Shown one piece after another: positions 1 through 64,000 of a stretch of 64,000 bases of DNA. Positions within the stretch are counted from its first letter, which is position 1, and every line of letters begins with the position of its first letter. Source of the stretch: Candidatus Harrisonbacteria bacterium RIFCSPLOWO2_01_FULL_44_18 (GTDB taxonomy: Bacteria; Patescibacteriota; Minisyncoccia; UBA6257; WO2-44-18); assembly GCA_001817915.1 (NCBI GenBank), contig MHJJ01000014.1, positions 3,695-67,694 on the forward strand. The letters are read 5' to 3'. The translations under genes were made by a program, and so were the position numbers. The notes beneath the pieces are model-generated. The model was not told the origin of the DNA. It made no database searches and saw only the letters and a program-made list of their open reading frames with translations.

Positions 1-185
1 TGGCGTAGAAGGCGCTAATGATGACGAAAGCCGCCAATGACGACTGAAGAATAATTTTGGATTTGCCTTTTGTTATTTTTAATAATATTCGCGGCGCGGG
101 ATTGTCGTCAGGGACTTCTTTTTTTTGTAACTTCAAAAAATTTCCTTTATTCGAAGGGGCTTTGATGTCAACTATGAGCGGCTCG

Positions 186-1337
186 TTATTTTTTGATAAT
201 TTCATTGAATAGTTTTAGAGTTTGGCGCGCCGTGTTCGGCCAATTAAATTTTTGAACATTCCGCAAGCCGGCTTCCTGAAGTCTTTTTTTGAGAGCGGGG
301 TTATCTAAAATTTTTTTAACGGCTTCCGTTAATTCTTCAACCCGCCAGGGGTCTATTAAAATAGCCGATTGACCCAAGATTTCCGGAAGGGAAGCGCGAT
401 CGGCCGCGATTACCGGACAGCCACAGGCCTGAGCTTCAAGCGGCGGGAAGCCGAATCCTTCAAAAAAAGAAGGATAGATAAACACCTCAGCTAAATTATA
501 TAGCAAAACTCGATCTTCGCCGGAAACCGGACCAAAAAGCGCGATATCTTTACCGTAAGACGATTTGCCGATTTCGTTGGCGATGTTTTGATAAAGCCAA
601 CCCGGCCGGCCGGCCAAAATAAGTTTTAAATCTTTGAAACGCGGATTGCTTTTTAGGGCGTTAAAAGCGCGAATGATAGCCGGGATATTTTTTCTCGGTT
701 CCAATGTGCCTAAATATAAAATAAAAGGCGAATCTAGCTTGTGTTTGCCGCGAAAATCTTTTAGGCGCCGATCATCAGCCGACATTTTTTTAAATTGATC
801 ATCAACGCCCGAATAGATGACCGAAATTTTTTCTTCGGGTACGGCCAGCAAGTTTACGAGGTCTGATTTTGTAAATTCGGAAACAGCGATTATTTTTGCC
901 GCTTCCTGGGCTTGCTTTTTGTAATTCTGGAGCCAATGCCAAAATTTTTGTTTTTGGGAAAAGAAATACGGATGGCGCAAAAAAGAAAGATCGTGGAAGG
1001 TAATGACGCGGGGCGTTTCCGTCTTGGCCAATATGTTAAAATGCGGGCTAAAAATTAAATCGGCCTCGATAAAACGATCAAGTTTAGGCCAGGAAAGAAA
1101 GCGGCTTGAAACTTCAAAAATTTTATTCGGAATTTTCCAATCGATAATTTTTAGAGATTGGTAATTGGTAATTGGTAATTGGTAATTTAACGGTTGCTTA
1201 CGTAGGCCGCTGTAAAACAAAAAATAGCGATTAGCCGAATCAACGGCCAAAAGCGTTTTTAATAAATTACGGGCGTATTCTTCAATCCCAGAAAGACCCC
1301 CGCGCGTTAATACCCGCGCGTCAAAGATTATTTTCAT
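186..1337 (-). CDS. glycosyltransferase family 1 (GT4-like)
   Basis: 383-aa ORF. C-terminal EGFGFPPLEAQACGCPVIA motif typical of GT1 glycosyltransferases. Carries an in-frame tandem repeat at 1158-1188. Confidence 0.8.
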   Translation of the reverse strand: MKIIFDARVLTRGGLSGIEEYARNLLKTLLAVDSANRYFLFYSGLRKQPLNYQLPITNYQSLKIIDWKIPNKIFEVSSRFLSWPKLDRFIEADLIFSPHFNILAKTETPRVITFHDLSFLRHPYFFSQKQKFWHWLQNYKKQAQEAAKIIAVSEFTKSDLVNLLAVPEEKISVIYSGVDDQFKKMSADDRRLKDFRGKHKLDSPFILYLGTLEPRKNIPAIIRAFNALKSNPRFKDLKLILAGRPGWLYQNIANEIGKSSYGKDIALFGPVSGEDRVLLYNLAEVFIYPSFFEGFGFPPLEAQACGCPVIAADRASLPEILGQSAILIDPWRVEELTEAVKKILDNPALKKRLQEAGLRNVQKFNWPNTARQTLKLFNEIIKK

Positions 1338-1411
1338 ACAATCAATTTTTACTGTATGCTATATTTAGCGATTTGACAAAATAAGTCAGAGACTTTTCAA
1401 GGAGAAAAAAG

Positions 1412-2218
1412 ATGGTCGTTGACGGACGGGCGATAGCGCGAAAGATAATCAAAAGACTGCGCGCTCAAAAAACTCCGGCTAAAACTTTGGTGGCTTTGAT
1501 AGTTGACGGCGCCAGTTCGGCGGAGAAGTTTCTTGTTCAAAAGGAAAAAATCGCGAAAAAGCTCGGAGTGAATTTCAAAATCTGCCGATTTTCCGCTTTG
1601 ACGGCAACCACAGAATCAATTTTGAAATCACTGCGGGATTATTGCGGATCGGAAAATGTCGGCGGCGTGATCATCGAACGGCCATTGCCCGTTTTCATTG
1701 ACGTCAGAATGCTATTGAAAGAAATTACGCCCGCCAAAAATGTGGAAGCAGTTAATGAATTGGCGTTGCTCGTTGAGCCGGCGACCAAAACTTTTTTTAC
1801 CATTTTGAGCGAAATTAAACGCGATCTTGCCGGGCAAAATATCGCGGCGATTGGGAGAAGCGAAACCGTCGCCCTTCCCATCGGCAGATTTTTGAATAAA
1901 GAGAGAGAAAGATTGAAGTACCAATCCTTTACAATTATTCCGGCCAGGGAACTTTATAAACGCGCCTGGACAGAATGCTTGAAAAGCGCGGATATCGTTG
2001 TCGCGGCCGCCCGCATCCCCAATTTGATTACCGAAGAAAAAATAAAAGAAGGAGTGGTAGTCATCGACTTCGGTAAAAATGTTGATTTTGAAAACTGTAA
2101 AAATAGGGCATCTTTCATCACTCCGCCTCACGGAGGCGTTGGCCCGATTCTCGTAGCGCACGTATTTTCTAACTTCTACGCTCTGAATGGATCAACCCCT
2201 TTTTCTCTAATTTGTTAG
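1412..2218 (+). CDS. folD: bifunctional 5,10-methylene-THF dehydrogenase/cyclohydrolase
   Basis: 268-aa ORF with GRSETVALPIGRFL and C-terminal TPPHGGVGPILVAHVF motifs, FolD-like. SD-like GGAGAAAAAAGATG upstream. Confidence 0.75.
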   Translation: MVVDGRAIARKIIKRLRAQKTPAKTLVALIVDGASSAEKFLVQKEKIAKKLGVNFKICRFSALTATTESILKSLRDYCGSENVGGVIIERPLPVFIDVRMLLKEITPAKNVEAVNELALLVEPATKTFFTILSEIKRDLAGQNIAAIGRSETVALPIGRFLNKERERLKYQSFTIIPARELYKRAWTECLKSADIVVAAARIPNLITEEKIKEGVVVIDFGKNVDFENCKNRASFITPPHGGVGPILVAHVFSNFYALNGSTPFSLIC

Positions 2219-2246
2219 CGCCCCGATTAATCGCCGGGGCGTTTTA
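2217..2246 (+). terminator. rho-independent terminator after folD
   Basis: GC hairpin gcgccccgattaatcgccggggcg followed by TTTT. Confidence 0.6.
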
Positions 2247-2291
2247 TAATTTCTGCCAGAATAACAGCCCATTAGTATTTTATTGATCCCG

Positions 2292-2323
2292 TACTTCTAT
2301 TTCACAATCGGAATATAGAAGTA
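2292..2323. promoter_or_regulatory. 32-bp palindromic motif TACTTCTAT-N-ATAGAAGTA upstream of rplS
   Basis: Inverted repeat tacttctat...tatagaagta. A near-identical copy lies at 54723-54754 upstream of pheS and a related core at 14715-14735 upstream of leuS. Confidence 0.5.
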
Positions 2324-2456
2324 TTAACTTGAACGGTTATACGCCCCCTTGTAGCCAGTTTATTTTTATAGTAGGATATATCTATTGTTATATTGTATGG
2401 TTTGACGCGGCTCACCATAAAATGGCACGAATGGTAATCATCATGCGAAAAATCTT

Positions 2457-2846
2457 ATGATTGATTCTGAAACTAACAAAAAAATAAAGCCGGGCGCCGT
2501 GGTGCGTGTTTGGGAGAAAATACTCGCCGAGGGCGGGTCTTCGCCCGACGCCTCGTCAAAGGCAAGCGCGTCTCGGGAGCGCGCTTCTAGTGGAAAAGAA
2601 AGCGATAAATTCCGCTTTAGCAAGTTTGAAGGCCTTGTTTTGGCAAGAAAGCACGGCAATGAGTCCGGAGCCAGTTTTATTGTTCGCGCCACCGTTGCCG
2701 GCGTGGGCGTTGAAAAAGTTTATCCTATTCATTCGCCAATGATTGAAAAAGCGGAAATTATCAGTTCGCCTAAAAAAGTGCGCCGCGCCAAACTTTATTA
2801 CGTTCGCGGACTTTCTAAAAAAGAAACACGCCAGAAATTGGGATAA
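2457..2846 (+). CDS. rplS: 50S ribosomal protein L19
   Basis: KPGAVVRVWEKI ... GVGVEKVYPIHSPMIEKAEII ... RRAKLYYVRG match L19 conserved blocks. Has a Ser/Ala-rich internal insertion. Confidence 0.8.
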   Translation: MIDSETNKKIKPGAVVRVWEKILAEGGSSPDASSKASASRERASSGKESDKFRFSKFEGLVLARKHGNESGASFIVRATVAGVGVEKVYPIHSPMIEKAEIISSPKKVRRAKLYYVRGLSKKETRQKLG

Positions 2847-2876
2847 TGATTGAAAAACGGGATATTTTTAAATCCT

Positions 2877-2958
2877 GCCCAGGTGGAGGAATCGGCAGAC
2901 TCACTACTTTGAGGTGGTAGCGCCGTAAGGCATGCGGGTTCGAATCCCGCCCTGGGCA
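2877..2958 (+). tRNA. tRNA-Leu (anticodon GAG), type II
   Basis: Cloverleaf with acceptor GCCCAGG/CCTGGGC, anticodon loop TTGAGGT, long variable arm and T-arm GCGGGTTCGAATCCCGC. No encoded CCA. Close to E. coli tRNA-Leu(GAG). Confidence 0.85.
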
Positions 2959-2959
2959 C

Positions 2960-2987
2960 TTGACAAATTCTGTGGATATGCTATAAC
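2960..2987 (+). promoter_or_regulatory. sigma70-like promoter (TTGACA-16-TATAAC)
   Basis: cTTGACAAATTctgtggatatGCTATAAc. The same extended box GCTTGACAAATT...TGCTATAAT recurs at 22190-22217 and 13984-14010. Confidence 0.5.
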
Positions 2988-3079
2988 AGGGTTATACTTG
3001 AGTTGGGCGAGCTTATCGTGAGCTCGCTTGATAGCTCAAGGAATCAGTTCTTTGGCAAGGTTTTTGAGTAGGAGGCGCT

Positions 3080-3427
3080 ATGAGTGCTCTCACGATCGTT
3101 CTGGCGGCCAGCATTGTCATCATGGTTTTCGCGGCGGCCCTGATCTACAAGAGCAGGAAGTCCGGGAATCGCAGCGGCCTCGCGTCGGCGGATCAGCCCG
3201 CGCGTCCTCGCCCGAAGGTTCGGTTCGGCCAGTTCGAGACCGACCAACGGGTGGCCGTGCGTGGCATCGATCTCTTCGGGCGAGTCGAAGATCGCATGAT
3301 CGGCATGGGCAGGATCGTCGGCTTTGCCAATGGTGGCCGGGCGGTTCTTCAGATGGACAACCATCGGCCCGGCGTGTTCGTACGGCGAGTCATGCGCCGC
3401 CTCCGTTCGCTTGAGGTGCCTCGCTAG
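3080..3427 (+). CDS. hypothetical small membrane-anchored protein on GC-rich islet
   Basis: 115-aa ORF with a strong SD (AGGAGG) 6 nt upstream and an N-terminal TM helix. Local GC is about 65 % versus 40-45 % around it. A terminator follows on the same strand. Confidence 0.4.
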   Translation: MSALTIVLAASIVIMVFAAALIYKSRKSGNRSGLASADQPARPRPKVRFGQFETDQRVAVRGIDLFGRVEDRMIGMGRIVGFANGGRAVLQMDNHRPGVFVRRVMRRLRSLEVPR

Positions 3428-3543
3428 TATCTCGGTTCGACGGTAGAAGATCGTGGTTTCCGCTACGGTCGCAGTAACTTCCGTAGCGGACTCCTCGGCC
3501 TTCTGAAAAGGCCGACCACCACTCTCTCGGTTCGTCAGCGGAC

Positions 3544-3584
3544 GGCCGCCCAAGGTAACCCCTTGAGGCGGCCATTTTTTTTTG
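3544..3584 (+). terminator. rho-independent terminator ending the GC-rich islet
   Basis: ggccgcc...ggcggcc hairpin followed by a T9 run. Confidence 0.6.
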
Positions 3585-3603
3585 ATAAAATCATATTACC
3601 GAT

Positions 3604-4119
3604 ATGTATGAATGTTGCACTGAAGCGATAGTTTTAGATAAAGAAGATTTAGGCGAGGCGGACGCCCGAGTTTTTTTATTTACAAAATCGTTAGGTAAAG
3701 TTGTGGCGAAAGTTAAAAGCGCGAAAAAAATAACTTCAAAACTATCTTCGCATTTGGAACCGCTGAATTTAATAACCGTCCGGCTGGTGGAAAAGAACGG
3801 TTTTCAAGTGGTAGATGTTTTATCGAATCGGAAACTCCCGCAATCAGAGCTTCATATTTTAAATATGGTTAATCAGCTAAGCGCCGAGAATCAGCAAGAT
3901 CTTGAACTTTGGTCGGTTTTGACCGGCAGCATTGATTTAAGGCCGGTTGATTTTCAGAAACAAATTTTGAGCGCCTTGGGCTTTGATCCGAAATTCGCGA
4001 GTTGTCAAAATTGCGACAGACCCAGACCAGATTATTTTTCTTTGCTTGATACGAGTTACTTATGCCAAATTTGCGCGTTAAAATCAGGGGTTAGACAAAA
4101 TTGTTTTAAATTAAATTAG
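3604..4119 (+). CDS. recO: DNA repair protein RecO
   Basis: N-terminal OB-fold block (AIVLDKEDLGEADARVFLFTKSLGKVVAKVKSAKK) and C-terminal Cys4 zinc motif CQNC...CQIC, as in RecO. Confidence 0.65.
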   Translation: MYECCTEAIVLDKEDLGEADARVFLFTKSLGKVVAKVKSAKKITSKLSSHLEPLNLITVRLVEKNGFQVVDVLSNRKLPQSELHILNMVNQLSAENQQDLELWSVLTGSIDLRPVDFQKQILSALGFDPKFASCQNCDRPRPDYFSLLDTSYLCQICALKSGVRQNCFKLN

Positions 4120-4121
4120 TT

Positions 4122-5840
4122 ATGCTAACGAAACTTTATTGGATTTTAGCAATTGTTTTAATTTTGCTTATCGGTTTAGCCGGATTTTTTTGGTTTCAAT
4201 CCCGTTCAAATCAAGGCTTGGATTTGCAAATTAACGCTCCCGACGAAGTTTTAATTGGAGTGCCTTTTGATTTGGAAATCAACGTAACCAACGATTCCGG
4301 CGGCATTTTAAAAGACAGCAAACTTTCATTGGCCATTCCCGAAGATGTCGTGTTTGTGGGAAGCGCCGTCGGTAAAACCGTGGAATATAAAACATTGGGC
4401 AATTTGGGCGTCGGCAATTTGACCAAAGAAAGTTTTAAACTGATGGCGTTGGGCGAGGAGAATAGCTTGAGGCAAATCGAAGCCACCCTTAGTTATTTGC
4501 CGACTTCTTTGGGATCGCGATTTGAAATCGTAAAAAAAATTGATTTGGAAGCGGGCCAATTCGGCTTAGTTGTTGATTTAACGGCGCCGGAAAAAGTTTT
4601 CAGCGGCGAAGATTTTGAGATCGCCGCTTCTTATAAAAATGTTTCCGGCATTGATCTTTCGGGCCTTATCCTTAAAATGGAATATCCGCCGACGTTTAAT
4701 TTTATAGAATCTTCCTTGGAGCCGGACGCCGGGAACAATGTTTGGAATTTGGGAGATTTGCGGCGAGGTTCGGAAATGGAATTTAAAATAAAAGGAAACC
4801 TTATCGGCCCGGACGATTCATTTTTTGATTTAAGAGCCAGCCTAGAGGCCAATTTTTTGGGTAAAACCTATGTCATCAGCGGTAAATCGGCCAACGTCTC
4901 TATTTCGCCGTCGCCGCTCTCTTTGCGAATTTTCCTAAACGAGGATCCTGATTATGTTGCCGGGCCGGGCGATGTTTTAAATTATTCTCTGGCCTACGCC
5001 AACAACACCGACGTCGCGCTGCGGGACGTTGTTATTGAAGCGAAATTAATCGGTGAAATGTTTGACCTAAAAACTTTAAATACTAACGGAATTACCCGTT
5101 CCGGTGAAAACGCGCTGGTTTGGAACGCGTCAAATTTGCCCGAGCTGGCAGTTTTACCGGTCGGCGCTTCCGGGACAGTGAATTTTCAGACAAAAGTCGC
5201 GAACAGCTACCCCATAAAAAGATTGAGCGATAAAAATTTTGTTCTAAAAGCGGAAGCTCAAATTGAGTCGCCGACTGTGCCGTATTTTGTGGGAGCGCGG
5301 AAAACAGTCGGTCTGGCAAAGCTGGAAACTAAAGTTGCCGGGCAAATAAAAGTTGATACCAAAGTGTATTTTCGAGACGCGGCTTCAGGAATTTTGAATA
5401 AAGGGCCGATGCCTCTTAAAGCGGGGCAACCGACTCAATTTACCGCGCATTGGTTTATTACTAATTTTGGAACAGACGTCAGCGGCGTGGAAGTCAGAGC
5501 ATTTTTGGAAGGAAATGTTAGAATGATAGCAGATAAAACAAAGAGCAATAGCGGCGCTCTTCCGGTTTATAACGAAAGAACGCAGGAAGTGGTTTGGCTG
5601 ATAGATCGGATTCCGGCTACTAAAGGAGTAATCGGCGACCCCCTTGAGGCGATTTTTCAAATTGAGGCAATGCCTTCCGCTAATTTGGCCGGGACTTATA
5701 TGCCGCTTATAAAAAATAGCTCAATAACCGCCACGGACGATTTTACCGGATTAAAATTAAGCGGTTCGGATTTAGCCGCGACCACCGCGCTGCCGGACGA
5801 TCCGACAGTCGGTCCGCAAGGCGGCATCGTTAAGAATTAG
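4122..5840 (+). CDS. hypothetical membrane-anchored protein with repeated beta-rich (DUF11/CARDB-like) domains
   Basis: 572 aa. N-terminal TM helix, then several repeated about 100-aa modules with conserved N..G positions. No catalytic motif recognised. Confidence 0.55.
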   Translation: MLTKLYWILAIVLILLIGLAGFFWFQSRSNQGLDLQINAPDEVLIGVPFDLEINVTNDSGGILKDSKLSLAIPEDVVFVGSAVGKTVEYKTLGNLGVGNLTKESFKLMALGEENSLRQIEATLSYLPTSLGSRFEIVKKIDLEAGQFGLVVDLTAPEKVFSGEDFEIAASYKNVSGIDLSGLILKMEYPPTFNFIESSLEPDAGNNVWNLGDLRRGSEMEFKIKGNLIGPDDSFFDLRASLEANFLGKTYVISGKSANVSISPSPLSLRIFLNEDPDYVAGPGDVLNYSLAYANNTDVALRDVVIEAKLIGEMFDLKTLNTNGITRSGENALVWNASNLPELAVLPVGASGTVNFQTKVANSYPIKRLSDKNFVLKAEAQIESPTVPYFVGARKTVGLAKLETKVAGQIKVDTKVYFRDAASGILNKGPMPLKAGQPTQFTAHWFITNFGTDVSGVEVRAFLEGNVRMIADKTKSNSGALPVYNERTQEVVWLIDRIPATKGVIGDPLEAIFQIEAMPSANLAGTYMPLIKNSSITATDDFTGLKLSGSDLAATTALPDDPTVGPQGGIVKN

Positions 5841-5971
5841 GATTTTCCGTCAGAGGCGGATTCGCCTTCGGCGGAGGAATACAGAATTTAGGATTTAGGT
5901 ATAGGATTGGATAAATTCTACTTCCCTAAATTCTAAATTCTATATCCTATATTCTATTTTCAAAATCAACT

Positions 5972-7420
5972 ATGGATTTAATGGAAAAAATAGTTAATTT
6001 GTGCAAGCGTCGGGGTTTTATTTTTCCCGGCTCGGAAATTTACGGCGGTCTTGCCAACTCTTGGGATTACGGCCCACTTGGAGTTGAATTAAAAAATAAT
6101 ATCAAAAATGAATGGTGGAAAAGATTTGTGCGTCAGCGGACCGATATTGTCGGCATTGACGCCGCTTTAATGATGAATCCGAAAGTATGGGAAGCAAGCG
6201 GCCATCTCAAAGAATTTTCTGATCCGTTGGTGGAGTGCAAGAGTTGCCATAAGAGATTTAGGGTTGATGAATATGGAGACGAAGGAATGAAGGCGAAAAA
6301 AGAAAACCTTCCTGGTTTTTCTAACAAATCTCACCTTCTTAGTGTTAGAAGCAAAAATGATATTGCTTGTAAAAATTGTGGTTTAAAAGGAACACTTACT
6401 GATTTTCGTATGTTTAATTTAATGTTTAAAACTTTCCTCGGTCCTTCGGAAGACAGCGCCAGCGTCGTATATCTGCGTCCGGAAACGGCGCAGGCGATGT
6501 TTGTGGATTTTAAGCAGGTTTTGGAAACTGTCCGCAAGCGCGTGCCTTTCGGCATAGCTCAAGTCGGCAAAGCGTTTCGCAATGAGATAACGCCCGGCAA
6601 TTTTATTTTCCGTACGCGGGAATTTGAGCAAATGGAAATAGAATATTTTATCCGTCCGCCAGCCGGCGAAGAGTGGAAAAAGTATTTTGATATGTGGCTG
6701 GAAGAGATGAAAAATTGGTTAGTAAATTTAGGTGTTGATTTGAAGAAAATCCATTTTCGGGAAATCCCCGAGGAAGAACGAGCCCATTATTCAAAGCGCA
6801 CCGTGGACATTGACTATGAATTTCCGTTTGGCCAAAGCGAACTTTATGGTTTGGCGTATCGCGGCGATTTTGATTTGAAGAATCATATGGAAAAAAGCGG
6901 TCAGGATTTGCGATATACCGACCCGGATACCGGCGAAAAATTTGTGCCGCATGTTATTGAGCCGACTTGGGGAGTAGATAGATCAGTTTTAGTCGCGATG
7001 CTTGAGGCGTATCGCGAAGAGATAGTCGCGGACTCACGCGGACTGGACGCAGACTCGCGCGGAAAGAGAAGTAATGAGGAAGAAACGCGGGTAGTTATGA
7101 AGTTTCCGAAATGGCTCGCGCCGATAAAAGTCGCGATACTTCCGTTGTCCAAAAAGGAAGAGTTAATAAAAATCGCCAAGCCGCTATACGAACAGTTGGC
7201 TAAAAAATTCGTTTGCGAATATGACGAAACGCAGAGTATCGGCAGACGTTATCGCCGCCAAGACGAAATCGGCACGCCCTATTGCGTTACCGTTGATTTT
7301 GAAACAATAAATGATAAAGCGGTAACTATTCGCGATCGCGATACCATGAAACAGGAAAGAGTCGAGATTTCCGCTCTATCTAAAGTCTTAGAACAATCTA
7401 TTGGTTTCGGGAATCAATAG
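5972..7420 (+). CDS. glyQS: glycine--tRNA ligase (dimeric alpha2 type)
   Basis: N-terminal RRGFIFPGSEIYGGLANSWDYGPLG is diagnostic of class II GlyRS. Contains a 10-mer tandem insert at 7027-7063. Confidence 0.9.
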   Translation: MDLMEKIVNLCKRRGFIFPGSEIYGGLANSWDYGPLGVELKNNIKNEWWKRFVRQRTDIVGIDAALMMNPKVWEASGHLKEFSDPLVECKSCHKRFRVDEYGDEGMKAKKENLPGFSNKSHLLSVRSKNDIACKNCGLKGTLTDFRMFNLMFKTFLGPSEDSASVVYLRPETAQAMFVDFKQVLETVRKRVPFGIAQVGKAFRNEITPGNFIFRTREFEQMEIEYFIRPPAGEEWKKYFDMWLEEMKNWLVNLGVDLKKIHFREIPEEERAHYSKRTVDIDYEFPFGQSELYGLAYRGDFDLKNHMEKSGQDLRYTDPDTGEKFVPHVIEPTWGVDRSVLVAMLEAYREEIVADSRGLDADSRGKRSNEEETRVVMKFPKWLAPIKVAILPLSKKEELIKIAKPLYEQLAKKFVCEYDETQSIGRRYRRQDEIGTPYCVTVDFETINDKAVTIRDRDTMKQERVEISALSKVLEQSIGFGNQ

Positions 7421-7433
7421 ATTAGAATCCAAA

Positions 7434-8717
7434 ATGGCAAATTTTAAAAAAACAATTCTCAAAAATGGGCTTAGGATAGTTTTGGCGCCCCAGGCCGACA
7501 GTTTAACGGTTACGGTTTTAGTTTTGGTTGCCACCGGTTCAAAGTATGAAACCAAAGAGATCAACGGCATTTCTCATTTTTTAGAGCACCTTTGTTTTAA
7601 GGGCACGAAAAAGCGGCCAACGGCATTGGCCATCACTTCCGAACTTGACGGCATTGGCTCCGAGTACAACGCTTTTACCGGCGAAGAATACACCGGTTAT
7701 CACGCCAAAGTTGAAGCTCGGCATACCGATAAAATTCTGGACATCATTTCGGATCTTTACGTGAATCCGATTTTTGATCCGGCGGAAATTGAAAAAGAAA
7801 AAGGCGTTATCATTGAAGAACTTAATATGTATGAAGACCTGCCGATGCGCAAAGTTCAGGAAGTTTTTACAGAATTGCTTTACGGCGATCAGCCAGCCGG
7901 CTGGCCAATCGGCGGCCGCAAAGAAATTATTCAAAAGATCGCCCACGACGACATTATCAAATATCGTTCTCGGCACTATGTCGCTAATTCGACAGCCGTG
8001 ATAGTCAGCGGCGGCTTTTCCGCCAAAGGCGGAGAAAAATTGCTGGTTTCAAAAATCGAAAAATCTTTTAAAAACGTACTTATAGGAAAAAAGGGAACTA
8101 AAATAAAAACTCAAATTAACCAAACTAGGCCGGCTGTTTCAATTCAGTATAAGGAATCGGATCAAGCTCATTTAGTTTTGGGTTGCCACGCGTATGATAT
8201 TTTTGATAGGCGCCGTCATGCCTTGATGCTTTTGGCGGATATTTTAGGCGGCGGGATGAGTTCTCGTTTGTTTCAAAGAGTCAGAGAACAAATGGGCGCG
8301 GCTTATTATGTAAAAGCCGATCCGGAATTGCATACCGATCACGGGTATTTCGCGGTTTCCGCCGGAGTGGATAATCAAAAATTATTGCCGGTTATTAAAG
8401 CAATTTTGGAGGAACTGGCAAAGATCGGCCAAGGTTTAATTTCTGATAAAGAATTAAAACGAGCCAAAGACCATTTAAGCGGGGGATTGATAATCGGTTT
8501 GGAGACATCGGACGCGCTGGCGATGTTTTATGGCGGTCAGGAGATTTTTAAACGTGAGTTGATGACTCCGCGGGAATTGTTGAAAAAGATTGATTCCGTC
8601 GCGAAAAAAGAAGTAGTGGCCGCAGCCAAAGACATTTTCCAAAACTCAAAATTGAATTTGGCGCTTATCGGCCCTCACAAGAATTCTAAAGACATTGAAA
8701 AAATTTTGAGATTTTAA
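7434..8717 (+). CDS. M16 family zinc metallopeptidase (insulinase-like)
   Basis: Inverted zinc motif HFLEHLCFKGT (HxxEH). Start moved to the ATG at 7434 to avoid overlapping glyQS. Confidence 0.8.
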   Translation: MANFKKTILKNGLRIVLAPQADSLTVTVLVLVATGSKYETKEINGISHFLEHLCFKGTKKRPTALAITSELDGIGSEYNAFTGEEYTGYHAKVEARHTDKILDIISDLYVNPIFDPAEIEKEKGVIIEELNMYEDLPMRKVQEVFTELLYGDQPAGWPIGGRKEIIQKIAHDDIIKYRSRHYVANSTAVIVSGGFSAKGGEKLLVSKIEKSFKNVLIGKKGTKIKTQINQTRPAVSIQYKESDQAHLVLGCHAYDIFDRRRHALMLLADILGGGMSSRLFQRVREQMGAAYYVKADPELHTDHGYFAVSAGVDNQKLLPVIKAILEELAKIGQGLISDKELKRAKDHLSGGLIIGLETSDALAMFYGGQEIFKRELMTPRELLKKIDSVAKKEVVAAAKDIFQNSKLNLALIGPHKNSKDIEKILRF

Positions 8718-8822
8718 GCCGTGAAATTCAATTTGACTTATTTGTCGTGGTAAGCTATTCTTTATCGTAACAATTGTCGCCTTTTCGCGGTTCTCTTAAG
8801 TAGAGGACGGTATAAAATAAAA

Positions 8823-9848
8823 ATGGATTTTAAAAATTTCGACATTACTTGGGGAGGCCTTTGGCGGGTCTTTTTTATGGTTCTTTTGGTTTGGGCTTTG
8901 TTTATGGCTCGCGACGTTGTCATAGTTTTATTGCTGGCCATAGTTATTTCTTCCGCCCTTGATCCAATCGTGACATTTTTGCAAAAAAAGAAGATCCCGA
9001 GAATTTTGGGAGCGCTGGCGATTTTTATTTTAGTAATTTTCATTCTGGCGTTAATTTTCTACACCATCATTCCAATCGCCCTTTTTGAATTCAATAATTT
9101 ATTGGGCAGTCTTAGCCAAAGAACGGATTCGGTTTTTGAATTCGTTAAAGCCCCCGAGATTTTAGCTACTATCAATACCAGCCTGGAGAGATTGACCGAT
9201 ATCTTGCTAAGCGGCAGCGCTTCCGTCGTTGATATCGCCAGTAAATTTTTGGGAGGATTGGTTTTGCTGATTTCTGTTTTTGTTCTTTCTTTTTATCTTA
9301 CGGTTGACAAAGACGGCGTAGAAAGATTTCTCATCGCGGTTTTGCCAACGGCCTCCGAGTCCAAATTTTTGGATATTTACGCGCAAACTAAAAAGAAAAT
9401 CGGCGATTGGCTGAAGGGGCAAATATTTTTGAGTCTAACTATGGGCGTCGTGGTATTCGCGGGCTTGAAATTGCTGGGCGTAAAGTACAGTTTAGTTTTG
9501 GCTATCTTGGCCGGCGTTTTAGAACTTATTCCGTACGTCGGCCCTATTTTTAGCGGCACGGTCGCGGTTTTGATCGGTTTGACCGATTCATTTGCTTTAG
9601 GTCTTTATGTTCTTTTATTATTCATTGTTATTCAGCAACTTGAAGGCCATGTTTTAGTGCCGGCGGTTACCCGTTTCACCACCAACCTTAATCCCGTCGT
9701 GGTGTTGGTTAGTTTGATGATCGGCGCGAAAATTTTCGGTTTTGTCGGAGTTATTTTAGCCGTGCCATTGGCAGTAATGGCGCAGGAATTTATTGAGGAG
9801 TTGTCTCAGTCAAAGCAGCGCCGCCGAGACTCAAAACTCATTAGATGA
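8823..9848 (+). CDS. AI-2E family transporter (PerM/YhhT-like)
   Basis: 341 aa, about 8 TM helices, C-terminal AVPLAVMAQEF block typical of the UPF0118/AI-2E family. Confidence 0.65.
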   Translation: MDFKNFDITWGGLWRVFFMVLLVWALFMARDVVIVLLLAIVISSALDPIVTFLQKKKIPRILGALAIFILVIFILALIFYTIIPIALFEFNNLLGSLSQRTDSVFEFVKAPEILATINTSLERLTDILLSGSASVVDIASKFLGGLVLLISVFVLSFYLTVDKDGVERFLIAVLPTASESKFLDIYAQTKKKIGDWLKGQIFLSLTMGVVVFAGLKLLGVKYSLVLAILAGVLELIPYVGPIFSGTVAVLIGLTDSFALGLYVLLLFIVIQQLEGHVLVPAVTRFTTNLNPVVVLVSLMIGAKIFGFVGVILAVPLAVMAQEFIEELSQSKQRRRDSKLIR

Positions 9849-11344
9849 AAAAGTTTTATATTACCACTTCCATTGTTTATGTAAACGCGCCTCCGCATGT
9901 CGGTTTCGCGTTAGAATCCATTCAGGCGGATGTGTTAGCTCGGTATCATCGCCAAAAAGGCGATGAGGTTTTTTTTCTGACCGGCGCGGACGAGCATGGC
10001 GCTAAAATTGCGAGAGCCGCCGAGGCAGTCGGTAAAGATTTTCAGTTATTTGTTGACGAAATTGCCGCGAAAGTTAAAAAACTTAAAGACGTCCTGAATT
10101 TATCCTGGGACGATTTTATAAGGACCACTGATAAAAAACGCCATTGGCCCGGCGCTCAAAAATTATGGCGCGACATGGCCGCGGCCGGAGATCTTTATCG
10201 TAGAAAATATCGCGGCCTATATTGCGTTGGACACGAGGCGTTTGTTACCGAAAAAGATTTAATTGACGGCAAATGCCGAGATCATCAGAAGGAGCCGGAA
10301 GTTATTGAAGAGGAAAACTGGTTTTTTCGGTTATCAAAATATCAAAAGAAAATAGAATCAAGCATCAAGAAAAATAAATTAAGAATAATTCCGGAAGGGC
10401 GAAGAACGGAGGTTTTGTCTTTCATTAAAGAAGGCTTGGAGGATGTCAGCTTTTCTCGGCCGCGAAAAGATTTGTCTTGGGGTATCTCCGTGCCGGATGA
10501 CGAAACTAGCACGATGTATGTTTGGTGCGACGCTTTGGCGAATTATATTTCCGCCATCGGCTATGGCCAACAAAAAAGTTCTCCGCCGAAGGCGGATCCG
10601 CCTCAGGCGGAAAAGTTCACGAAATGGTGGCCTGCCGACATTCATTTAATTGGAAAAGATATTTTAAGATTTCACGCTTTGCTTTGGCCGGCGATGCTTC
10701 TTTCGGCAAAATTGCCGCTTCCTAAAAATATCTTTGTTCATGGGCATTTAACCGTTGATGGGCAAAAAATGTCCAAGAGCGTCGGCAATGTAGTAGATCC
10801 ATTTGAATTAGTCGCGAAGTATGGCATTGATCCGGCGCGCTATTATCTTTTGCGTGAGATTCCCAGCGGAGAAGACGGCGATTTTAGCTATAAAAAGCTT
10901 AAAGAAAGATACAACGGCGATTTAGCTAATGGCCTTGGGAATTTTGCCGCGCGCGTTTTAACTTTGGCGGAGAAATTGGGGGAGATAAAAGTTGATTTAA
11001 AAAGCGATGTTGATAAAGCAGTGGCTAAAAAAATCAAGGCGGTTCAAAAGAAAGTTGATGAAAAAATCACCGAATTCAAACTGCACGAGGCTTTAGCGGA
11101 AATTTGGGATTTGATCGCTTTTGGGGATAAATATGTTAATGAGAAAAAACCGTGGAACGCGTCGCTTAGCGTGAATGAAAAAGCGCGAACCATTTTTAAT
11201 TTAATCGCGATCTTGGATAATGTGGCGGCAATGCTATCGCCGTTTTTGCCGGAAACTTCTAAAAAAATTACCGAGAGCATTCATTGGTTATCAAAAAATA
11301 CTTTGAAAATTAAAAAATCCGCGATGCTTTTTCCGCGGATTTAA
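9845..11344 (+). CDS. metG: methionine--tRNA ligase (short form)
   Basis: HIGH-like PHVGFA and KMSKS (GQKMSKSVGNVVDP) motifs. N-terminal TSIVYVNAPPHVG block. Confidence 0.9.
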   Translation: MKKFYITTSIVYVNAPPHVGFALESIQADVLARYHRQKGDEVFFLTGADEHGAKIARAAEAVGKDFQLFVDEIAAKVKKLKDVLNLSWDDFIRTTDKKRHWPGAQKLWRDMAAAGDLYRRKYRGLYCVGHEAFVTEKDLIDGKCRDHQKEPEVIEEENWFFRLSKYQKKIESSIKKNKLRIIPEGRRTEVLSFIKEGLEDVSFSRPRKDLSWGISVPDDETSTMYVWCDALANYISAIGYGQQKSSPPKADPPQAEKFTKWWPADIHLIGKDILRFHALLWPAMLLSAKLPLPKNIFVHGHLTVDGQKMSKSVGNVVDPFELVAKYGIDPARYYLLREIPSGEDGDFSYKKLKERYNGDLANGLGNFAARVLTLAEKLGEIKVDLKSDVDKAVAKKIKAVQKKVDEKITEFKLHEALAEIWDLIAFGDKYVNEKKPWNASLSVNEKARTIFNLIAILDNVAAMLSPFLPETSKKITESIHWLSKNTLKIKKSAMLFPRI

Positions 11345-11345
11345 T

Positions 11346-11370
11346 CTATTGCTTCCGGGAAGCAATAGAT
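11346..11370. terminator. bidirectional terminator hairpin between convergent metG and the HAD gene
   Basis: ctattgcttccgggaagcaatag perfect hairpin. A second hairpin, aatccgcg...cgcggatt, overlaps the metG 3' end. Confidence 0.45.
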
Positions 11371-11374
11371 GGAA

Positions 11375-12031
11375 TCATTCTTCGCCGTTTTTAATAATTT
11401 CAATCAATTCCTCCAGCGAATCAATGATAAAGTCCGGATTGGCGGACATGATGTGCTGTTTTGAATTATATCCCCACGTGCAGCCGACGGTTACAATGCC
11501 TACTTTTTTAGCCGCCAGCATTCCATCAAAGGTGTCATCGGCATAAAAAGAATTTCCAGCCTCAACTTTGAAAAATTCCAATGTTTCTCTTAGGGCGTTT
11601 TCTTTCGGCCAGGCTCCGCCGCGCACGCGGTCAATCAAAGGCAGTAATTTTAATTCAGTTAATCTGCTATTAAGAATCGCGGGCACTTCAGCGCTTACTA
11701 TCGCGGTCAGTATTCGAAGATTTTTGCATTCTAATAACACTTTTTCCGCCGCATCATTTAGAACTGCCCCCTGCCAATGTTGCAGGAAAAATCGTTTTCT
11801 GATTTCATTTAACTTATCATGCGTGATTTCGGGCGGGATGCCGTATTTTCTGTAAAATTCAATGAAATTAGCGCTGATCTCGTCTCTGTAAGTTTCTTCC
11901 GGAGGCGGCGGTAAACTAAACCTTCTAAAAATTTCAACTGCCGAGTTGTAGCTTAGAGTAAAGCTATCAAACAGCGTCCCGTCCCAATCAAACATCGCCA
12001 ATCGCAAGTCAGTTAGTCGCGGATGAGTCAC
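11375..12031 (-). CDS. HAD-superfamily hydrolase (phosphatase)
   Basis: N-terminal DxDGT motif (MFDWDGTLFDS) and C-terminal ADDTFDGMLAAKKVG block. Confidence 0.8.
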   Translation of the reverse strand: MTHPRLTDLRLAMFDWDGTLFDSFTLSYNSAVEIFRRFSLPPPPEETYRDEISANFIEFYRKYGIPPEITHDKLNEIRKRFFLQHWQGAVLNDAAEKVLLECKNLRILTAIVSAEVPAILNSRLTELKLLPLIDRVRGGAWPKENALRETLEFFKVEAGNSFYADDTFDGMLAAKKVGIVTVGCTWGYNSKQHIMSANPDFIIDSLEELIEIIKNGEE

Positions 12032-12129
12032 CGGTTTTTCTCCTCGCAGTTTTTGAGTTAGTTCTCAAAGAGCTTTAACACATTATCAGTTAATGACTTA
12101 AGCGTCAATTTGCTATATTCTAAAATCTT

Positions 12130-13155
12130 ATGATACTTATTGATTCTCATACCCATATCCAATTTCCGGTTTATGATAATGATCGGGAGGCGGTTATTGA
12201 ACGCGCGAGAAACGCGGGGGTTTACCCCCACACCAAACGAGCATTGGCGTTAGAAGAAAATGATGCTCGTTATGGTGTGGGGGTAAAAATGATTTGCGTC
12301 GGCACTCAAGCATCAACTTCTGAATCGGCAATTAAGCTCGCGGAAAAATATCCAGAGGATGTTTGGGCGACAATCGGCTACCATCCCAATCATGTTGTGC
12401 CAGCGCAACATGCGCAGACTTTGCGGACTGGACGCAGACTTGCGCAGACAAATTGGTATCATGATCAGAAGGAGCAGAAATCGGCAAATCCGCCGCGATT
12501 TAATATTGAAGAACTGCGCAGGCTTGCTCAGCATCCGAAAGTCGTGGCGATCGGGGAGTGCGGTTTGGATTACTACCGACTAGCCGCTAGCGATTTGCCA
12601 CTAGCCACTAGGGTTAAAGAAAAACAGAAAGAAATTTTTTTGCAGCAAGTCGAACTTGCGCAGGAATTAAATAAAGCATTGATGATCCATTGCCGGCCAT
12701 CCAAAGGCACCAACGACGCCTACGAAGATTTGCTGAAGATTTTACAGGAGATTAAATTTTCTCAGAATGTAATTATTCATTTTTATGTTGGTTCTGTTGA
12801 AATGGCACGAAAATTTTTAGATGCCGGATTTTACCCCCACACCAAACGAGCATTATCGGGGGGCGTCAATGGCGCGAATGCTCGTTATGGTGCGGGGGTT
12901 TATTTTACCTTCGGTGGCGTGATTACATTTTCACGCGACTATGACGAAATTATAAAATACATTCCTCTGGATCGAATTCTTCTGGAAACCGACGCGCCCT
13001 ATGTCGCGCCGGAACCGTATCGCGGCCGCCGCAACGAACCGGCATACATCGTGGAAACCGCTAAAAAACTAGCGGAAGTTAAAAATGTAAGCTTTGAAAA
13101 AGTGGCTGAAATAACTACCAAAACTGCTGGACAGATTTTTAAGTTGCCATTATAA
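12130..13155 (+). CDS. tatD: TatD-family metal-dependent DNase with in-frame repeat insertions
   Basis: Begins LIDSHTHI and carries the GECGLDYY and ETDAPY motifs. It is about 80 aa longer than typical TatD because of three in-frame repeat insertions. Confidence 0.8.
   Translation: MILIDSHTHIQFPVYDNDREAVIERARNAGVYPHTKRALALEENDARYGVGVKMICVGTQASTSESAIKLAEKYPEDVWATIGYHPNHVVPAQHAQTLRTGRRLAQTNWYHDQKEQKSANPPRFNIEELRRLAQHPKVVAIGECGLDYYRLAASDLPLATRVKEKQKEIFLQQVELAQELNKALMIHCRPSKGTNDAYEDLLKILQEIKFSQNVIIHFYVGSVEMARKFLDAGFYPHTKRALSGGVNGANARYGAGVYFTFGGVITFSRDYDEIIKYIPLDRILLETDAPYVAPEPYRGRRNEPAYIVETAKKLAEVKNVSFEKVAEITTKTAGQIFKLPL
12221..12287. mobile_element. palindromic miniature element (CCCCACACCAAACGAG family), copy 1, inside tatD in-frame
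   Basis: TIRs tttacccccacaccaaacgagcat / atgctcgttatggtgtgggggtaaa. No stop codon; translated as VYPHTKRALALEENDARYGVGVK. Confidence 0.7.
12829..12906. mobile_element. palindromic miniature element, copy 2, inside tatD in-frame
   Basis: ttttacccccacaccaaacgagcat...atgctcgttatggtgcgggggtttatttt; translated as FYPHTKRALSGGVNGANARYGAGVYF. Confidence 0.7.
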
Positions 13156-13182
13156 TCATAATTGGCTTTTTGAGAGGAGAAT

Positions 13183-13575
13183 ATGCGAAAGTACGCCGCA
13201 TTGTTGATGATGGTATCAGCGTTGGGGTTTGGTATTTTGGCATTGTTATCTTTGGCTGGCATCGCGTTATGCGTCACTAAAGGATTGCCAAGAGAGAGTT
13301 TATGGTTCGCGTTGGCTGCATATTTCCCGATATCCGTAGGCGGATTCTTTGTCGTTTTGTTTTTTATATTTATCCTGGCTATGGAAAGCAATGATAATGT
13401 TCTTTTCGGCGCGGCGATTTTTTTAGGCTCTGTTTTTAGCATGTGCGTGACAGTAATTGCTACTGTCTCTGGCGTCCCGATGTTATTATTACCTGCCGCT
13501 ATTGGATGGGGATACGCCGTTGTAACTGTAATAACAGTCATGATACGGCGAAAACATAAAACAAAAGGGAATTAA
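13183..13575 (+). CDS. hypothetical small membrane protein (4 TM)
   Basis: 130-aa hydrophobic ORF with an SD (GAGAGGAG) upstream. Confidence 0.5.
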   Translation: MRKYAALLMMVSALGFGILALLSLAGIALCVTKGLPRESLWFALAAYFPISVGGFFVVLFFIFILAMESNDNVLFGAAIFLGSVFSMCVTVIATVSGVPMLLLPAAIGWGYAVVTVITVMIRRKHKTKGN

Positions 13576-13792
13576 GCGACGCGCTGCGCTTCATTAAAAG
13601 AGAATTAAAAGAAGCCAAGGGCCGATAAAAATCGGCCTTTTGTTTTACCTTTCAATAATGTAAATTATTGAAAGGTAAAACATTTTTAAAAGATCGTTGA
13701 AAAAAAGCTTGAGATTAATTACTGCGCAACAAATAACACAACAAACAACATCCTTACAAACTTGAGAATGTAAGGATGTTGTGTGGTAAGTG

Positions 13793-13962
13793 CGGTAAGC
13801 TCTGAATTACGAAACTCAGTTTTCCGTCATTGCGAGGAGGCTTTGCGACGCGGCAATCATACGTTGCTATCTGTATAAATGAATAAATAATAAAGTAAGA
13901 TTGCTTCGCGAATCCTCGCAATGACGATAGTTTGATAGTTTCGTAATTCAGAGCGGTAAGCG
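13793..13962. mobile_element. MITE-like element with 17-bp TIRs and 8-bp target-site duplication
   Basis: TIR ctctgaattacgaaact / agtttcgtaattcagag. Direct repeat cggtaagc on both flanks. Inner inverted repeat cgtcattgcgagg/cctcgcaatgacg. Confidence 0.6.
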
Positions 13963-13983
13963 TGTTGTGCCAAAAAATTTGCT

Positions 13984-14010
13984 TGACAAATTTTATAGGT
14001 TTGCTATTAT
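13984..14010 (+). promoter_or_regulatory. sigma70-like promoter (TTGACAAATT...TATTAT)
   Basis: gcTTGACAAATTttataggtttgcTATTAT immediately upstream of the 14062 CDS. Shares the extended box with the 2960 and 22190 promoters. Confidence 0.45.
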
Positions 14011-14061
14011 ATGGGAAGTTCGTTGATTGCTTTTCGAGGGCCATTTTCAGAAGGAGGAGCG

Positions 14062-14652
14062 ATGGAAGCGATGAGTAAGAACCATTGCTGTCTTTGTCAT
14101 AGTAATCCCGCCGAGGGTTTTTGCGTCTGTGATTGCAAGGAGCTGGCGAAGAACGCGCAGGCTGCGCCGGTTGCTTCGCCTGCGAATGCCGTTGCGGTTA
14201 TGCCCGATTTTCGGTTCAGCGTTCTTGAGCAAGCGCTTTTCCCGGTAATTGGTCTTTGGAATATTTTGGTGGGTTTAGTGAGAGGGATTTCCATAGCCTT
14301 GGGGTGTGCGGTAGTTTTGGGTTTGTGTACTTGGGTAATGCCAACTGCCGCGCGTAAGGGTTGTGTCGTTGACCACGCTAGTGCCAGCACGGACTGGAGT
14401 GCCATTTTTTTGGTTGGTTTATTGTTTTATCCGCTCTTTATTGTACTGGTTGTGTTCTTGGTTTTGTCTATTGGCGCGGCAATCGTGAGCGGTGATTGGG
14501 CTGGTTCAACGAAATGGGAGCAAAGCTACGACTATCTATTTAGCTACATTCAGCCCTTTTTAATTCCTCTTGCCGTTACCAACGCCTTGAGTCTCCTCTA
14601 CGAAATCGGCCGCACTAAGAGGAAGTTCGCTCAAGCGCCGATCAAGGTCTAA
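14062..14652 (+). CDS. hypothetical membrane protein with Cys-rich N-terminus
   Basis: Start set at the ATG preceded by the AAGGAGGA SD. N-terminal CCLCHSNP...CVCDC followed by 4 TM helices. Confidence 0.5.
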   Translation: MEAMSKNHCCLCHSNPAEGFCVCDCKELAKNAQAAPVASPANAVAVMPDFRFSVLEQALFPVIGLWNILVGLVRGISIALGCAVVLGLCTWVMPTAARKGCVVDHASASTDWSAIFLVGLLFYPLFIVLVVFLVLSIGAAIVSGDWAGSTKWEQSYDYLFSYIQPFLIPLAVTNALSLLYEIGRTKRKFAQAPIKV

Positions 14653-14671
14653 AGCGCCTAAAGCAAATACA

Positions 14672-14695
14672 CCCCGATGAGATGTCGGGGTTTTT
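14672..14695 (+). terminator. rho-independent terminator
   Basis: ccccgatgagatgtcgggg hairpin followed by TTTTT. Confidence 0.6.
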
Positions 14696-14703
14696 GATTT
14701 CTT

Positions 14704-14811
14704 GATTTCGGGAATCGATAGATACTTCTATCGATTCCCGAAATCGCCAAGTTAATTCAAATCCAAAAAGCCGATTCCCGAAATCACGCCGAACTATTGA
14801 TTTCGGGAATC
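14704..14811. promoter_or_regulatory. cluster of GATTCCCGAAATC palindromes (putative operator/repeat) upstream of leuS
   Basis: Perfect 42-bp palindrome gatttcgggaatcgatagatacttctatcgattcccgaaatc, plus a second pair at 14773-14811 overlapping the candidate -35/-10 (TATAAT at 14821-26) of leuS. The same 13-mer recurs at 37547-37599 upstream of the pilin gene. Confidence 0.5.
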
Positions 14812-14832
14812 ATAAAAGCCTATAATTTCTAT

Positions 14833-17385
14833 ATGCTGAAGTATAATTTTCGTAAAATAGAAAAAAAGTGGCAAGCCGTCTGGAAGCGCAATAAGTATAA
14901 GGTCTGGCGCGCCGCGGATTTTTCTAAAAATCAAAACCCAAAAGCTAAAAGCTATGTATTGGATATGTTTCCCTATCCCTCCGGCGAAGGACTGCATGTC
15001 GGCCATGTTGAGGGTTATACCGCTTCGGATATCTACGCGCGTTTTTTAAGAATGAACGGCCGTAATGTTTTGCATCCGATGGGATGGGACGCCTTTGGTT
15101 TACCTGCGGAAAATTACGCGATTAAGACAAAAACTCATCCCAGCTTGGTGGTAAAAAAGAATGTAAGGCGATTTAAAGCCCAATTAGACAGCTTGGGATT
15201 CAGCTACGATTGGCAAAGAGAAATTAATACCACCGACCCCGGATATTATAAATGGACGCAGTGGATTTTTCTGCAGATGTTCAAAAACGGCCTTGCTTAT
15301 GAAGCAGAGATGCCGGTTAATTGGTGTCCCTCTTGTAAAACCGTATTAGCCAATGAAGAGGTGATTGACGGCCATTGCGAACGTTGTGACAGCCTCGCAG
15401 AAAGAAAAAGTTTGAAACAATGGATTTTAAAAATTACCGATTACGCCGAGCGTCTGCTGAAGGATCTAGACGGGTTGGATTGGCCGGAGCGAGTAAAAGA
15501 AATGCAAAGAAATTGGATTGGCCGGTCAGAGGGGGTGATCATTAAGTTTCAAGTTTCAAGTTTAAAGTTTCCAATCGAAGTTTTTACGACTCGGCCGGAT
15601 ACTTTGGCCGGCGCCACTTATCTGGTTTTAGCGCCGGAACATCCGCTTATCAAAGACTTACAGCGCAAAATTAGGAATCCTAACGAGGTGACGCGTTATG
15701 TTGAGCAGGCGAGCCATAAATCAGAGCGCGAGCGACTGGCGGAAGTAAAAGAGAAAACCGGAGTCGAGCTTAAGGGCATTAAAGCCGTTAATCCTTTGAC
15801 CAACGAACAAATTCCGATTTGGGTCGCTGATTATGTTTTGGTCCATTATGGCACGGGCGCGATTATGGCAGTGCCGGCCCATGATCAAAGAGACTTTGAA
15901 TTTGCTCAGAAATTTGAGTTGCCGATAAAGATTGTTATTTGCCCGAATTATCCGGAACCCGTTTGCCCGATTTTAGAAAAAGCTTATGAAGGCGATGGAT
16001 ATTTGGTTGGTTCGGGCGAATTTGACGGCCTGCCTAATAACGAAGCTAAAAAAACGATTCTTGAATCGTTGATAAAAAAAGACTTGGCGAAAAAGACTGT
16101 TAATTACAAATTGCGGGATTGGGTTTTTTCCCGTCAGCGTTATTGGGGCGAGCCGATACCTTTGGTTTTTTGTAAAAATTGTAAAAAACAAGTGGAGAAT
16201 TTTAAATCTCAAAACCAAAATTATTCTTTTGATAAATTTAGTTTGGGAGAATTGTTAAATCCCGGTTGGACGGTCATTCCTGATTCAGAATTACCGGTCA
16301 AGTTGCCCAATGTTAAAAATTATCAGCCAACCGGCAAGGCCGAGTCGCCTTTGGCTGGCATTGAAAAATGGACCAAGACGAGTTGTCCCAGATGCGGCGG
16401 GTTAGCTACGCGAGAAACTAATACTATGCCGCAATGGGCGGGGTCTAATTGGTATTATTTGCGATATTTAGATCCCAAGAATAAAGAAGAATTAGTTGAT
16501 CACGACAAAGAAAAATACTGGATGGGAGTGGACTTATACATCGGTGGCGTAGAGCACGCGGTGTTGCATTTGTTGTACGCCCGCTTTTGGCATAAGTTTT
16601 TGTATGATATCGGCATAGTTTCCACCAAAGAACCTTTTGGCAAATTAATTAATCAAGGTTTAATTTTGGGGCCGGATGGCCAGAAAATGTCAAAATCGCG
16701 CGGCAATGTGGCAAATCCCGACGAAATAGTTTCTAAATTTGGCGCGGATTCTTTGCGGCTTTATGAAATGTTTATGGGGCCGTTGGAGGAGGCAAAACCG
16801 TGGGATTCCCGCGGGATCGTGGGAATGCACCGTTTTTTACAAAGAACGTGGAAGTTATTCACGAAACCGGGAATTGAAAAAAATCCGCGTAAATCTGCTT
16901 CTACCGACGCAGAATCCGCGTCAATCCGCGTAGCGAAGCTGTTACACAAAACTATCAAGAAAGTTACCGAAGATGTCAAAAATTTCCGGTTTAATACCGC
17001 TATCAGCGCGCTGATGATTTTAGTTAACGAAATGGAAAAGAATCCTCAATTACTAATTACTAATTACCAATTACTAATAAAATTGTTGTTTCCTTTCGCG
17101 CCGCATTTAGCTCAAGAACTTTGGCAAAAACTAGGAAATAAGAGTTTATTGGATTACGAGCCTTGGCCGGTCTGGGATGAAAAATTAATCCAAGAAGAAG
17201 AGTTTGAGTTAATTATTCAAATCAACGGCAAAATGCGGGGTAAAATTATGACTCAAAAGGGAATTGTCGAAGAAGACGCGAAAAAACTTGCATTCAGCCA
17301 AAATGTTATTAAGAAATGGATCGGCGGCAAAAAAATCAAAAAAACTATTTTCGTGAAAGATAGGTTGATAAATTTTATTGTTTGA
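14833..17385 (+). CDS. leuS: leucine--tRNA ligase
   Basis: HVGH motif (PYPSGEGLHVGHVEGY) and KMSKS (QKMSKSRGNV). Start set at the ATG at 14833, directly after a TATAAT, so the mRNA may be leaderless. Carries several in-frame repeats. Confidence 0.9.
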   Translation: MLKYNFRKIEKKWQAVWKRNKYKVWRAADFSKNQNPKAKSYVLDMFPYPSGEGLHVGHVEGYTASDIYARFLRMNGRNVLHPMGWDAFGLPAENYAIKTKTHPSLVVKKNVRRFKAQLDSLGFSYDWQREINTTDPGYYKWTQWIFLQMFKNGLAYEAEMPVNWCPSCKTVLANEEVIDGHCERCDSLAERKSLKQWILKITDYAERLLKDLDGLDWPERVKEMQRNWIGRSEGVIIKFQVSSLKFPIEVFTTRPDTLAGATYLVLAPEHPLIKDLQRKIRNPNEVTRYVEQASHKSERERLAEVKEKTGVELKGIKAVNPLTNEQIPIWVADYVLVHYGTGAIMAVPAHDQRDFEFAQKFELPIKIVICPNYPEPVCPILEKAYEGDGYLVGSGEFDGLPNNEAKKTILESLIKKDLAKKTVNYKLRDWVFSRQRYWGEPIPLVFCKNCKKQVENFKSQNQNYSFDKFSLGELLNPGWTVIPDSELPVKLPNVKNYQPTGKAESPLAGIEKWTKTSCPRCGGLATRETNTMPQWAGSNWYYLRYLDPKNKEELVDHDKEKYWMGVDLYIGGVEHAVLHLLYARFWHKFLYDIGIVSTKEPFGKLINQGLILGPDGQKMSKSRGNVANPDEIVSKFGADSLRLYEMFMGPLEEAKPWDSRGIVGMHRFLQRTWKLFTKPGIEKNPRKSASTDAESASIRVAKLLHKTIKKVTEDVKNFRFNTAISALMILVNEMEKNPQLLITNYQLLIKLLFPFAPHLAQELWQKLGNKSLLDYEPWPVWDEKLIQEEEFELIIQINGKMRGKIMTQKGIVEEDAKKLAFSQNVIKKWIGGKKIKKTIFVKDRLINFIV

Positions 17386-17400
17386 AGATAAGATGAGAGC

Positions 17401-19206
17401 ATGTGCGGAATTGCCGGTTATATAGGCAAAAAAGAGGGGTTGCCGATTGTATTCGGGACTTTGCGGAAATTAGAGTACAGGGGCTACGACTCGGCAGGCG
17501 TAGCTTATTTTGTTAAAAGACGAAAGTCTGGGGTCAAGGGCGTGAAGGTTGTAAAGACTGTTGGGAAATTAGATAATTTAGAGCAAGCTATTTTTGATAA
17601 AAAGTCTTCATTGGCCGCGGCCGCTATCGGACATACGAGATGGGCTACCCATGGGCCTCCCAATGAAATTAACGCTCATCCCCACTGGGACTGCAAAAAA
17701 GAAATTTTTCTCGTTCATAACGGCATCATTGAAAATTATAAAGAATTAAAAGAAGAATTATTAAAAGCGGGGCATCATTTCCGTTCACAAACCGATACTG
17801 AAGTGGCAGTTCATTTGATTGAAGAATATGGTTTTGAGAAAGCTCTTAAGAAAATAGTTGGAGCTTATGCGTTTGCCATAATTTATAGAAAAGAACCAAA
17901 CAAGATTTATTTTGCTCGCCTGGGAAGTCCATTGGTAGTGGGAGTGGGACAGGAAGAGTATTATTTAGCTTCAGATCCAACGGCATTAGCTGGCTTAGTA
18001 AAGCGAGTTATCTATTTAAAGGATGGGCAAAGAGGGGTTTTGAGTCTCGGCGGATTTAAAATCGGTCCGACTAGACCAAAAGTCGAGCCGCTCGATATTG
18101 ATCCGGAACAGGCCAGAAAAGGCGACTTTCCGCATTTTATGCTCAAGGAAATTTTCGAGGGTCCGGAGGTGGTTAGATCGGCTTTGCGCGGCAGGCTTTT
18201 CCCCGAAAGGAATTTAGTGAAACTCGGCGGCCTAGAAAGCGCGGCGGATAAATTAAAAAAGATTAGACGGTTGGAAATTATTTCATGCGGCACCTCTTAT
18301 TATTCGGGCCTAGCCGGCGAACTGCTGTTTGAAGAGCTGTCTGAATTGCCGGCTGAAATACACCTTGCTTCCGAGTATCGATATCGGAAAGATCCAACCC
18401 AAAAGAGAGCCGCCTGTGTATTTATTTCGCAATCCGGCGAAACCGCCGACACTTTAGCGGCCCTAAAAAAAGCCGGCAGTCGCGGATATTTAACATTGGG
18501 GGTAGTAAATGCCGTCGGCTCAAGCATTGCTCGCGCTACCGAGGCCGGCGTGTACAATCATGCCGGACCGGAAATCGGGGTTGCTTCCACCAAAGCTTTT
18601 TTATCGCAACTCAGCGTTTTGGCGCTTATGTCTTTGTTTTTGTCAAAAAATAAGAAAAGCAAAACGGCTAAAGAAGTAATGAGAGAACTTTCCGCGATTC
18701 CCGGTAAAATTAAATTAATTTTGGCGCAAAGCGATAAAATAAAAGAGCTGGCTAAAAAATATTTAAAATATAAAAACTTTCTATACTTGGGAAGAGGATA
18801 TAATTACCCGACAGCGTTGGAAGGCGCGTTGAAAATAAAAGAAATCGCTTATGTTCATGCCGAAGGATACGCCGGCGGCGAAATGAAACACGGCCCCATC
18901 GCGCTGGTAGATAAAAATTTCCCAATCGTTGCCATCGTCACTCAAAATGGCGTTTATGAAAAAATGATTTCTAACCTGGAAGAAATCAAAGCTCGCGGCG
19001 GCCCCATTTTGGCGATCGCCACCGTCGGGGATAAAAACATCGGCAAGCTGGCTGACGATGTTTTTTATGTTCCAAAAACCGTTAGGCAACTTGAGCCGAT
19101 GTTGAATGTCGTGCCGCTGCAGCTTTTCGCTTATTACTTTGGCGCGCTGAAAGGTTATGATGTAGATAAGCCAAGAAATTTAGCAAAAAGTGTTACAGTA
19201 GAATAA
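17401..19206 (+). CDS. glmS: glutamine--fructose-6-phosphate aminotransferase
   Basis: N-terminal MCGIAGY (Cys nucleophile) and two SIS domains. C-terminal end is DVDKPRNLAKSVTVE. Confidence 0.9.
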   Translation: MCGIAGYIGKKEGLPIVFGTLRKLEYRGYDSAGVAYFVKRRKSGVKGVKVVKTVGKLDNLEQAIFDKKSSLAAAAIGHTRWATHGPPNEINAHPHWDCKKEIFLVHNGIIENYKELKEELLKAGHHFRSQTDTEVAVHLIEEYGFEKALKKIVGAYAFAIIYRKEPNKIYFARLGSPLVVGVGQEEYYLASDPTALAGLVKRVIYLKDGQRGVLSLGGFKIGPTRPKVEPLDIDPEQARKGDFPHFMLKEIFEGPEVVRSALRGRLFPERNLVKLGGLESAADKLKKIRRLEIISCGTSYYSGLAGELLFEELSELPAEIHLASEYRYRKDPTQKRAACVFISQSGETADTLAALKKAGSRGYLTLGVVNAVGSSIARATEAGVYNHAGPEIGVASTKAFLSQLSVLALMSLFLSKNKKSKTAKEVMRELSAIPGKIKLILAQSDKIKELAKKYLKYKNFLYLGRGYNYPTALEGALKIKEIAYVHAEGYAGGEMKHGPIALVDKNFPIVAIVTQNGVYEKMISNLEEIKARGGPILAIATVGDKNIGKLADDVFYVPKTVRQLEPMLNVVPLQLFAYYFGALKGYDVDKPRNLAKSVTVE

Positions 19207-19442
19207 AGGGCTTTGTCTGAAATTTCGAGCCGCAAGCGATGAAATTTCAGGAACAAAACCTTTACCCCCTCACTCATTCTAGTAAAGATATGGCAATAGC
19301 GCCCAATCAGAGACGTAAGTCGGCTTCGCCTCTACTGATTCTGAAATACCGCAATCGTTGCTGGAATGAGTGAGGGGGTGCTCGATTTTGTGGCTAAATT
19401 TTCATCGCCACAAACGGGCTCGAAAATTTAGACAAAATCGGC
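19207..19442. repeat. nested inverted-repeat structured element
   Basis: ccccctcactcattc...gaatgagtgagggggt, plus outer arms tcgagccgcaagcgatgaaattt / aaattttcatcgccacaaacgggctcga. Confidence 0.4.
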
Positions 19443-20303
19443 ATGCATAAATTCATCGGTCTAATTTTATTAGTTGTCATAATTGGCTTTGTTTTTTTCG
19501 CGTACAATAAATTGCCGCAGTATTTTGGACGGGATTCTGATAAGAGCGATACGCAAAAGCCGCCGGCTTTTCAGTCAAAGATTAAGCCGGCGCCGGTAAT
19601 TGTCCGTCAGGAAAAAAGCGCCATCTCTGCCGTCGGAACCGTTGTTTCTAATTTAGAAAAAGTGAAAATTTCAGGAATCAGGCCGGCTAGCAGCGGGAGG
19701 AATTACAGCGAAATATCGCTTTCGGCTAATCTTCAAGAAGGAGAAAAAATTAATATTACCGGCTGGCAGATTAAAAGCAATAAAGCATATTTTTTTGTTC
19801 CCAGGGGAGCGGAAATTTATGAACCCGGCGGCTTGTCCGCCCCGAGTGATATTTATTTGCGCCGCGGCGATAAAGCGCGATTATATTCCAACACTAGCCG
19901 AGTGGGTCTCAATTTCAAGTTGAATAAGTGTATTGGTTATTTGGAAACCGCGGGATCGTTTACGCCGTCGCTTCCAAAAAATTGTCCGCGCGCCAATCGT
20001 TCAGAGATTGTCGGTTTTTCCGGCGCTTGCCAGGATTATAGTTTAAGTTTGCGGACTTGCGCGCCGGCTAACGATAATCCGCCGGTTCCTTATAACGATC
20101 AGCCGTGCAGAGATTTCTTAAAAACATTTACTTATCTGGGATGCTTTGAACGATATCAAGATGACGCGGATTTTCTTTCTCGGGAATGGTGGATTTGGCT
20201 GGGCGATTCTTTCGGCAATCAAGCGGATATTTTAGATCCTCGCCACGATCAAGTGCGGCTTTATGATGATAAAGGAAATTTGGTAGACGAGTATACTTAT
20301 TAA
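19443..20303 (+). CDS. hypothetical secreted/membrane-anchored protein
   Basis: 286 aa. N-terminal TM/signal anchor and a Cys-containing C-terminal domain. No recognised motif. Confidence 0.5.
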   Translation: MHKFIGLILLVVIIGFVFFAYNKLPQYFGRDSDKSDTQKPPAFQSKIKPAPVIVRQEKSAISAVGTVVSNLEKVKISGIRPASSGRNYSEISLSANLQEGEKINITGWQIKSNKAYFFVPRGAEIYEPGGLSAPSDIYLRRGDKARLYSNTSRVGLNFKLNKCIGYLETAGSFTPSLPKNCPRANRSEIVGFSGACQDYSLSLRTCAPANDNPPVPYNDQPCRDFLKTFTYLGCFERYQDDADFLSREWWIWLGDSFGNQADILDPRHDQVRLYDDKGNLVDEYTY

Positions 20304-20339
20304 TTTAGTGACATGTTTCATGTGACATGTGCCAGGGTT

Positions 20340-21392
20340 CTATTTTCTCTCGCTTAATATCGCTTTCGCTTCGAATTCTTTGCCTTGTCTCAAGACTTTT
20401 AGTTTTAATACATCGCCGACTTCAAGATTTTCCAGGAAATCCTGAATCGTCTTTTGAGTAGAGATTTTTTCGCCGTTGCATTCCAGAACAATATCTTTTT
20501 CTTTTATGCCTGATTTATCCGCCGGACTATTGTGGATAATGGCGGATGAATGAGGGCCGTGGCTGATAACCAAAGCGCCATAGCCAACCGGCAGATTTAA
20601 TTTTTCCTTAAGATCTTCATCAATGGTAATATAGCGAAGACCAAGAAGCGGCCGGCGGATTCGCCCATGTTCCTTTAGGTCATGAAGGTCTCTTTTTACG
20701 GTATTGATCGGAATAGCAAAGCCGAGATTTTGAGCGCCGAAGACGATAGCCGCGTTGATGCCGATTGCTTCGCCGTCCAGATTAACTAACGGACCGCCGG
20801 AATTCCCCGGATTGATGGCCGCGTCGGTTTGGATCAAGCCGCGCAATTCCTGAAGCGGCTGTTTTGGGCCGATTGCCGCTTGGATTGATCGGGAGAGTCC
20901 GGAAATGATGCCGGCTGAAACTGTATTTTTAAAAAGACCAAGGGCGTTGCCGATAGCCAAAACGGTTTCGCCTAACTCCACCTTCGAAGAATCGCCTAAT
21001 TTAACTATTGGAAGTTTATTGGCCGGCGGATTGATTTTGATGATTGCTACGTCATCGATTGGGTCGCGCGCCAGAATTTGCGCCTTATATTTTTTGTCGT
21101 CATTGGTGATTACGGCATACTCCGCCTCGCCGTCCGAGATGACATGTTTGTTAGTAACAATAATTCCATTGGCATCAACAATAAATCCCGAGCCGCCGCC
21201 GATTTTGACCATCCCGCGCGCGTCAATCATTTCCTCGGGAATTTGAAGATGAGGATCGCCGGAAGGAAATAGCGGCAACAATTCCGGAGGTATTTCTTTT
21301 TCTATCGCCTCAAGACTTTTTGAAATTACAATCGAAACTACCGACGGCATCACTTTTTTAATTGTTTTAGTAAGAGGGGATTTTTCAGCCAT
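20340..21392 (-). CDS. htrA: HtrA/DegP-family serine protease with PDZ domain
   Basis: Trypsin-like blocks GSGFIVDANGIIVTNKHV and GNSGGPLVN, with a C-terminal PDZ domain. Confidence 0.85.
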   Translation of the reverse strand: MAEKSPLTKTIKKVMPSVVSIVISKSLEAIEKEIPPELLPLFPSGDPHLQIPEEMIDARGMVKIGGGSGFIVDANGIIVTNKHVISDGEAEYAVITNDDKKYKAQILARDPIDDVAIIKINPPANKLPIVKLGDSSKVELGETVLAIGNALGLFKNTVSAGIISGLSRSIQAAIGPKQPLQELRGLIQTDAAINPGNSGGPLVNLDGEAIGINAAIVFGAQNLGFAIPINTVKRDLHDLKEHGRIRRPLLGLRYITIDEDLKEKLNLPVGYGALVISHGPHSSAIIHNSPADKSGIKEKDIVLECNGEKISTQKTIQDFLENLEVGDVLKLKVLRQGKEFEAKAILSERK

Positions 21393-21424
21393 GTAATAAA
21401 TTATACCATTTCTATATAAAAATT

Positions 21425-21667
21425 TGGACCTAGCCAGAATCCCCTGCCTGCCGGCAGGCAGGGAACTGGCGTTTCCTCATTGTCCCGACAGCAAAGGTGG
21501 ACCCAAGGAGATTCGAACTCCTGACCTCCACATTGCAAATGTGGCGCTCTAGCCAACTGAGCTATGGGCCCACCTTTACTGTCGTGGATCCTCGACTTCA
21601 TTTTATTATATTTTTTAAAAAAGTGCGTCGGGACAAATGAGGTGTTCTGCCACTGAACTATAGGCCC
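21425..21667 (-). tRNA. interrupted tRNA-Ala(UGC)-like gene with 151-nt insert that contains the intact tRNA-Ala
   Basis: 5' exon 21634-21667: GGGCCTA TA GTTC AGTGGCA GAAC A CCTCA TTTG. 3' exon 21425-21482: CAA TGAGG AAAC GCCAG TTC[22-nt palindrome]GATT CTGGC TAGGTCC A. The acceptor stem pairs with G3:U70. The anticodon loop reads TTTGCAA once the insert is removed. The insert is bounded by 7-bp inverted repeats TCCCGAC/GTCGGGA. Confidence 0.45.
21498..21571 (-). tRNA. tRNA-Ala (anticodon UGC)
   Basis: GGGCCCATAGCTCAGTTGGCTAGAGCGCCACATTTGCAATGTGGAGGTCAGGAGTTCGAATCTCCTTGGGTCCA. G3:U70 Ala identity pair, anticodon loop TTTGCAA. No encoded CCA. Confidence 0.85.
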
Positions 21668-21890
21668 GCCCACTTGATTTATATTATTCGATTGTTTGGA
21701 TTTTCGCCAGACTTTGTTTGCCAATAAAATCTAACGGTTCAACGCGTTGAACCATTAGAGTTTTTTGATTCCTCAACATAATATTTATATTTCTAAACTA
21801 GTTATGCGCGGCATAAAGGAACCGGCGTCAAATACTTCGGGCTTCGGCGAGGCGAAGCTTGCTTACGCTAAAGCTTTGACGAAGCGAATG

Positions 21891-21977
21891 CGGAGACGGG
21901 AGGATTCGAACCTCCGATGCCCTTTCGGGCATACCGCATTTCGAGTGCGGCCCATTCAACCACTCTGGCACGTCTCC
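21891..21977 (-). tRNA. tRNA-Ser (anticodon CGA), type II
   Basis: GGAGACG...CCGCA CTCGAAA TGCGG..., long variable arm TATGCCCGAAAGGGCATC, T-arm GGAGGTTCGAATCCTCC, acceptor 3' strand CGTCTCC, discriminator G. Confidence 0.85.
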
Positions 21978-21979
21978 AA

Positions 21980-22159
21980 TGCCCTCGGGAAGAATCGAAC
22001 CTCCATCCGCGCGTTAGGAGTGCGCTGTTCCCCGCCTGCCATCGCTTGTGCCCCCAGAAAGAATCGAACTCTCATCTTTCCCTTAGGACGGGATTGCTCG
22101 GTCCATTGAGCTATGGGGGCTCAGGCCATGGCGGGCAGTATCCATTGAACTACGAGGGC
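21980..22159 (-). tRNA. interrupted tRNA-Arg(CCU)-like gene with 108-nt insert in the D-loop containing the intact tRNA-Arg
   Basis: 5' exon 22139-22159: GCCCTCG TA GTTC AATGGATA. 3' exon 21980-22030: GAAC A GCGCA CTCCTAA CGCGC GGAT GGAGG TTCGATT CTTCC CGAGGGC A. Acceptor and D stems are perfectly complementary across the insert. The insert is flanked by CCCGCC/GGCGGG. Confidence 0.45.
22049..22120 (-). tRNA. tRNA-Arg (anticodon CCU)
   Basis: GCCCCCA TA GCTC AATGGACC GAGC A ATCCC GTCCTAA GGGAA AGAT GAGAG TTCGATT CTTTC TGGGGGC A. Confidence 0.75.
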
Positions 22160-22167
22160 ACGCAATT

Positions 22168-22196
22168 ATTATATTCGATCTTCGGCAACTTGACAA
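22168..22196 (-). promoter_or_regulatory. promoter of the minus-strand tRNA operon (TTGTCA-17-TATAAT)
   Basis: Minus strand reads TTGTCAAGTTGCCGAAGATCGAATATAAT, 8 nt upstream of the first tRNA-like 5' end at 22159. Confidence 0.5.
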
Positions 22197-22217
22197 ATTA
22201 TGTAGACCTGCTATAAT
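22190..22217 (+). promoter_or_regulatory. divergent promoter (TTGACA-16-TATAAT) for the 22259 gene
   Basis: TTGACAAATTatgtagacctgcTATAAT. Its -35 hexamer overlaps the -35 of the opposing tRNA promoter. Confidence 0.5.
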
Positions 22218-22258
22218 TTGGTTAAAGTGCGATAGTTCCCCGAAGGGGGATTTTTTTT

Positions 22259-22720
22259 ATGAATAAGAACATAGGCATCATATTCATTTTCGCCTTGACT
22301 CTGCCGACAACTTTCGCGGGGCAGCTTTATATTGTCGCCCCAGTCTTTGGTGAAGAAACTAACATTTTGGACATTCTTAGCAATCAAATAGCCGTTAGTT
22401 CTCTTTCGGGCGACATGCCGTTTTTTAATAATTCGGCGAGGATGAACGTTGTTGTCACCGGTTATTCTTCCACTCATGATCAAACAGACAGCACCCCGTT
22501 TATTACTGCTTCAGGGAAGCGGGTGCGGGACGGAATTATCGCCGCTAATTTTTTGAAGTTTGGCGCTCGGATTCAGATTCCGGAAATCTTCGGCGACAAG
22601 ATTTTTGTTGTTGAAGATCGGATGGCTCGCCGGTTTTCTGATCGGGTTGATATTTGGTTTCCGGACAGGGCGACGGCTTTAAAATTCGGGAAAAAAGAAG
22701 TGGAGATTGTTATACTCTAA
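22259..22720 (+). CDS. 3D-domain (MltA/YabE-like) cell-wall-associated protein
   Basis: Signal peptide, then TGYSSTHDQTDSTPFITASGKRVRDGIIAANFLKFGARIQIPE...IFVVEDRMARRFSDRVDIWF, typical of the 3D domain. Confidence 0.6.
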   Translation: MNKNIGIIFIFALTLPTTFAGQLYIVAPVFGEETNILDILSNQIAVSSLSGDMPFFNNSARMNVVVTGYSSTHDQTDSTPFITASGKRVRDGIIAANFLKFGARIQIPEIFGDKIFVVEDRMARRFSDRVDIWFPDRATALKFGKKEVEIVIL

Positions 22721-22772
22721 ATCAGAACCCATTAAAAATTCCTCCTAGGGGAGGAATTTAGAAATGGAGGAA

Positions 22773-23402
22773 TTAGAAATGGAAGGCGGCACCGGTTAAC
22801 AAGAAGAATAAGCCATTTATGGCAAAAGAAATAATCGGACTTAAAAACGGCAAAAGGATTATGACAATCAGCAGGCCGAACATGCCAAGACGGTCAAAGT
22901 TTTGTTGCTGGTGAGGCGAAAGGTTTAAAATTGTCCCCAATAGCTTGGATCCGTCCAAAGGGGGAATGGGTATCAAATTAAACAGGCCGAGGATTAAATT
23001 AATAAAGACCATTAAAGCTAGCAGGGATGTTGCAAGTTCGCCGACGGAAAATAAGAGTAAAAGTCGTAAAATCAATCCGAAGACAATTGCCAAAAGGAAA
23101 TTAGTAGCCACTCCGGCAAATGATACCCAGAACATTCCTTTGCGATAACTGAAAAATCTGCTCGGGTCTATTGGCACCGGTTTTGCTCCGCCGAGAATAA
23201 AAGGCGAGCCCATCAGTATTAGCGCGGCAGGAAGCAAAAGCGACATTAAAGGGTCAATGTGAGGAATCGGATTAAGCGTAAGCCGCCCGGCCAACTTTGC
23301 GGTAGGATCGCCAAATTTCAGCGCCATCCAGCCGTGAGCTATTTCATGTAGAATTGCCGAAAATATGAGGATTGCCAAGACCGTAATCCACCAGACCAGC
23401 AT
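22773..23402 (-). CDS. M50 site-2 protease family protein
   Basis: HEIAHG zinc motif and LNLIPIPPLDG motif. Start set at the ATG at 23402, preceded by AGGAGGTG contributed by the adjacent MITE TIR. Confidence 0.8.
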   Translation of the reverse strand: MLVWWITVLAILIFSAILHEIAHGWMALKFGDPTAKLAGRLTLNPIPHIDPLMSLLLPAALILMGSPFILGGAKPVPIDPSRFFSYRKGMFWVSFAGVATNFLLAIVFGLILRLLLLFSVGELATSLLALMVFINLILGLFNLIPIPPLDGSKLLGTILNLSPHQQQNFDRLGMFGLLIVIILLPFLSPIISFAINGLFFLLTGAAFHF

Positions 23403-23405
23403 GAG

Positions 23406-23630
23406 CCACCTCCTTTCATATAAATCTCTGTCTGACTTCCGATGTCCCCAATATTGATAATTTTCCGAAGGGCAATCGGCTGGAAGCCGATCGGACATCG
23501 GAAGTCTCAATATTAGGACATCCGATATCCGTCCCGATGTTCATCGGGATCGCCTGCGGCGAGAATATAATATTTGGGATATCGGATGTCTGCCAGCAGC
23601 GCGACCGAGAGCTTATATGAAAGGAGGTGG
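23406..23630. mobile_element. MITE-like element with 17-18-bp TIRs (CCACCTCCTTTCATATAA)
   Basis: ccacctcctttcatataa...ttatatgaaaggaggtgg, with internal inverted repeats gacttccgatgtcc/ggacatcggaagtc. Confidence 0.55.
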
Positions 23631-23761
23631 CCGCGCCTCCTCAATTTTCAATGAACCGCAATGTAAGTTAAATTATTGTATAGAATGGTTTCGATGTCAA
23701 AATCAGATAGGTTGTCGCGATTATTGCATATCAGACTTGGATTTATTAAATTATATATTAC

Positions 23762-23835
23762 GGGCCTATAGTGAAGCGGTATCACGGATCCATGGCATGG
23801 ATCAAGTCGGGGTTCGACTCCCCGTAGGTCCACCA
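23762..23835 (+). tRNA. tRNA-Ala (anticodon GGC) with encoded CCA
   Basis: GGGCCTA TA GTGA AGCGGTA TCAC G GATCC ATGGCAT GGATC AAGT CGGGG TTCGACT CCCCG TAGGTCC A CCA. G3:U70 present. Confidence 0.8.
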
Positions 23836-23919
23836 GACAGGAAATTGCAAGCGAGGCGACTGCCCCTGTTTTAGGCAGGCACATTTGGCGGGTTTTTATA
23901 TACTAGAGAAACGGGCGCG

Positions 23920-23948
23920 TTGACTACGCGTCACGGCTTCATATATTA
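23920..23948 (+). promoter_or_regulatory. sigma70-like promoter (TTGACT-17-TATATT) for the GNAT gene
   Basis: TTGACTacgcgtcacggcttcatATATATTAT, with a GGGGGT SD before the ATG at 23982. Confidence 0.45.
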
Positions 23949-23981
23949 TATTTCTGTACGTTGAAAGGGGGTAAGCCGGCT

Positions 23982-24464
23982 ATGATCAAAGTCGCGCTTT
24001 TTAATGAAATTTCCCATGAATTAGGCAATACTCTTCTTGTGGATGTCACAAGCAGGATCGTTGAAAGGATTAATAATCTTTTGAGGCAGTTGTCAGTCAA
24101 CGCTCCATATTGGACTATCGGATGTTTCGCGGAGTTTTTGCGGCAGTCCAATAATCATTTAGTTGTTGCTATTGATGGCAAAATTATTGCTGGTATGGGA
24201 ACGGTTATTTTGAGCTATTCTTTAATGGGCCGTCACGCGAGGATCGAGGATGTGATTGTAGATAAACCATATCTCGGTAAGGGTTTGGGTCGAAAAATTG
24301 TCGAGGAATTAATCAGAATCGCCAACAAGGAAGGAGCAAGATGGATTGATTTAACCAGCAATTCTTCGCGAGTCGGGGCACTGAAGCTTTATAGAAGCTT
24401 GGGATTTAAGGATGTGGCGACAAATTGTTTGCGGCTGGCTTTGGGAGAGCAGGATTCGAGCTAG
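23982..24464 (+). CDS. GNAT-family N-acetyltransferase (C-terminus supplied by a MITE)
   Basis: Acetyl-CoA-binding motif KGLGRKIVEELIRIA. The last 7 codons and the stop codon lie inside the TIR of the 24444 element. Confidence 0.7.
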   Translation: MIKVALFNEISHELGNTLLVDVTSRIVERINNLLRQLSVNAPYWTIGCFAEFLRQSNNHLVVAIDGKIIAGMGTVILSYSLMGRHARIEDVIVDKPYLGKGLGRKIVEELIRIANKEGARWIDLTSNSSRVGALKLYRSLGFKDVATNCLRLALGEQDSS

Positions 24465-24713
24465 CATCAATTTAGTGAGCCAATTCCCGCCCATCTTCTT
24501 TGTTACTCGTCGCTTATGTGCCTATTGGCACACTACGCTCCTCGCGCCTTGAATCTGGACAGGAATTGGCTCACCCGAAGGGAAGAGAGAATTTGAGCCA
24601 AGTTCGAGGAACGACGAGGAGGTTGTGCTGGTAAGCACATCGACGAGGAGTGACAAAGAAATTGGCTCAAATTCTCTCTTCTAAATTTGACGCCAGTTCG
24701 AATCCTGCTCTCC
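24444..24713. mobile_element. MITE-like element with about 33-bp TIRs whose ends resemble a tRNA T-arm/acceptor (GTTCGAATCCTGCTCTCC)
   Basis: ggagagcaggattcgagctagcatcaatttag ... ctaaatttgacgccagttcgaatcctgctctcc. A short copy of about 70 bp lies at 48682-48752. Confidence 0.6.
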
Positions 24714-24759
24714 TAGAGAAATAACCGCGGTTTCAAAAAATTCCCTCGAATGAGGGAAT

Positions 24760-25464
24760 TTAAATTGGATTTTGAATAATGTCGGGGATCATTGATGGAA
24801 CCAGTCCCAAGCGGTTACGCGCGGAACGGGGATCGCAAAACATGATCATAATCTTGTTTGTTCTGAAATGAACGTATGCTTGATATTGAGATAGATCGCC
24901 GTCGCCATTATCGGCGCACCAAATCGCCTGTTCATTAAAAATAAGTTTTTTTCTAAGCAAGCGGCGGATCAGCCAAGTGTAGACGTAGACTACGGCCCTT
25001 TCCCGAATTTGCGTTTCTCCAGTGAAGCGTTCTTCTTGATCGAAAAAACTTTTCCGCAAACTGCCGCTTAGAATCGCCTTTCTTAGCAAATACCACTTGA
25101 GTTCGCAGGTCTCGCGCTTCACGAAATCCATTTTTGTAATATCTGCCGCCTCTTCGCTTAAAATCGAGTTTTTCGCCTGGACAAATTTTACCCCCGGAAT
25201 TTTACCGCATAGAAATATAATCCTATTTATTGTGAGCGGGCGATTGGCGCCGTCTTGAGTTAGGCCCGGGAAGAGCACATAGTCGTCTTTACATTCTATG
25301 AGTTTAGCCGGAGAAAAGGGGATGACATCCAGACGCGTTTTTTCTGGAATAGATAATTTTGTTTTCCAAATCTCGCAGACTTCCATATAATCCATAAAAT
25401 TGTTTCCCATTATTTTTCGAGCGCCCCAGCGGGAGGTTCCATCATCTGTCATTTCGCGCCTCAT
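24760..25464 (-). CDS. hypothetical protein (orphan, in tRNA/MITE hotspot)
   Basis: 234-aa ORF with no recognisable motif. AT-rich upstream region. Confidence 0.5.
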   Translation of the reverse strand: MRREMTDDGTSRWGARKIMGNNFMDYMEVCEIWKTKLSIPEKTRLDVIPFSPAKLIECKDDYVLFPGLTQDGANRPLTINRIIFLCGKIPGVKFVQAKNSILSEEAADITKMDFVKRETCELKWYLLRKAILSGSLRKSFFDQEERFTGETQIRERAVVYVYTWLIRRLLRKKLIFNEQAIWCADNGDGDLSQYQAYVHFRTNKIMIMFCDPRSARNRLGLVPSMIPDIIQNPI

Positions 25465-25559
25465 TGAATTTTTTGATGAACTGCTTAAACTATAAAGATT
25501 AGTGAAAAATTAGTCAATTAGGGGTAAAATATTTTTAAATTGCCCTAAGAAATAAATTT

Positions 25560-25592
25560 GGAAGCGTTGCAGAGTGGACGAATGCACCATTT
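25560..25592 (+). pseudogene. tRNA-Ser 5' fragment (acceptor + D arm duplicate)
   Basis: GGAAGCGTTGCAGAGTGGACGAATGCACC aligns to the first about 30 nt of the adjacent tRNA-Ser. No matching 3' half was found. Confidence 0.4.
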
Positions 25593-25607
25593 GGCTCTAT
25601 TCAAAGC

Positions 25608-25694
25608 GGAGGGTTGGCAGAGTGGTCTAACGCGCCGCACTTGAAATGCGGTTTCCCGGAAACGGGATCACAGGTTCGAATCCTGTACCCTCCG
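25608..25694 (+). tRNA. tRNA-Ser (anticodon UGA), type II
   Basis: Acceptor GGAGGGT/ACCCTCC, anticodon arm CCGCA CTTGAAA TGCGG, long variable arm, T-arm ACAGGTTCGAATCCTGT. Flanked by 12-bp inverted repeats tctattcaaagc/gctttgaataga. Confidence 0.85.
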
Positions 25695-25768
25695 CTTTGA
25701 ATAGAAACTTGTCCTCCGAAGGAGGATCCGCCTCCGGTGGAAAATGCGGTATCGCAACCAAAAAGAAA

Positions 25769-25790
25769 AACTCCGCGTTGCGGAGTTTTT
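25769..25790 (+). terminator. rho-independent terminator
   Basis: ctccgcgttgcggag hairpin followed by TTTTT. Confidence 0.55.
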
Positions 25791-26400
25791 ATAATGAGGG
25801 TTTTCCGGGCAATTCATGGCATTTGTAACAACGGACTTCGTAAGTTTCTTTGCCGCCGACCCGGATCAAAGGAGCATGGTAAGCCGCCGGTTTTCCTCTG
25901 ATTAGCCGTTGTGGTAATCTTGCCGGTTTTTTACAGCGGCCGCAGTGGGCGGCATCGCGCCTATCAATGCCGTCAGCCAAGGCCATCAAAAGAGGAGTTG
26001 AACCAAAGGGTTCGCCACGAAAATCCAGATCAAGGCCGGCCGCGATGACATCGTATCCCGCGGCGCAAATTTCACTTACCACCAGGTGTAAATTCGATGC
26101 CGCTGAAAAAAATTGAACTTCGTCCATGGCCGCCACATTAAAATGGCGCGTTCGTCCTAAAATTCGCAGCATTTTTTCCGGCTTATCAGTCTCAATTTCA
26201 TGAGCCGCCATTTTATTGCCATCGGCGCTTTCGATAAAACCTCGTTGACTGCGGGTGTCAATGCTGGGCTTAAACACAATCACTTTTCGCCCGCCATATT
26301 CCCTAAGCCGTTTAATTCGGCGAATAAGCTCATCGGTTTTTCCCGAAAACATTGTGCCGGTGATCACTGTCAACTTTCCTCTTGTGATTTTTTTGTTCAT
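25789..26400 (-). CDS. tdk: thymidine kinase
   Basis: P-loop GTMFSGKTDELIRR and C-terminal zinc ribbon CxxC...CxxC. Start set at the ATG at 26400 with a GAGGGGAG SD. The upstream extension of the long ORF lies in a MITE. Confidence 0.8.
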   Translation of the reverse strand: MNKKITRGKLTVITGTMFSGKTDELIRRIKRLREYGGRKVIVFKPSIDTRSQRGFIESADGNKMAAHEIETDKPEKMLRILGRTRHFNVAAMDEVQFFSAASNLHLVVSEICAAGYDVIAAGLDLDFRGEPFGSTPLLMALADGIDRRDAAHCGRCKKPARLPQRLIRGKPAAYHAPLIRVGGKETYEVRCYKCHELPGKPSL

Positions 26401-26440
26401 CGTCTCCCCTCGGAATTTTTCTATCAAGCAGCTGATGTCC

Positions 26441-26706
26441 AGAACCCATCTCAATAATAATCCCCAAACGCGTTCTTGGCTAGGGCCTGTCTGAGTGCGA
26501 GGCTTTCCGACGCAGGCGTACCTGAAAGGTACGTCGAGGAGGAATAACGAAGCAATCGGACAGGATAGCCAGAACCCGAAGGGATATGGCTCTTTTTGTC
26601 CATCGCGGCGTTGTCTCCTTTTCATCGTATTCTTTGAGTACGACTTCGTCGTCGCGCCTTGCGCTGAATGAAAAGAGTTCACATCGCGTTAGGAATTATT
26701 ATTGAG
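26441..26706. mobile_element. MITE-like element with 21-bp TIRs (AGAACCCATCTCAATAATAAT)
   Basis: agaacccatctcaataataat...attattattgagatgggttct. The interior is rich in hairpins (gcgtacctgaaaggtacgtc). Confidence 0.55.
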
Positions 26707-26754
26707 ATGGGTTCTCGTATATAATAAAGGTAAAATAATACGCAATTTTAATAA

Positions 26755-29373
26755 ATGATTACCAAAGAAACTTTGCGAAAATCTTTTTGGGCTTTGCCGG
26801 TTCACGAGGCGCTTGACGCGCTTGAAACTACTGCCAGCGGGTTGATGCGGGATGAAGCAGAAGAGCGTCTTAGGGTTTTCGGGAAAAACGTTTTAGCCAA
26901 AAGGATAAGAATAACTAAATTAAAAATTCTTGTCAGGCAGTTCGGAAGCCCGCTGATTTTTCTTTTGTTAATTGCCGGCGGCGTTACTTTGTTTTTGAAG
27001 GATTTTAAGGATGCCGGATTTATTCTTGCCGCCGCTTTAATAAACGCGATTTTGGGATTTTATCAAGAAAGCAAAGCCGAGACGGCGTTGGCGCATTTAA
27101 GAACTTACATCAGAGAACGCAATCGCGTATTTAGAGATAATCACGAGATAGAAGTTGATTCCAGCGAATTAGCGCCGGGAGACGTCATCCATTTATCTCA
27201 AGGGGATCGGATACCCGCGGACTGCCGATTAATTTATGTCAACGATTTTGCCGTTGATCAAGCGATTTTAACCGGCGAATCCCTGCCGGTTTCTAAAGAT
27301 ATCAAGCCCGCCAGTTTTCAGGCAGTCCTCGCGGATCAGAATTCAATGGTCTTTAGCGGCACGGTGGCGGTACAGGGGTTTGCCAATGCCGTTGTTTCCG
27401 CTACCGGCAAATACACCGAATTGGGGAAAATCGCCGCTCTAGTCGCGAGGCCGGAAAAGGAACGCACTCCTCTTCGCGAGGCAATAAATAAATTCAGTAT
27501 TAAGGCCAGCATTATTTTGATCGGATTAACGGCCCTGATTTTTTCGCTCGGCGTTTTGACGGGAAGTTCATTGCTGGATATGTTTTTGATTTCGGTGGCG
27601 ATCGTAGTTTCGGCGATACCGGAAGGATTGCCAATCGCGATGACCGTCATTTTGGCGGTAGGCGTGCAAAGATTGGCGTGGAAAAAAGGAATTGTCCGCA
27701 AATTGCTCGCGGCGGAAACAATGGGCAGCACCTCGGTAATTTTGACTGATAAGACCGGCACCTTGACTGAAGCCAAGATGGAACTTTCGGAAATAAAAGT
27801 TTATAAGGAGGACCGCGCGGAAGAGCGGAAAGAAACGATATTAAAACTCGCCATCCTTAATAGCGACGTGGTGATAGAAAATCCCGGCGATTCGCCTTTT
27901 GACTGGGAAATTATTGGCCGGCCGCTGGAGGTGGCGATTGTCAGATCGGCGGCCAAATTTGATATTTTGGCGCCGGATGTTCGTAAGAAAATGAAAGCCG
28001 TCGATTATCTTCCATTTAGTTCCGTAAATAAATTTTCGGCAAACGTTATTCAGCAAGGTTCGAAATATTTACTTAGCGTGTTCGGCGCGCCGGAAATTTT
28101 ATTAAAATTTTCTAATTTGCCCGATAATTCGCGCCGCCAAATTCATAGAGATGTCGACAAGGTCGCCTATGGCGGCGCGAGAGTTTTAGCAGTCGCGACA
28201 AAAGAATTATCGGGCATTGAAGGAGTTTCGCTTCGCCAGAAAGAAATTTTTAAAGATTTGGATTTTTTGGGAACAATGTCTTTTAGGGACCCGATTCGCA
28301 AAGAAGTCAGAGACGCGGTTAATCGGGTCGCTCAAGCCGGTGTCCGCACTTTAATTGTCACGGGAGATCATCGCGGCACCGCGGAGTTTGTAGCTAAAGA
28401 AGTCGGCATTTCTATTGATGGCGATAGTGTCATTGACGGCGCTGAACTTGACGCGCTGAACGATGAAGATCTTAAAAATAGACTTCCGAATTTAAGGATT
28501 GTTTCGCGGGTAAGTCCGGAAGGAAAATTGAGGATAGTTAAAGCGCTTCAGGGGATAGGGGAGATTGTGGCAATGACCGGCGACGGCGTGAATGACGCCC
28601 CAAGTTTAAAGGAAGCTGATATCGGCGTTAGCATGGGTTCGGGCACCGATGTTGCTAAAGATGTATCGGATTTAGTTTTGCTTGACGATAATTTTGAAAC
28701 CATCGTGGAAGCCGTGGCTGAGGGCCGAAGGATTATACAAAATATCAGAAAAGTAATCGTTTATCTGCTTTCAAATGCTTTGGACGGATTGATTTTAATT
28801 GGCGGGTCCTTGCTTATCGGCTTGAGCTTGCCGTTGAACGCGCTGCAGATTCTTTGGGTTAATTTTTTTACCGATAGTTTTCCGGCAATCGCCTTGGCTT
28901 TTGAAAAAAAGATTGACCATTGGGTTGATCGTCCCGCGCCAATCCATAAAGGATTGCTTGACTCGGAAATGAGATTTTTGATTCAAGTGATCGGAGCGCT
29001 CACGAGTGTTTTGCTTTTGGTTTTATACGTTGGCTTGCTTTATTTGGGTATTGAAGAAAAATTGGTTCACACTTTTATCTTTGCCGCCTTTGGGACATAC
29101 AGTTTGTTTTTGGTTTTCGCGGTTCGAAGTTTGAGACGGAGTATTTTCACTTATAATCCTTTTTCAAACCCCGCGCTTTTGGGAAGCGTGATTTTAGGAT
29201 TGGGATTAATGGCGATCGCGATTTACGTTCCTTTTCTCCAAAAATTATTCGGCACCATGCCCTTGCCGTTAAACTGGCTCTGGGGCATCGTGGGTTTGGG
29301 AATTTTGAATGTCTTCGCGATTGAGTTTGGAAAGTGGGTTTTTAGAAAAAAACAACTAACAACTAACAACTAA
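26755..29373 (+). CDS. cation-transporting P-type ATPase (P2-type, Ca2+/Mg2+-like)
   Basis: DKTGTLT phosphorylation motif, TGDGVNDAPSLK, TGES and about 10 TM helices. The C-terminus and stop codon run into a heptamer tandem repeat. Confidence 0.9.
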   Translation: MITKETLRKSFWALPVHEALDALETTASGLMRDEAEERLRVFGKNVLAKRIRITKLKILVRQFGSPLIFLLLIAGGVTLFLKDFKDAGFILAAALINAILGFYQESKAETALAHLRTYIRERNRVFRDNHEIEVDSSELAPGDVIHLSQGDRIPADCRLIYVNDFAVDQAILTGESLPVSKDIKPASFQAVLADQNSMVFSGTVAVQGFANAVVSATGKYTELGKIAALVARPEKERTPLREAINKFSIKASIILIGLTALIFSLGVLTGSSLLDMFLISVAIVVSAIPEGLPIAMTVILAVGVQRLAWKKGIVRKLLAAETMGSTSVILTDKTGTLTEAKMELSEIKVYKEDRAEERKETILKLAILNSDVVIENPGDSPFDWEIIGRPLEVAIVRSAAKFDILAPDVRKKMKAVDYLPFSSVNKFSANVIQQGSKYLLSVFGAPEILLKFSNLPDNSRRQIHRDVDKVAYGGARVLAVATKELSGIEGVSLRQKEIFKDLDFLGTMSFRDPIRKEVRDAVNRVAQAGVRTLIVTGDHRGTAEFVAKEVGISIDGDSVIDGAELDALNDEDLKNRLPNLRIVSRVSPEGKLRIVKALQGIGEIVAMTGDGVNDAPSLKEADIGVSMGSGTDVAKDVSDLVLLDDNFETIVEAVAEGRRIIQNIRKVIVYLLSNALDGLILIGGSLLIGLSLPLNALQILWVNFFTDSFPAIALAFEKKIDHWVDRPAPIHKGLLDSEMRFLIQVIGALTSVLLLVLYVGLLYLGIEEKLVHTFIFAAFGTYSLFLVFAVRSLRRSIFTYNPFSNPALLGSVILGLGLMAIAIYVPFLQKLFGTMPLPLNWLWGIVGLGILNVFAIEFGKWVFRKKQLTTNN

Positions 29374-29457
29374 CAACTAACAACTAACAACTAACAACTA
29401 ACAACTAACAACTAACAACTAACAACTAACAACTAACAACTAACAACTAACAACTAA
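29351..29457. repeat. tandem heptamer (CAACTAA) x about 15
   Basis: aacaactaacaactaac... perfect copies covering the ATPase stop codon and the 3' end of convergent comF. Confidence 0.9.
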
Positions 29458-30167
29458 ACCTTGGCTATTACCAGTCCGATGACTCTTGCCGCGCCGGCTT
29501 TTCGTAAAATTTTTACTGCTTCGTTCATAGTACTGCCGGAAGTAAATACGTCATCGATCGGGATTATCTTTTTGCCCTTAATCAACTCCGGATTTTTTAC
29601 CGCGAAGCATCCGGCAATGTTCTCTTGCCTTTTTTCTAATCCTTTTATTTCCGGCTGGGGCTTAGTATTTTTTATTCTGATTAAATTGCCGGTCATCAAT
29701 TTCACGCCAAGGGTTTTGCTGATTTCTTCGGCAATGGCTTCAGATTGATTAAACCCGCGCCCCCTTTCTCGAGAAGGATGAAGCGGGATCGGGATAATCA
29801 AACTTGCGGGACTTATTGGCCTTATAGGCCCTATGTAGGCCAGCAGGATTTTCGCCAGCGGTTTGGCGGCGCATTTTTGTTTTTTGTACTTGAGCCGCCA
29901 AATCAGTTTTTTTACTTTTTCATCGTCATAGGACGTTGCCGCGCCCAATAAGTAGGAGTCTTTTTTGTGGCAGACTTTTTTATTGTCGGCTAATCTTGCC
30001 CGACAGATCGAGCAATACAACGCGGTATTTATAGGAATAGAATTAAAACAAGAAGCGCAGATATATTCTTCCTTTTCGGTTTTTTGAAGAGCTTTTTCGC
30101 AAATCAAACAAATCGGCGGGGAGAGAATATCCAAAACAGCGCCTTTTAATCTTATTAAGTAATTCAT
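29454..30167 (-). CDS. comF: ComF-family competence protein (double zinc ribbon + phosphoribosyltransferase domain)
   Basis: N-terminal PPICLICEKAL...CASCF zinc ribbon, and a C-terminal PRTase motif KKIIPIDDVFTSGSTM. Confidence 0.75.
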   Translation of the reverse strand: MNYLIRLKGAVLDILSPPICLICEKALQKTEKEEYICASCFNSIPINTALYCSICRARLADNKKVCHKKDSYLLGAATSYDDEKVKKLIWRLKYKKQKCAAKPLAKILLAYIGPIRPISPASLIIPIPLHPSRERGRGFNQSEAIAEEISKTLGVKLMTGNLIRIKNTKPQPEIKGLEKRQENIAGCFAVKNPELIKGKKIIPIDDVFTSGSTMNEAVKILRKAGAARVIGLVIAKV

Positions 30168-30390
30168 AAGACCTCTTGCTTAATAATTTTTCGTTACGAA
30201 ATGGATAAATTTGAGGCGAAACAAAGCGAAAATTTCGAGGCATATACAAGAGTATCTGTCGAGAAATTTTCGCAAAGTTGTAGCCCAAATTTATACATTG
30301 CAGTAGAAAAGGTTATTACGCAAGAGGTCTATATTCTGGTATACTAAAGCTAGATTGTCGTTAAGGCAAATTCACTGAACTAAGAACTAA

Positions 30391-31470
30391 ATGGCTTTCG
30401 ATTTTTTTAAATCTTTACTCGGCGCCCAAAATTATTTGGCGGTTGATATCGGCACTACTTCGATAAAGGTTTTAGAATTTTCAAAAAAATCCAACGGCCG
30501 GCCGGCTCTTCGCAATTACGGATTTTTGGAAACCTACGGCTATCTGGAAAGATTTAATGAAGCCCTTCAAACCAGTAGTTTGAAAATGCTTGATGTGGAG
30601 GCGGCGAAGTATTTAAAAATAGTTTTGGATCGCGCCGGAATCAAGTCGCGGTCGGCGGTCGCGTCCATACCCGCCTTTATGGCCTTTACCACTTTAATCG
30701 AACTGCCAATGATGAGCGAAGCTGAAACTTCGCAGACAATGGATTTTCAGGCAAAACAGTATATTCCCATCCCGGTAAAAGCGGCCGCGATTGATTGGAT
30801 AAAGATAGGCGAACGCGAGGACGAAGAGGGGCGAAAGAGACAGCAAGTTTTTTTGATTTCCGTTCCAAAGGAACAAATTGAAAAATATCAAAAGATTTTC
30901 CGGCTAGCCGGTTTGAAATTAGCCGCTTTGGAAATCGAGGGTTTGAGTCTTGCTCGAGCGCTTAGCCGAGGCATTAAAGAGCCGGTTTTGATTGTTGATA
31001 TCGGCGCTCGTTCAACCAGCCTGACCGTCGGAGTAGACGGGCTTTTGAGATTCGCCGGTCAAACCGATTTTGCCGGCGGCTCCTTGACTCAAGCAGTGGC
31101 TTCGGGTTTGGGCATCGCCGCCCGACGAGCTGAAGAATTGAAGTGGCGGAAGGGCTTAATCGCCACCGGCGGCGAGCAAGAGTTATCCACACTGATGCTA
31201 CCGTTTTTAGATGTTATAATTAATGAGGCGAAAAGAGTCAAGCAGAATTACGAAACCAGTTATCAGAATAAGATAGCCGCGGTTATTTTGGCGGGAGGCG
31301 GGGCAAATTTGTTGGGTATAGAGAAATATTTTGGTCAACAGATAGAACTGCCGGCATCTTTAGCCGCTCCCTTCAAAGAGATTGACTATCCGCCGGAGAT
31401 TGCCTCGTTAATCAAAGATTTGGGACCGGCATTTTCAGCCGCGATAGGACTAGGGATGAAAGGGCTATAA
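30391..31470 (+). CDS. pilM: type IV pilus assembly ATPase-like protein PilM
   Basis: Actin-like fold signature LAVDIGTTSIKVLEF. Position at the head of the pilus operon. Confidence 0.85.
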   Translation: MAFDFFKSLLGAQNYLAVDIGTTSIKVLEFSKKSNGRPALRNYGFLETYGYLERFNEALQTSSLKMLDVEAAKYLKIVLDRAGIKSRSAVASIPAFMAFTTLIELPMMSEAETSQTMDFQAKQYIPIPVKAAAIDWIKIGEREDEEGRKRQQVFLISVPKEQIEKYQKIFRLAGLKLAALEIEGLSLARALSRGIKEPVLIVDIGARSTSLTVGVDGLLRFAGQTDFAGGSLTQAVASGLGIAARRAEELKWRKGLIATGGEQELSTLMLPFLDVIINEAKRVKQNYETSYQNKIAAVILAGGGANLLGIEKYFGQQIELPASLAAPFKEIDYPPEIASLIKDLGPAFSAAIGLGMKGL

Positions 31471-31612
31471 CGAAGTAATCGCGAACAACGCGAATCTATG
31501 CAAAATAATGCTAATAATTTATTCGCGTTATTTCGAATCAGATTAGCATTATTCGCGATTACTCCGATTCGTGTTATTTTGAAACAAATTAGCATTATTC
31601 GCGATTACTCCG
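31471..31612 (+). repeat. 145-bp structured intercistronic element, copy 1 (pilM stop to pilN start)
   Basis: cgaagtaatcgcgaacaacgcgaa...aatgctaataatttattcgcgttatttcgaatcagattagcattattcgcgattactccgATG, with several internal inverted repeats. Near-identical copies lie at 34958-35108 and 36183-36331. Confidence 0.85.
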
Positions 31613-32146
31613 ATGAATCAAAATCTTGTTGATAAATTTGAAACGGAAAGATTGCCGACCGGGTGGCCATGGCGGTTATTTTTGTTCAGTTTTTTGCTTT
31701 TCGCGGCGACGGTCGTCAGTTATTTTGGTTTGTCATTGGGCTATAAGCCGTTTTTAAACAGGCAAATTGCCGGAAAGGAAGCGGAAGTTAATCAATTGGC
31801 GGCGGCCGTTCCCGAAGCCGAGCAGGAAAATTTTATTAGATTTTATTCTCAATTGGCGAATTTGGAGAAAGTCTTAAACAACCATGTTGTTTCTTCCGCC
31901 CTCTTTCCATTTTTAGAAAGAAATACCAACGTCCAGATATATTACAATATCTTGGATTTCAGCGCTTCGGAGAAGAGATTGACTTTGGATGGCGTTGCTC
32001 AAAACTACGATATTTTAGCGCAGCAGCTCGAGGCTTTCACTCAAGCTAAAGAGGTTGAGCGGTTTTTAATCAATGAATCGCAATTAAGCGAAGGAAAAAT
32101 AAGATTTCGGGTATCGCTATTTTTAGCGCCGCAAGTATTGAGATAA
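31613..32146 (+). CDS. pilN: type IV pilus assembly protein PilN-like
   Basis: Single N-terminal TM, then a coiled-coil periplasmic domain. Position after pilM. Confidence 0.6.
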   Translation: MNQNLVDKFETERLPTGWPWRLFLFSFLLFAATVVSYFGLSLGYKPFLNRQIAGKEAEVNQLAAAVPEAEQENFIRFYSQLANLEKVLNNHVVSSALFPFLERNTNVQIYYNILDFSASEKRLTLDGVAQNYDILAQQLEAFTQAKEVERFLINESQLSEGKIRFRVSLFLAPQVLR

Positions 32147-32147
32147 A

Positions 32148-32717
32148 ATGAAGGCTTCAACTAAAAGAATTTTCAGTTTGTTGGGAATCGCCGCTTTGTT
32201 GGTGGCGACATTGGCGGTTTACGCGAGTTTAATCAGGCCTGAATATGAAATTGTGGCCCAGCTTCGCGGCGTTCTTTCGGCAAAGACCAAATTGCTTGAA
32301 GAACAGGGGCGGGTAATCGCTCAAGTTCAGGATTTGATCGCGCAGTATCAAGGCGCGGCTCAGCTTCAGGAAACTATTTCTCTGGCATTGCCAACGGATG
32401 AAGCAACGGCCTCTATTTTCCAGCAAGTTAACGCCATTGCCAGAGCGAACGGCCAGTCCACTCAGGCTTTTGGTTTAACGGCTTTGGCCATTAAGCCGGC
32501 GTCCAGCGACGCGCCCGGATCCAAAGGATTGGGGACGCTGCGGCTGAACTTCCGCCTTTTGGGTAATTACGGAGGATTTAAGGGATTCTTAAAAGCTCTT
32601 GAGACCAATGTCCGAGTTATGGATTTAGCCGGTTTGAAAATGGAACAGGCCGGTCGCCCCAATCAAGATTTATATTTTTATAATTTAGTGGTCGATACAT
32701 ACTATCAATCACATTAG
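32148..32717 (+). CDS. pilO: type IV pilus assembly protein PilO-like
   Basis: N-terminal TM plus coiled coil. Gene order pilM-N-O. Confidence 0.55.
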   Translation: MKASTKRIFSLLGIAALLVATLAVYASLIRPEYEIVAQLRGVLSAKTKLLEEQGRVIAQVQDLIAQYQGAAQLQETISLALPTDEATASIFQQVNAIARANGQSTQAFGLTALAIKPASSDAPGSKGLGTLRLNFRLLGNYGGFKGFLKALETNVRVMDLAGLKMEQAGRPNQDLYFYNLVVDTYYQSH

Positions 32718-32832
32718 TCTGTTATCGCGAGGCATTTATGCCGAGCTAGTTACCAGTTACCAATTACTTCGTGGAATCGCCGTGTAATCAGTAACTTGCT
32801 CAACATAAAGGTTTCGCGACACAGTTCAAAGT

Positions 32833-33123
32833 ATGGCCATACTTGTCAGCGAGCAAAAAAAACCGATTAACTGGTTCGCCATAATTTTTGTGGTGATTTT
32901 AATCGCGCTAGTCGCGGGCGGCGCCTACTATTTGTTTTTTGCTCCGACGCCGGGTATTGAAATAATCGTGCCTCCATCGCTTCAATCCGTTACTAAAATT
33001 TCCCAGGTTGAATTCGACCCGGCCGCCGTAGTTAACAGCCGGGCATTCAAAGTTTTGCGTTCTTATACCGGCTTGCCAAGTGTCGGAACGTTGGGAAGAG
33101 GTAATCCGTTTATTGGTTTTTAA
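32833..33123 (+). CDS. hypothetical small membrane protein in pilus operon
   Basis: 96 aa with a single TM (FAIIFVVILIALVAGGAYYLFF). Confidence 0.4.
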   Translation: MAILVSEQKKPINWFAIIFVVILIALVAGGAYYLFFAPTPGIEIIVPPSLQSVTKISQVEFDPAAVVNSRAFKVLRSYTGLPSVGTLGRGNPFIGF

Positions 33124-33223
33124 TAATTGTATAGACCGATGCTAAAAATGCGAAATAAATGCGAATTATGCGAAGTATAAAGTTTTTTCGCAACATTCGC
33201 ATCATCAATTTCGCATCGGTAAC

Positions 33224-34957
33224 ATGAAAGATCAAGACCTCTTAAAATCTTTAATCGAAGCCGGTTTTTTAACTTCCGATCAGGAAGATAAGATTTCCAA
33301 AGAATCAGCCGTTCTTCATAAAAGCGCCGAAGATATTATTTACGGCCGGCATTTGGTTGATGAAGCCGAGGTGGCGAAAATAAAAAGCCGGCTGTTGGGC
33401 GTTCCTTATAAAAAAGTTGATGTTGATGAGCTAGGCGACGAGCTTTTGGGTTTAATCCCGGAAGAAACCGCCCGGACTTATAAAGTTTTTCCGATTTCTC
33501 GGACAAAAGATTTGCTGGTGGTAGGGATGCTTCATCCGGACGATCCGAAGGCCCAAGAAGCCCTTCGTTTTATCGCTAAACAATCGCGCGTCAGTCTCGG
33601 GATTTATTTGGTGACGCCCTCCGACGTGGAATTAGTTTCGCGAAAATACGCTCCTTATAAAAGCGAGGTTCAGGCCGCGCTGCAGTCTTTAAATATAAAA
33701 CCCGGCCAAGGCGTTTCTTCTTTTCAGAGAGTGATAAAACTGGAAGAAGCGGCCGCCGCCGCCGAAGAGGCGCCGGTTATTAGAATTGTAGCTTCGACTC
33801 TGCGCGAAGCGGTTAACGCCAACGCTTCCGACATTCACATTGAGCCGCAGCGCGCTCGGTTAAGAATCAGATTTCGGCTCGATGGCGATCTGCAGGAGGT
33901 TTCTTCTTTGCCCATAGAACTTCATCAGCCCATAATTTCCCGAATTAAAATTTTATCCAGTTTGAAAATTGATGAAACGCGCGTTCCTCAAGACGGGCGT
34001 TTTAGGACTGTTATTTATGACCGCGAGATAGATTTTCGCGTTTCCACTTTTCCGACGCCGGCCGGCGAAAAAGCGGCTCTGCGGGTTCTTGACCCGACTA
34101 TCGGTTTGCGAAGTCTTGATGATTTGGGTTTGATCGGAAGAAATTTAGACATCGCTAAGGAAGCAATTGAAAAACCTTACGGCATGGTCTTGATTACCGG
34201 TCCGACCGGATCCGGCAAAACAACAACGCTTTACGCTTTGATGCAGGTTCTTAATAAAGAAAGCGTCAATGTCGTGAGCCTTGAAGACCCGGTGGAATAT
34301 ACGATTGACGGCGTCAATCAATCGCAGGTTCGTCCGGAGATCGGCTATGATTTTGCCTCGGGCCTGCGCCAGATTTTGCGCCAAGATCCGGACATTATGA
34401 TGGTCGGCGAGATTCGCGACAGCGAAACCGCCGCTTTGGCGATTCACGCGGCTCTGACGGGGCACATCGTGCTTTCAACTTTGCATACCAATAATGCCGT
34501 CGCCGTTATTCCGCGCTTAACAGATATGAAAGTCGAGCCGTTTTTATTGCCGAGTTCTTTAAATTTAATGATATCTCAACGTTTGGTTTCTCGGCTTTGC
34601 CAGCGCTGTAAAAAAGCCGAGGATCCCTCGCCGAAAATTCTGGAAGAAATTAAAAAAGAAATTGAGAAACTTCCGGCCGTTGTCAGGGTCAAGTACCGGG
34701 AACCGTATAAAATTCATCATTCGCCGGGATGCAAGTTCTGCAATAACAAGGGGTTTGTCGGCCGAATAGCCCTGTTTGAAGTTCTTCAGATGACTCCGGA
34801 ATTGGCGGAGATAATAGCCGCCGGGATCAATGAGGCAAAAATTTTAGCCGAAGCCAAGCGGCAAGGGATGATTAGTTTGCGCCAGGACGGCGTGGTAAAA
34901 GCGCTAGACGGTTTGGTGAGCGTGGAAGAAGTATTAAGAGAAACAGAAGAACTGTGA
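33224..34957 (+). CDS. pilB: type IV pilus assembly ATPase PilB (GspE family)
   Basis: Walker A GPTGSGKTTTLYA, Asp box, His box and a tetracysteine motif (CQRC...CKFC). Confidence 0.9.
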   Translation: MKDQDLLKSLIEAGFLTSDQEDKISKESAVLHKSAEDIIYGRHLVDEAEVAKIKSRLLGVPYKKVDVDELGDELLGLIPEETARTYKVFPISRTKDLLVVGMLHPDDPKAQEALRFIAKQSRVSLGIYLVTPSDVELVSRKYAPYKSEVQAALQSLNIKPGQGVSSFQRVIKLEEAAAAAEEAPVIRIVASTLREAVNANASDIHIEPQRARLRIRFRLDGDLQEVSSLPIELHQPIISRIKILSSLKIDETRVPQDGRFRTVIYDREIDFRVSTFPTPAGEKAALRVLDPTIGLRSLDDLGLIGRNLDIAKEAIEKPYGMVLITGPTGSGKTTTLYALMQVLNKESVNVVSLEDPVEYTIDGVNQSQVRPEIGYDFASGLRQILRQDPDIMMVGEIRDSETAALAIHAALTGHIVLSTLHTNNAVAVIPRLTDMKVEPFLLPSSLNLMISQRLVSRLCQRCKKAEDPSPKILEEIKKEIEKLPAVVRVKYREPYKIHHSPGCKFCNNKGFVGRIALFEVLQMTPELAEIIAAGINEAKILAEAKRQGMISLRQDGVVKALDGLVSVEEVLRETEEL

Positions 34958-35108
34958 TATAATTAACGAAGTAATCGCGAACAACGCGAACCTATGCAAA
35001 ATAATGCTAATAATTTATTCGCGTTATTTCGAATCAAATTAGCATTATTCACGATTACTCCGATTCGTGTTATTTTGAAACAAATTAGCATTATTCGCGA
35101 TTACTCCG
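34958..35108 (+). repeat. 145-bp structured intercistronic element, copy 2 (pilB stop to pilT start)
   Basis: About 95 % identical to copy 1. Confidence 0.85.
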
Positions 35109-36182
35109 ATGGACGATTACAAACAAAAACTAGATGAATTACTGTTGACTACGGCGAAACAGAACGCTTCGGATCTTCATTTGGCCGTCGGTCGCCGTCC
35201 GACTTTAAGGATTGACGGCGCTTTAGTGCCTTTGCAAAAAGAGACGATATTAACTCCCGAGTCAGCCGAGGGTTTGATCAGCGCCTTTTTAACGCCGGAG
35301 CAAAAGGAAGAATTTCTAAAAAATAAGGAGCACGATCTTTCCTATTCTTTTGAAGACAAAGCCCGGTTTCGCGTCAATGTTTTTTATCAGCGGGGATTTA
35401 TGGCCGCCGCTTTGCGCTTGATACCGGCTCAAATAAGGACAGTCGAAGAACTTAATTTGCCGCCAGTCTTGCACGATTTTACCCGTCTTTCTCAAGGTTT
35501 TGTTTTACTTGTCGGTCCGGCCGGCCACGGCAAATCTACAACGATGGCCGCGCTGGCGGATGAAATCAATCATCAGCGCACCGCTCATATCATTAGCATT
35601 GAAGATCCCATTGAGTATTTATTTTCTCAAGATCGGAGCATTATTTCTCAAAGAGAGGTGAGAAATGATACGCCGGATTTTCACAAAGCGCTCCGTTCTG
35701 TTTTAAGACAAGACCCGGATGTGGTGATAATCGGCGAAATGCGCGACCCGGAGTCAATCTCAACGGCGCTGACGGCCGCCGAAACCGGCCACTTGGTTTT
35801 TTCAACGCTTCATACCAATTCCGCCTCCCAAACGATAGATAGAATTATTGATAGTTTTCCGCCCGCCCAACAGAGCCAGATTACATCTCAATTATCCGCC
35901 ACATTAGTCGGCATTGTTTCTCAACGTTTAATTCCGCGGGTTGACGGCGGCCGTATGCCGGCTTGCGAAGTAATGCTCGTTAATTCGGCGATCAGAAATT
36001 TGATCCGCGAGAGAAAGGCGTATCAAATTGATTTGGTGATTGAAACCAGCATGCAGGAAGGAATGTTAACTCTTAACCGTTCTTTAATCGGTTTGGTGAA
36101 AAAGAGGCAGATTTCAATTGAAAACGCGGAGCTTTATTCATTGAACCCGAGCGAGTTGAGGATATTATTGGAGAGAACATAA
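35109..36182 (+). CDS. pilT: twitching motility ATPase PilT
   Basis: Walker A GPAGHGKSTTMAA; PilT-type retraction ATPase blocks. Confidence 0.9.
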   Translation: MDDYKQKLDELLLTTAKQNASDLHLAVGRRPTLRIDGALVPLQKETILTPESAEGLISAFLTPEQKEEFLKNKEHDLSYSFEDKARFRVNVFYQRGFMAAALRLIPAQIRTVEELNLPPVLHDFTRLSQGFVLLVGPAGHGKSTTMAALADEINHQRTAHIISIEDPIEYLFSQDRSIISQREVRNDTPDFHKALRSVLRQDPDVVIIGEMRDPESISTALTAAETGHLVFSTLHTNSASQTIDRIIDSFPPAQQSQITSQLSATLVGIVSQRLIPRVDGGRMPACEVMLVNSAIRNLIRERKAYQIDLVIETSMQEGMLTLNRSLIGLVKKRQISIENAELYSLNPSELRILLERT

Positions 36183-36331
36183 CGAAGTAATCGCGAACAA
36201 CGCGAACCTATGCAAAATAATGCGAATACTGTTAACGGAGCAATCGCTAATAATGCGAATTTTGGCAAAATAATGCTAATAATTTATTCGCGTTATTTTG
36301 AATCAGATTAGCATTATTAGCGATTACTTCG
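36183..36331 (+). repeat. structured intercistronic element, copy 3 (variant; pilT stop to pilC start)
   Basis: Same 5' block taacgaagtaatcgcgaacaacgcgaacctatgcaaaataatgc and same 3' block aatgctaataatttattcgcgttattttgaatcagattagcattatt. The central segment is diverged. Confidence 0.8.
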
Positions 36332-37540
36332 ATGAAATATAGATACAGCGCCAGAACTAAAGTTGGGGATTTGCAGGTGGGATTTGTCGAGGCCGTTAAT
36401 CGCGACGCCGCGGCCAATATTTTAATTAGCCACGATCTTTTTGTTTTGAGTTTGGAATCGGCGGAGGCGTCAAGGTGGTTTGGCTGGATTTTGGGTTTTT
36501 TCCGACGAGTAAAAAAGATTGACCTGATGATTTTTACCCGCCAATTCGCCACCATGCTTGAAGCAAAAATTCCCTTAGGCGATTCCCTGAAAAGTCTTTA
36601 CGCTCAAACTAAGAATGTCGCTTTGAAAGAAACAATTTTTGAAATTTCTTCGGATATTGACGCCGGCCTTTCGCTTTCTCAATCTTTAAGCCGCCACGCC
36701 AATATCTTTTCGGAATTTTACATTAATTTGGTGCAGGCTTCGGAAGTGACCGGCCGCATTGAAGAGGCGGTTGGTTTTTTGGCAGACTATCTAGACAAGG
36801 AAATCTCTTTATTGGGACGCGTCCGCAGCGCCCTTATCTATCCGGTTTTTGTTATCGGCTTATTCATAGTCGTGGTTGGCGTTATGGTCGGCACGGTCTT
36901 CCCTCAGCTTTTGCCGATTTTTGAGGAGTCGGCGGCGGAGCTGCCTTTAATCACCAGCCTGCTTTTAAATTCCGGAAATTTCATCGCTGATTGGTGGTTG
37001 GCGATTCTGGTTATTCTGGCAATTCTTATCACTGTTTTGGTTGATTATTTCCGCACCGAAGAGGGCAGAATTATTCAGGATCAGTTGCTTATTAACACAC
37101 CGGTTGTGGGAGGCTTATTTAGAAAAATGTATGTCGCGAGATTCGCGGAGGCGGTCAGCGTTTTAATAAAAGGAGGAATTCCGATTGCTCAAGCAATGGA
37201 AATAAGCAGTCATACTGTTGGAAGTTTTGTTTATCGCGAGGCATTGCATGAGGTGGCGGAAGCTATCCGCGGGGGCGAGTTGCTGTCGCAAGCCTTGTCG
37301 CGCGACACGAATTATTTTCCGCCGATCGTCAGCCAAATGGTGGCGGTAGGCGAACGCACCGGCAAGCTGGACGAGATGTTTGGACGCGTAGCCAAATTTT
37401 ATACGCGCGAGGTTGATGCCACAGTGGGTAATTTAGTAGAATTAGTTCAGCCGACTCTTATGGTGGTTATCGGCTTAGGAGTGGGATTGCTTTTTGCGGC
37501 TGTATTGTTACCGATTTACAATTTGGCAGCAACATTTTAG
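36332..37540 (+). CDS. pilC: type IV pilus platform protein PilC (GspF family)
   Basis: Two GspF repeats and 3 TM segments; C-terminal end LLPIYNLAATF. Confidence 0.9.
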   Translation: MKYRYSARTKVGDLQVGFVEAVNRDAAANILISHDLFVLSLESAEASRWFGWILGFFRRVKKIDLMIFTRQFATMLEAKIPLGDSLKSLYAQTKNVALKETIFEISSDIDAGLSLSQSLSRHANIFSEFYINLVQASEVTGRIEEAVGFLADYLDKEISLLGRVRSALIYPVFVIGLFIVVVGVMVGTVFPQLLPIFEESAAELPLITSLLLNSGNFIADWWLAILVILAILITVLVDYFRTEEGRIIQDQLLINTPVVGGLFRKMYVARFAEAVSVLIKGGIPIAQAMEISSHTVGSFVYREALHEVAEAIRGGELLSQALSRDTNYFPPIVSQMVAVGERTGKLDEMFGRVAKFYTREVDATVGNLVELVQPTLMVVIGLGVGLLFAAVLLPIYNLAATF

Positions 37541-37546
37541 GATTTC

Positions 37547-37599
37547 GATTCCCGAAACCGATAGTGGATTTCGGGAATCCAGCGGATTCCCGAAATCCC
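37547..37599. promoter_or_regulatory. GATTCCCGAAATC palindrome cluster upstream of major pilin gene
   Basis: gattcccgaaaccgatagtggatttcgggaatc and ggattcccgaaatcc. Same motif family as at 14704-14811. Confidence 0.5.
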
Positions 37600-37640
37600 A
37601 AATTTAGGACTTATTATTGAAATATGCTATACTTAAATAT

Positions 37641-38111
37641 ATGAAAAAGGGTTTTACTTTAATTGAAGTTTTAATCGTTGTTTCCATCATTGGACTTTTG
37701 GCTTCGGTGATTTTGGTCGGCTTAGGCGGCTTTCGAGCGCGCGGCCGAGACGCTCGCCGAGTGGCGGATTTAAGACAAGCCCAGAATGGTTTGGAACTTT
37801 ATTACACTAAATTTGGCGTTTACCCTGATTCAACTACTTGGCAGACATTGGGCGGCGCCTTAATTAGCGCGGGAATCGGAGTTAATGCCGTTCCTAACGA
37901 TCCTACTGCCAACTGGAATTATGGGTATTGCCGCTTCAATACCGACAGTTATGTGGTGGCGGCTTATTCGGAAGACATCGGCAATCCAAATTTGAAGCAA
38001 TATCCGCAAGCCACGACTTTTCCTTGCGATCCCGTTCTTTCCGGAACTCCGGGAAATCCCAGCTGCAGCAAAGAAGGCACAGTCACCAATAAATTTTGCT
38101 TAATATTTTAA
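37641..38111 (+). CDS. pilA: type IV pilin (major pilin, PilA-like)
   Basis: Prepilin leader MKKG|FTLIEVLIVVSIIGLLASV, with a C-terminal Cys pair (CDP...PSC). Confidence 0.8.
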   Translation: MKKGFTLIEVLIVVSIIGLLASVILVGLGGFRARGRDARRVADLRQAQNGLELYYTKFGVYPDSTTWQTLGGALISAGIGVNAVPNDPTANWNYGYCRFNTDSYVVAAYSEDIGNPNLKQYPQATTFPCDPVLSGTPGNPSCSKEGTVTNKFCLIF

Positions 38112-39010
38112 TAATTCAATCCGTTTTGCCATCTGTTTTTTTATTTGTTTTTGGCCTTGGCATCGGTAGTTTTTTGAATGTTGTGGTTTTGCGTTACCAA
38201 GTTAACCAGCGGCTTTTTGATTTTAAAATCATTGGCGGCCGCTCTTACTGCCCGTTTTGTCAAAAAAAATTATCTTGGTATGAGTTAATCCCGCTGGCGA
38301 GTTTTTTGATTCAAAAAGGCCGCTGCCGGAGTTGCGGTCAGAAGATCTCTTGGCAATATCCGCTGGTTGAATTAGCAACCGGTTTGGCTTTCGCGTTTAT
38401 TCCAAATTATCTATACAAATTCTACGGCGTAGCAACAACGCTTTTAGCCAATCAAACAATAGCTTGGTATTATCTCTTGTTGGTAATCTGGATTTTAGCG
38501 GCCTTGGCTTTAATTTTGCTTTCGGTAATTGATTTCCGGCTTTCGATAATTCCCGATCAGATAAATTTATTCTTGGGTCTTTTGGGAATCGCGTCCATTT
38601 TTATAAAAGATCTTTTTGATAAATTCGGCCTGTTGGAAGGGTCGTTTCTAAAAAATTACGCTTTATTTTTCGGATTACGGGATAATATCTGGCTCAATCA
38701 TTTGTTTGCCGCGTTTTTGGCGGCGGCGATTTTTGGCGCGATAATTTTTTTGAGCCGCGGACGAGGAATGGGGATGGGGGATTTAAAATTAGGAACGGCG
38801 CTTGGCTTGTTGTTGGGCTGGCCGGATATTTTATTGGCGTTGATTCTGGCGTTTGTTATCGGCGGAATTTTTGGCGCGGCTCTGATTTTGACTCGCAAAA
38901 AAACTATGAAAAGCAGTATTCCATTCGGCCCATTTATAGTTGCGGGCGTTTTTTTGGCAATCTTTTTCGGCCATCAAATTCTGGAATGGTACCTACATTT
39001 ATTGAATTGA
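38096..39010 (+). CDS. pilD: prepilin peptidase (A24 family)
   Basis: N-terminal CPFC...CRSC zinc motif and polytopic membrane domains with conserved Asp residues. Confidence 0.85.
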   Translation: MLNILIIQSVLPSVFLFVFGLGIGSFLNVVVLRYQVNQRLFDFKIIGGRSYCPFCQKKLSWYELIPLASFLIQKGRCRSCGQKISWQYPLVELATGLAFAFIPNYLYKFYGVATTLLANQTIAWYYLLLVIWILAALALILLSVIDFRLSIIPDQINLFLGLLGIASIFIKDLFDKFGLLEGSFLKNYALFFGLRDNIWLNHLFAAFLAAAIFGAIIFLSRGRGMGMGDLKLGTALGLLLGWPDILLALILAFVIGGIFGAALILTRKKTMKSSIPFGPFIVAGVFLAIFFGHQILEWYLHLLN

Positions 39011-39057
39011 TTTTGGGTTTGATTTTTGATGATTGAATGCGGGGTGTTTATTTCTGT

Positions 39058-39143
39058 TCACTACTATCTCATAAGATAGTGATAAGATAGCGATGCTTAG
39101 AGTATTTGTTTATGCTTACCACTATCTCGCGAGATAGTGGTGG
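39058..39143. promoter_or_regulatory. pair of palindromic operators (CACTATCTC...GAGATAGTG)
   Basis: actatctcataagatagt inverted repeat and the perfect 20-bp palindrome cactatctcgcgagatagtg. Confidence 0.5.
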
Positions 39144-39330
39144 GTGTGAAATACCATGATTTCACGTAATGGTCATATACGATTACCGCGAAAAATCCAC
39201 AGCCAACATTAGGTAAATTCGGTTTCGGCTATGACTGCGATGTCAAATCTTGTCGACAAAATCGCCAAGAGCAATATGGTTCCGAGCGACCCCGCGCAAT
39301 AATAGGCGGCGATGCGGAATCTAACGCCAA

Positions 39331-39362
39331 TCAAGCGCTTGTGGAAACACAAGCGCTTTTTA
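39331..39362 (+). terminator. rho-independent terminator ahead of minor pilin gene
   Basis: aagcgcttgtggaaacacaagcgctt hairpin followed by TTTT. Confidence 0.55.
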
Positions 39363-39399
39363 TTTGTTTAGTCGCGTGAATTCAGTTAAAATTATAGTA

Positions 39400-39915
39400 A
39401 TGTCTCAAAAAACTTCCGCAGGCTTCACAATTCTTGAAATGCTGGTGATTGTCAGCGTGATGGCTTTGCTTTCGGCGATGCTTTTGGTTTATAACCGCTC
39501 CGGCGAAAAACAGATTTCTTTATTTAAAGAACAAGCCAAAGTGATAAGCGTGATTTTGCGAAGCAAAGCTCTTGCGATTCAGACATTTCAGCAAGCAACG
39601 CCGGGCTGCGGATACGGCGTTCATTTTGAAGCCGGAAAGTATTGGATTTTCCGCGATCTGCCCGATCCGACAACCGGATGCAGCGGCAGTGACAGAAAAT
39701 ATTCCGGTTCGGCCGAGAATTTTGAAGTATTTACGCTGGAGTCCGGACTTTATTTTTCCGAACTGACGCTTTCCGATATTCTTTTTGTGCCGCCAGACCC
39801 GCGAGTATTTTTAAATCCGGATCAAGCCGAAGCAACTATAACCCTTTCCACATCAGATAACGCTTCCCAAGTGAATATAAAAATCAATGACGCCGGACAA
39901 GTTACAACGCAATAA
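39400..39915 (+). CDS. type IV pilin-like protein (minor pilin)
   Basis: Leader MSQKTSAG|FTILEMLVIVSV prepilin cleavage/methylation motif. Confidence 0.65.
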   Translation: MSQKTSAGFTILEMLVIVSVMALLSAMLLVYNRSGEKQISLFKEQAKVISVILRSKALAIQTFQQATPGCGYGVHFEAGKYWIFRDLPDPTTGCSGSDRKYSGSAENFEVFTLESGLYFSELTLSDILFVPPDPRVFLNPDQAEATITLSTSDNASQVNIKINDAGQVTTQ

Positions 39916-40387
39916 CGGCCAGGTGATGGTTGAGGCGATGTTGGCGATTACCATCGCGGTTATCGGGCTTTTGGGGATTTTTTCTTTGGTGTCCAGATCG
40001 TTGAGTCTCAACAGGGTAGTGTTAGACAGATACATCGGAACTTATTTGGCGGCGGAAGGAATTGAAATCGTGAAAAATATGATTGACGCCAATGTTATTC
40101 AGGCCAAGCCCTGGAATGTTGATCTCGCGTCCGGCAGTTACGAAGTTGATTATAATGATTCAACATTACAGCCGGGCAGCAATCGATTTATTTCGCACGA
40201 TTCGGCTAGCGGTTTTTATAGCTATGATTCCGGCGAGCCAACCCGCTTTAAGCGGTCTGTGACCATTGAATATCCGGGCGCGGGCGCGGGCGAGAAAATG
40301 AAAGTTAATTCAGTCGTCAAATGGACCACTCGCGGCGGCGGCAATTTCGAAGTTAATCTTGAAGATCATTTTTTTAACTGGCGATAG
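39887..40387 (+). CDS. type IV pilin-like protein (minor pilin, PilV-like)
   Basis: Leader MTPDKLQRNNG|QVMVEAMLAITIAV, with Glu at +5. Confidence 0.6.
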   Translation: MTPDKLQRNNGQVMVEAMLAITIAVIGLLGIFSLVSRSLSLNRVVLDRYIGTYLAAEGIEIVKNMIDANVIQAKPWNVDLASGSYEVDYNDSTLQPGSNRFISHDSASGFYSYDSGEPTRFKRSVTIEYPGAGAGEKMKVNSVVKWTTRGGGNFEVNLEDHFFNWR

Positions 40388-40444
40388 TATAAGCAGAAAT
40401 ACGCGGATTTATGCAAAAATTAGAAGCGGATACACGCAGAAAAT

Positions 40445-40945
40445 ATGGCAACTAAAAGAAGCGGTTTTACGGTGGTTGAGCTACTCGTGGCAATGACGGT
40501 GTTTGCCGTTGTCATTACGATTGCCACCGGCAGTTTTATTCGGGCTTTAAGAACCCAGCAAGGAACGGCGGCTTTAATCGCGGTTAATGACAATGCCAAT
40601 TTGACTTTAGAACAAATGGCCCGAGAAATTAGAACCGGGCAGAATTTTACTTCGCCAAATCCGCAGCAGCTTGATTTTACCAGCGCCTTAGCGCATCAAA
40701 TTACCTACCGACTGGATTTGATCAATCAAGCGATTGAACGGACAGACAACGGCGTAGCGCGTCCGATTACCGCCAGCAATGTCAAAGTTAAAAAACTATC
40801 TTTTGTTTTGATCGGCGATCAACTTACCGATGGCCGGCCGCCGCGAGTGACGATTACGCTCACGGTCGGAACTGACGCGCGCAATCTTCAAGATGTTACT
40901 GCCACGCTTCAAACAACCGTTAGTTCCAGAATACTCGATGGATAA
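40445..40945 (+). CDS. type IV pilin-like protein (minor pilin)
   Basis: MATKRSG|FTVVELLVAMTVFAVV prepilin motif. Confidence 0.65.
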   Translation: MATKRSGFTVVELLVAMTVFAVVITIATGSFIRALRTQQGTAALIAVNDNANLTLEQMAREIRTGQNFTSPNPQQLDFTSALAHQITYRLDLINQAIERTDNGVARPITASNVKVKKLSFVLIGDQLTDGRPPRVTITLTVGTDARNLQDVTATLQTTVSSRILDG

Positions 40946-40972
40946 ATCGAATGTGTTATAATAAAAATAACG

Positions 40973-43489
40973 ATGGATAAATGGCTTAAATTATTATCTA
41001 TAGTTTTAATTATTGCCGTTTCGGTTTATTTGATTTCGGCTAAAACCGCGCAAGCGGCTTCTTTCCTGCAAATCATTGCCGGAGTATTCGCGGTTGTTTT
41101 TTCCGTGGCTCTTATCGCGCTTACCGGCGGCCTTGGGGCCGCGGCGGTATGCACTGTTACTTGTGGCGTTGTCGGAGGTTTCGCGTCCGGCGCGGTAGGC
41201 ACCGGCATTGTTGGCGCGGTTAACGCCGGCGCTATCGCTTGCGCCACCGGTTTGATTTGTTCAAGCGGAACAGCCGGGCCGGTCGCGGTTTATGCGCCGC
41301 AAACCGACGAAACCTGCGCTTATCAAGTTAATGTTGCTTTTTATAATACCGATCCTAAACTGCCGGATGATGAATCAGCTCAAGTGGCCATTTACCGTAT
41401 AGATGGGATAAGCACGGAAACATATATTCATGAGTATCATAAAGTTGCTTGGTTGTTAGGCGCTCCGGAAAAAACAGGACCGGGTTTATACAGCTATAGA
41501 TGGGGTGATGGATATTATTCTTACGCCGAATCCGGCCAACTTGGGCTTAATGCCGTAAGCGATTTTTACGGATCTCTTGGCAAAGACTATTACGATCATC
41601 CATGGACTTATAGTCCTTCAGCCAGCCCTCTGGCTATAGTCCCTTATAATAATATCTGTGACGATCAAGGAATGTGCCGATTTATAGACGCCAATCCTCC
41701 GTCCAATCAGTACGTGATTTATATGGCGAAATTGATGAGGAATTATACTCAAGGTGTCGTTAAGGAGTCGGGCGGATTAAAATTTTATAATCCGGATTCG
41801 TCTCTTGCAGATGCAATCGCGGCTGTGCCCGCTAACGCTCAACATAAGACCGCCACCTCTGAAGTTTTTTCCAAGCCGAGCGGTGTTGGAGGAGGGCCTG
41901 GATTTGGAGGAGCAGGGCAGCAGCCGATGCTTCTTTATAAACTATCAGACCCAGCCGGCAAAATAACAAGTAAATTCTTATCGGCAAAACCCGGGGAGCA
42001 AGCGACATTAACAACCGTAACTTATGACAGCGACGATCGTCCGACAAATGTAAATCTCGGCTCGGCGCTTTACTTTTTCGCGATTAAGGGGACGCCTGAT
42101 CCGACATTGTGCGCCATTACGATTACGGGGACGCCGCCTACGACGCCAACCTCCGCGCCGTTTTCCGTTGATTGTTCGGTTTCGCCTTCCAGCGCGGTTG
42201 TTAATCAAAATGTAAATTGGTCAGCTTCGGCTTCCGGAGGAAGCGCTCCTTATGCTTATTCATGGTCAGGCACGGATGGACTTTCCAGTAATTATTCTTC
42301 ATTTAATGTTTCTTATGCCGGTGAAGGCAGTAAAACCGCTTCCGTTACTGCTAATTCGTCAGATGGACAAACGGCGACAGCGAATTGCGGCAGTGTGGCG
42401 ATAGTCCCGGCGCTTTCGGCGAGTTGTTCGGTTTCTCCGACAACGGCAGTGGTTAATCAGTCGGTAACTTGGGACGCGACCGCGTCCGGCGGCGCCGGGT
42501 CTTATGTTTATAGTTGGTCAGGCACCGACGGATTAACCGGCAATAATTCTTTGGTTACGACATCGTATTCAACCTCCGGATTAAAAACCGGAAGCGTGAC
42601 CGTGGGTTCTGGCGGGCAAACCGTAACTGTTAATTGCGCCGGCGGGCCGGGAGGCGGAGTACAGGTGTTTCCGGCGCAGTTGATTGTGGCGCCGCCATCG
42701 GCCACTGTGGATATCAATGAAACGTTACAATTTAACGCGATATACGAACTGGGATCATTTGATTCTCAAGTGGTGACTGCGTCGGCGAATTGGTCTTCAG
42801 ATAATTCGGGCATCGCGGCAGTCAATAATTCCGGTCAAAGGGGCTTAGCTACTGGCGTTTCCGGCGGTTCGGCAAACATCACCGCGAATTATACCGACGC
42901 TTTTGGCAATACTTTTTCAGCCGCTTCCAACATTACCGTGCCTCCCGCGCCTACGGTCAACGTAACTCCGGTGCCTACGGGAGGAGGCGGAGCCGGCGGG
43001 GGAGCAGGCGAATATTGCGGTTCGGTAACGCTTTCTATTGATGTTTCAAATGCGGCTACTTATGACATTCTCCGAAACGGCGTACAAATCGCGTCTGATC
43101 TTTCTCCGTCGCAAACATCTTATACTGATACCAATGTCGCGTTGCACTCCAGTTATCAATATCAAGTCATTGCCGAAAGACCGACAGTTTCCACCGTTTC
43201 CGCGCCGGTTAACGTGTATACCAATTGCCTTCCTCAATGTAGTTTCAGCGCCCAGCCGGCCAGTATTGTAAAATTTGACGATACGGATCTTATTTGGGAT
43301 TGTCAGTACGCGAGCGCTTGTTCGATTTCGCCGACAGTAGGGCCGGTTTCTCCGACCAGCGGCACCAGTAAAGTTTTTCCGGAGAGCGCGATAACTTATA
43401 CGCTGTCCTGCAGCAATGCTGACGGCGCGCGAAATTGGCCAGCCACGGTTAATGTCACCGAACCGGCGATTATTGAAGTAATCCCATAG
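40973..43489 (+). CDS. large secreted Gly/Ala-rich protein with tandem Ig-like (PKD/Big_2-like) domains, candidate pilus-associated adhesin
   Basis: 838 aa. Signal peptide (AQA|AS), then a Gly/Ala/Cys-rich hydrophobic segment. Two about 90-aa repeats (CSVSP..AVVNQ.V.W.A.ASGG...Y.YSWSGTDGL), a Big_2-like module and Cys-containing C-terminal domains. Confidence 0.7.
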   Translation: MDKWLKLLSIVLIIAVSVYLISAKTAQAASFLQIIAGVFAVVFSVALIALTGGLGAAAVCTVTCGVVGGFASGAVGTGIVGAVNAGAIACATGLICSSGTAGPVAVYAPQTDETCAYQVNVAFYNTDPKLPDDESAQVAIYRIDGISTETYIHEYHKVAWLLGAPEKTGPGLYSYRWGDGYYSYAESGQLGLNAVSDFYGSLGKDYYDHPWTYSPSASPLAIVPYNNICDDQGMCRFIDANPPSNQYVIYMAKLMRNYTQGVVKESGGLKFYNPDSSLADAIAAVPANAQHKTATSEVFSKPSGVGGGPGFGGAGQQPMLLYKLSDPAGKITSKFLSAKPGEQATLTTVTYDSDDRPTNVNLGSALYFFAIKGTPDPTLCAITITGTPPTTPTSAPFSVDCSVSPSSAVVNQNVNWSASASGGSAPYAYSWSGTDGLSSNYSSFNVSYAGEGSKTASVTANSSDGQTATANCGSVAIVPALSASCSVSPTTAVVNQSVTWDATASGGAGSYVYSWSGTDGLTGNNSLVTTSYSTSGLKTGSVTVGSGGQTVTVNCAGGPGGGVQVFPAQLIVAPPSATVDINETLQFNAIYELGSFDSQVVTASANWSSDNSGIAAVNNSGQRGLATGVSGGSANITANYTDAFGNTFSAASNITVPPAPTVNVTPVPTGGGGAGGGAGEYCGSVTLSIDVSNAATYDILRNGVQIASDLSPSQTSYTDTNVALHSSYQYQVIAERPTVSTVSAPVNVYTNCLPQCSFSAQPASIVKFDDTDLIWDCQYASACSISPTVGPVSPTSGTSKVFPESAITYTLSCSNADGARNWPATVNVTEPAIIEVIP

Positions 43490-43543
43490 GCGGAAGCGCG
43501 CTATTCGGATGCATAAGGTCGAAAAAATGTTATAATTTTAATT

Positions 43544-43843
43544 ATGGAAGATAAATTTCAGCTTTATAGAAAATGGTTTTGGGTCGGGATTGCTGTCGGG
43601 GCCTTGAATATGCTGTTGGGGATAATATACGGGATAGCCGTTTGGACGGAGCCGCCCGGGCATCGCAAGGAAGGAGTAATAATTATTTTTTGGTCAGTTC
43701 TGGCGTTTCTATTCCTGTATTATGTTGTCGGTCCTTGGTTGGCTGAATTGGGAGTTTTGCCGAATTTAGTTCTTGTCCCGGAACAAGTCGGTCAGCAACC
43801 CGGAGTCGTGCCGACATTGCCTACTTTGCCAGCCGCGCAATAG
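43544..43843 (+). CDS. hypothetical small membrane protein (2 TM)
   Basis: 99-aa hydrophobic ORF. Confidence 0.4.
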   Translation: MEDKFQLYRKWFWVGIAVGALNMLLGIIYGIAVWTEPPGHRKEGVIIIFWSVLAFLFLYYVVGPWLAELGVLPNLVLVPEQVGQQPGVVPTLPTLPAAQ

Positions 43844-43847
43844 AGTT

Positions 43848-44225
43848 ATGAATAGGGGGCAAGTTATGTTAATGACGGTGCTGGTTTTGAGCGGCACTAT
43901 TTTAGTAGCCACCACAATCGCGGGGCTTCTAATGCTTTATCAAATCAGGCAATCGGTTAATGTCAGCCAATCGGCGCAGGCGATTTTTGCCGCCGATGCC
44001 GGTTTGGAATGGGAATTGTACCGACATTACAGGGATCCCGTCTATCAGAGGCCCAGCTTGACTAACGGAGCTGATTTTACAACGACTTTAATTCCTGACG
44101 GCATTCCTTCATTAGCCAATGTTTCGGTAAAATCTGTCGGAAAGGCGGGCGCGACTGGTCAAACAGCCAGAGCTTTTCAGCTTTTATTTTCGGCATTTCC
44201 GGCTACTACGCCGCCGACGCCTTAG
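43848..44225 (+). CDS. pilin-like/PilX-like hypothetical protein
   Basis: MNRGQVMLMTVLVLSGTILVATTIAG is a pilin-type N-terminal helix, but it lacks Glu at +5. The start was chosen to avoid overlap with the upstream ORF. Confidence 0.45.
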   Translation: MNRGQVMLMTVLVLSGTILVATTIAGLLMLYQIRQSVNVSQSAQAIFAADAGLEWELYRHYRDPVYQRPSLTNGADFTTTLIPDGIPSLANVSVKSVGKAGATGQTARAFQLLFSAFPATTPPTP

Positions 44226-44261
44226 TCGCCGAGCTATCGCATTATCTAGATTCATAATTTT

Positions 44262-44440
44262 CCGTTCTCACCAGATATTTTTCTCTTGCCCTCGCGACCT
44301 GCTTCGCGCGTTTAACGCCGCTATTTCCGGCCCTCCCGACGCGTATCGGGAGAAGGACGTTTCGCTCCCGAAAATAGCGGCTACGCGCTCGCGGTATCCC
44401 GCTCGGGTCGCGTTCAGAAAATCTGGTGGGAACTAACCAC
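44262..44440. ncRNA. candidate structured RNA (rod-like nested helices, GC-rich)
   Basis: Perfectly nested complementary arms: caccagatattttctc/gaaaatctggtg, cgcgacc/ggtcgcg, gccgctattt/aaatagcggc, ctcccg/cgggag and ggag...ctcc. Strand not determined. Confidence 0.35.
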
Positions 44441-44467
44441 TCCACGTTTTATCCATAAACCTGCTAA

Positions 44468-46531
<2,064 letters not shown>

Positions 46532-46581
46532 TTACAACCGGGTATATTTATTTAGTTCATTGAAATCTTTTAGGAGCTACC

Positions 46582-46932
46582 GTGCGCATTGTAGGTCTAG
46601 GCAGACGGGCTTTGTTTCTTATCCCTTCAGTAAAAGTTTATAATCCGAAACATTCTAAGACTCGTCAAAGTATTGCCAAGACAATTCATAATTTCTTATT
46701 GGCGACATTCGGGGGTTATACTTGCGCCTCCGGAAATATTTACGGCTATTATAGTTCAGAGGCCGCGGAGTATGACGAATTGCGGGAGTTTCGAGTAGGA
46801 TTTAAAGAAGACGAAAAGAAAACAAAAGTTCCGCTTCTTCAAGAGTTTCTTGCAAAAATTTGTGAAGATATTGGCGAAGAGTGTATTTATTTGGAGTGCG
46901 GCGAAGACGCGATGTTGGTTTATCCGAGGTGA
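46582..46932 (+). CDS. hypothetical protein
   Basis: 116 aa; GTG start 4 nt after AGGAG. No motif recognised. Confidence 0.45.
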   Translation: MRIVGLGRRALFLIPSVKVYNPKHSKTRQSIAKTIHNFLLATFGGYTCASGNIYGYYSSEAAEYDELREFRVGFKEDEKKTKVPLLQEFLAKICEDIGEECIYLECGEDAMLVYPR

Positions 46933-46934
46933 CT

Positions 46935-47378
46935 ATGGCTTTCTTGATTCAGTTTCAGCGTCGGGCGATTGAAAGCTTGAAATCGCATCTTTTTCGGCCG
47001 CGGCACGCGATTGAAGATATTCATCACTTGCGGTCAGTTATTTCGGGCAATTTCACCTGTGACGGAGTATCGCTTGACATACTGGGCGTGAGCAAGGGAG
47101 TCGGTACCTGCTCGGATATTCACGGAATGGATGTTTTGGTTTTGGGATGGAGTAAAAGTCATAGATGCCGCGCGGCCAACGAGATATCGCTTGAGAAGAT
47201 CAAGCGTTGCGCTTACGCGGTTCTATTGCGCCAAGCAACCGAAGAGGAAGCGAAAAGCCAGCATTTTGCTCCCGATGTCGCTGTTTTATGCGTTGAATTA
47301 TTGAGAATAACAGATATCGCGTCCGACTATACCAATTTTCAATCAACCGGCCTTTACGCTTGCTATGCCGCGATATAG
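46935..47378 (+). CDS. hypothetical protein
   Basis: 147 aa. Start set at the ATG 2 nt after the upstream stop (GTGACTATGG). Tightly coupled to the 46582 gene. Confidence 0.45.
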   Translation: MAFLIQFQRRAIESLKSHLFRPRHAIEDIHHLRSVISGNFTCDGVSLDILGVSKGVGTCSDIHGMDVLVLGWSKSHRCRAANEISLEKIKRCAYAVLLRQATEEEAKSQHFAPDVAVLCVELLRITDIASDYTNFQSTGLYACYAAI

Positions 47379-47386
47379 TTTTTGCT

Positions 47387-47447
47387 AAACCCCCACACCA
47401 AATGAGTTTCAAGATTCTATAAAAACTCGTTATGGTGTGGGGGTAAA
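47387..47447. mobile_element. palindromic miniature element (CCCCACACCAAA family), copy 3, intergenic
   Basis: aaacccccacaccaaatgag...ctcgttatggtgtgggggtaaa, followed by a terminator-like hairpin cccgccttcgagcggg. Confidence 0.7.
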
Positions 47448-47509
47448 CCCGCCTTCGAGCGGGTTTTATTATTATTGACTAGTATCGCGGCTGGGAGTAT
47501 TTTTAAGAC

Positions 47510-48664
47510 ATGTTTATCACTTCGGAATCAGTTACCGAAGGCCATCCCGACAAGATGGCCGATCAGATTTCCGATGCCATTTTAGACGAAGTTTTAAGGC
47601 GCGACCCTTATGGCCGCGTGGCTGTTGAAACTCTTCTTACTAAAAATTTAGCGGTTATTGCCGGCGAGGTGACCACGCGCCATCGTTTTGACGCTGAAAA
47701 AATCGCGCGCAAAGTTATCAAAGAAATTGGCTATATCGATTCTGCCTATGGTTTTGATTCCAAGACTTCAAAAGTCCAAGTATTTTTAAATCAGCAATCG
47801 CCGGATATTGCTCAAGGAGTAAGTCAATATCGCGAGGAAAAACCGGAAAGCGTGGGCGCCGGCGATCAGGGCATTATGTATGGCTATGCCACGAATGAGA
47901 CGCCGGCTCTAATGCCGCTGCCGATTTTTTTAGCCCATAATTTAACTCGCCGTTTAGCCGAGGTTAGAAAAAAGGGAATTTTGAAATATTTAAGGCCAGA
48001 TGGTAAGGCGCAGGTAACAATTGAATATCAAAACGGCCGGCCCCGGCGAGCGCATACGATCTTGATCTCAACTCAGCACGCGCCGGAAGTGAAGCACGAG
48101 CAGATTAAAAAAGATGTTATCAATAAAGTAGTGGGCGCGGTTTTGTCAAAGAAATTAGTTGATAAAAATACGCGATTTTTGGTTAATCCGACCGGCCGTT
48201 TCGTAATCGGCGGGCCGGAAGGGGACACCGGTCTTACGGGGCGAAAAATAATCGTTGATACTTATGGTGGAGTTGCTTCTCATGGCGGCGGCGCTTTTTC
48301 CGGCAAGGATCCGACAAAAGTTGATCGCTCCGCCGCTTACGCCGCGCGATGGGTGGCTAAAAATATCATTGCCGCCGGTTTAGCCGATAAAGTCCAAACG
48401 CAAGTGGCTTATGCCATTGGCATTCCAGAGCCGTTGGCGGTGAATATTGATACTTTTGGCACGGGTAAAATACCAGACGAGAAATTGTCCGGAGTTGTCG
48501 CCGAAGTTTTTGATTTGCGCCCCGGAATGATTATTAAAAACCTGCGGCTCCGCCGGCCAATTTATCGCCAAGTGGCCGCTTATGGACATTTTGGAAGAAT
48601 TGATCTTGATTTACCCTGGGAAAAAACCGATAAAGTAGGGGAGCTGAAAAGACGGTTAAAGTAG
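47510..48664 (+). CDS. metK: S-adenosylmethionine synthetase
   Basis: [20 protein letters not shown] and [22 protein letters not shown] motifs. Confidence 0.9.
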
Positions 48665-48681
48665 CGTCAATCCCGCGCCTA

Positions 48682-48752
48682 GGAGAGCAGGATTCGAACT
48701 AGCGTCAAATTTAGAAGAGAGAATTTGAGCCAAGTTCGAATCCTGCTCTCCT
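48682..48752. mobile_element. short copy of the tRNA-end-like MITE (GGAGAGCAGGATTCGAAC TIRs)
   Basis: ggagagcaggattcgaactagcgtcaaatttagaagagagaatttgagccaagttcgaatcctgctctcc. Confidence 0.6.
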
Positions 48753-48756
48753 ATTA

Positions 48757-48786
48757 TCCGCCTAAATGGCGGATTTTTGTTTTTGA
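48757..48786 (+). terminator. rho-independent terminator after metK
   Basis: ccgcctaaatggcgg hairpin followed by ATTTTTGTTTTT. Confidence 0.55.
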
Positions 48787-48810
48787 ATAAACAAGTTATA
48801 ATTAAACTTA

Positions 48811-49110
48811 ATGGCTGAAATTAACAAAAAATCCTTGGAGCATTTGGCCGATTTGGCGCGGTTGGAGCTTTCCGGAAAAGAAAGCGAGAGTTTTTTAGTT
48901 GATCTGCAAAAAATTCTTGATCATTTTAATGAATTGCAAGAACTAAACACCGAAGAGGTTCAGCCGATGACTGGAGGGACAATGTCTAAAAATGTTATGC
49001 GCGAAGACGAAATTTTTAAAGAAGACCATTACACTGATGCCGGAAAGTTGGCCGAGCAATTTCCTGAACGCCAAGACGGGTTTTTGAAAATACCCCCGGT
49101 GTTTGAATAA
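48811..49110 (+). CDS. gatC: Asp-tRNA(Asn)/Glu-tRNA(Gln) amidotransferase subunit C
   Basis: 99 aa; LEHLADLARLELS...LQKILDHFNELQELNTEEVQPM is typical of GatC. Confidence 0.8.
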   Translation: MAEINKKSLEHLADLARLELSGKESESFLVDLQKILDHFNELQELNTEEVQPMTGGTMSKNVMREDEIFKEDHYTDAGKLAEQFPERQDGFLKIPPVFE

Positions 49111-49190
49111 ACTCCACCAATATGACTAATCAAGCACCAATATGCCAATATGCGAATTCGTATATTCGCGCTATATTCGTATATTAGTGA
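49111..49190. repeat. about 80-bp leader repeat (ACTCCACCAATAT...TCGTATATTCGCGCTATATTCG), copy 1 upstream of gatA
   Basis: About 85 % identical to 63821-63890, upstream of nusG. Both end a few nt before the start codon. Confidence 0.8.
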
Positions 49191-49196
49191 AGTTTT

Positions 49197-50672
49197 ATGC
49201 ACTTACACGATTTAACAATCAAAAAGTTCCACGAAGGTTTACTAAAAAAAGATTTTTCCGCGCTGGAAATAACGAAGGAATTTTTTGATTACATTGAAGT
49301 TAAGGATAAAGAAATTGGGGCTTATCTTTCCTTGGCCAAAGACGAAGCATTTTTGCGGGCCGAAAAAGCAGATTTAAAAATTGCCAAAGACGAACCGATG
49401 GACGCGCTGAGCGGGGTGCCGCTCGCGATCAAAGACAATATTTTGATTGATGGCCAGCCGGCTACTGCCGCATCTAAAATTTTGGAAAATTATAAGGCGG
49501 TTTATGACGCAACGGTAATTAAGAAATTAAAAGCCGTTGGAGCGGTTTTCCTTGGCAAAACTAATATGGACGAGTTTGCCATGGGTTCTTCGACAGAAAA
49601 TTCCGGATTTAAATTAACTAAGAATCCTTATGATTTGGAACGAGTTCCGGGAGGGTCTTCCGGCGGTTCGGCAGCCGCGGTTGCCGCCCATATGGCAGTG
49701 GCCGCCTTTGGTTCTGATACCGGCGGTTCAATTCGACAGCCAGCCAGTTTCTGCGGTGTTGTCGGATTAAAGCCGACTTATGGAGCGGTTTCTCGACATG
49801 GATTGATCGCGATGGCTTCAAGCTTGGATCAGATCGGCCCTTTTACGAAAACCGTTGAAGACGCGGCGATTTTATTTAAAACTATTGCCGGAAAAGATCA
49901 GTTTGATTCTACCAGCGTTGAAACAAATTATAATGATGAATTATTAAATCCAAAGCTTGAAGATGTTAAAAAACTGACCGTCGGTCTGCCGGAAGAATAT
50001 TTTATAAGCGGCGTTGAGCCAGGCGTCATTAAAGCAGTTGAATCGGCAATCAATCAATTCAAAAGTTTGGGGATTAATTTTAAAAAAATCAGTTTGCCGC
50101 ACACCAAATACGCCTTATCTTGCTACTATATCATTATGCCCGCGGAAGTTAGCGCCAATTTAGCTCGTTTTGATGGTATAAGATATTCCAAAATCCAAAA
50201 TCCAAAATCCAAAATCCAAAACTTGCTGGAATTGTATAAAAGACAGCGCAGCGAAGGATTCGGGCCGGAAGTGAAGCGAAGAATTATTCTGGGAACTTTT
50301 GTTTTATCATCCGGATATTACGATGCTTACTATGCCAAAGCGCAGAAGGCGCGCGCGCTGATCAAAAAAGATTTTGATGAAGCATTCAAAGAAGTAGATG
50401 TTATTCTTACTCCGGTCGCGCCAACGCCGGCATTCAAATTCGGAGAAAAAACCAGCGACCCATTGGCGATGTACCTTTCTGACATATTTACCATTCCAGT
50501 CAATCTTGCTGGCTTACCCGCTATTTCGATACCAGTGAAACAAGCGACAAGCGACATGTCGCGCGTCACAAGTCATAAGCCACTGCCTATCGGTTTTCAA
50601 TTGATTGGCAAACATTGGCGAGAGGCCGATATTTTGGGGATGGGGATGTTTTATGAAAGATTACAAATTTAA
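49197..50672 (+). CDS. gatA: Glu-tRNA(Gln)/Asp-tRNA(Asn) amidotransferase subunit A
   Basis: Amidase signature GGSSGGSAAAVAA, Ser-cisSer-Lys triad context. In-frame TCCAAAA tandem repeat at 50187-50221. Confidence 0.9.
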   Translation: MHLHDLTIKKFHEGLLKKDFSALEITKEFFDYIEVKDKEIGAYLSLAKDEAFLRAEKADLKIAKDEPMDALSGVPLAIKDNILIDGQPATAASKILENYKAVYDATVIKKLKAVGAVFLGKTNMDEFAMGSSTENSGFKLTKNPYDLERVPGGSSGGSAAAVAAHMAVAAFGSDTGGSIRQPASFCGVVGLKPTYGAVSRHGLIAMASSLDQIGPFTKTVEDAAILFKTIAGKDQFDSTSVETNYNDELLNPKLEDVKKLTVGLPEEYFISGVEPGVIKAVESAINQFKSLGINFKKISLPHTKYALSCYYIIMPAEVSANLARFDGIRYSKIQNPKSKIQNLLELYKRQRSEGFGPEVKRRIILGTFVLSSGYYDAYYAKAQKARALIKKDFDEAFKEVDVILTPVAPTPAFKFGEKTSDPLAMYLSDIFTIPVNLAGLPAISIPVKQATSDMSRVTSHKPLPIGFQLIGKHWREADILGMGMFYERLQI

Positions 50673-50688
50673 TTAAATTTGTAAAAAT

Positions 50689-51219
50689 ATGACAAACAAA
50701 GTTATTCAATTTTCAATTCAAGCCAGCGGGATTATTGGGAATTTTTTAGATGAAAATCTTCTCTGGCTGCGGATCGTTTCGTTTATTATTTCCGGCCTGC
50801 TTTTGTGGGGAATTATTTATTGTATTTTAGGCAGCAGTTATCTTAAAACTAAAACCGATCAGTGGATGGATTTTTTGGGAGTGGGAGACGTAGGCCGCCG
50901 CAGGCAGTTGCGCGGATGGAGACAAATTAAAAAGCGATTGAAAACCGACGAAATGACAAATTGGAAATTAGCGATAGCAGAAGCGGATAAAATTCTAGAC
51001 GAGATTTTTAAAATGAGCGGTCTGCGCGGGGAAACGACGGAAGATCGTTTTAAGCAAGTCGCGCCAACCCAACTTTCTAACATTGAAGAGATTATGCAAG
51101 CTCATAAATTGCGCGATCGGGTTATGCGCGAGCCGGATTTTGTTATTAGTCAGGAGGAAGCTGGAGCCGCCATTGCTATTTATCAAAAAGCTTTCAAGAA
51201 ACTTGGTTTGCTTGACTAA
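50689..51219 (+). CDS. hypothetical membrane protein
   Basis: 176 aa, one hydrophobic segment, no motif. Sits where gatB would be expected. Confidence 0.5.
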   Translation: MTNKVIQFSIQASGIIGNFLDENLLWLRIVSFIISGLLLWGIIYCILGSSYLKTKTDQWMDFLGVGDVGRRRQLRGWRQIKKRLKTDEMTNWKLAIAEADKILDEIFKMSGLRGETTEDRFKQVAPTQLSNIEEIMQAHKLRDRVMREPDFVISQEEAGAAIAIYQKAFKKLGLLD

Positions 51220-51296
51220 TATATAATAATTCCGCTAAAATTTCTAAAGTTCCTTAGTTCCTTGCGTCAAAGATTTATATAAAGGGAGGTGGCAGG

Positions 51297-51557
51297 ATGG
51301 CCGAGGACAGACCAGTGAATGTTGGTGTTACTATTATGGTTTTTTGTCAATTTAAGGGAAAACTTGCTCGCGCCTTTGTGTCCGAGGAAACGCATACGAG
51401 ATTAAGAAAGATAATTAATTATGGCCGGTTTGACGGCCGGAAAGAATGGAGTTTGGTAGGGATTTTGCGAAGGGCATTTACGTTATATGGCATTTCTGAA
51501 AACGCGATCAAAAAATATCTTGATGAGCTTGAAAGGAAGATAAGAGACGATAAATGA
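51297..51557 (+). CDS. hypothetical small protein
   Basis: 86 aa; strong SD (AGGGAGGTGG). A terminator (caccctaacgggtg + T-run) follows at 51589-51612. Confidence 0.5.
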   Translation: MAEDRPVNVGVTIMVFCQFKGKLARAFVSEETHTRLRKIINYGRFDGRKEWSLVGILRRAFTLYGISENAIKKYLDELERKIRDDK

Positions 51558-51623
51558 GCGATGAACAGGGCCCAGCCGTAATTTCAAAACACCCTAACGG
51601 GTGCTTTTTGTTTCAGCAGTCTG

Positions 51624-51698
51624 CGCGGGCGGCCGGATTTGAACCGGTGACCTTCCGCGTGACAGGCGGACGCTCTAACCAGACTGAGCTACGCCCGC
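51624..51698 (-). tRNA. tRNA-Asp (anticodon GUC)
   Basis: GCGGGCG TA GCTC AGTCTGGTTA GAGC G TCCGC CTGTCAC GCGGA AGGTC ACCGG TTCAAAT CCGGC CGCCCGC G. The flanks extend the acceptor helix by 4 bp (CTGC/GCAG). Confidence 0.85.
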
Positions 51699-51728
51699 GC
51701 AGATTGCTGGAATACCTTTGTTAATATA

Positions 51729-53078
51729 CTATTTTTTAATTTGTTTTACAATTTTTTTGAATTTTCTTCCGCGATCTTTATAATCTTTGAACATGTCAAA
51801 ACTGGCGGCGCCGGGAGAAAAGACGATAGTAACTGGCAATCGGTAATCGGCAATTAGAGACTTCGCAGTTTTATATGCAATTTTAATAGCAGATTCTAAA
51901 TTGCCGCCTTTTCTAATTACTATTTTCTGGTTACTAATTACTGAGGCTATTTTATTTTTATTTTCGCCAAAAAGCATAACAGCTTTGACATTGCAGGCTT
52001 TTTTAATGGCATCGGCAAGAGGTTTATAATTGAGATTTTTATCTTTTCCGCCGGCAATCAAAATGGTTAATTGGTTTGTTGATTGGCTGGTTATTTGGTT
52101 ATTAGAAAAGGAAAGAACGGCGGCGGCGGAAGTTTGCGGATTGGTGCTCGCGGAATCATTGTAAAAATCTATTCTAGAATTCATTCCAACGTTCTTAAGA
52201 ACGTTGGAATGAATTTTTATACCGCGGACGAATTCCAGCCGATGCTCTATTCCTTTAAATTCCGCGATTGTTTTATCAATGATATGGTCGGGACAGTCCA
52301 GATTTTGGGCGATTGCTTTTGCCATCGCGGCGTTTTTTTGATTATGATCGCCCGGGATTTGCAGACCGGGTAGGCCAATGTTTTCCGGAGAAACGGGGAT
52401 TTTTCGAGCAGGCGATTGATCGGCAATCCATTTTGAAAACTTGTTATCAGAGGAATAAAATATCTTATCTTGTTTTGAATTCTGAAAACGGCCGATGTTA
52501 GCTTTGGCATTAATATATTCTTTGAAATTTTTGTGACTATCTAGGTGATCGGGGAAAATATCTAAAATCGCCGCCAATCGCGGAGATTTCGCGAGGTCTT
52601 GGAGTTGAAAACTAGAGAGTTCCAGAATAACCATTGTTCGAGAATCAATTTTTGGCAATATTTCCAGCGCCGACTTGCCGATATTTCCAGCCAAGGCCGC
52701 CTTAAATCCGGAGTTTTTGAGAATTTGATAAAGCAATGTGGCAGTTGTGCCCTTCCCCTTGGTGCCCGTTATTCCGATGACGATTTGTCCGTGATGTCCG
52801 TGTTCAGTCCGCGTGGTTCCGTGAAGTTGTTCAAAGAACAACTTAGTGGCGCTGGAGAAACGAATCCCTTTTTTGATGGCGCGCTGAATCTGCGGTAAAT
52901 TGTACGGCACTCCCGGCGAGCGAAAAACAACATCAAACTTGTCGAGATTTTTTAAATAATTTTTGTCCCGTTTTTGATCCAGAATTTCAATTTTTGCTCC
53001 GCCATAAATCGGCGAGCGTTTCAAGAATTTGAGCGTTGATTTTCCTTCTATTCCAAAGCCCAGAATCGCGATCTTCAT
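51729..53078 (-). CDS. murD: UDP-N-acetylmuramoylalanine--D-glutamate ligase
   Basis: N-terminal Rossmann MKIAILGFGIEG and Mur-ligase P-loop GITGTKGKGTT. Contains an in-frame 30-bp palindrome at 52183-52213. Confidence 0.85.
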   Translation of the reverse strand: MKIAILGFGIEGKSTLKFLKRSPIYGGAKIEILDQKRDKNYLKNLDKFDVVFRSPGVPYNLPQIQRAIKKGIRFSSATKLFFEQLHGTTRTEHGHHGQIVIGITGTKGKGTTATLLYQILKNSGFKAALAGNIGKSALEILPKIDSRTMVILELSSFQLQDLAKSPRLAAILDIFPDHLDSHKNFKEYINAKANIGRFQNSKQDKIFYSSDNKFSKWIADQSPARKIPVSPENIGLPGLQIPGDHNQKNAAMAKAIAQNLDCPDHIIDKTIAEFKGIEHRLEFVRGIKIHSNVLKNVGMNSRIDFYNDSASTNPQTSAAAVLSFSNNQITSQSTNQLTILIAGGKDKNLNYKPLADAIKKACNVKAVMLFGENKNKIASVISNQKIVIRKGGNLESAIKIAYKTAKSLIADYRLPVTIVFSPGAASFDMFKDYKDRGRKFKKIVKQIKK

Positions 53079-53131
53079 ATTTACACAATATACAAAAAAC
53101 TCGCCCGTGGCGAGTTAGAGATAGCTAGAAT

Positions 53132-53566
53132 CTAGATAATTCTTTTTACTAAAACCACCGGATGTTTTGTTCCGGGAACGGGTTTTATTTCTACGCCTCT
53201 TTTGCTTGAACAATGAGTCATGTGCCTGTTTCCGATATATATTGCCACGTGGCCAATCAGCAATTCCCGATTGTCTAGAATAACTGTCCGAGGTCTGTGT
53301 CCTTTGAAAAACAATAAATCGCCGATTTCCCAAAGTTCGGGATTGCCAACCGCGACTTCTTTTCCGCAAAGTGCCTGAAGATTGGAACTGCGCGCCAGAT
53401 TGATTCCGAATTTTCCAAATATATATTTTACGAACAAGGAGCAATCGAAATAATTTGGCGTATCCTCGTTTTTCGCGCCGTATTTATAAGGCCTACCTAA
53501 CAGCTTAACTGATTCCAGGATTATTTTTTTCTGGATATTTCGTTTCGGCTTTTCGCTGGGCGTCAC
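53132..53566 (-). CDS. NlpC/P60 (C40) family peptidase
   Basis: YFDCSLFVKYIF (catalytic Cys) and HVAIYIGNRHMTHCS (His). 144 aa. Confidence 0.7.
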   Translation of the reverse strand: MTPSEKPKRNIQKKIILESVKLLGRPYKYGAKNEDTPNYFDCSLFVKYIFGKFGINLARSSNLQALCGKEVAVGNPELWEIGDLLFFKGHRPRTVILDNRELLIGHVAIYIGNRHMTHCSSKRGVEIKPVPGTKHPVVLVKRII

Positions 53567-53606
53567 CGGTGCCTCTTTAAAGGGCTAATTATCATTTTAT
53601 CGAGAC

Positions 53607-53636
53607 CCCATAAGGCTTGTCAATCGCAAGGATAGT
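53607..53636 (+). promoter_or_regulatory. sigma70 promoter (TTGTCA-17-TATAAT) driving tRNA-fMet
   Basis: TTGTCAatcgcaaggatagtttgaTATAAT, ending 4 nt before the tRNA 5' end. Confidence 0.55.
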
Positions 53637-53639
53637 TTG

Positions 53640-53711
53640 ATATAATATTCTCGCGGGGTAGAGAAGTAGTATCTCGCAAGGCCCATAACCTTGAGATCGT
53701 TGGTGCAATTC
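53640..53711 (+). tRNA. initiator tRNA-fMet (anticodon CAU) with non-canonical D and T loops
   Basis: CGCGGGG TA GAGA AGTAGTA TCTC G CAAGG CCCATAA CCTTG AGATC GTTGG TGCAATT CCAAC CCCCGCA A. The acceptor stem is identical to E. coli tRNA-fMet, including the C1:A72 mismatch. The D-loop lacks GG and the T-loop is TGCAATT rather than TTCRAAT. Confidence 0.65.
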
Positions 53712-53742
53712 CAACCCCCGCAACAAAATTTTTACTTTAATT

Positions 53743-53805
53743 GCCGGCGTAGCTCAGCGGCACCCCGCACTAAAACAAGTTTAGTACGGGGCAAGGAGCG
53801 AGCCA
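53743..53805 (+). pseudogene. tRNA 5' fragment (acceptor + D arm) with hairpin insertion
   Basis: GCCGGCG TA GCTC AGCGGCA, then the hairpin CCCCGCACTAAAACAAGTTTAGTACGGGG, then GAGC. No anticodon arm, T arm or acceptor 3' strand follows. Confidence 0.4.
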
Positions 53806-53809
53806 AGAT

Positions 53810-53884
53810 GGCTGGGTAGCTCAGTGGTAGAGCAGGCGTTTCATAAGCGCCAGGTCGCGAGTTCGATCCTCGCCCCAGCCACCA
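53810..53884 (+). tRNA. tRNA with CAU anticodon, elongator Met or lysidine-type Ile2, CCA encoded
   Basis: GGCTGGG TA GCTC AGTGGTA GAGC A GGCGT TTCATAA GCGCC AGGTC GCGAG TTCGATC CTCGC CCCAGCC A CCA. G1:C72 is paired, so it is not an initiator. The AGAGCAGGCG...GGTCGC blocks resemble E. coli tRNA-Ile2. Confidence 0.75.
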
Positions 53885-53966
53885 AAATTTGTGATGCCCC
53901 CTTGTTTTATTGCTGTCAGTCTACTAATCTAAGTCCGTACTTTGAAAAGTCATTTTTGGAGGGAAC

Positions 53967-54317
53967 GTGGCGGAGCAATTGGTGTGGGTAGGATTTACGG
54001 CCATCCTTTTTCTTGTCGGACTTTGTGTATTGGGCGCCATTTTGTCAATTGAGAAAAAGTCAAAGCGATACGCATCTTTGGCCGCCCTTTATTTTTTTGT
54101 TTGCGGTATGGTATGCGTTTTCGCGGGATTAGTAACTGCGATGCCCTGGTTTAAATTTTTTATGATGTTGGCGGCCGGGTGTAATCTTATTTGGGGGATA
54201 GAATATGTGCGGCAATATCATAAGGAAAGTAAAAAGGCTTCGCTACCATGTCCCGAGGAAAACCGCGAAAAGCAAAAGACGAATCAGGGCGCGGAGCATT
54301 TTGATAGATACGCGTAA
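53967..54317 (+). CDS. hypothetical membrane protein
   Basis: 116 aa, 3 TM; GTG start 3 nt after GGAGGGAAC. Confidence 0.45.
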   Translation: MAEQLVWVGFTAILFLVGLCVLGAILSIEKKSKRYASLAALYFFVCGMVCVFAGLVTAMPWFKFFMMLAAGCNLIWGIEYVRQYHKESKKASLPCPEENREKQKTNQGAEHFDRYA

Positions 54318-54626
54318 GCTTGGAAAGGAGGTGGGATCATAACAGCCACGACTGCTATGGCCGTTTCAGTTGCAGTGATTCTCGTTATATCTATCGCGGC
54401 AACCTTACTTTTCAGACATAGTCGCAGATTACACCTTTTTTGCGGTGTTCGGGATTTGATGTTTGCCGGTTTGTCTTTTCTGTCATTCGCGATTCATAAT
54501 TTTCACTGGCTTTGGTCTTGGGTCCCTTTATATTTTTTTTGATATCAGGCTTACTGCAGTTGCGTAAAGGAATGGAATCTCCACCAGTATGCGCAGTATG
54601 CAAAGAGTGCACCGACGGTAAAATTA

Positions 54627-54652
54627 ATCCCCCTAATTAGGGGGATTTTATA
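54627..54652 (+). terminator. rho-independent terminator
   Basis: aatccccctaattagggggatt hairpin followed by TTAT. Confidence 0.5.
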
Positions 54653-54722
54653 ATTTTGGAAAATGACTTCGGTGTTTATTCCAATGTTCTTAAGAACTTG
54701 AGAATAACCTTTAATTTCTATA

Positions 54723-54754
54723 TACTTCTATTTCACAATCGAGACATAGAAGTA
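54723..54754. promoter_or_regulatory. TACTTCTAT-N-ATAGAAGTA palindrome upstream of pheS (second copy)
   Basis: tacttctatttcacaatcgagacatagaagta; compare 2292-2323. Confidence 0.5.
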
Positions 54755-54831
54755 CAGCTTATAATATAAAGAAAAATAATTTATCATCAGAAGAATTCGT
54801 ATTTTCCTCCAAAAATGTTAAAATAATAAGC

Positions 54832-55977
54832 ATGGATATTCAAGATTTACGACATTCTTTTCATCACGAGATCAAAGGCGTTAAAGACGCAAAAACCCTT
54901 GAGGGGTTTAGAATAAAGTATTTAGGGCGCAAAGACGGCGAGCTTACTAAAATTTTGCGTTCACTGAAAGATTTGCCGTTGGCAAAAAAGAGAAAAATTG
55001 GTCCTGCCGCCAATAATTTGCGAAAGGAAATCGAAGTCGCTTTAGAAGCAAAACTTAAGGAGCTACAAACTACAAACTACAAACTACAAACTAGAATTGA
55101 TGTTACTATGCCCGGCAAAAAGATTCCGGTCGGGCATCTTCACCCGCTGACTTTGATGGAAAATAGAATTCGGGAAATTTTCCGCGGTTTGAATTTTTCC
55201 GTTGTTGAAGGCCCGGAGATAGAAACCGAACATTATAATTTTGACGCTTTAAATATTCCGGCTAATCATCCAGCTAGGGATATGTGGGACACCTTTTGGT
55301 TAAAACTTTCTGCCAACGGCGGAAAGTTCGCCCAACCAGATTTGCGAAGCAAATCTGGTTTAGGGCTAAAAACGCAGACTAACGCAGAAAAAATTCCGCG
55401 TGAGTCCGCGTCAAGTCCGCGTGTGTCTGCGCTGTTAAGAACTCACACCAGTCCGATGCAGATTCGTTATATGGAAACGCATCGGCCGCCGTTTCAGATA
55501 ATTGTGCCCGGACGAGTATTTCGTTATGAGGCTACTGACGCTTCCCACGAAATCAATTTTCATCAAGTTGAGGGTTTGATGGTCGGAGAAAATATCAATC
55601 TGGCTAATTTTAAATATATTATTGAGGAATTTTTCCGCCAGCTTTTCGGCGCCGGCACGCATATCCGTTTTCGCCCAAGTTATTTTCCGTTTGTCGAACC
55701 CGGTTTGGAAATAGACATTCTCCTTGACAGGAGCGCAGAAGAACGCGGACTATACGCAGACCAACGTGGAAAAAGTCTGCGTGAATCCGCGTGGTTGGAG
55801 GTGATGGGCGCGGGAATGGTGCATCCCAATGTTTTTCGAGCCGTTGGTTATGATTCCAGAAAGGTCCAGGGTTTTGCTTTCGGTTTGGGCATAGAAAGGC
55901 TGGCGATGATTAAATATAAGATCCCCGATATACGATTGTTCTACTCGGGAGACCTGCGTTTCATTAACCAGTTTTGA
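54832..55977 (+). CDS. pheS: phenylalanine--tRNA ligase alpha subunit
   Basis: Class II motifs RPSYFPFVEPG and GAGMVHPNV. Contains in-frame repeats at 55063-55094, 55394-55434 and 55743-55794. Confidence 0.9.
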   Translation: MDIQDLRHSFHHEIKGVKDAKTLEGFRIKYLGRKDGELTKILRSLKDLPLAKKRKIGPAANNLRKEIEVALEAKLKELQTTNYKLQTRIDVTMPGKKIPVGHLHPLTLMENRIREIFRGLNFSVVEGPEIETEHYNFDALNIPANHPARDMWDTFWLKLSANGGKFAQPDLRSKSGLGLKTQTNAEKIPRESASSPRVSALLRTHTSPMQIRYMETHRPPFQIIVPGRVFRYEATDASHEINFHQVEGLMVGENINLANFKYIIEEFFRQLFGAGTHIRFRPSYFPFVEPGLEIDILLDRSAEERGLYADQRGKSLRESAWLEVMGAGMVHPNVFRAVGYDSRKVQGFAFGLGIERLAMIKYKIPDIRLFYSGDLRFINQF

Positions 55978-56084
55978 TGAATGCCACGATGAATTATGAG
56001 GCACGAATTATGAATTATGCAGCATGAATTTTAGCCGAAGGCCATCCTTGATTCATAATTCCTAATTCATAATTCAACAAAACA

Positions 56085-58055
56085 ATGAAATTTTCCTACA
56101 CATTATTAAAAAAACTGGCGCCCGTTATAAAAAGCTCCGAGCAACTGATGGAAGCCTTAGCTTTTCATGCTTTTGAAGTTGAAAAAGTTGATGGCGATGT
56201 TATAGACATCGTCATTCCTGCTAATCGTTATTCTGATGCCGCCTCGCATTATGGGATGGCCGTGGTAGTGTCGGCAATTTTAGGCAAAAAAACGCCAGAA
56301 TTAAAACTGCCGGCGCTAAAGTCTAAAGCGCAAAGTTTAAACTTCAAAGTTGGCATTGATTCCAAAAAGCTTTGTCCGCGTTACAGCGGACTTTATGCCG
56401 AGATTAACAAGATTGGTAAATCTCCCGAGTGGATGCAAAAAATTTTAATTTCCTGCGGTTTGCGTCCAATTAACAACATCGTTGACGTGATGAATTATGT
56501 GATGCTGGAAATAGGACAACCATTACACGCTTTCGATTTTGACGAAATAGAAAGCGTGAAATCCAAAATCCAAAATCCAAAATCCAAAAATATTGTCGTT
56601 AGATTAGCAAAAGAAGGCGAAAAAATTGAAACAATTGATGGTGGCAAATATGACCTCGATGTAAATGATTTAGTAATAGCGGATGAAAAAGGGGCATTAG
56701 CGATTGCCGGGGTAAAAGGCGGAAAGCGCGCCGAGGTTTCTTTAAAAACTAAACGTATTATTGTTGAGGCGGCGAATTTCGATTCGGTTAGCGTTTACAA
56801 AACTTCTCGGCGGCTCAATTTATTCACTGATGCTTCGGCGCGCTTTTCTCATGGACTAGCACCCGTGTTAGTTGAAAAGGGGATTAAGAGAGCGGCTCAG
56901 CTTTTGAAAGAAGTTTGCGGCGCCAGATTGGGCGATTGGCTCGATGTGAACTATGTGAAGCCGAGTAAAACGATTATCAAGTTTGACGTGGAAAGATTTA
57001 ATAAGTTGACCGGACTTAGTTTAAGCGAAAAAGCGTGTTTGGAATATCTTAAAAAATTAGGATTTCAAGCAAGGGGCAAATTTATTGAGCCGCCGGCTGA
57101 ACGGACCGACATTTTGATTTTCGAGGATTTAGCCGAGGAAATTGTTAATCTTTATGGGTATGACCGGTTGCTTTCGGTTGTCCCGCGCGCGCTCTTGAGC
57201 CCTTCTGGAGCGGAAGATCAAATAGTTCTTAAAGATAAAATCAGAAGCATTCTAACCGGCTTTGGCTTGAGTGAAGTTTATAATTATTCTTTCATCGGAG
57301 AGCCTGATCCGAATCTACAAAATAAATTTTCATTGGTGGAGCTGGTAAATCCAATTGCCGATGATAAGAAATACCTGCGGCCCAGTTTATTTCCTCACTT
57401 GACTAGAAATATCGAAGAGAATTTTCGGTTTTACGATGAAGTAAGGATTTTTGAAATCGGTCGCGTTTTTGCGAAGGCAAGCGGCAAGAACGGTATAGCA
57501 AGCGGCATTAATGAGCAATTGAGTTTGGGGATCGCATTGGGGCTTAAAAAAGGCGCGCCATTTTTGGAGTTGAAAGGAATTGTTGAACAAATGCTCGGAC
57601 AAGCGGGCTTAGTTGATTATTTTACAAAAGAAGACGGCGAAGGTCGTTTACGGCTTGAATCCGATCATCGCACGCTCGGGTATTTAATTGCCAAAGACAA
57701 TAAAGCCCTTGCGGAAATTAATCTTGATGAATTGCTTCAATTGGTGGTCGGCGAAAAAGAATATAGGCCATTGCCGAAATATCCATCGGCGACGCGCGAT
57801 CTTTCATTTATGGTTGACGCTGAAGCGAGAGTAGCCGCGATTCAAAATATTATTGAAAATACCAGCCATTTACTCGATGACGCCGACTTATTGGATTGGT
57901 ACGAAGACCCGAAACTTGGCCCGAATAGAAAAAGTCTTACTTTTCGATTAGTTTTCCAAGCCGAAGATCGAACTTTAACCGATGAGGAAGTCGATCAAGA
58001 GTTAGGCAAAATTGTAGCCAGTTTGAAGGAGAAGTTTGATGTAGAATTAAGATAA
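56085..58055 (+). CDS. pheT: phenylalanine--tRNA ligase beta subunit (short form)
   Basis: B3/4 and B5 domain blocks and a C-terminal FDSA-like domain. Follows pheS. In-frame AAATCCA repeat at 56559-56590. Confidence 0.85.
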   Translation: MKFSYTLLKKLAPVIKSSEQLMEALAFHAFEVEKVDGDVIDIVIPANRYSDAASHYGMAVVVSAILGKKTPELKLPALKSKAQSLNFKVGIDSKKLCPRYSGLYAEINKIGKSPEWMQKILISCGLRPINNIVDVMNYVMLEIGQPLHAFDFDEIESVKSKIQNPKSKNIVVRLAKEGEKIETIDGGKYDLDVNDLVIADEKGALAIAGVKGGKRAEVSLKTKRIIVEAANFDSVSVYKTSRRLNLFTDASARFSHGLAPVLVEKGIKRAAQLLKEVCGARLGDWLDVNYVKPSKTIIKFDVERFNKLTGLSLSEKACLEYLKKLGFQARGKFIEPPAERTDILIFEDLAEEIVNLYGYDRLLSVVPRALLSPSGAEDQIVLKDKIRSILTGFGLSEVYNYSFIGEPDPNLQNKFSLVELVNPIADDKKYLRPSLFPHLTRNIEENFRFYDEVRIFEIGRVFAKASGKNGIASGINEQLSLGIALGLKKGAPFLELKGIVEQMLGQAGLVDYFTKEDGEGRLRLESDHRTLGYLIAKDNKALAEINLDELLQLVVGEKEYRPLPKYPSATRDLSFMVDAEARVAAIQNIIENTSHLLDDADLLDWYEDPKLGPNRKSLTFRLVFQAEDRTLTDEEVDQELGKIVASLKEKFDVELR

Positions 58056-59104
58056 TGAAAACATTACGACTAGTTTTACTTCTGGTGTCAGTTGGCATAC
58101 TGGCTTTGGCTGGGGGAGTGTTCGCGCGGTATGGCTATGAAAAGGTTTCGGTGGCGCGCGCGCAAAAGATAGTTCAAAAATCAACCGAGCGTTTGTCGGA
58201 AATTAAGTCTTTTGAATACTCGGCTAAAGCAAAAATTGAGCAAGCTGGGCCCCCGCTTCCTGGGACTTCGGCAGTAATCGCGATAGACGGCGTTTCGGAT
58301 TTTAGTAGCGCGCAGAATCCAAAAAGCCGTTCTCTCTTGACTGTAATGCCCGAAAGTTTTCAGACGACCCTTTTGCCAAAAGACGCAGTTATAAGTTTAG
58401 AAACTAGACATTTGGGGAAAATTTATTATTTGAGACTAGCAATATCACCAGAGCTACTTCCCTTCTTACCACTCCAACTTCCCAAAGATTGGATTAAAAT
58501 TGATTTCGAAGAAGCGCGAAAATCACTTTTACCAAGTTTACCGGGCGTCCCGAAGGGCGCGGAGCAGGTGCGATTGTCCGAAGAGCAAAAAGCTAAACTT
58601 AAAGAGATTATTATCAAAGCCAAGCTTTTAAAGATAACGGCGGTTTTGCCCGGCGAAAAATTGGACGACATAGACACCTACCGCTATGGATTTGTAATAG
58701 ACAAAAACGCCCTTATAGATTTTGCCTGGCAGTTAATAGCATTACAGTTAGAGCTTATGCAGCAAATACAACCAGATCAGCCGGTTGATAAAGAAGCCCT
58801 GGGAAAAGCCAATGCCGATTTTAGAAAAAAGCTGGAAGAGCAGTTAGCGCTAATTGTAATGCCTAAAGGTGAAATATGGATAAGCAAAGCTGATCTTTTG
58901 CCCCGCAAAATATCTTTAGTTTGGGAGCCGACATTTCTTGGACAGACTACACCGACCGGTAAACTGGGCATAGAATTTATCTTTAAAAGTTTTAACCAAC
59001 CCGTAGAAGTACAAATTCCTTTTCCGACGAAATCACTTGAAGAAGTTATGGGGGCGCTTTTTGGCGATTTCTTTGGAGGTATTCCAGCCCCATTAGTAAA
59101 ATAG
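58055..59104 (+). CDS. hypothetical secreted/anchored protein
   Basis: 349 aa with an N-terminal signal anchor. Start overlaps the pheT stop. Confidence 0.5.
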   Translation: MKTLRLVLLLVSVGILALAGGVFARYGYEKVSVARAQKIVQKSTERLSEIKSFEYSAKAKIEQAGPPLPGTSAVIAIDGVSDFSSAQNPKSRSLLTVMPESFQTTLLPKDAVISLETRHLGKIYYLRLAISPELLPFLPLQLPKDWIKIDFEEARKSLLPSLPGVPKGAEQVRLSEEQKAKLKEIIIKAKLLKITAVLPGEKLDDIDTYRYGFVIDKNALIDFAWQLIALQLELMQQIQPDQPVDKEALGKANADFRKKLEEQLALIVMPKGEIWISKADLLPRKISLVWEPTFLGQTTPTGKLGIEFIFKSFNQPVEVQIPFPTKSLEEVMGALFGDFFGGIPAPLVK

Positions 59105-59215
59105 TCCATAGTTTGTAAACTAATTTTGACATAGAATTGCGACAGAGAGTTGTCGTTTCCCAATATCCTTGAGTTGTCATCGAGTTGCCATCTCCCAATA
59201 TCCTTGAGTTGTCAT

Positions 59216-59293
59216 CTCCCGTTATGCGCGCTATAGCGCGCATAACGGGAGATTTTAAGTAAATTAATTTAGCCGCCAATTCTGGCGGCTTTT
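59216..59293. terminator. two tandem hairpin terminators between convergent genes
   Basis: cccgttatgcgcgctatagcgcgcataacggg followed by ATTTT, and gccgccaattctggcggc followed by TTTT. Confidence 0.55.
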
Positions 59294-59303
59294 GCGTTAA
59301 TCA

Positions 59304-59549
59304 TCATTCGCGTTCATCATCGGATTTTTCTTGTTCTTCGGGATCAATTCCAATTAGTTCAAACTTCCTTTTTTCAAGCTTTTCCAGCGCCTCAATCAAC
59401 GGCATATCCATTTGTAAAAATCCTTTTTCAATGTGCCCTGCGCAGATTTTAAGAAATCTATCAATCCATAAGGCTTCATGGAGGGCGTCTACCGCTTTTT
59501 CTTCTTCTTGCTTAAAAAATTCATCCGCTTCGCGATCTATGTTGCCCAT
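59304..59549 (-). CDS. hypothetical acidic small protein
   Basis: 81 aa; strong SD (AGGAGGTGGCAG) 1 nt from the ATG. Confidence 0.55.
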   Translation of the reverse strand: MGNIDREADEFFKQEEEKAVDALHEALWIDRFLKICAGHIEKGFLQMDMPLIEALEKLEKRKFELIGIDPEEQEKSDDERE

Positions 59550-59688
59550 CTGCCACCTCCTTTCTATACCTATAGTCTAGTTTAATCCATTATAACTCAT
59601 AAAATCAAACGGAATTAAAATCTTGCATTATTGCGTTAATTATGTAAAATTATCACAGTTCTTTACAACCACAATTTAGAGGTCAACG

Positions 59689-59949
59689 ATGCATTTCAAA
59701 ACCGCGTGTCTGCTGGCAGTCGGCCTTATGGACGTTGTTACTTTTAGCTGGGCGATACATATTCATAGAACCGAACTCCATTCTTTCAAAGAAGATTTGT
59801 TATTCGGCGCCGCCGCGTTTTTTGCCCTGTTATTTTTCGCGATTATGTCCAGCCATAGATGTTGTAGGTCAAGGTGGAGGTCAAGCAAGAATACAGAGAA
59901 TACAATCGGCCGCGACGAGTTTTGCCGCGTGGAGAGTAAATATGGCTAA
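59689..59949 (+). CDS. hypothetical small membrane protein
   Basis: 86 aa, 2 TM, SD AGAGG. Its stop overlaps the next start (ATGGCTAA). Confidence 0.4.
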   Translation: MHFKTACLLAVGLMDVVTFSWAIHIHRTELHSFKEDLLFGAAAFFALLFFAIMSSHRCCRSRWRSSKNTENTIGRDEFCRVESKYG

Positions 59950-60232
59950 GAGATCAGGTGGTCAAAGGCTTTGTTTGCGTTGCGGCAAAGCAAAAGTCGC
60001 TTCTTGCAGAATTACTCGTGACCTCTGTTTGGAAATTGAATTGATTTTAAGGCGAGATCCTCAGTTGCCGCAGAGAGTCAAGAGATCATTGAACGAGATA
60101 GATAAAAGATTTTATTGGACTCTTAAAAATGGTGTTTTATACCCCTCCGAGAAGCTGGCAAAAAGAGGCGAAAAACCTCACAAATTGCTTAGCGGCGGCC
60201 GCGCTTCCAAGAAAAGATCGCCAAAACACTAG
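59943..60232 (+). CDS. hypothetical basic small protein with CxxC...C motif
   Basis: 96 aa (MAKRSGGQRLCLRCGKAKVASC...), SD GGAGAG. Translationally coupled to the upstream ORF. Confidence 0.45.
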
Positions 60233-60319
60233 CCAGCCAAATCAGGTTGGTTTTTTATTTGTTTTTGACGATGAAATTTGCTATAATTAAATAGTCTTAA
60301 AAGAGGTCTATTTATTAAA

Positions 60320-63300
60320 ATGGCTAAAACAAAAGCAAAAAAAGCGAGTAAAAATGAGGAGAAACAGCCTTCTTATACTGCCAAAGACATTTATGTTTTG
60401 GAAGGATTGGAGCCGGTTCGAAAGCGGCCGGGGATGTATATTGGCACAACTGATGTTGCTGGCCTACACCACCTAATTTATGAAGTCGTTGATAATTCAA
60501 TTGACGAGGCGATGGCCGGATACGCGAAAAATATTCAAGTTGAGTTTTTGCCGGGCAATCGGATAGCGGTAACCGATGATGGCCGCGGCATTCCGGTAGA
60601 GATTCATAAACAAACCAAAAAATCCGCGCTTGAAACCGTGATGACAACTTTGCATGCCGGAGGGAAATTTGGCGGCGAATCTTATAAAGTCTCCGGCGGC
60701 TTGCATGGCGTCGGCGTTTCGGTAGTTTGCGCCCTCTCAAAGTGGATGAAAGCGGAGGTTTGCCGCGATAAAGGACTTTATGTTCAAGAATATGAGCGCG
60801 GTAAACCGCAATATAAAGTTAAAAAAATAGCAAAGTGCGATAGTACCGGCACTAAAGTAACTTTTGAGCCGGATCCGGAAATTTTTAAAACGATTGAATT
60901 CGACCGCAAGCGCGTCTTGGATCATTTGCGCCAGCAAGCTTTTCTTACTAAAGGCGCAAGAATCGAAGTCATCGATATTCGCGAAAAAACGCCTTTTTAC
61001 CACGCCTTCTATTTTGACGGCGGACTTTTATCATTTATCAAATTTCTTAACCGCAGCGAAAAACCGCTGCAAGAGACGCCTTTTTACATTAATAAAACCT
61101 CGGAGGGCGTGGAGGTTGAGGCGGTTTTTACTTATAATAACGAATTGGAAATTCAGGAATTGAGCTTTGCCAATAATATTTATACTCCTGATGGCGGGAT
61201 GCATTTGACCGGTTTTCGTTCGGCCTTAACCCGCACTTTAAATGATTATGCTCGCGGCAACGATTATGTTAAAAAAGATGAAGATAATTTGACTGGTGAT
61301 GATGTGAGGGAGGGTCTTGTTGCCATTGTTTCGGTGAAAATTCGCGAGCCGCAATTTGAAGGCCAGACTAAGGCAAGGTTAGGAAATTCTGAAGCCAGGA
61401 CGGCGGTTGAGGGCGTTATCGGTGAAGCGCTTAAGGAATTTTTGGAAAGAAATTCTGTCGATGCCAGGCGTATCATGGAAAAATGCCTGTTGGCCGCTAA
61501 GGCCAGGAAAGCGGCTAAAGCGGCGAAAGAAACCGTGCTACGCAAGGGGATTTTAGAAGGATTAACTCTGCCCGGAAAATTAGCCGATTGTAGTTCAAGA
61601 AACCCCGAAGAATCGGAGTTGTTTATCGTGGAAGGAGATAGCGCCGGTGGGTGTTTTTTCGGTGAAACAAAAGTAGCTTTATTAGATGGAAGGAATATCT
61701 CGTTTAAAGATTTAGTTGAGGAAGAAAAAAAAGGAAAGAAAAATTTTTGTTATACCATAAAAAAAGATGGCCATATTGGCGTTGCTCCTATTTTAAATCC
61801 AAGAATAACCAGGCAGAATGCTAAAGTGGCTAAGGTTATTTTGGATAATGGTCAAGAAATTATATGTACGCCAGGTCATAAGTTTATGCTTAGAGATGGC
61901 ACTTTTAGAGAGGCCAAAGATTTAAATTGCAGAGATTCTTTAATGCCTTTATATCGAAAAAAATCGGAGATTGGAGGGCGAATAACAATTGATGGGTATG
62001 AAATGGTCTACAATCCTAAAGAAAATTTTTGGAGGTTTACTCATGTTTTATCAGATGGGCTTAATTTAGAAAATAAAACGTATTTTGAAACTAATGGACC
62101 ACAAAGGCACCATAAAGATTTTAATAAATTAAATAATAATCCGAATAATATTACCCGACTATCCAAAGAAGATCATTTTAGAATCCATCAAGAAATTGCC
62201 CTGACCGTATTGAGAAGCCCAGAGGTTTTAGAAAAATTAAGGAAAATAAGGCAATCCCCCGAATATAGAAATAGGATAAGCAAAAAAATGCGCGAGCCCA
62301 GAATGAGAGCCATACTTAGCGAAAGAGCCAAAAAACAATGGGAAAACGAGAATTATAAAAAATTTATGGCTCAGAAGTTTTTAGGATTTTATAAAAATAA
62401 TGAGGAATACAGAAATAAAAATAAAAAATTACTGTACAAAAGCCAGATGGAGTATTGGAACAACGAAGACAACAGAAAGAAACAAGCCGAAAGGGTTAGA
62501 AATTATTTCCATAAAAATTTAGTCATAAGGTCTTGGCTTTCTCAAATCGCGAAACAGCAGTGGGATGATTCAGCTCTAATAAAATGGAGGGCGAACAAAA
62601 CCAAAGAACAATGGACTCAAGCATTTAGAATTAAAAGGAGCATGGCTTATAGCAAGACATATAAAGAGAAGGCCCTGAAATTGCTAAAAGAACTTTTTGA
62701 TGGAAATGGGAAAATTGAAAAAGGAGAATATACACGGGAAAGACTTATTAGAAAAGACAAATCTATCCTTAGATATGAAACCATTTGTGAAAGATTTTTT
62801 GATAGTGATGAAAATAAATTGAAAGAAGCCGTAATAAATTACAATCATAAAATTAAAGCAGTGATTCCATTAGAAGAAAAGATGGACGTATACGATATAG
62901 AGGTTCCCAATACTCACAATTTTGCTCTTGCTTCTGGAGTTTTTGTTCATAATAGTAGTAAGCAAGGACGTGACCGGCGAACTCAAGCAATTCTTCCGCT
63001 TAAGGGCAAGATTTTGAATGTGGAAAAATCAAGGATTGATAAAATGCTTTTGAACAAAGAGATTAAAGCGTTAGTGGTTGCCATAGGAACGGCGATAGCC
63101 GAGTCGTTCGATATCAATAAATTGCGCTACCATAAAGTGATTTTAATGACTGACGCCGATGTTGACGGATCGCATATCCGGACTTTGCTTTTGACTCTTT
63201 TTTATCGCTACTTTCCCCAAATTATTGACGAAGGCCATCTTTACATCGCCCAACCCCCGCTTTATCGCGTTCAAAAAGGCAAAGAAATAAGCTATATTTA

Positions 63301-63553
63301 CAGAGAAGAAGAAAGAGAAAAATTACCGAAAGAGGGGATTAATTTACAGCGCTATAAAGGTCTTGGCGAAATGAATCCGGAACAGCTTTGGGAAACGACC
63401 ATGGATCCGGCCAAAAGAGCATTGAGGATAGTGAAGGTGGATGATGTCGAAGAGGCTGATAGAATGTTTGATGTTTTGATGGGTGAAGACGTTGAGCCGA
63501 GGAAAAATTTTATACAAGCCCACGCTCTTTCAGTTAAAAACTTCGATATATAA
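60320..63553 (+). CDS. gyrB: DNA gyrase subunit B containing an intein
   Basis: Exteins total 643 aa with GyrB ATPase and Toprim blocks (HAGGKFGG, EGDSAGG|S.KQGRDR, MTDADVDGSHI). A 434-aa insertion sits between GG and S. Confidence 0.9.
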   Translation: MAKTKAKKASKNEEKQPSYTAKDIYVLEGLEPVRKRPGMYIGTTDVAGLHHLIYEVVDNSIDEAMAGYAKNIQVEFLPGNRIAVTDDGRGIPVEIHKQTKKSALETVMTTLHAGGKFGGESYKVSGGLHGVGVSVVCALSKWMKAEVCRDKGLYVQEYERGKPQYKVKKIAKCDSTGTKVTFEPDPEIFKTIEFDRKRVLDHLRQQAFLTKGARIEVIDIREKTPFYHAFYFDGGLLSFIKFLNRSEKPLQETPFYINKTSEGVEVEAVFTYNNELEIQELSFANNIYTPDGGMHLTGFRSALTRTLNDYARGNDYVKKDEDNLTGDDVREGLVAIVSVKIREPQFEGQTKARLGNSEARTAVEGVIGEALKEFLERNSVDARRIMEKCLLAAKARKAAKAAKETVLRKGILEGLTLPGKLADCSSRNPEESELFIVEGDSAGGCFFGETKVALLDGRNISFKDLVEEEKKGKKNFCYTIKKDGHIGVAPILNPRITRQNAKVAKVILDNGQEIICTPGHKFMLRDGTFREAKDLNCRDSLMPLYRKKSEIGGRITIDGYEMVYNPKENFWRFTHVLSDGLNLENKTYFETNGPQRHHKDFNKLNNNPNNITRLSKEDHFRIHQEIALTVLRSPEVLEKLRKIRQSPEYRNRISKKMREPRMRAILSERAKKQWENENYKKFMAQKFLGFYKNNEEYRNKNKKLLYKSQMEYWNNEDNRKKQAERVRNYFHKNLVIRSWLSQIAKQQWDDSALIKWRANKTKEQWTQAFRIKRSMAYSKTYKEKALKLLKELFDGNGKIEKGEYTRERLIRKDKSILRYETICERFFDSDENKLKEAVINYNHKIKAVIPLEEKMDVYDIEVPNTHNFALASGVFVHNSSKQGRDRRTQAILPLKGKILNVEKSRIDKMLLNKEIKALVVAIGTAIAESFDINKLRYHKVILMTDADVDGSHIRTLLLTLFYRYFPQIIDEGHLYIAQPPLYRVQKGKEISYIYREEEREKLPKEGINLQRYKGLGEMNPEQLWETTMDPAKRALRIVKVDDVEEADRMFDVLMGEDVEPRKNFIQAHALSVKNFDI
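61652..62953 (+). mobile_element. GyrB intein with HNH-type homing endonuclease domain
   Basis: Begins Cys (CFFGETKVALLDG, block A), block B ICTPGHKF, and ends VFVHN with S as the +1 residue. Central HH...N...N...H motif (RHHKDFNKLNNNPNNITRLSKEDHFRIH). Composition is AT-richer than the exteins. Confidence 0.8.
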
Positions 63554-63630
63554 GAACGGAGAGGTTAGATGCGACAGATGGGGGTTGGGGGTTGACAATT
63601 CATCAAAAATTTACTAAAATATAAAATAAT

Positions 63631-63816
63631 ATGTTAGCTAAATTTCAGGCGTTCCTACAAGAATCGAAACAAGAATTTAAGAGAATCAACTGGCCGGATT
63701 TTCAGGAAACCAGGCGTTTAACTTTAATCGTTATAGGGTTGTCGCTCGGGGTAGCAATTTTTCTGGGCTTGCTGGATTTTATATTCAGCAGTTTATTGCA
63801 GAAATTGATTTTATAA
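63631..63816 (+). CDS. secE: preprotein translocase subunit SecE
   Basis: 61 aa with a single C-terminal TM (LTLIVIGLSLGVAIFLGLLDFIF). Immediately upstream of nusG. Confidence 0.7.
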   Translation: MLAKFQAFLQESKQEFKRINWPDFQETRRLTLIVIGLSLGVAIFLGLLDFIFSSLLQKLIL

Positions 63817-63820
63817 CTCC

Positions 63821-63890
63821 ACCAATATACTAATCAAGCACCAATATACAAATTCGTATATTCGCGCTATATTCGCCATATTGGCGAAGT
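63821..63890. repeat. about 80-bp leader repeat, copy 2 (upstream of nusG)
   Basis: actccaccaatatactaatcaagcaccaatatacaaattcgtatattcgcgctatattcgccatattgg. Confidence 0.8.
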
Positions 63891-63894
63891 AACA

Positions 63895-64000
63895 TGAAGA
63901 CTGAAGAAAAAAAATTAACTAGACATTGGTATGCCATTCATACTTATTCCGGATATGAAGACGCAGTGTCTCGTTATTTAAAACAAAGGGTTGAGTCGTT
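63895..64000 (+). CDS. nusG: transcription antiterminator NusG (5' partial)
   Basis: MKTEEKKLTRHWYAIHTYSGYEDAV matches the NusG NGN-domain start. Runs off the window. Confidence 0.7.

What the first reader, a model, noticed from the sequence alone, without database searches (positions are those of the whole stretch)
24444..24713. MITE family whose terminal repeats mimic a tRNA T-arm plus acceptor end
The TIRs GGAGAGCAGGATTCGA(G/A)CT…/…AGTTCGAATCCTGCTCTCC read like GTTCGAATCC (T-loop) followed by an acceptor strand. This suggests a tRNA-derived SINE-like element. That is notable in a window where tRNA genes themselves are rearranged.

The 270-bp copy supplies the last 7 codons and the stop of the GNAT gene. 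A 70-bp solo copy at 48682-48752 sits between metK and its terminator.
Basis: seen in the sequence. Interest (0 to 1): 0.55.

Follow-up and report, generated by a model that had tools for sequence, protein, structure and literature searches.

The report
Hairpin mobile element with tRNA-like ends
This is a real family of small, non-coding, hairpin-forming mobile DNA elements in tiny groundwater bacteria; their 18-base ends are identical to the end of a tyrosine-tRNA gene of other phyla, but nothing else about them is tRNA-like or SINE-like.

Summary
Window 24444-24713 (270 bp) and 48682-48751 (70 bp) share the 18-nt inverted end GGAGAGCAGGATTCGAAC (4 hits against 0.03 expected).

The window comes from a Candidatus Harrisonbacteria genome (CPR/Parcubacteria). 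Related copies of 55, 70 and about 270 bp lie at 17 or more distinct sites in Harrisonbacteria, Yanofskybacteria and other groundwater contigs. Relatives have the orthologous GNAT and metK-gatC sites without the element.

Full copies fold as a three-way junction: an invariant closing stem and two roughly 100-nt hairpins. The hairpin stems covary (39 of 102 pairs compensated) around conserved purine-rich loops.

TA flanks 21 of 28 ends, but both sides of only 4 of 10 complete copies. No transposase partner was found.

The 18-mer equals positions 53-70 of the tRNA-Tyr gene typical of Bacteroidota. However, the tRNA model finds nothing on the element. The one carrier genome with a visible tRNA-Tyr differs at 5 of 18 positions. 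A sister element at 26441-26715 shares the core but has unrelated ends.

Verdict: a new MITE-type family. The tRNA likeness is real in sequence, but the "tRNA-derived SINE" reading is not supported.

The parts
24444..24713 (.). Full-length (270 bp) family-1 element
   Evidence: The ends pair over about 32 bp. RNA fold gives -144.7 and -146.3 kcal/mol on the two strands, z = -12 and -13.5. The family HMM matches full length.
24444..24461 (+). Left terminal inverted repeat GGAGAGCAGGATTCGAGC (1 mismatch). In GNAT frame it reads GEQDSS, with TAG at 24462-24464.
24475..24574 (+). Hairpin module M2 (pyrimidine-rich internal loops on the + strand)
   Evidence: nhmmer HMM positions 139-238; CM R1 60.5 bits on the - strand
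24575..24581 (.). Central junction CCGAAGG between the two modules
24582..24681 (+). Hairpin module M1 (purine-rich internal loops CGACGAGGAG ... CGACGAGGAGTGACAAAGAA)
   Evidence: nhmmer 75.6 bits; CM R1 103 bits; 81% identical to L141 1605-1703
24696..24713 (-). Right terminal inverted repeat GTTCGAATCCTGCTCTCC (exact), followed by TA at 24714-24715
23982..24464 (+). GNAT acetyltransferase gene; its last 6 codons and stop lie in the element
   Evidence: Pfam PF00583 E = 3.5e-15. The exact 160-aa product is on 24 contigs. Homologues end at ...RLAL* and ...RLELS*.
24737..24760 (.). Hairpin AAATTCCCTC-GAAT-GAGGGAATTT shared with relatives. It directly follows the GNAT stop where the element is absent.
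   Evidence: alignment with L148 and L149
48682..48751 (.). Short (70 bp) family-1 copy: end + linker + 5' arm of the M1 stem + end. TA on both sides (48680-48681 and 48752-48753).
   Evidence: (I2, I6); DNA fold -29 kcal/mol, z = -11.4
47510..48664 (+). metK; the short copy lies in its 3' untranslated region
   Evidence: ORF with the GHPDK motif; a source names the identical protein methionine adenosyltransferase
48756..48784 (+). Terminator-like hairpin plus T run downstream of the short copy
26441..26715 (.). Sister element (family 2, 275 bp). Unrelated 27-bp inverted ends AGAACCCATCTCAATAATAATCCCCAA, with an interior homologous to the family-1 modules.
   Evidence: I10; nhmmer E = 6e-5 and 4.5e-16; CM 68 and 33 bits; alignment A4; fold z = -10

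Best explanation
The feature is a non-autonomous, non-coding palindromic mobile element (MITE type) of CPR/Parcubacteria.

Anatomy. The full unit is about 270 bp. It has an 18-bp terminal inverted repeat and a roughly 14-bp linker, which together form a closing stem of about 32 bp. Inside are two hairpin modules of about 100 nt, each roughly the reverse complement of the other, joined by a short CC..GG junction. The 70-bp and 55-bp forms are internal-deletion derivatives. The 70-bp junction lies at an AGTTCGA microhomology.

How it most likely moves (inferred). A transposase supplied in trans recognises the invariant 18-bp ends and inserts preferentially at TA. A TA duplication of the IS630/Tc1-mariner kind is the simplest reading. 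Later deletions next to the element would have erased one flank in many copies.

The interior. The hairpins are kept as structure, since their stems covary, around conserved purine-rich loops. These loops are most likely subterminal protein-binding or single-strand folding determinants inherited from the ends of the parent element (inferred).

Effects on the host (shown). The end read in frame 1 gives GEQDS(N/S) followed by TAG. Insertions at gene 3' ends therefore swap in a 6-residue tail; this is seen in GNAT here, a flavoprotein and a 316-aa protein elsewhere. Intergenic copies add a very stable hairpin to a 3' UTR (metK) or lie just upstream of a start codon (pth).

The tRNA likeness. The identity of the 18-mer to tRNA-Tyr positions 53-70 is too exact to be random. 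It most likely marks an old capture of a tRNA-gene 3' segment as a transposon end. It gives the element no tRNA-like fold.
For: Repeat and dispersal:
- 4 ends in the window against 0.03 expected.
- A metagenome scan with the end plus 3 nt gave 21 contigs, 17 of them with recognisable family sequence at different flanks.
- One sample (Ga0213870) has 2 and 3 contigs with identical element halves and different flanks, each ending inside the element.
- The window's species has at least 6 sites: two in the window, L131 x2, L134/L156 and L146.

Hosts: Harrisonbacteria and Yanofskybacteria, from names the sources give for the neighbouring proteins.

Empty sites:
- Syntenic relatives L148 and L149 (GNAT 68% identical; convergent neighbour 70% identical) go from the GNAT stop straight to the shared hairpin.
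- L151 goes from the metK stop straight to a terminator, and L150 has a different spacer.

No coding or known RNA: nothing in Rfam and no tRNA call.

Structure: 90.6% of cells are paired, against 32-42% when partners are slid. 39 of 102 pairs have compensatory changes, against 3-13 when slid, and 0 of 500 shuffles reach this.

The ends are the most conserved part. The end not fixed by the search is 92% identical, against 44-70% for the interior.

TA lies at 21 of 28 ends.

The non-TA side of the L134 copy is a deletion junction. The element abuts codon 84 of an IS200-like Y1 transposase gene whose remainder is missing.

C-terminal tails.
Against: - No autonomous element with these ends was found in any fetched locus, in viral contigs, or in phage or plasmid collections. 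The transposase class is therefore inferred from TA alone.
- Only 4 of 10 complete copies have TA on both sides.
- Removing 24444-24713 with no duplication restores GCT TTG TAG = ...RLAL*, exactly the C-terminus of homologue P0003. This fits insertion without duplication at least as well as TA duplication followed by decay.
- Strong covariation with conserved unpaired loops is more typical of elements recognised as folded single strands, or of functional RNAs, than of DDE-type MITEs.
- A sister family keeps the interior but not the ends. That is odd if the ends are the only recognition site.
Confidence: 0.7

Rival explanations
1. A single-strand, structure-recognised element. It would be moved by an HUH/Y1 (IS200/IS605- or RAYT-like) enzyme, or by a recombinase acting on folded DNA as at integron attC sites. 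It would insert next to a TA without duplicating it.
For: - Stems covary while loops and a bulge are conserved.
- Every complete copy has TA on at least one side, but only 4 of 10 have it on both.
- The GNAT empty-site comparison fits zero duplication.
- A sister family keeps the hairpin core with different ends.
- Y1 (PF01797) transposase genes exist in these genomes.
Against: - The only adjacent Y1 gene is truncated by the element rather than flanked by it.
- Y1 genes of this clade carry their own unrelated 22-nt palindromes.
- IS200/IS605 and REP elements lack long perfect terminal inverted repeats.
- TA on both sides in 4 of 10 copies is more than the roughly 10% expected by chance.
- G-U and A-C mismatch counts are similar (about 21 against 16), so there is no strand bias.
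Confidence: 0.15
2. A structured non-coding RNA or cis-regulatory RNA family. The function would lie in the transcript, for example processing or stability control or a protein sponge, and dispersal would be secondary.
For: - Very strong covariation and conserved loops.
- Copies lie in transcribed positions: the metK 3' UTR, gene 3' ends, and 18 nt upstream of pth.
- Correia elements show that MITE hairpins can be RNase III targets (PMC2229807).
Against: - Both strands fold equally well.
- There is no consistent orientation or position relative to genes.
- Deletion forms of 55-70 bp that lack the conserved loops are the commonest copies in the window's species.
- No promoter-like site in or next to the copies.
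- Arms of a palindrome can co-evolve by template switching without any selection on RNA.
Confidence: 0.1
3. A tRNA-derived SINE-like retroelement, or a functional tRNA mimic.
For: 18/18 identity of the end to tRNA-Tyr positions 53-70. The window's own tRNA-Ser(TGA) shares 12 nt, GTTCGAATCCTG.
Against: - No tRNA call by ARAGORN.
- No RF00005 match even at E<=10.
- Position 52 is A in the copies read, and the similarity stops at position 53.
- The T-loop bases are fully paired in the terminal duplex.
- Terminal inverted repeats are present and there is no tail.
- The tRNA-Tyr of a carrier genome differs at 5 of 18 positions.
- The sister family lacks the motif.
Confidence: 0.03

Closest known systems
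Correia / NEMIS elements of Neisseria
   Same: Short non-coding elements with terminal inverted repeats. They have TA at the ends, long and short deletion forms, very stable hairpins when transcribed, and fusion to the ends of open reading frames (review PMC2229807).
   Different: Correia elements are 100-155 bp simple hairpins. Here the full unit is about 270 bp with a three-way junction, covarying stems around conserved loops, and ends that copy a tRNA 3' segment. No IHF site or RNase III processing has been shown here.
RUP of Streptococcus pneumoniae (mobilised by IS630-Spn1)
   Same: TA target, inverted ends, and insertion into genes of other mobile elements (PMC2229807). The L134 copy truncates an IS200-like gene.
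   Different: RUP has an identified partner IS with matching ends. None was found here.
Rickettsia palindromic elements (RPE)
   Same: Palindromic repeats in a reduced genome that become part of coding sequences (PMC2229807).
   Different: RPEs insert in frame inside genes. Here the end brings its own stop codon and replaces only the C-terminal tail.
REP/BIME elements with RAYT (Y1) transposases
   Same: Structure-conserving palindromes. Y1 genes occur in the same genomes.
   Different: REPs are 20-40 nt and cluster around their RAYT gene. The Y1 genes seen here have their own distinct 22-nt palindromes, and one is broken by the family-1 element.
tRNA-gene attachment sites of integrative elements
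   Same: The 18-mer starts at tRNA position 53. Four Flavobacterium loci hold tRNA-Tyr 3' fragments that diverge exactly there, as att-site duplicates would.
   Different: Att repeats are direct, run to the tRNA 3' end, and flank an integrase-bearing island. Here the copies are inverted, stop at position 70, and flank 20-230 bp of non-coding hairpin.

Membership tests
MITE (miniature inverted-repeat transposable element) | Short (under about 500 bp) with terminal inverted repeats | tested here: met
   55-279 bp. The 18-bp ends are exact or carry 1-2 mismatches.
MITE (miniature inverted-repeat transposable element) | No coding capacity of its own | tested here: met
   The substitution pattern is pairwise-compensatory, not codon-like. 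Only chance ORFs under 50 aa overlap it.
MITE (miniature inverted-repeat transposable element) | Many copies at unrelated sites, with presence/absence differences between relatives | tested here: met
   At least 17 distinct flanks; at least 6 sites in one species; empty GNAT and metK-gatC sites in relatives.
MITE (miniature inverted-repeat transposable element) | Target-site duplication | tested here: inconclusive
   TA at 21 of 28 ends, on both sides in 4 of 10 complete copies. No empty site from a close enough strain was available to see the duplication directly.
MITE (miniature inverted-repeat transposable element) | A cognate autonomous IS with the same ends | tested here: not met
   No pair of ends more than 300 bp apart around a transposase in any fetched locus. 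0 hits in viral contigs and none in phages or plasmids. The genome-wide search was swamped by tRNA-Tyr genes, so absence is not shown.
IS630/Tc1-mariner-derived MITE | TA duplicated at insertion; ends matching an IS630-family member | tested here: inconclusive
   TA enrichment is present, but duplication is unproven and no matching IS630 member is known to me or was found.
SINE / tRNA-derived retroposon | tRNA-related 5' head with A and B boxes, a 3' tail, and no terminal inverted repeats | tested here: not met
   Only an 18-nt 3'-end segment is tRNA-like, and it is present in inverted form at both ends. There is no tRNA CM hit at E<=10 and no tail.
tRNA gene or tRNA-like RNA (Rfam RF00005 and other families) | Cloverleaf, or at least an acceptor/T-arm fold, detectable by covariance model | tested here: not met
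   ARAGORN tRNAs in the window, none in the element. cmscan finds nothing but weak miRNA-hairpin noise.
REP/RAYT (REPtron) | 20-40-nt palindromes associated with, and flanking, a Y1 transposase gene | tested here: not met
   The element is 55-279 bp. The one adjacent Y1 gene is truncated by it, and Y1 genes of this clade carry different palindromes.

The most novel reading that the evidence does not exclude
The about 270-bp unit could be a new class of structure-defined mobile element of CPR bacteria. On this reading a conserved two-hairpin core is the part that matters, recognised as folded single-stranded DNA or RNA. The core is shared by families with unrelated ends. Family 1 would have acquired its ends from the tRNA-Tyr attachment site (positions 53-70) of an integrative element. 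It would then be handled by a tRNA-site-specific recombinase, or would betray exchange with bacteria carrying that tRNA-Tyr, such as Bacteroidota.
Probability: 0.1. Interest if true: 0.75.

Novelty: new member of a known kind. Interest (0 to 1): 0.42.

Why it matters
CPR genomes are small, and I found no paper in the searchable library describing MITEs in them.

This family, and several other palindromic repeats in the same window, show that these genomes carry active small mobile DNA. The element rewrites protein C-termini, adds hairpins to untranslated regions, breaks other transposase genes, brackets a restriction-modification cassette and fragments assemblies.

The exact tRNA-Tyr 18-mer at the ends gives a concrete, testable lead on how a transposon end can originate from a tRNA gene segment.

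The strongly covarying core with conserved loops is a well-defined object for asking whether such elements are recognised as sequence or as structure.

Tried and rejected
- Genome-wide scan with the bare 18-mer.
- Viral contigs, phage records and plasmid records: no match.
- Rfam at permissive thresholds: only miRNA-precursor noise, as any long hairpin gives.
- I first read the 100% identity between the window's 70-bp copy and L134 as transfer between distant genomes. This was rejected: L131 and L134 belong to a strain about 99.8% identical to the window's species.
- I looked for a strain lacking the pth-upstream copy. The variant contig L156 carries it identically.
- P0176 seemed a possible allele without the GEQDSN tail. 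It is the same protein with a later start.
- The Y1 (IS200-like) fragment next to the L134 copy was tested as a possible mobilising enzyme. Homologues confirm PF01797, but their flanks carry unrelated 22-nt palindromes and no family-1 sequence.
- A 4-mismatch relative of the end at 57297 has no inverted partner in the window and appears to lie in coding sequence. I treated it as a chance match.
- The hairpin covariance model R1 found no further modules in the window, only generic hairpins of other repeat families.
- L124, L125, L126 and L138 are isolated 21-mer matches in unrelated GC-rich contigs without tRNAs. I treated them as chance or solo ends.

Full report
**1. The observation**

The sequence is as described. 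GGAGAGCAGGATTCGAAC occurs four times within 3 mismatches: 24444 (+, one mismatch), 24713 (-), 48682 (+) and 48751 (-). Shuffles give 0.03 on average. The repeat finder reports the same arms and shows that pairing runs about 30-35 nt in from each end (I5, I6).

The GNAT reading frame enters the element at 24444 and reads GGA GAG CAG GAT TCG AGC TAG. The product on record starts at 23982 and is a GNAT acetyltransferase by Pfam.

The short copy is 48682-48751. It has TA on both sides, lies 17 nt after the metK stop, and sits 4 nt before a terminator-like hairpin with a T run.

**2. Whose genome this is**

The GNAT and GatC proteins of the window are named by a source as Candidatus Harrisonbacteria bacterium RIFCSPHIGHO2_01_FULL..., locus tags A2745_. 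The exact GNAT protein lies on 24 contigs from Rifle aquifer samples. This is a CPR/Parcubacteria genome.

**3. It is a family**

The bare 18-mer scan of species genomes was swamped. 118 of 124 matches are tRNA-Tyr(GTA) genes, nearly all from Bacteroidota.

A metagenome scan with three more element-specific bases (GGAGAGCAGGATTCGARCTNG) gave 21 contigs. Seventeen carry recognisable family sequence:
- Full copies of 267-279 bp: L121, L133 (identical to L137), L140 and L141.
- Halves at contig ends: L122, L123, L128, L129, L139 and L130.
- 70-bp forms: L131 (two copies), L134 and L136.
- A 55-bp form: L127.
- Truncated ends: L132 and L135.

In one sample, two contigs share one identical half and three share the other, each with different flanks and each ending inside the element. 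This is what a multi-copy repeat does to an assembly.

Neighbouring proteins place L133/L137 and L121 in Candidatus Yanofskybacteria, and L131/L134 in a second Harrisonbacteria strain. That strain is 99.8% identical to the window's species over 6.3 kb.

In this one species the sites are:
- the GNAT 3' end;
- the metK 3' UTR;
- both sides of a restriction-modification cassette next to a flavoprotein gene;
- the region upstream of pth;
- a solo end at the 3' end of a 316-aa gene.

**4. It is inserted DNA**

Two relatives have the same gene order, with GNAT 68% identical and the convergent neighbour 70% identical. Both run from the GNAT stop straight into the shared hairpin AAATTCCCTC...GAGGGAATTT, with no element. 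Their proteins end ...RLAL* and ...RLELS*, where the window protein continues with GEQDSS.

Relatives found through GatC tell the same story. One runs from the metK stop directly into a terminator. The other has a 398-bp spacer filled with a different palindrome. Neither has the 70-bp copy.

**5. Anatomy**

Aligned full copies show this order: end (18 nt), linker (about 14 nt), hairpin module M1, a short CC...GG junction, hairpin module M2, linker, end.

Each module has a stem of about 23 bp with a conserved bulge, a large internal loop, and a 5-8-bp apical hairpin. In M1 both loop strands are purine-rich and conserved (CGACGACGAAG and GAGGAGGAGCAACGAAGAA). M2 is roughly the reverse complement of M1, so the whole unit is an old palindrome of a half of about 135 bp.

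On five sequences the predicted structure has 102 pairs:
- 90.6% of cells are paired, against 32-42% when the partners are slid by 1-3 columns.
- 39 pairs carry compensatory double changes, against 3-13 when slid.
- No shuffle of 500 reaches the observed values.

The first 19 pairs, which are the ends, never vary. The module stems hold 11 and 13 compensated pairs.

The end that the search pattern did not fix is 92% identical between lineages, while interior segments are 44-70% identical.

G-U and A-C mismatches are about equally frequent (my count), so no one strand is favoured. Both strands also fold equally well.

The 70-bp form is end + linker + 5' arm of the M1 stem + end. Its junction falls at an AGTTCGA sequence found both at the stem/loop border and in the end. 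The 55-bp form is ends plus linkers only.

**6. A sister family**

The family HMM and a covariance model of M1 also hit 26476-26685 in the window. This is the interior of a 275-bp palindrome at 26441-26715. Its 27-bp ends (AGAACCCATCTCAATAATAATCCCCAA) are unrelated to family 1 and are not flanked by TA.

The two-hairpin core is therefore shared by elements with different termini. The tRNA-like 18-mer is a property of one family, not of the core.

**7. The flanks**

TA lies next to 21 of 28 ends. Among ten complete copies, four have TA on both sides and six on one side only.

For two of the six (L131), the TA-less sides face a 3.5-kb restriction-modification cassette, while the outer sides are TA.

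For L134 the TA-less side is a deletion junction. The element abuts codon 84 of an IS200-like Y1 transposase gene, just before where homologues carry the HUH motif, and the rest of that gene is gone. Deletions next to the element can thus explain one-sided TA.

At the GNAT site the left flank is TG. Removing the element without any duplication gives GCT TTG TAG (...RLAL*), exactly like homologue P0003. A TA duplication followed by an A-to-G change would give ...RLALEK*. I cannot decide between these two.

**8. The tRNA likeness**

GTTCGAATCCTGCTCTCC equals G53 to C70 of tRNA-Tyr(GTA) as found across Bacteroidota, and in single Planctomycetota, Porticoccaceae, Bdellovibrionales and Blastocatellia genomes. 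An arbitrary 18-mer would not coincide with a phylum-wide conserved gene segment, so I take the likeness as real and not chance.

It goes no further, however:
- The base before the 18-mer is A in every copy, where a T stem needs G. The three bases before that vary.
- In the folded element the T-loop bases are paired with the other end.
- ARAGORN and the Rfam tRNA model report nothing, even in a 361-nt search at E<=10.
- The one carrier genome whose tRNA-Tyr is visible (L139 319-405) has ...GGTTCGAGTCCTGCCGCACCCACCA, which is 5 differences in 18.
- No tRNA in the window or the CPR loci comes closer than 4 mismatches.

Four Flavobacterium loci hold tRNA-Tyr 3' fragments that diverge exactly at position 53. 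I take these to be attachment-site duplicates of integrated islands. That makes capture of such a segment as a transposon end conceivable, but it is only a lead.

**9. Mechanism**

Shown: the element is inserted, multi-copy, non-coding, structure-conserving DNA with invariant ends and a strong association with TA.

Inferred: transposition in trans by an enzyme that binds the 18-bp ends, most simply a DDE transposase with a TA target as for RUP with IS630-Spn1 (PMC2229807).

The main rival is an element recognised as a folded single strand and inserted next to TA without duplication. It is favoured by the covariation, the conserved loops, the shared core with different ends, and the GNAT empty site. 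It is disfavoured by the long perfect ends and by TA on both sides in 4 of 10 copies.

No partner gene was found.

**10. Effects on the host**

In frame 1 the end reads GEQDS(N/S) and then TAG from the linker. Three independent genes end this way: GNAT, a flavoprotein (REQDSN) and a 316-aa protein.

The metK copy adds a hairpin of about -29 kcal/mol (DNA parameters) between the stop and the terminator. By analogy with Correia elements this could affect mRNA stability or processing, which was not tested.

**11. Comparison and verdict**

The closest known things are bacterial MITEs: Correia/NEMIS, RUP and RPE. The element meets the MITE criteria of size, inverted ends, lack of coding, copy number and insertion polymorphism. 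Target duplication is inconclusive and the partner is missing. It fails every criterion of a SINE or a tRNA-like RNA.

I found no paper on MITEs in CPR bacteria or on tRNA-like MITE ends in bacteria in the searchable library.

I rate it a new member of a known kind. It has two unusual traits worth a follow-up: the tRNA-Tyr 18-mer ends, and the covarying two-hairpin core shared with a family that has different ends.

Noticed in passing
window 26441-26715: A 275-bp palindromic element between the thymidine kinase gene and the P-type ATPase gene. It has unrelated 27-bp inverted ends, no TA flanks, and an interior homologous to the family-1 hairpin modules.
   Followed up: partly
window 24475-24681 compared with L121, L133, L139, L140, L141 and window 26476-26685: The window's 270-bp copy has the two modules in the order M2-M1. 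Five other lineages and the sister family have M1-M2. This is equivalent to both module interiors being flipped within their stems. No mixed state was seen.
   Followed up: partly
L131 2138-5807 (same as L153 5322-8989): A restriction-modification cassette (N6/N4 methylase, a 453-aa protein with a weak NucS_C match, an Mrr_N protein) has 114-bp inverted ends of its own. It sits between two direct 70-bp copies whose outer flanks are TA. It looks like integration by recombination within a copy of the element.
   Followed up: partly
L134 2460-2711 (identical in L156): An N-terminal fragment (84 codons) of an IS200-like Y1 transposase (homologues carry PF01797). It is cut off by the 70-bp copy just before where homologues carry the HUH motif, and the rest of the gene is missing.
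   Followed up: yes
L157 2948-2970 and 3166-3190; L158 243-270 and 418-446; L159 279-325: Y1 transposase genes of this clade carry their own palindrome of about 22 nt (for example TATGGACTTGCGATGTCCATA) upstream of the gene. In L157 and L158, and in the L134 fragment, it is also found in frame inside the coding sequence between the N-terminal motif and the HUH motif. L159 has two upstream copies only.
   Followed up: no
window 12221-12287, 12831-12901, 47387-47446: Another palindromic repeat family with ends TTTACCCCCACACCAWAYGAG, at three sites. One of them lies just upstream of metK.
   Followed up: no
window 30169-30330: A palindrome of about 160 bp with ends AGACCTCTTGC...GCAAGAGGTCT, possibly a further small element.
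   Followed up: no
window 31467-31615, 34963-35111, 36179-36380: A 148-nt direct repeat family (98% and 72% identical copies) with internal inverted repeats.
   Followed up: no
window 21600-21670 (-) and 21980-22047 (-): tRNA gene fragments next to intact tRNA genes: a 5' fragment (GGGCCTATAGTTCAGTGGCAGAAC...), and a 3' part resembling the neighbouring tRNA-Arg (73% over 40 nt).
   Followed up: no
L139 249-318: A tRNA 3' fragment (GTAGGTCGCGAGTTCAAATCCCGCCCTCGGCT) lies about 25 nt from the end of the element and just before an intact tRNA-Tyr. In L122 a copy starts 2 nt after the discriminator base of tRNA-Thr.
   Followed up: no
L146 and L147 compared with window 23405-24581: A strain variant has different DNA upstream of window position 23405 and a gap plus about 100 extra bases before tRNA-Ala. 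Both contigs end at the centre of the 270-bp element (24577 and 24581).
   Followed up: no
L150 1603-2000: In a relative, the metK-gatC spacer is 398 bp and holds three copies of the palindrome ACTATCACGYGTGATAGTA.
   Followed up: no
L026, L050, L063, L070: These Flavobacterium loci hold tRNA-Tyr 3' fragments that keep positions 53 to the 3' end and diverge exactly at position 52/53, as attachment-site duplicates of integrated islands would.
   Followed up: no

What the first reader, a model, noticed from the sequence alone, without database searches (positions are those of the whole stretch)
25560..25710. tRNA-Ser(UGA) preceded by a 30-nt duplicate of its own 5' end and bracketed by 12-bp inverted repeats
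GGAAGCGTTGCAGAGTGGACGAATGCACC (25560-25592) aligns base-for-base with the acceptor and D arm of the adjacent intact tRNA-Ser (GGAGGGTTGGCAGAGTGGTCTAACGCGCC). The intact gene itself is flanked by tctattcaaagc / gctttgaataga.

Together with the tRNA-Met/Ile2 5' fragment at 53743 and the two nested loci, four of eleven tRNA genes in this window show upstream 5'-half duplications. This points to a recurrent process acting on tRNA genes: integration at tRNA 5' halves, or abortive versions of the nesting seen at the Ala and Arg loci. I looked for a matching 3' half (CGCTTCC acceptor strand) downstream and did not find one.
Basis: seen in the sequence. Interest (0 to 1): 0.6.

Follow-up and report, generated by a model that had tools for sequence, protein, structure and literature searches.

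The report
Leftover front half of replaced tRNA-Ser
The short tRNA-like piece in front of this serine tRNA gene is most likely the leftover front end of an older serine tRNA gene that a newer copy replaced on the spot, and similar leftovers and tRNA-inside-tRNA arrangements recur in this group of tiny groundwater bacteria.

Summary
Window 25560-25588 is a serine-type tRNA 5' part. A perfect 12-bp inverted repeat (25596-25607 / 25694-25705) brackets the intact tRNA-Ser(UGA). The fragment matches that gene at 21/29, a level no shuffle reached.

It is probably not a copy of the adjacent gene. It matches the syntenic tRNA-Ser(UGA) of a relative better (L180, 26/29, identical acceptor strand GGAAGCG). 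The intact gene is closest to the window's own tRNA-Ser(CGA) (78%, identical anticodon stem). My best reading is a relic of the ancestral gene, replaced in situ by a paralogous or foreign copy that now uses the old promoter and terminator.

The Met locus is stronger support. Its fragment matches the resident tRNA found at that position in two relatives.

The 12-bp repeat is a leader-trailer extension of the acceptor stem. It also occurs on non-nested tRNAs, so it marks no mobile-element end specific to this locus.

Similar upstream 5' relics occur in five other Patescibacteria loci fetched here. Breaks fall in the D loop (20-22) or the anticodon loop (35/36 in three cases), often with small G+C-clamped hairpins inserted.

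No integrase, group I intron or archaeal-type junction was found. The DNA-level mechanism is unresolved. I found no published description.

The parts
25502..25530 (+). Weak sigma-70-like promoter match (GTGAAA-17-TAAAAT) that would start transcription about 25 nt before the fragment
   Evidence: 9 of 12 matches; a consensus match only
25560..25595 (+). Relic 5' part of an older tRNA-Ser gene. Acceptor 5' strand GGAAGCG is at 25560-25566 and the D arm at 25569-25585 (D stem GCA/TGC). The anticodon-stem 5' strand starts at CCATT and homology is lost in the anticodon loop.
   Evidence: 21/29 to the adjacent gene, 0 of 200 shuffles reach this; 26/29 to the L180 orthologue
25596..25607 (+). Leader arm TCTATTCAAAGC of the 12-bp leader-trailer helix, stacking directly on the acceptor stem
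   Evidence: (paired in the minimum-free-energy and centroid folds)
25608..25694 (+). Intact tRNA-Ser(UGA), class II, acceptor GGAGGGT/ACCCTCC, discriminator G at 25694, no encoded CCA
   Evidence: (56.6 bits against a gathering score of 29)
25694..25705 (+). Trailer arm GCTTTGAATAGA of the helix; it starts at the discriminator base
25706..25745 (+). Two-hairpin module AAACTTGTC-[CCTCC GAA GGAGG]-ATC-[CCGCC TCC GGTGG]-AAAAT. It may be the decayed variable arm plus 3' acceptor strand of the old gene (CGCCTCCG at 25729-25736, 6 of 7 complementary to GGAAGCG, then G73, T arm missing). It may instead be an independent conserved element.
   Evidence: inconclusive
25766..25790 (.). Hairpin terminator with A and T runs on both sides. 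It lies between the tRNA unit on the + strand and the thymidine kinase gene on the - strand.
   Evidence: scored on the - strand; T run also on the + strand

Best explanation
The window comes from a Candidatus Harrisonbacteria genome (Patescibacteria/CPR). An ancestral tRNA-Ser(UGA) gene sat at this position next to the thymidine kinase and P-type ATPase genes. A second, complete tRNA-Ser(UGA) gene became lodged inside that gene's transcription unit, at or near its anticodon loop. This newer gene has a different acceptor stem and is most similar to the genome's own tRNA-Ser(CGA). It took over the function.

The old gene then decayed. Its first 31-36 nt survive as a leader-embedded pseudogene fragment. 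Its 3' half is lost or unrecognisable.

Inferred present-day working: transcription starts at the old promoter. The 12-bp leader-trailer helix clamps the ends of the new tRNA and keeps it folding independently of the relic. It may also offer a double-strand processing site. RNase P and 3' trimming release the tRNA and CCA is added afterwards. The relic itself probably does nothing.

What is shown: the fragment, the helix, the closer similarity to a relative's syntenic gene than to the adjacent gene, and recurrence at other loci and in other lineages. What is inferred: the direction of events, the loss of the 3' half, the processing steps, and how the new gene got there.

A promoterless tRNA copy is expressed only if it lands in a transcribed non-coding unit. 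It is tolerated inside an essential single-copy tRNA gene only if it replaces that gene's function. That would explain why the nested pairs whose anticodons can be read (Arg/Arg, Ala/Ala) share an anticodon and why the Ser relic is of the same amino-acid type as its neighbour.
For: Fragment statistics: 21/29, reached elsewhere only by a real tRNA-Ser, in 0 of 200 shuffles.

Orthology: L180 (ATPase 63% identical) carries tRNA-Ser(UGA) upstream of the same TK-ATPase pair in the same orientation. Its first 29 nt match the fragment at 26/29, including the whole acceptor strand. L001 matches at 23/29.

The intact window gene is 78% identical to the window tRNA-Ser(CGA), with an identical anticodon stem CCGCA/TGCGG. 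It is 71-74% identical to the three syntenic UGA genes.

Parallel case with clear polarity: L178 and L179 keep MurD-tRNA-Asp downstream of MurD and an initiator-like tRNA-Met followed by a second tRNA-Met (MetB) upstream. The window Met fragment with its hairpin removed matches MetB at 25-26 of 29. The window's intact Met2 has a different acceptor stem.

Promoter logic: a strong promoter (TTGTCA-17-TATAAT) sits just upstream of the outer Arg 5' end and a terminator follows tRNA-Ser(CGA).

No outer tRNA-Ser can be rebuilt by any single deletion, even at 80% of ARAGORN's thresholds. The Rfam tRNA model does not score the fragment.

Recurrence: L181 tRNA-Ser(UGA) has a 16-bp leader-trailer helix. 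About 220 nt upstream lies a 35/36-identical copy of its own first 36 nt, ending after G35 and carrying two D-loop hairpins, with no 3' half. L092, L098, L084 and L179 show similar fragments.

The sequence is identical in ten further contigs from separate assemblies.
Against: The closest relative available (L161, ATPase 85% identical) has neither a tRNA-Ser nor the fragment here, so the ancestral state is not directly seen.

tRNA-level identities are noisy over 29-88 nt. The fragment matches the L181 orthologue at only 20/29.

The fragment could instead be the incoming piece.

In L181 and L092 the upstream copy is nearly identical to the intact gene. Those look like recent partial duplications rather than replacement by a different gene, so more than one process may be at work.

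In register the fragment has GCT at the anticodon position without U33 or a purine at 37. Its isoacceptor identity is therefore not proven.

The two-hairpin module downstream shows compensatory differences from L161. That argues it is a selected element rather than a neutral 3' relic.
Confidence: 0.6

Rival explanations
1. The fragment is the newcomer. A short piece of a related organism's tRNA-Ser gene was taken up, since these bacteria carry competence and type IV pilus genes, and was joined just upstream of the native gene by homology-assisted illegitimate recombination. This would be a failed replacement rather than a completed one.
For: The fragment is nearly identical to a relative's gene (26/29 to L180). 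ComF-like, pilus and secretion ATPase genes are in the window. L161 lacks the fragment.
Against: At the Met locus the fragment type is the one that occupies the syntenic position in both relatives examined, which points the other way. The fragment sits exactly where a resident gene's 5' end would follow a promoter-like site. Nested loci keep both outer halves, which abortive uptake does not explain.
Confidence: 0.12
2. The upstream half and the leader-trailer helix form a functional leader. The 5' half-copy would compete with the true 5' half for the tRNA's 3' half, or bind a processing factor, and so tune maturation of the downstream tRNA.
For: The L181 upstream copy is 35/36 identical to the functional gene despite carrying two hairpin insertions. 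Leader-trailer helices of different sequence flank the syntenic tRNA-Ser(UGA) in three lineages: window 12 bp, L181 16 bp, L001 7 bp. Upstream 5' copies dominate over the other orientations.
Against: The window fragment would pair poorly with the intact gene's 3' acceptor strand (4 of 7 by my reading of the sequences). L180 and L161 lack any such leader. Fragment lengths, break points and spacers differ between loci. No alternative fold involving the fragment appears in the minimum-free-energy or centroid structures.
Confidence: 0.1
3. The outer gene is a working disrupted tRNA. The hairpin-bounded insert, inner tRNA included, would be removed at the RNA level by an undescribed bacterial tRNA splicing or trans-joining pathway. 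The matching 3' half would be the decayed-looking downstream segment or would lie elsewhere.
For: The outer Arg is a flawless cloverleaf once the insert is removed. The nests fold as stacked cloverleaves on long stems. Inserts sit at loop positions, as in archaeal non-canonical introns. G+C-rich complementary arms recall split-tRNA leaders.
Against: No 3' half can be rebuilt for Ser. The inner and outer Arg both carry CCT, and the outer Ala reads TGC, like its inner gene, only if the insert sits between 35 and 36, so the outer genes look redundant. The outer Ala also carries a 20-nt palindrome in its T loop. The L156 outer and middle anticodon loops cannot be restored to 7 nt with U33. I saw no bulge-helix-bulge geometry at the junctions when reading the sequences and folds. 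No group I core was found.
Confidence: 0.07
4. The fragment is an attachment-site remnant. An integrase-driven element integrated into the tRNA gene, duplicated part of it and was later almost entirely deleted.
For: Partial tRNA genes beside complete ones are the usual footprint of integrative elements (PMC9897764). Anticodon-loop break points match a known integrase sublocation, from my own knowledge of Williams 2002. L092 shows a direct repeat of at least 33 nt of upstream flank plus 23 nt of tRNA 5' end, bracketing a short insert.
Against: In the window the fragment is a 5' part, differs from the intact gene at 8 of 29 positions, and has an acceptor strand the intact gene's 3' strand could not pair with. 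Only 19 nt separate them. No integrase or recombinase domain appears among neighbouring genes.
Confidence: 0.06

Closest known systems
Partial tRNA genes left by integrative elements (attL/attR duplications at genomic islands; PMC9897764; Williams 2002, cited from my own knowledge)
   Same: A non-functional partial tRNA gene lies beside a complete gene of the same type. Break points fall in tRNA loops.
   Different: Here the partial copy is the 5' part and lies 19 nt upstream rather than kilobases away. It is not identical to the complete gene. No integrase or island is present.
tRNA gene turnover by duplication, anticodon shift and loss ('remolding'; from my own knowledge, not checked in the library)
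   Same: The functional tRNA-Ser(UGA) looks like a relative of the genome's CGA isoacceptor, with an identical anticodon stem and 78% identity. It appears to have displaced the orthologous UGA gene.
   Different: The replacement sits inside the old gene's own transcription unit and leaves a nested or truncated relic in place. That arrangement is not part of the described remolding cases as I know them.
Archaeal disrupted tRNA genes: non-canonical introns, split and permuted tRNAs (PMC4390854 and PMC4033280, seen here only as search-result titles and abstracts)
   Same: Inserts lie in the D loop, anticodon loop and T loop. G+C-rich complementary arms flank them. tRNA halves are separated by other sequence.
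   Different: This is a bacterial genome. I saw no bulge-helix-bulge junction. The insert carries a whole redundant tRNA. Several outer genes are visibly damaged.
Group I introns at position 35/36 of Patescibacteria tRNA genes (PMC13011429)
   Same: Same phylum, and the same unusual position for three of the breaks: window Ala, L181 Ser and L092 Thr.
   Different: No group I core was detected. The inserts are 110-150 nt and contain a tRNA. The base before the break is G, not the U that group I splicing needs.
Leader-trailer helices of rRNA operons and hairpin intervening sequences of rRNA removed by RNase III (from my own knowledge; PMC10250234 seen only as a search-result title and abstract)
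   Same: A long helix is formed by the sequences flanking a stable RNA. Hairpin inserts sit at loop tips of a structured RNA gene.
   Different: Here they flank or interrupt tRNAs. Cleavage by RNase III is only assumed.

Membership tests
Integrative-element att-site tRNA fragment | The fragment is an identical or near-identical direct repeat of part of the complete gene | tested here: not met
   21/29 to the adjacent gene. The acceptor strands differ: GGAAGCG against GGAGGGT.
Integrative-element att-site tRNA fragment | An integrase and element DNA lie between or beside the copies | tested here: not met
   19 nt separate fragment and gene. Neighbouring genes carry no recombinase domains: GlmS-like, HtrA-like, M50 peptidase, GNAT, TK, ATPase, ComF-like and pilus genes.
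Integrative-element att-site tRNA fragment | The duplicated part is usually the 3' portion, from the anticodon or T loop to the 3' end | tested here: not met
   The fragment is the 5' acceptor strand, the D arm and the start of the anticodon stem.
Group I intron-containing tRNA gene | A group I catalytic core lies between the exons | tested here: not met
   Rfam found only tRNAs in the window at gathering scores, and nothing intron-like at E up to 10 in 21300-26000 or in L181.
Group I intron-containing tRNA gene | A matching 3' exon completes the tRNA | tested here: not met
   No deletion construct gives a tRNA that uses the fragment.
Archaeal-type spliced or split tRNA | A bulge-helix-bulge motif at the exon-intron junctions | tested here: not met
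   Reading the junctions against the folds shows continuous helices or irregular internal loops, not 3-4-3 bulge-helix-bulge geometry. This was by inspection, with no dedicated detector.
Archaeal-type spliced or split tRNA | A tRNA splicing endonuclease and ligase are encoded | not tested
   Only part of the genome is available. No search for EndA or RtcB was made.
tRNA pseudogene relic of an in situ gene replacement | The fragment is orthologous to the tRNA gene at the syntenic position in relatives | tested here: met
   26/29 to L180 and 23/29 to L001, both with tRNA-Ser(UGA) in the neighbourhood of the TK and ATPase genes (directly beside TK in L001, one gene away in L180). It is 20/29 to L181. 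The Met locus gives 25-26 of 29 to MetB in L178 and L179.
tRNA pseudogene relic of an in situ gene replacement | The fragment cannot make a tRNA, and a functional gene for the same anticodon is present | tested here: inconclusive
   That the fragment cannot make a tRNA is met, and an intact tRNA-Ser(UGA) is adjacent. That the relic itself once carried UGA is inferred from orthology only; in register it reads GCT.
tRNA pseudogene relic of an in situ gene replacement | The functional gene is not the vertical descendant of the ancestral gene | tested here: inconclusive
   It is 78% identical to the window tRNA-Ser(CGA) against 71-74% to UGA orthologues that are 71-81% identical to one another. 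The sequences are too short for a firm phylogeny.

The most novel reading that the evidence does not exclude
Patescibacteria may carry an undescribed process that places hairpin-bounded DNA segments, some loaded with a complete tRNA gene, into the loop positions of tRNA genes: D loop 20-22, anticodon loop 35/36, T loop 56/57. This would produce Russian-doll tRNA genes up to three deep in L156. After recombination or decay it would leave the upstream 5' relics seen here. In the boldest version some outer genes are still expressed through a bacterial tRNA-splicing or two-piece-tRNA route that is not group I.
Probability: 0.3. Interest if true: 0.85.

Novelty: new variant of a known kind. Interest (0 to 1): 0.6.

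Why it matters
tRNA gene fragments in prokaryotes are normally read as scars of large integrating elements. Here fragments and whole-gene nests arise at a scale of tens of bases, with no integrase, at defined loop positions, in genomes with minimal and mostly single-copy tRNA sets.

If general, this has three consequences.
- It describes a route of tRNA gene turnover in which an essential gene is replaced without ever being absent.
- It warns that standard tRNA finders miss or miscount genes in these genomes. Neither outer gene in the window is called by ARAGORN or Rfam.
- It points to an active family of small hairpin elements that target structured-RNA genes.

It also gives a concrete test for whether bacteria have any tRNA splicing that is not group I.

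Tried and rejected
- Chance similarity. Rejected by the sliding-probe and shuffle test.
- Assembly artefact. Rejected: ten further contigs from ENA, JGI and Logan assemblies are 100% identical.
- Rebuilding an outer tRNA-Ser. I deleted every segment from 25581-25608 to 25693-25744 and ran ARAGORN at 100, 90 and 80% thresholds. There were no hits.
- Scoring the fragment as a truncated tRNA with Rfam, placing it at the end of the searched stretch. No hit.
- A distant 3' half. Exact CGCTTCC sites in the window lack any T-arm context.
- Direct ancestral state. The closest relative L161 lacks the gene. Relatives found through HtrA have lost synteny on the tRNA side. The genome and metagenome scans found nothing above about 60% protein identity.
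- The CCCCG...CGGGG-CAAG motif as a family signature. The 9-mer occurs at about the chance rate overall, 36 seen against 29 expected. Only the three tRNA-embedded copies are meaningful.
- Group I remnants in the L181 spacer. None found.
- Simple tandem duplication for L181. The sequence after the two copies differs and the upstream flanks are only loosely related. It does fit L092.
- Literature searches for nested tRNA genes, tRNA introns in this phylum and tRNA gene fragments found nothing describing this.

Full report
**What is there**

ARAGORN and Rfam agree on nine tRNA genes in the window, including tRNA-Ser(UGA) at 25608-25694/5. Upstream, 25560-25588 reads GGAAGCGTTGCAGAGTGGACGAATGCACC. 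Without gaps it matches the first 29 nt of the adjacent gene at 21 positions.

Sliding that 29-nt probe over both strands, the only other site reaching 21 is the genuine tRNA-Ser(CGA). None of 200 shuffles reached 21. In register the fragment has an acceptor 5' strand, U8, a perfect 3-bp D stem (GCA/TGC) and a class II D loop. It is therefore a real serine-type tRNA 5' part. Homology fades after CCATT, where the anticodon stem would begin.

The 12-bp inverted repeat is exact: 25596-25607 and 25694-25705. Its trailer arm starts at the discriminator base, so it extends the acceptor stem coaxially. It is paired in both the minimum-free-energy and centroid folds.

**Organism and reliability**

Neighbouring genes encode proteins with these Pfam domains or best relatives: GlmS-like, HtrA-like, an M50 peptidase, a GNAT, thymidine kinase, a P-type ATPase, ComF-like and type IV pilus proteins. 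The HtrA-like protein is identical to one named from Candidatus Harrisonbacteria RIFCSPHIGHO2_01_FULL. The 21.3-25.9 kb region is 100% identical in ten further contigs from ENA, JGI and Logan assemblies. These arrangements are therefore not assembly artefacts.

**The inverted repeat is a general pre-tRNA feature**

Most give 0-5 bp. The exceptions are:
- L181 tRNA-Ser(UGA), 16 bp
- window inner tRNA-Ala(UGC), 14 bp
- window tRNA-Ser(UGA), 12 bp
- window tRNA-Asp, 10 bp
- L128 tRNA-Thr, 8 bp
- L001 tRNA-Ser(UGA) and L124 tRNA-Tyr, 7 bp each

tRNA-Asp is not nested. By synteny it is the orthologue of the Asp genes of L178 and L179, which lack the helix. Three of the four tRNA-Ser(UGA) genes found next to TK/ATPase carry a helix of unrelated sequence. 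That looks like a selected structure rather than the ends of one mobile element.

**The fragment is not a copy of its neighbour**

L180 (ATPase 63% identical) has tRNA-Ser(UGA) upstream of the same TK-ATPase pair in the same orientation. Its first 29 nt match the window fragment at 26 positions, including the complete acceptor strand GGAAGCG. The L001 orthologue matches at 23 and the L181 orthologue at 20.

The window's intact gene has acceptor GGAGGGT/ACCCTCC. It is 71-74% identical to these three UGA genes but 78% identical to the window's own tRNA-Ser(CGA), with which it shares the anticodon stem CCGCA/TGCGG exactly.

A pseudogene fragment that resembles an outgroup orthologue more than the working gene does is what a replacement predicts. 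The sequences are short, so this is suggestive rather than conclusive.

**The Met locus gives the direction of events**

L178 and L179 conserve MurD with tRNA-Asp downstream. Upstream they carry an initiator-like tRNA-Met followed by a second CAU tRNA (MetB), GCCGGCGTAGCTCAATGGTAGAGCGAGCG... in L178 and GTCGGCG... in L179.

The window has the initiator-like gene, then GCCGGCGTAGCTCAGCGGCA, then a 33-nt hairpin insert, then GAGCGAGCC, then a complete Met2 with a different acceptor stem (GGCTGGG). With the hairpin removed, the fragment matches MetB at 25-26 of 29. There the fragment is clearly the old resident gene and the complete gene is the newcomer.

**The nests**

Removing a 108-nt insert from the D loop yields a canonical outer tRNA-Arg(CCT) around an inner tRNA-Arg(CCT). 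A strong promoter sits just before the outer 5' end and a terminator follows the next gene, tRNA-Ser(CGA).

The outer Ala has G3:U70. Its anticodon loop is interrupted, by my reading between 35 and 36. That placement restores TTTGCAA and a UGC anticodon, though the deletion scan alone leaves the anticodon ambiguous. The insert is about 150 nt and carries the inner tRNA-Ala(UGC). A perfect 20-nt palindrome lies in the outer T loop. The same palindrome type, CCTGCCTGCCGG(C/T)AGGCAGG, occurs downstream of tRNA-Met in L178.

The series runs Arg (outer intact), Ala (outer carrying an extra insert), Ser (3' half unrecognisable) and Met (3' half gone). It reads as progressive decay of displaced genes.

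**Is a 3' relic present at the Ser locus?**

After the trailer comes AAACTTGTC, a hairpin CCTCC-GAA-GGAGG, ATC, then CGCCTCCG. MAFFT aligns the hairpin with the variable arms of the serine tRNAs. It aligns CGCCTCCG with their 3' acceptor strand plus G73, with the T arm missing. CGCCTCC pairs with GGAAGCG at 6 of 7 positions.

Such an 8-mer with one mismatch is expected about 0.06 times in 80 nt. L161 has the same two-hairpin module with compensatory differences and no tRNA. I leave this open.

**Recurrence elsewhere**

For each tRNA I searched 400 nt on either side for copies of its own ends. Copies of the 5' end lying upstream were the dominant class.
- L181: a copy of the first 36 nt of tRNA-Ser(UGA), 35/36 identical, ends exactly after G35. 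It has two hairpins in its D loop and no 3' half downstream.
- L092: a direct repeat of at least 33 nt of upstream flank plus the first 23 nt of tRNA-Thr(UGU). There is a D-loop insert, then the sequence resumes and stops after G35.
- L098: 5' and 3' Thr fragments flank a complete tRNA-Thr inside a CCCAGAAA/TTTCTGGG repeat. The two fragments do not match each other.
- L084: a Tyr 5' fragment with a D-loop hairpin.
- L179: a 20-nt copy of the initiator-like tRNA's 5' end.
- L156: three tRNA frames nested, with perfect 12-13-bp bounding repeats. One repeat, CCCCGCACTAAA, is the same as the arms of the hairpin in the window's Met fragment.

All of these are Patescibacteria-type loci.

**Mechanism**

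What can be said is limited. Inserts and breaks sit at cloverleaf loop positions: 20-22, 35/36 and 56/57. The genome also contains hairpins nested within hairpins outside tRNAs, at 48680-48753 and 24439-24718. It has a 227-bp element with terminal inverted repeats that is 99% identical at three sites.

These facts fit a DNA-level process that places palindromic segments into hairpin tips. Selection would then remove every hit on a working tRNA unless the insert supplies the same function. Where inner and outer copies are near-identical, recombination between their 3' halves would delete one copy and leave a 5'-only relic. That is my inference and was not tested. L092 fits a partial tandem duplication or an att-type duplication better. 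More than one route is likely.

**What it is not**

No group I core was found. I saw no bulge-helix-bulge junctions on inspecting the folds. No recombinase domain appears among the genes nearby. The known explanation for partial tRNA genes is integration of elements of 9-23 kb (PMC9897764), and it does not fit the window locus.

The one paper on tRNA introns in this phylum describes group I introns at 35/36 and nothing like these nests (PMC13011429). Other searches found no description.

**Verdict**

The fragment is best read as a pseudogene relic of an in situ tRNA gene replacement. The inverted repeat is a leader-trailer helix. The single locus is modest in itself. The pattern it belongs to appears undescribed and is worth a systematic survey.

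Noticed in passing
window 21985-22158 (- strand): A complete tRNA-Arg(CCT) (22048-22120) with an imperfect flanking helix of about 14 bp sits in the D loop of a second, otherwise canonical tRNA-Arg(CCT). A strong promoter precedes the outer 5' end, and tRNA-Ser(CGA) follows 2 nt after the outer 3' end.
   Followed up: partly
window 21430-21672 (- strand): tRNA-Ala(UGC) is nested in the anticodon loop of an outer Ala-type gene (G3:U70), by my reading between 35 and 36. The outer T loop carries the perfect palindrome CCTGCCTGCCGGCAGGCAGG (21443-21462). The inner gene's 17-bp leader-trailer helix is itself split by a 46-nt A+T-rich segment that has a TATAAT box and is flanked by a duplicated CGAC.
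   Followed up: partly
window 53743-53809: A 5' fragment of the ancestral second tRNA-Met/Ile2-type gene, orthologous to MetB of L178 and L179. A 33-nt hairpin insert, CCCCGCACTAAAACAAGTTTAGTACGGGGCAAG, lies in its D loop. The fragment is truncated in the anticodon stem just before the complete Met2.
   Followed up: yes
L156 3757-4102 (also L155): Three tRNA frames are nested like Russian dolls. The innermost is tRNA-Val(CAC). The bounding repeats are perfect: CCCCGTTACAAAT/ATTTGTAACGGGG and CCCCGCACTAAA/TTTAGTGCGGGG. An additional empty hairpin is present. The anticodon loops of the outer two cannot be restored to a normal 7 nt. Tetranucleotide correlation with the window is 0.98, so this is the same or a sister genome.
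   Followed up: partly
window 23405-23631; L154 5880-6106; L156 3164-3390: A 227-bp element with terminal inverted repeats GCCACCTCCTTTCATATAA and several internal hairpins. It is 99% identical at three unrelated sites. Each end reads outward as a strong ribosome-binding site (AAAGGAGGTG) a few bases before a start codon. Several assemblies break at or inside this element.
   Followed up: partly
window 48680-48753 and 24439-24718: A palindromic element whose arms, TAGGAGAGCAGGATTCGAAC...GTTCGAATCCTGCTCTCCTA, look like a tRNA T loop plus 3' acceptor strand. One copy has a 10-nt loop. The other has the same arms around 210 nt made of two further hairpins.
   Followed up: partly
window 25706-25745 and L161 ~826-872: A two-hairpin module with conserved linkers (AAACTTGTC, ATC, GAAAAT) and compensatory stem differences between two genomes at 85% protein identity. 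It lies just before a shared terminator. It could be a small structured RNA or an exapted tRNA remnant.
   Followed up: partly
L181 2089-2560 (- strand); L092 1-290; L098 6917-7165; L084 7410-7565; L179 3003-3071: Further Patescibacteria loci with 5' tRNA fragments upstream of a complete tRNA of the same type (Ser, Thr, Thr, Tyr, initiator-like Met). Breaks fall after G35 or in the D loop, and several have a hairpin inserted at D-loop position 20-22.
   Followed up: partly
window 53652-53724; L178 617-690: The initiator-like tRNA-Met (C1 opposite A72) has an unusual T loop, TGCAATT (TGCAACT in L178), in place of TTCRANY. In the window gene the anticodon stem (CAAGG/CCTTG) also lacks the usual three consecutive G-C pairs.
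   Followed up: no
window 29337-29471: A perfect tandem array of the 7-nt unit AACAACT, about 19 copies, lies between the ATPase and ComF-like genes. Other short A-rich 5-7-nt arrays lie at 50177-50221, 55061-55091 and 56545-56589.
   Followed up: no
window 31467-31615, 34963-35111, 36179-36380: A repeat of about 148 nt with three to four copies, 72-98% identical, within 5 kb.
   Followed up: no

What the first reader, a model, noticed from the sequence alone, without database searches (positions are those of the whole stretch)
31471..36331. A 145-bp structured element occupies three intercistronic gaps of the type IV pilus operon, each running exactly from stop codon to start codon
Near-identical copies (about 95 %) lie at 31471-31612 (pilM to pilN) and 34958-35108 (pilB to pilT). 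A variant lies at 36183-36331 (pilT to pilC).

Each copy begins immediately after the upstream TAA/TGA with CGAAGTAATCGCGAACAACGCGAA. Each ends …ATTAGCATTATTCGCGATTACTCCG immediately before the ATG. Each contains multiple internal inverted repeats (aatgctaat/attagcatt; gtaatcgcgaa/ttcgcgattac). The downstream genes have no SD sequence of their own.

This looks like an RNA-level module for processing, differential stability or translation initiation of a polycistronic pilus transcript, rather than a mobile element. The spurious minus-strand ORFs 31386-31595 and 36247-36555 lie within it.
Basis: seen in the sequence. Interest (0 to 1): 0.65.

Follow-up and report, generated by a model that had tools for sequence, protein, structure and literature searches.

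The report
Selfish palindromic repeat filling gene junctions
The three look-alike 142-149-base hairpin sequences between the pilus genes are real, but they are copies of a widespread, apparently undescribed repeat family of groundwater "candidate phyla radiation" bacteria that wedges itself between a stop codon and the next start codon of many kinds of genes. The family is tied to a small nuclease gene, and nothing supports a pilus-specific RNA control device.

Summary
Three related elements fill the pilM-pilN, pilB-pilT and pilT-pilC gaps and all end flush with the ATG. Copy 2 starts 9 nt after the pilB stop, not immediately.

Each element is built from roughly 45-nt "arms" (AGTAATCGC-K-AA-Y-AA-Y-GC-K-AAT, a variable spacer, AATAAYGCGAAT) in inverted orientation, with one arm duplicated.

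The same arms occur in more than 120 groundwater and sediment metagenome contigs and 9 loci from 7 CPR genomes. I found 148 non-redundant elements next to at least 80 gene families, inside a 23S rRNA gene, beside a tRNA and between divergent genes. Their outer ends usually abut a stop or start codon.

There is no covariation: RNAalifold found 0 compensatory pairs among 20, and the spacers are not complementary. Copies within one genome share the otherwise variable spacers, and relatives have empty sites (TGATG, ATGA, TAAaATG).

A long form exists: arm, then a 125-aa GxxExxY/PDDEXK_3 nuclease gene, then an inverted arm (9 of 9 close homologues). Distant homologues, including some in other phyla, carry different cognate repeat arrays.

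Best reading: a MITE-like derivative of a nuclease cassette bounded by terminal inverted repeats (TIRs), tolerated at tight junctions of a nearly Shine-Dalgarno-less genome. A dedicated RNA module is not supported, though an RNA-level side effect is not excluded.

The parts
31471..31612 (+). Copy 1 (pilM TAA to pilN ATG). Left arm 31471-31518, inverted right arm 31517-31566, duplicated right arm 31567-31612.
   Evidence: (nhmmer arm hits E 2e-12 to 2e-10)
34958..34966 (+). TATAATTAA between the pilB TGA and copy 2. With the TGA it forms TGaTATAAT, a leaderless-type extended -10 box. The same box is conserved at this junction in relatives that lack the element.
   Evidence: best sigma-70-like site in 29.3-38.2 kb; L139 TGTATAAT-N6-ATG, L140 TATAAT-N7-ATG; same motif left of the L098 copy
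34967..35108 (+). Copy 2 (ends flush with the pilT ATG). Left arm 34967-35015, right arm 35013-35062, duplicated right arm 35063-35108. It is 98% identical to copy 1.
   Evidence: (D2)
36183..36331 (+). Copy 3 (pilT TAA to pilC ATG). Left arm 36183-36232, duplicated left arm 36236-36286, inverted right arm 36280-36331.
   Evidence: (D4)
33124..33223 (+). Divergent relative in the gap before pilB. It is a hairpin of three ATGCGAA motifs and three inverted TTCGCA motifs. The arm HMM does not hit it.
   Evidence: z -5.4/-7.5; sequence shown
30391..31470 (+). pilM, whose TAA abuts copy 1
   Evidence: PF11104, E 3.5e-36
31613..32146 (+). pilN-position gene, whose ATG abuts copy 1
   Evidence: the syntenic 171-187-aa ORFs in L136-L140 support this start
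33224..34957 (+). pilB (T2SSE ATPase)
35109..36182 (+). pilT. Its ATG abuts copy 2 and its TAA abuts copy 3.
36332..37540 (+). pilC (T2SSF), whose ATG abuts copy 3

Best explanation
**What it is.** The three sequences are non-autonomous, MITE-like members of a repeat family that appears undescribed. I call them GCGAAT-arm elements. The family is found in Parcubacteria/Patescibacteria (CPR) genomes.

**Anatomy.** The unit is a roughly 45-nt arm with three phased GCGAAT sites: AGTAATCGCKAAT, then AAYGCKAAT, then a 7-9-nt free spacer, then AATAAYGCGAAT. Two arms in inverted orientation make the 85-150-nt palindrome.

**Long form.** The full-length relative is the same pair of arms around a roughly 125-aa PD-(D/E)XK nuclease gene (GxxExxY, Pfam PDDEXK_3).

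**Proposed mechanism.**
1. Inferred: the arms are the recognition arrays of that nuclease. The cassette and its ORF-less derivatives are copied within a genome into gene boundaries.
2. Shown: the pre-insertion junctions in relatives are 0-1-nt or overlapping stop/start sites, or a -10 box 6-7 nt before a leaderless ATG. A viable copy therefore has to run from the stop region exactly to the ATG.
3. Inferred, untested: the element is transcribed with the operon and folds into a hairpin that puts the stop codon (or the transcript's 5' end) next to the start codon. In a nearly SD-less genome this would preserve translational coupling or leaderless-like initiation, which is why such insertions survive.
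For: **Family and contexts**
- A degenerate arm pattern finds 9 loci from 7 CPR genomes and at least 120 metagenome contigs.
- These yield 148 non-redundant elements: 89 solo arms, 51 simple inverted pairs plus 6 pairs with extra arms (57 bounded by inverted arms), and never outward-facing pairs.
- Contexts include pilT-pilC in three genomes, rpsB-tsf, gyrA, clpP, ssb, HU and ribosomal-protein operons. Copies also sit inside a 23S rRNA gene, 1 nt from a tRNA and between divergent genes.

**Registration with codons**
- Of the outer ends facing a stop, 45 of 83 have the stop within -5 to +4 nt of the arm.
- Of those facing a start, 45 of 83 have the first ATG 1-4 nt away.
- ORFs that run into the arm use all three frames about equally.

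**Mobility-type evidence**
- Syntenic operons L136, L139 and L140 have empty junctions: TGATG, ATGA, TAAaATG.
- Spacers are shared within a locus (mean identity 0.36; 6 of 27 identical) but not between loci (0.11; 0.2% identical).
- Copies 1 and 2 are 98% identical.

**Long form**
- Five loci show arm, PDDEXK_3/GxxExxY ORF, inverted arm.
- Four further homologues, fetched without reference to arms, are all flanked by arms at E 1e-9 to 1e-14.
- L085 keeps a 30-aa ORF remnant inside a short element.
- A 37%-identical homologue is flanked by ACGAAT arrays instead.
- GxxExxY genes in Bacteroides, Bernardetia, Sphingomonas and Treponema are flanked by their own inverted repeat arrays between operon genes.
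- The catalytic residues D...ExK are invariant. The predicted fold is a PD-(D/E)XK core.

**No RNA-structure signal**
-.
Against: - No target-site duplication could be defined, and no canonical transposase was found.
- A PD-(D/E)XK nuclease alone is not known to carry out cut-and-paste transposition.
- Arms are more conserved than the flanking coding DNA at orthologous junctions (0.71-0.92 against 0.56-0.76).
- The same junctions are occupied in different genomes. This could equally mean host-level function.
- Full elements are polar with respect to the genes. At least 23 variant arms AGT(G/A/T)TTCGC are all on the start-codon side and none on the stop side. A purely neutral palindrome does not predict this.
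- No strain-level presence/absence polymorphism was seen. All six assemblies of this operon carry the three copies.
- No hits in viral contigs.
Confidence: 0.6

Rival explanations
1. A host RNA module. The co-transcribed hairpin would be a processing site (for example for RNase III), a stability element or a translational coupling device. It would have been selected for this role between cistrons of an organism that lacks Shine-Dalgarno sequences.
For: - The hairpins are predicted to be stable: -42 kcal/mol (z -3.0) on the plus strand and -54 kcal/mol (z -5.9) on the minus strand for copy 1.
- The 3' end is flush with the conserved ATG in all copies, and this holds family-wide.
- Orientation is polar relative to genes.
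- Orthologous junctions are occupied repeatedly, and the arms are more conserved than the flanking genes.
- The genome is nearly SD-less, so internal cistrons need coupling or leaderless starts.
Against: - None of 20 consensus pairs shows a compensatory change.
- Variable arm positions pair no better than shuffled partners. Position 13 is systematically mismatched (0.14 observed against 0.43 expected), and the spacers are not complementary.
- G-U versus A-C asymmetry favours the antisense strand in the window copies and neither strand family-wide (60 against 69).
- Sixty per cent of elements are single arms that cannot form the hairpin.
- Copies occur in a 23S rRNA gene, next to a tRNA and between divergent genes.
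- No Rfam family matches.
Confidence: 0.17
2. A DNA-level binding array with a host function. The phased GCGAAT sites would be operators for a regulator or nucleoid-type protein, possibly the GxxExxY protein itself acting as a DNA binder. They would mark gene boundaries, and the protein's own gene would be flanked by its sites for autoregulation.
For: - Conservation is block-wise: invariant motifs separated by a free spacer, as in protein-binding sites.
- Solo arms are conserved at orthologous junctions (rpsB-tsf 0.87, gyrA 0.92, against flanks at 0.56-0.76).
- The protein subfamily and the repeat motif co-vary.
Against: - A copy lies inside a 23S rRNA gene.
- Intragenomic copies share the neutral spacers.
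- The target genes have no common function.
- The nuclease catalytic residues are invariant.
- Relatives with empty sites have the same operon.
Confidence: 0.12
3. Portable promoters. Each arm would carry -35/-10-like hexamers (TTCGCA ... CATTAT, or AATAAT in the other direction) and would launch short-leader or leaderless transcripts of the gene it abuts.
For: - Many genes of this genome have TATAAT-like boxes 6-9 nt before the ATG.
- In some solo arms, block B (AATAAT-GCGAAT) lies 0-9 nt before an ATG (L129).
Against: - The consensus scan finds no plus-strand promoter inside the three copies. It finds only weak minus-strand ones, plus the pre-existing TGaTATAAT outside copy 2.
- Hexamer spacing is 18-22 nt in most arms, and the -10-like CATTAT ends 14 nt before the ATG (my reading).
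- Arms abut stop codons as often as start codons.
Confidence: 0.05

Closest known systems
Bacterial MITEs that are co-transcribed as hairpins: Correia/NEMIS elements of Neisseria, ERIC/IRU of enterobacteria, RUP of pneumococcus (from established knowledge)
   Same: - Size of 85-150 bp and long terminal inverted repeats.
- No coding capacity and many copies per genome.
- Location in transcribed intergenic regions of operons.
- Hairpin formation in mRNA.
- Half or rearranged copies occur.
   Different: - No sequence similarity, and no TA or other target duplication seen.
- The ends are arrays of phased short motifs with free spacers.
- The cognate long form encodes a PD-(D/E)XK nuclease rather than a DDE transposase.
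- Placement is exactly against start codons in SD-less genomes.
REP/BIME elements with their RAYT (IS200/IS605-type) transposases
   Same: - Short extragenic palindromic units occur in alternating orientation in operon gaps.
- The units are linked to a single-copy protein gene that is flanked by the same repeats.
   Different: - The units are not self-palindromes and have no GTAG or CGTC head.
- The associated protein has a PD-(D/E)XK fold, not an HUH Y1 transposase fold.
23S rRNA intervening sequences (IVS) of Leptospira, Coxiella, Salmonella and others, with or without a small ORF (from established knowledge)
   Same: - A hairpin insertion bounded by inverted repeats lies inside a 23S rRNA helix (L125).
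- Long forms carry a small ORF between the repeats, and short forms have none.
   Different: - Most copies here are between protein genes, not in rRNA.
- The ORF is GxxExxY, not the four-helix-bundle IVS protein.
- Excision from the RNA was not tested.
Free-standing homing endonuclease genes between conserved genes of T4-like phages (from established knowledge); Rickettsia palindromic elements (from established knowledge); repetitive hairpin-forming elements of mitochondria (PMC2800124, seen as a search hit; abstract only)
   Same: - A small nuclease gene or hairpin is wedged between, or into the ends of, housekeeping genes without destroying them.
- It recurs at the same junction in different genomes.
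   Different: - Multi-site dispersal of ORF-less derivatives with conserved ends is not typical of homing endonuclease genes.
- Unlike Rickettsia palindromic elements, insertion is at gene boundaries rather than in frame within genes. About 40% of stop-side copies do replace the last codons and supply the stop codon.

Membership tests
MITE (miniature inverted-repeat transposable element) | Terminal inverted repeats | tested here: met
   Termini of 25-27 nt are 81-85% complementary in the window (I18-I25). Fifty-seven elements are bounded by inverted arms.
MITE (miniature inverted-repeat transposable element) | Small, non-coding, with multiple near-identical copies within a genome | tested here: met
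   - The window copies are 142-149 nt.
- Copies 1 and 2 are 98% identical.
- Five copies of one subfamily were aligned.
- Spacers are shared within a locus.
MITE (miniature inverted-repeat transposable element) | Target-site duplication | tested here: inconclusive
   The flanks of 57 full elements show no consistent duplication. The window copies have TAA on the left and ATG on the right. Empty sites in relatives are too diverged to define one.
MITE (miniature inverted-repeat transposable element) | Autonomous partner with the same ends that encodes a transposase | tested here: inconclusive
   A partner with the same ends exists. It encodes a PDDEXK_3/GxxExxY nuclease, and transposase activity is unknown.
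MITE (miniature inverted-repeat transposable element) | Presence/absence polymorphism at orthologous sites | tested here: met
   The pilM-pilN, pilB-pilT and pilT-pilC junctions are empty in L136, L139 and L140. This holds only between relatives whose PilT is about 80% identical. No strain-level polymorphism was seen.
Structured cis-regulatory RNA (Rfam-type family) | Match to a curated covariance model | tested here: not met
   Only tRNAs reach gathering scores in the window.
Structured cis-regulatory RNA (Rfam-type family) | Base pairs supported by compensatory changes | tested here: not met
   None of 20 pairs is compensatory and the covariation term is -0.1. The Watson-Crick fraction at variable sites does not exceed that of shuffled partners.
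Structured cis-regulatory RNA (Rfam-type family) | Consistent strand and position relative to the regulated gene | tested here: inconclusive
   The start-codon side is precisely placed and polar. However, solo arms occur in both orientations, and copies lie in an rRNA gene and in a divergent promoter region.
REP/BIME with RAYT | Self-palindromic 20-40-nt units with a GTAG/CGTC head, and an associated Y1 (HUH) transposase | tested here: not met
   The arm is not a self-palindrome and has no such head. The associated protein has a PD-(D/E)XK fold.
Correia/NEMIS elements | 26-bp Correia terminal repeats, TA duplication and an IHF site | tested here: not met
   The termini differ in sequence, and TA is not consistently duplicated. 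An IHF site was not examined.

The most novel reading that the evidence does not exclude
GxxExxY (PDDEXK_3, TIGR04256) proteins are listed as function unknown. They may be the nucleases of a phylum-spanning, previously unrecognised class of small selfish cassettes.

These cassettes are bounded by inverted arrays of short phased repeats that co-evolve with the protein: GCGAAT and ACGAAT in Parcubacteria, CACAGAGGA in Bacteroidota, ACGCGAAG in Sphingomonas.

They settle precisely between a stop codon and the next start codon, or at the transcription start of leaderless genes. In CPR bacteria they have spawned ORF-less hairpin derivatives that now make up much of the intergenic DNA, including insertions in rRNA.
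Probability: 0.4. Interest if true: 0.8.

Novelty: new variant of a known kind. Interest (0 to 1): 0.62.

Why it matters
- **Intergenic DNA in CPR bacteria.** These genomes are extremely reduced, yet much of the intergenic DNA in this window is long hairpins. This family shows that at least part of that DNA is a propagating repeat rather than regulatory sequence. It also explains spurious ORF calls and chimeric joins in metagenome assemblies, such as L119.
- **A function for GxxExxY.** The link to GxxExxY gives a testable role to a widespread protein family of unknown function. It also suggests a new kind of mobile cassette.
- **Translation without Shine-Dalgarno sequences.** The exact stop-to-start placement in an SD-less, leaderless-prone genome is a natural experiment. 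It bears on how internal cistrons are translated when a 140-nt hairpin separates them.

Tried and rejected
- **Rfam.** The gathering-threshold scan of the window found only tRNAs. An E-value scan of L026 and L034, where the element sits inside another hairpin, found nothing credible.
- **C-terminal peptide tag.** The variable arm positions are every third base, and all are synonymous in the frame V-I-A-N-N-A-N. The arm is read in frame at the end of rpsB in L001 and L005. I rejected the idea because ORFs running into arms use the three frames about equally (10, 10 and 13) and spacer lengths break the frame.
- **Promoter reading.** Hexamer spacing fits poorly and the scan gives no support on the gene strand.
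- **Competence specificity.** The known copies of this genome's subfamily lie at pil genes, dprA and ssb. Family-wide the neighbours are diverse housekeeping genes, so I rejected it.
- **Phage origin.** There were no hits in viral contigs.
- **Target-site duplication.** None emerged from 57 flank pairs.
- **Literature.** No paper in the library contains the arm motifs in a relevant context (14 incidental hits) or describes such repeats in Patescibacteria. GxxExxY or PDDEXK_3 is mentioned in five papers (four were listed, two checked); those checked give no function.
- **Solved structures.** The sequence search for GxxExxY gave no meaningful hit.
Full report

Yes.
- The three stretches are at 31471-31612, 34967-35108 and 36183-36331.
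- The 24-nt head occurs exactly three times. The tail motif occurs seven times within three mismatches. Shuffled sequence expects none of either.
- Pfam identifies most flanking ORFs: PilM, PilO (weak), two T2SSE ATPases (pilB and pilT; the second is called PilT by its homologues), T2SSF and the prepilin peptidase. The ORF after pilM has no Pfam hit and is called PilN from its position.
- Copies 1 and 3 run from the base after TAA to the base before ATG.
- Copy 2 ends flush with the pilT ATG. It begins 9 nt (TATAATTAA) after the pilB TGA, so "immediately after the stop" is wrong for that copy.
- Copies 1 and 2 are 98% identical.
- The flush ATGs are the conserved starts of PilT and PilC, judged from syntenic operons.
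- An HMM of the repeat arm finds nine arms in the 64-kb window, all in these three gaps.

**2. Anatomy**

The unit is a roughly 45-nt arm, read here from its outer to its inner end.
- It has an invariant block, AGTAATCGC-K-AA-Y-AA-Y-GC-K-AAT, usually preceded by GG or AG.
- A 7-9-nt spacer of free sequence follows.
- A second invariant block, AATAA-Y-GC-D-AAT, completes the arm.

Two arms with their inner ends facing each other give the palindrome. Copies 1 and 2 carry a second right arm, and copy 3 a second left arm.

The stem mismatches of the window copies are A-C on the gene strand and G-U on the opposite strand. The antisense strand therefore folds better: -54.1 kcal/mol (z -5.9) against -42.2 kcal/mol (z -3.0).

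**3. The family**

A degenerate arm pattern found 9 loci from 7 CPR genome assemblies, labelled Harrisonbacteria, Liptonbacteria, "Saccharibacteria" or unclassified. The window operon itself is in several aquifer assemblies.

PilT's nearest homologues are about 80% identical and come from Parcubacteria: Wolfebacteria, Harrisonbacteria and relatives.

After removing duplicates there are 148 elements:
- 89 single arms;
- 51 simple inverted pairs;
- 8 with extra arms (six of them also bounded by inverted arms);
- none with the outer ends facing each other.

The elements are not pilus-specific.
- The 63 genes that start flush against an element hit 80 Pfam families. These include pilC (four times), MreB, ribosomal proteins S19, L2, L10 and L14, DnaK, DNA polymerase III alpha, FtsX, PrgI and CTP synthase.
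- One copy lies inside a 23S rRNA gene, as a 149-nt insertion at model positions of about 225-233.
- One ends 1 nt before a tRNA gene.
- One lies between divergent genes, next to dprA.
- Several lie in the leader of an HU-like gene.
- Some junctions are occupied in several genomes: pilT-pilC in three, and rpsB-tsf, gyrA and clpP in two each.

**4. Stop/start registration is family-wide**

I classified 205 outer ends.
- 83 face the stop of a long ORF on the same strand. In 45 of these the stop lies within -5 to +4 nt of the A of AGTAATCG.
- Thirteen of those genes use the TAA inside AGTAATCG as their stop codon. About 20 more ORFs read further into the arm.
- The three reading frames are used about equally, which argues against a functional tail peptide.
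- 83 face the start of an ORF on the opposite strand. The first ATG is 1-4 nt away in 45 of these.

Single arms are also tightly packed. In 19 of 34 cases the next same-strand ORF starts 0-9 nt after the inner block.

Full elements are polar. A variant arm, AGT(G/A/T)TTCGC, read in the mRNA as ...GCGAACACT-N1-3-ATG, is on the start-codon side in at least 23 elements and never on the stop side.

**5. The RNA-structure test fails**

- RNAalifold on 32 gene-oriented full elements predicts 20 pairs. All are invariant or have one-sided changes. None has a compensatory change, and the covariation term is -0.1.
- I made my own count on 35 oriented elements. At the variable arm positions the two arms of one element are Watson-Crick no more often than randomly paired arms:
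  - position 13: 0.14 observed against 0.43 expected;
  - position 22: 0.43 against 0.58;
  - position 42: 0.37 against 0.48.
- The spacers are not complementary, at about 0.2.
- G-U pairs favour neither strand family-wide (60 against 69).

The hairpin therefore exists only because two copies of a conserved DNA motif are inverted. Sixty per cent of elements cannot form it at all.

**6. Evidence for copying and insertion**

Syntenic operons in relatives show both empty and differently filled sites.

| Junction | Relative | Sequence at the junction |
|---|---|---|
| pilT-pilC | L136 | cTGATGaaa |
| pilT-pilC | L139 | cATGAaa |
| pilT-pilC | L140 | TAAaATG |
| pilM-pilN | L137 | TAAaATG |
| pilB-pilT | L140 | TGA-TATAAT-N7-ATG |
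| pilB-pilT | L139 | TAA-gTGTATAAT-N6-ATG |

The pilB-pilT junction in relatives is therefore a leaderless-type promoter for pilT. In the window the element sits between that conserved -10 box and the ATG (TGA TATAAT TAA [element] ATG). This box is the best sigma-70-like site in the region. The L098 copy has the same TGATATAAT-AA to its left.

With ancestral junctions of 0-1 nt, any surviving insertion has to be flush. That such narrow targets are hit repeatedly, and in clusters, suggests targeting rather than chance. Clusters include three copies in 5 kb here, four in 6 kb in L031, and three in 3 kb in each of L016 and L040.

Copies within one locus share the otherwise free spacers: mean identity 0.36 with 6 of 27 identical, against 0.11 and 0.2% between loci. 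That is the signature of intragenomic copying. Independently conserved regulatory sites would not show it.

**7. A long form with a nuclease gene**

- Five loci have left arm, a roughly 125-aa ORF, and an inverted right arm. These units again sit between a stop and the next ATG.
- The ORF is Pfam PDDEXK_3 (E about 1e-34) and NCBIfam TIGR04256 "GxxExxY protein".
- Every tblastn hit to this protein in all the loci held at that point (window and L001-L135) lies between arms. One short element (L085) retains a 30-aa remnant of the N-terminus.
- Four homologues fetched through the protein database, without reference to arms, are all flanked by arms (E 1e-9 to 1e-14). Three lie at prfB-ftsE and one after clpP.
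- A 37%-identical homologue (L145) is flanked instead by four ACGAAT motifs upstream and three inverted ones downstream. This is the motif of the hairpin that fills pilT-pilC in L137.
- D69 and E79-x-K81 are invariant in 35 homologues.
- The AlphaFold model (pLDDT 94.9) has a generic PD-(D/E)XK core. Its best match is Cas4 SSO0001.
- The one survey I checked that lists the family gives its function as unknown and notes multiple horizontal transfers (PMC3424549).

Outside the CPR I examined eight GxxExxY genes in annotated replicons.
- Four are flanked by inverted repeats, and in three of these the repeats are arrays of short direct motifs:
  - Bacteroides finegoldii, after radA: 30 nt, 90% complementary, CACAGAGGA motifs;
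  - Bernardetia: 28 nt, 86%;
  - Sphingomonas, between fabD and fabG: 25 nt, 92%;
  - Treponema: a simple 16-nt inverted repeat.
- Gemmatirosa has an adjacent ORF-less palindrome of CGCAGAGGA motifs.
- Persicobacter and Prevotella show no flanking repeats. The Fusobacteria record has direct rather than inverted repeats.

**8. Genome context**

- The window is nearly SD-less: 8 of 54 long ORFs have an SD-like motif. Many genes have a TATAAT-like box 6-9 nt before the ATG.
- Most intergenic gaps longer than about 75 nt fold far better than shuffles, including every gap of the pilus operon.
- The gap before pilB (33124-33223) is a diverged relative built of ATGCGAA motifs.
- The pilC-pilin gap belongs to a second hairpin family (TTTCGGGAATC).
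- In L137 and L138 the same operon junctions hold unrelated hairpins made of other short motifs.

**9. Most likely mechanism**

Shown:
- the family exists, with the arm anatomy described;
- placement against stop and start codons is family-wide;
- the stems show no covariation;
- relatives have empty sites;
- copies within a genome share spacers;
- a long form carries a nuclease gene;
- the repeat motif changes with the protein subfamily.

Inferred:
- The arms are recognition arrays for the GxxExxY nuclease.
- The cassette and its ORF-less derivatives are copied into gene boundaries.
- The transcribed hairpin brings the stop codon, or the 5' end of the transcript, next to the AUG. Coupled or leaderless-like initiation then survives, which is why such copies persist.

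The copying chemistry is unknown. I found no target duplication and no transposase. The polarity of the arms and their conservation at orthologous junctions leave room for a host-level role.

**10. Comparison, novelty and verdict**

The element works like a MITE that is co-transcribed as a hairpin (Correia/NEMIS, ERIC), and like ORF-bearing and ORF-less rRNA intervening sequences. It is not a member of any named family that I could test.

I found no description of it in the searchable literature.

I rate it a new variant of a known kind. The RNA-module interpretation is not supported as the primary explanation.

Noticed in passing
window 7396-7422, 11344-11370, 14697-14723, 14792-14818, 37541-37616: A second hairpin-forming repeat family (GATTTCGGGAATC and its complement GATTCCCGAAATC). 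One copy fills the pilC-pilin gap.
   Followed up: partly
window 29337-29471: A tandem array of the heptamer AACAACT, about 18 units long. It lies between the P-type ATPase stop and the convergent comF-like gene. The same motif type (CAACTAA with TTGTAAG) forms a hairpin in the pilC-pilin gap of L138.
   Followed up: no
window 24439-24718 and 48679-48753: Palindromes made from sequence resembling a tRNA 3' half (GGAGAGCAGGATTCGAAC...), 59 nt and 97% complementary between the two sites. They may be tRNA-derived hairpin elements.
   Followed up: no
window, whole (e.g. 20340-21392 minus strand, 40973, 54832): The genome is almost devoid of Shine-Dalgarno motifs (8 of 54 long ORFs). Many genes have a TATAAT-like box 6-9 nt before the ATG, which suggests widespread leaderless or very short-leader mRNAs.
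   Followed up: partly
window 5841-5971, 14653-14796, 19207-19442, 30168-30390, 32718-32832, 44226-44476, 47379-47509, 48665-48810, 55978-56084: Most intergenic gaps longer than about 75 nt fold into long hairpins (z from -5 to -12). Many are built from short tandem motifs plus their complement. Intergenic DNA here is largely palindromic.
   Followed up: partly
L125 6053-7100: The 5' domain of a CPR 23S rRNA gene carries four insertions relative to the bacterial model: 288, 149, 110 and about 100 nt. The 149-nt one is the element studied here. The roughly 100-nt one is a hairpin of ACGCGGA motifs like window repeats at 7038, 12423 and 55745.
   Followed up: partly
L146-L153 (Bernardetia, Bacteroides, Sphingomonas, Fusobacteria, Treponema, Persicobacter, Prevotella, Gemmatirosa replicons): GxxExxY genes outside the CPR sit between operon genes (for example fabD and fabG, or after radA). 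In 4 of 8 cases they are flanked by inverted repeats, three of them arrays of lineage-specific short motifs. A fifth has an adjacent ORF-less palindrome of the same kind of motif.
   Followed up: partly
L119 1224-2026: The ssb gene is followed by an element with the same two-left-arm structure as window copy 3, and then by the start of pilC. This is either a chimeric assembly through the repeat or a rearrangement. Either way it implies another copy downstream of ssb in a close relative.
   Followed up: partly
L002 ~7620-7740, L008 ~3617-3740: A different GC-rich hairpin repeat (GTCTCCC-TACG-GGAGATCTCCCGAGGGGAGAC) is nested in the centre of two GCGAAT-arm elements, so one repeat has inserted into another.
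   Followed up: no
L026 ~488-570, L034 ~1004-1090, L002: The element sits in the loop of another conserved hairpin (gtgaggc...gcctcgc, followed by a terminator-like stem). This may be an unannotated small RNA; no Rfam match was found.
   Followed up: partly
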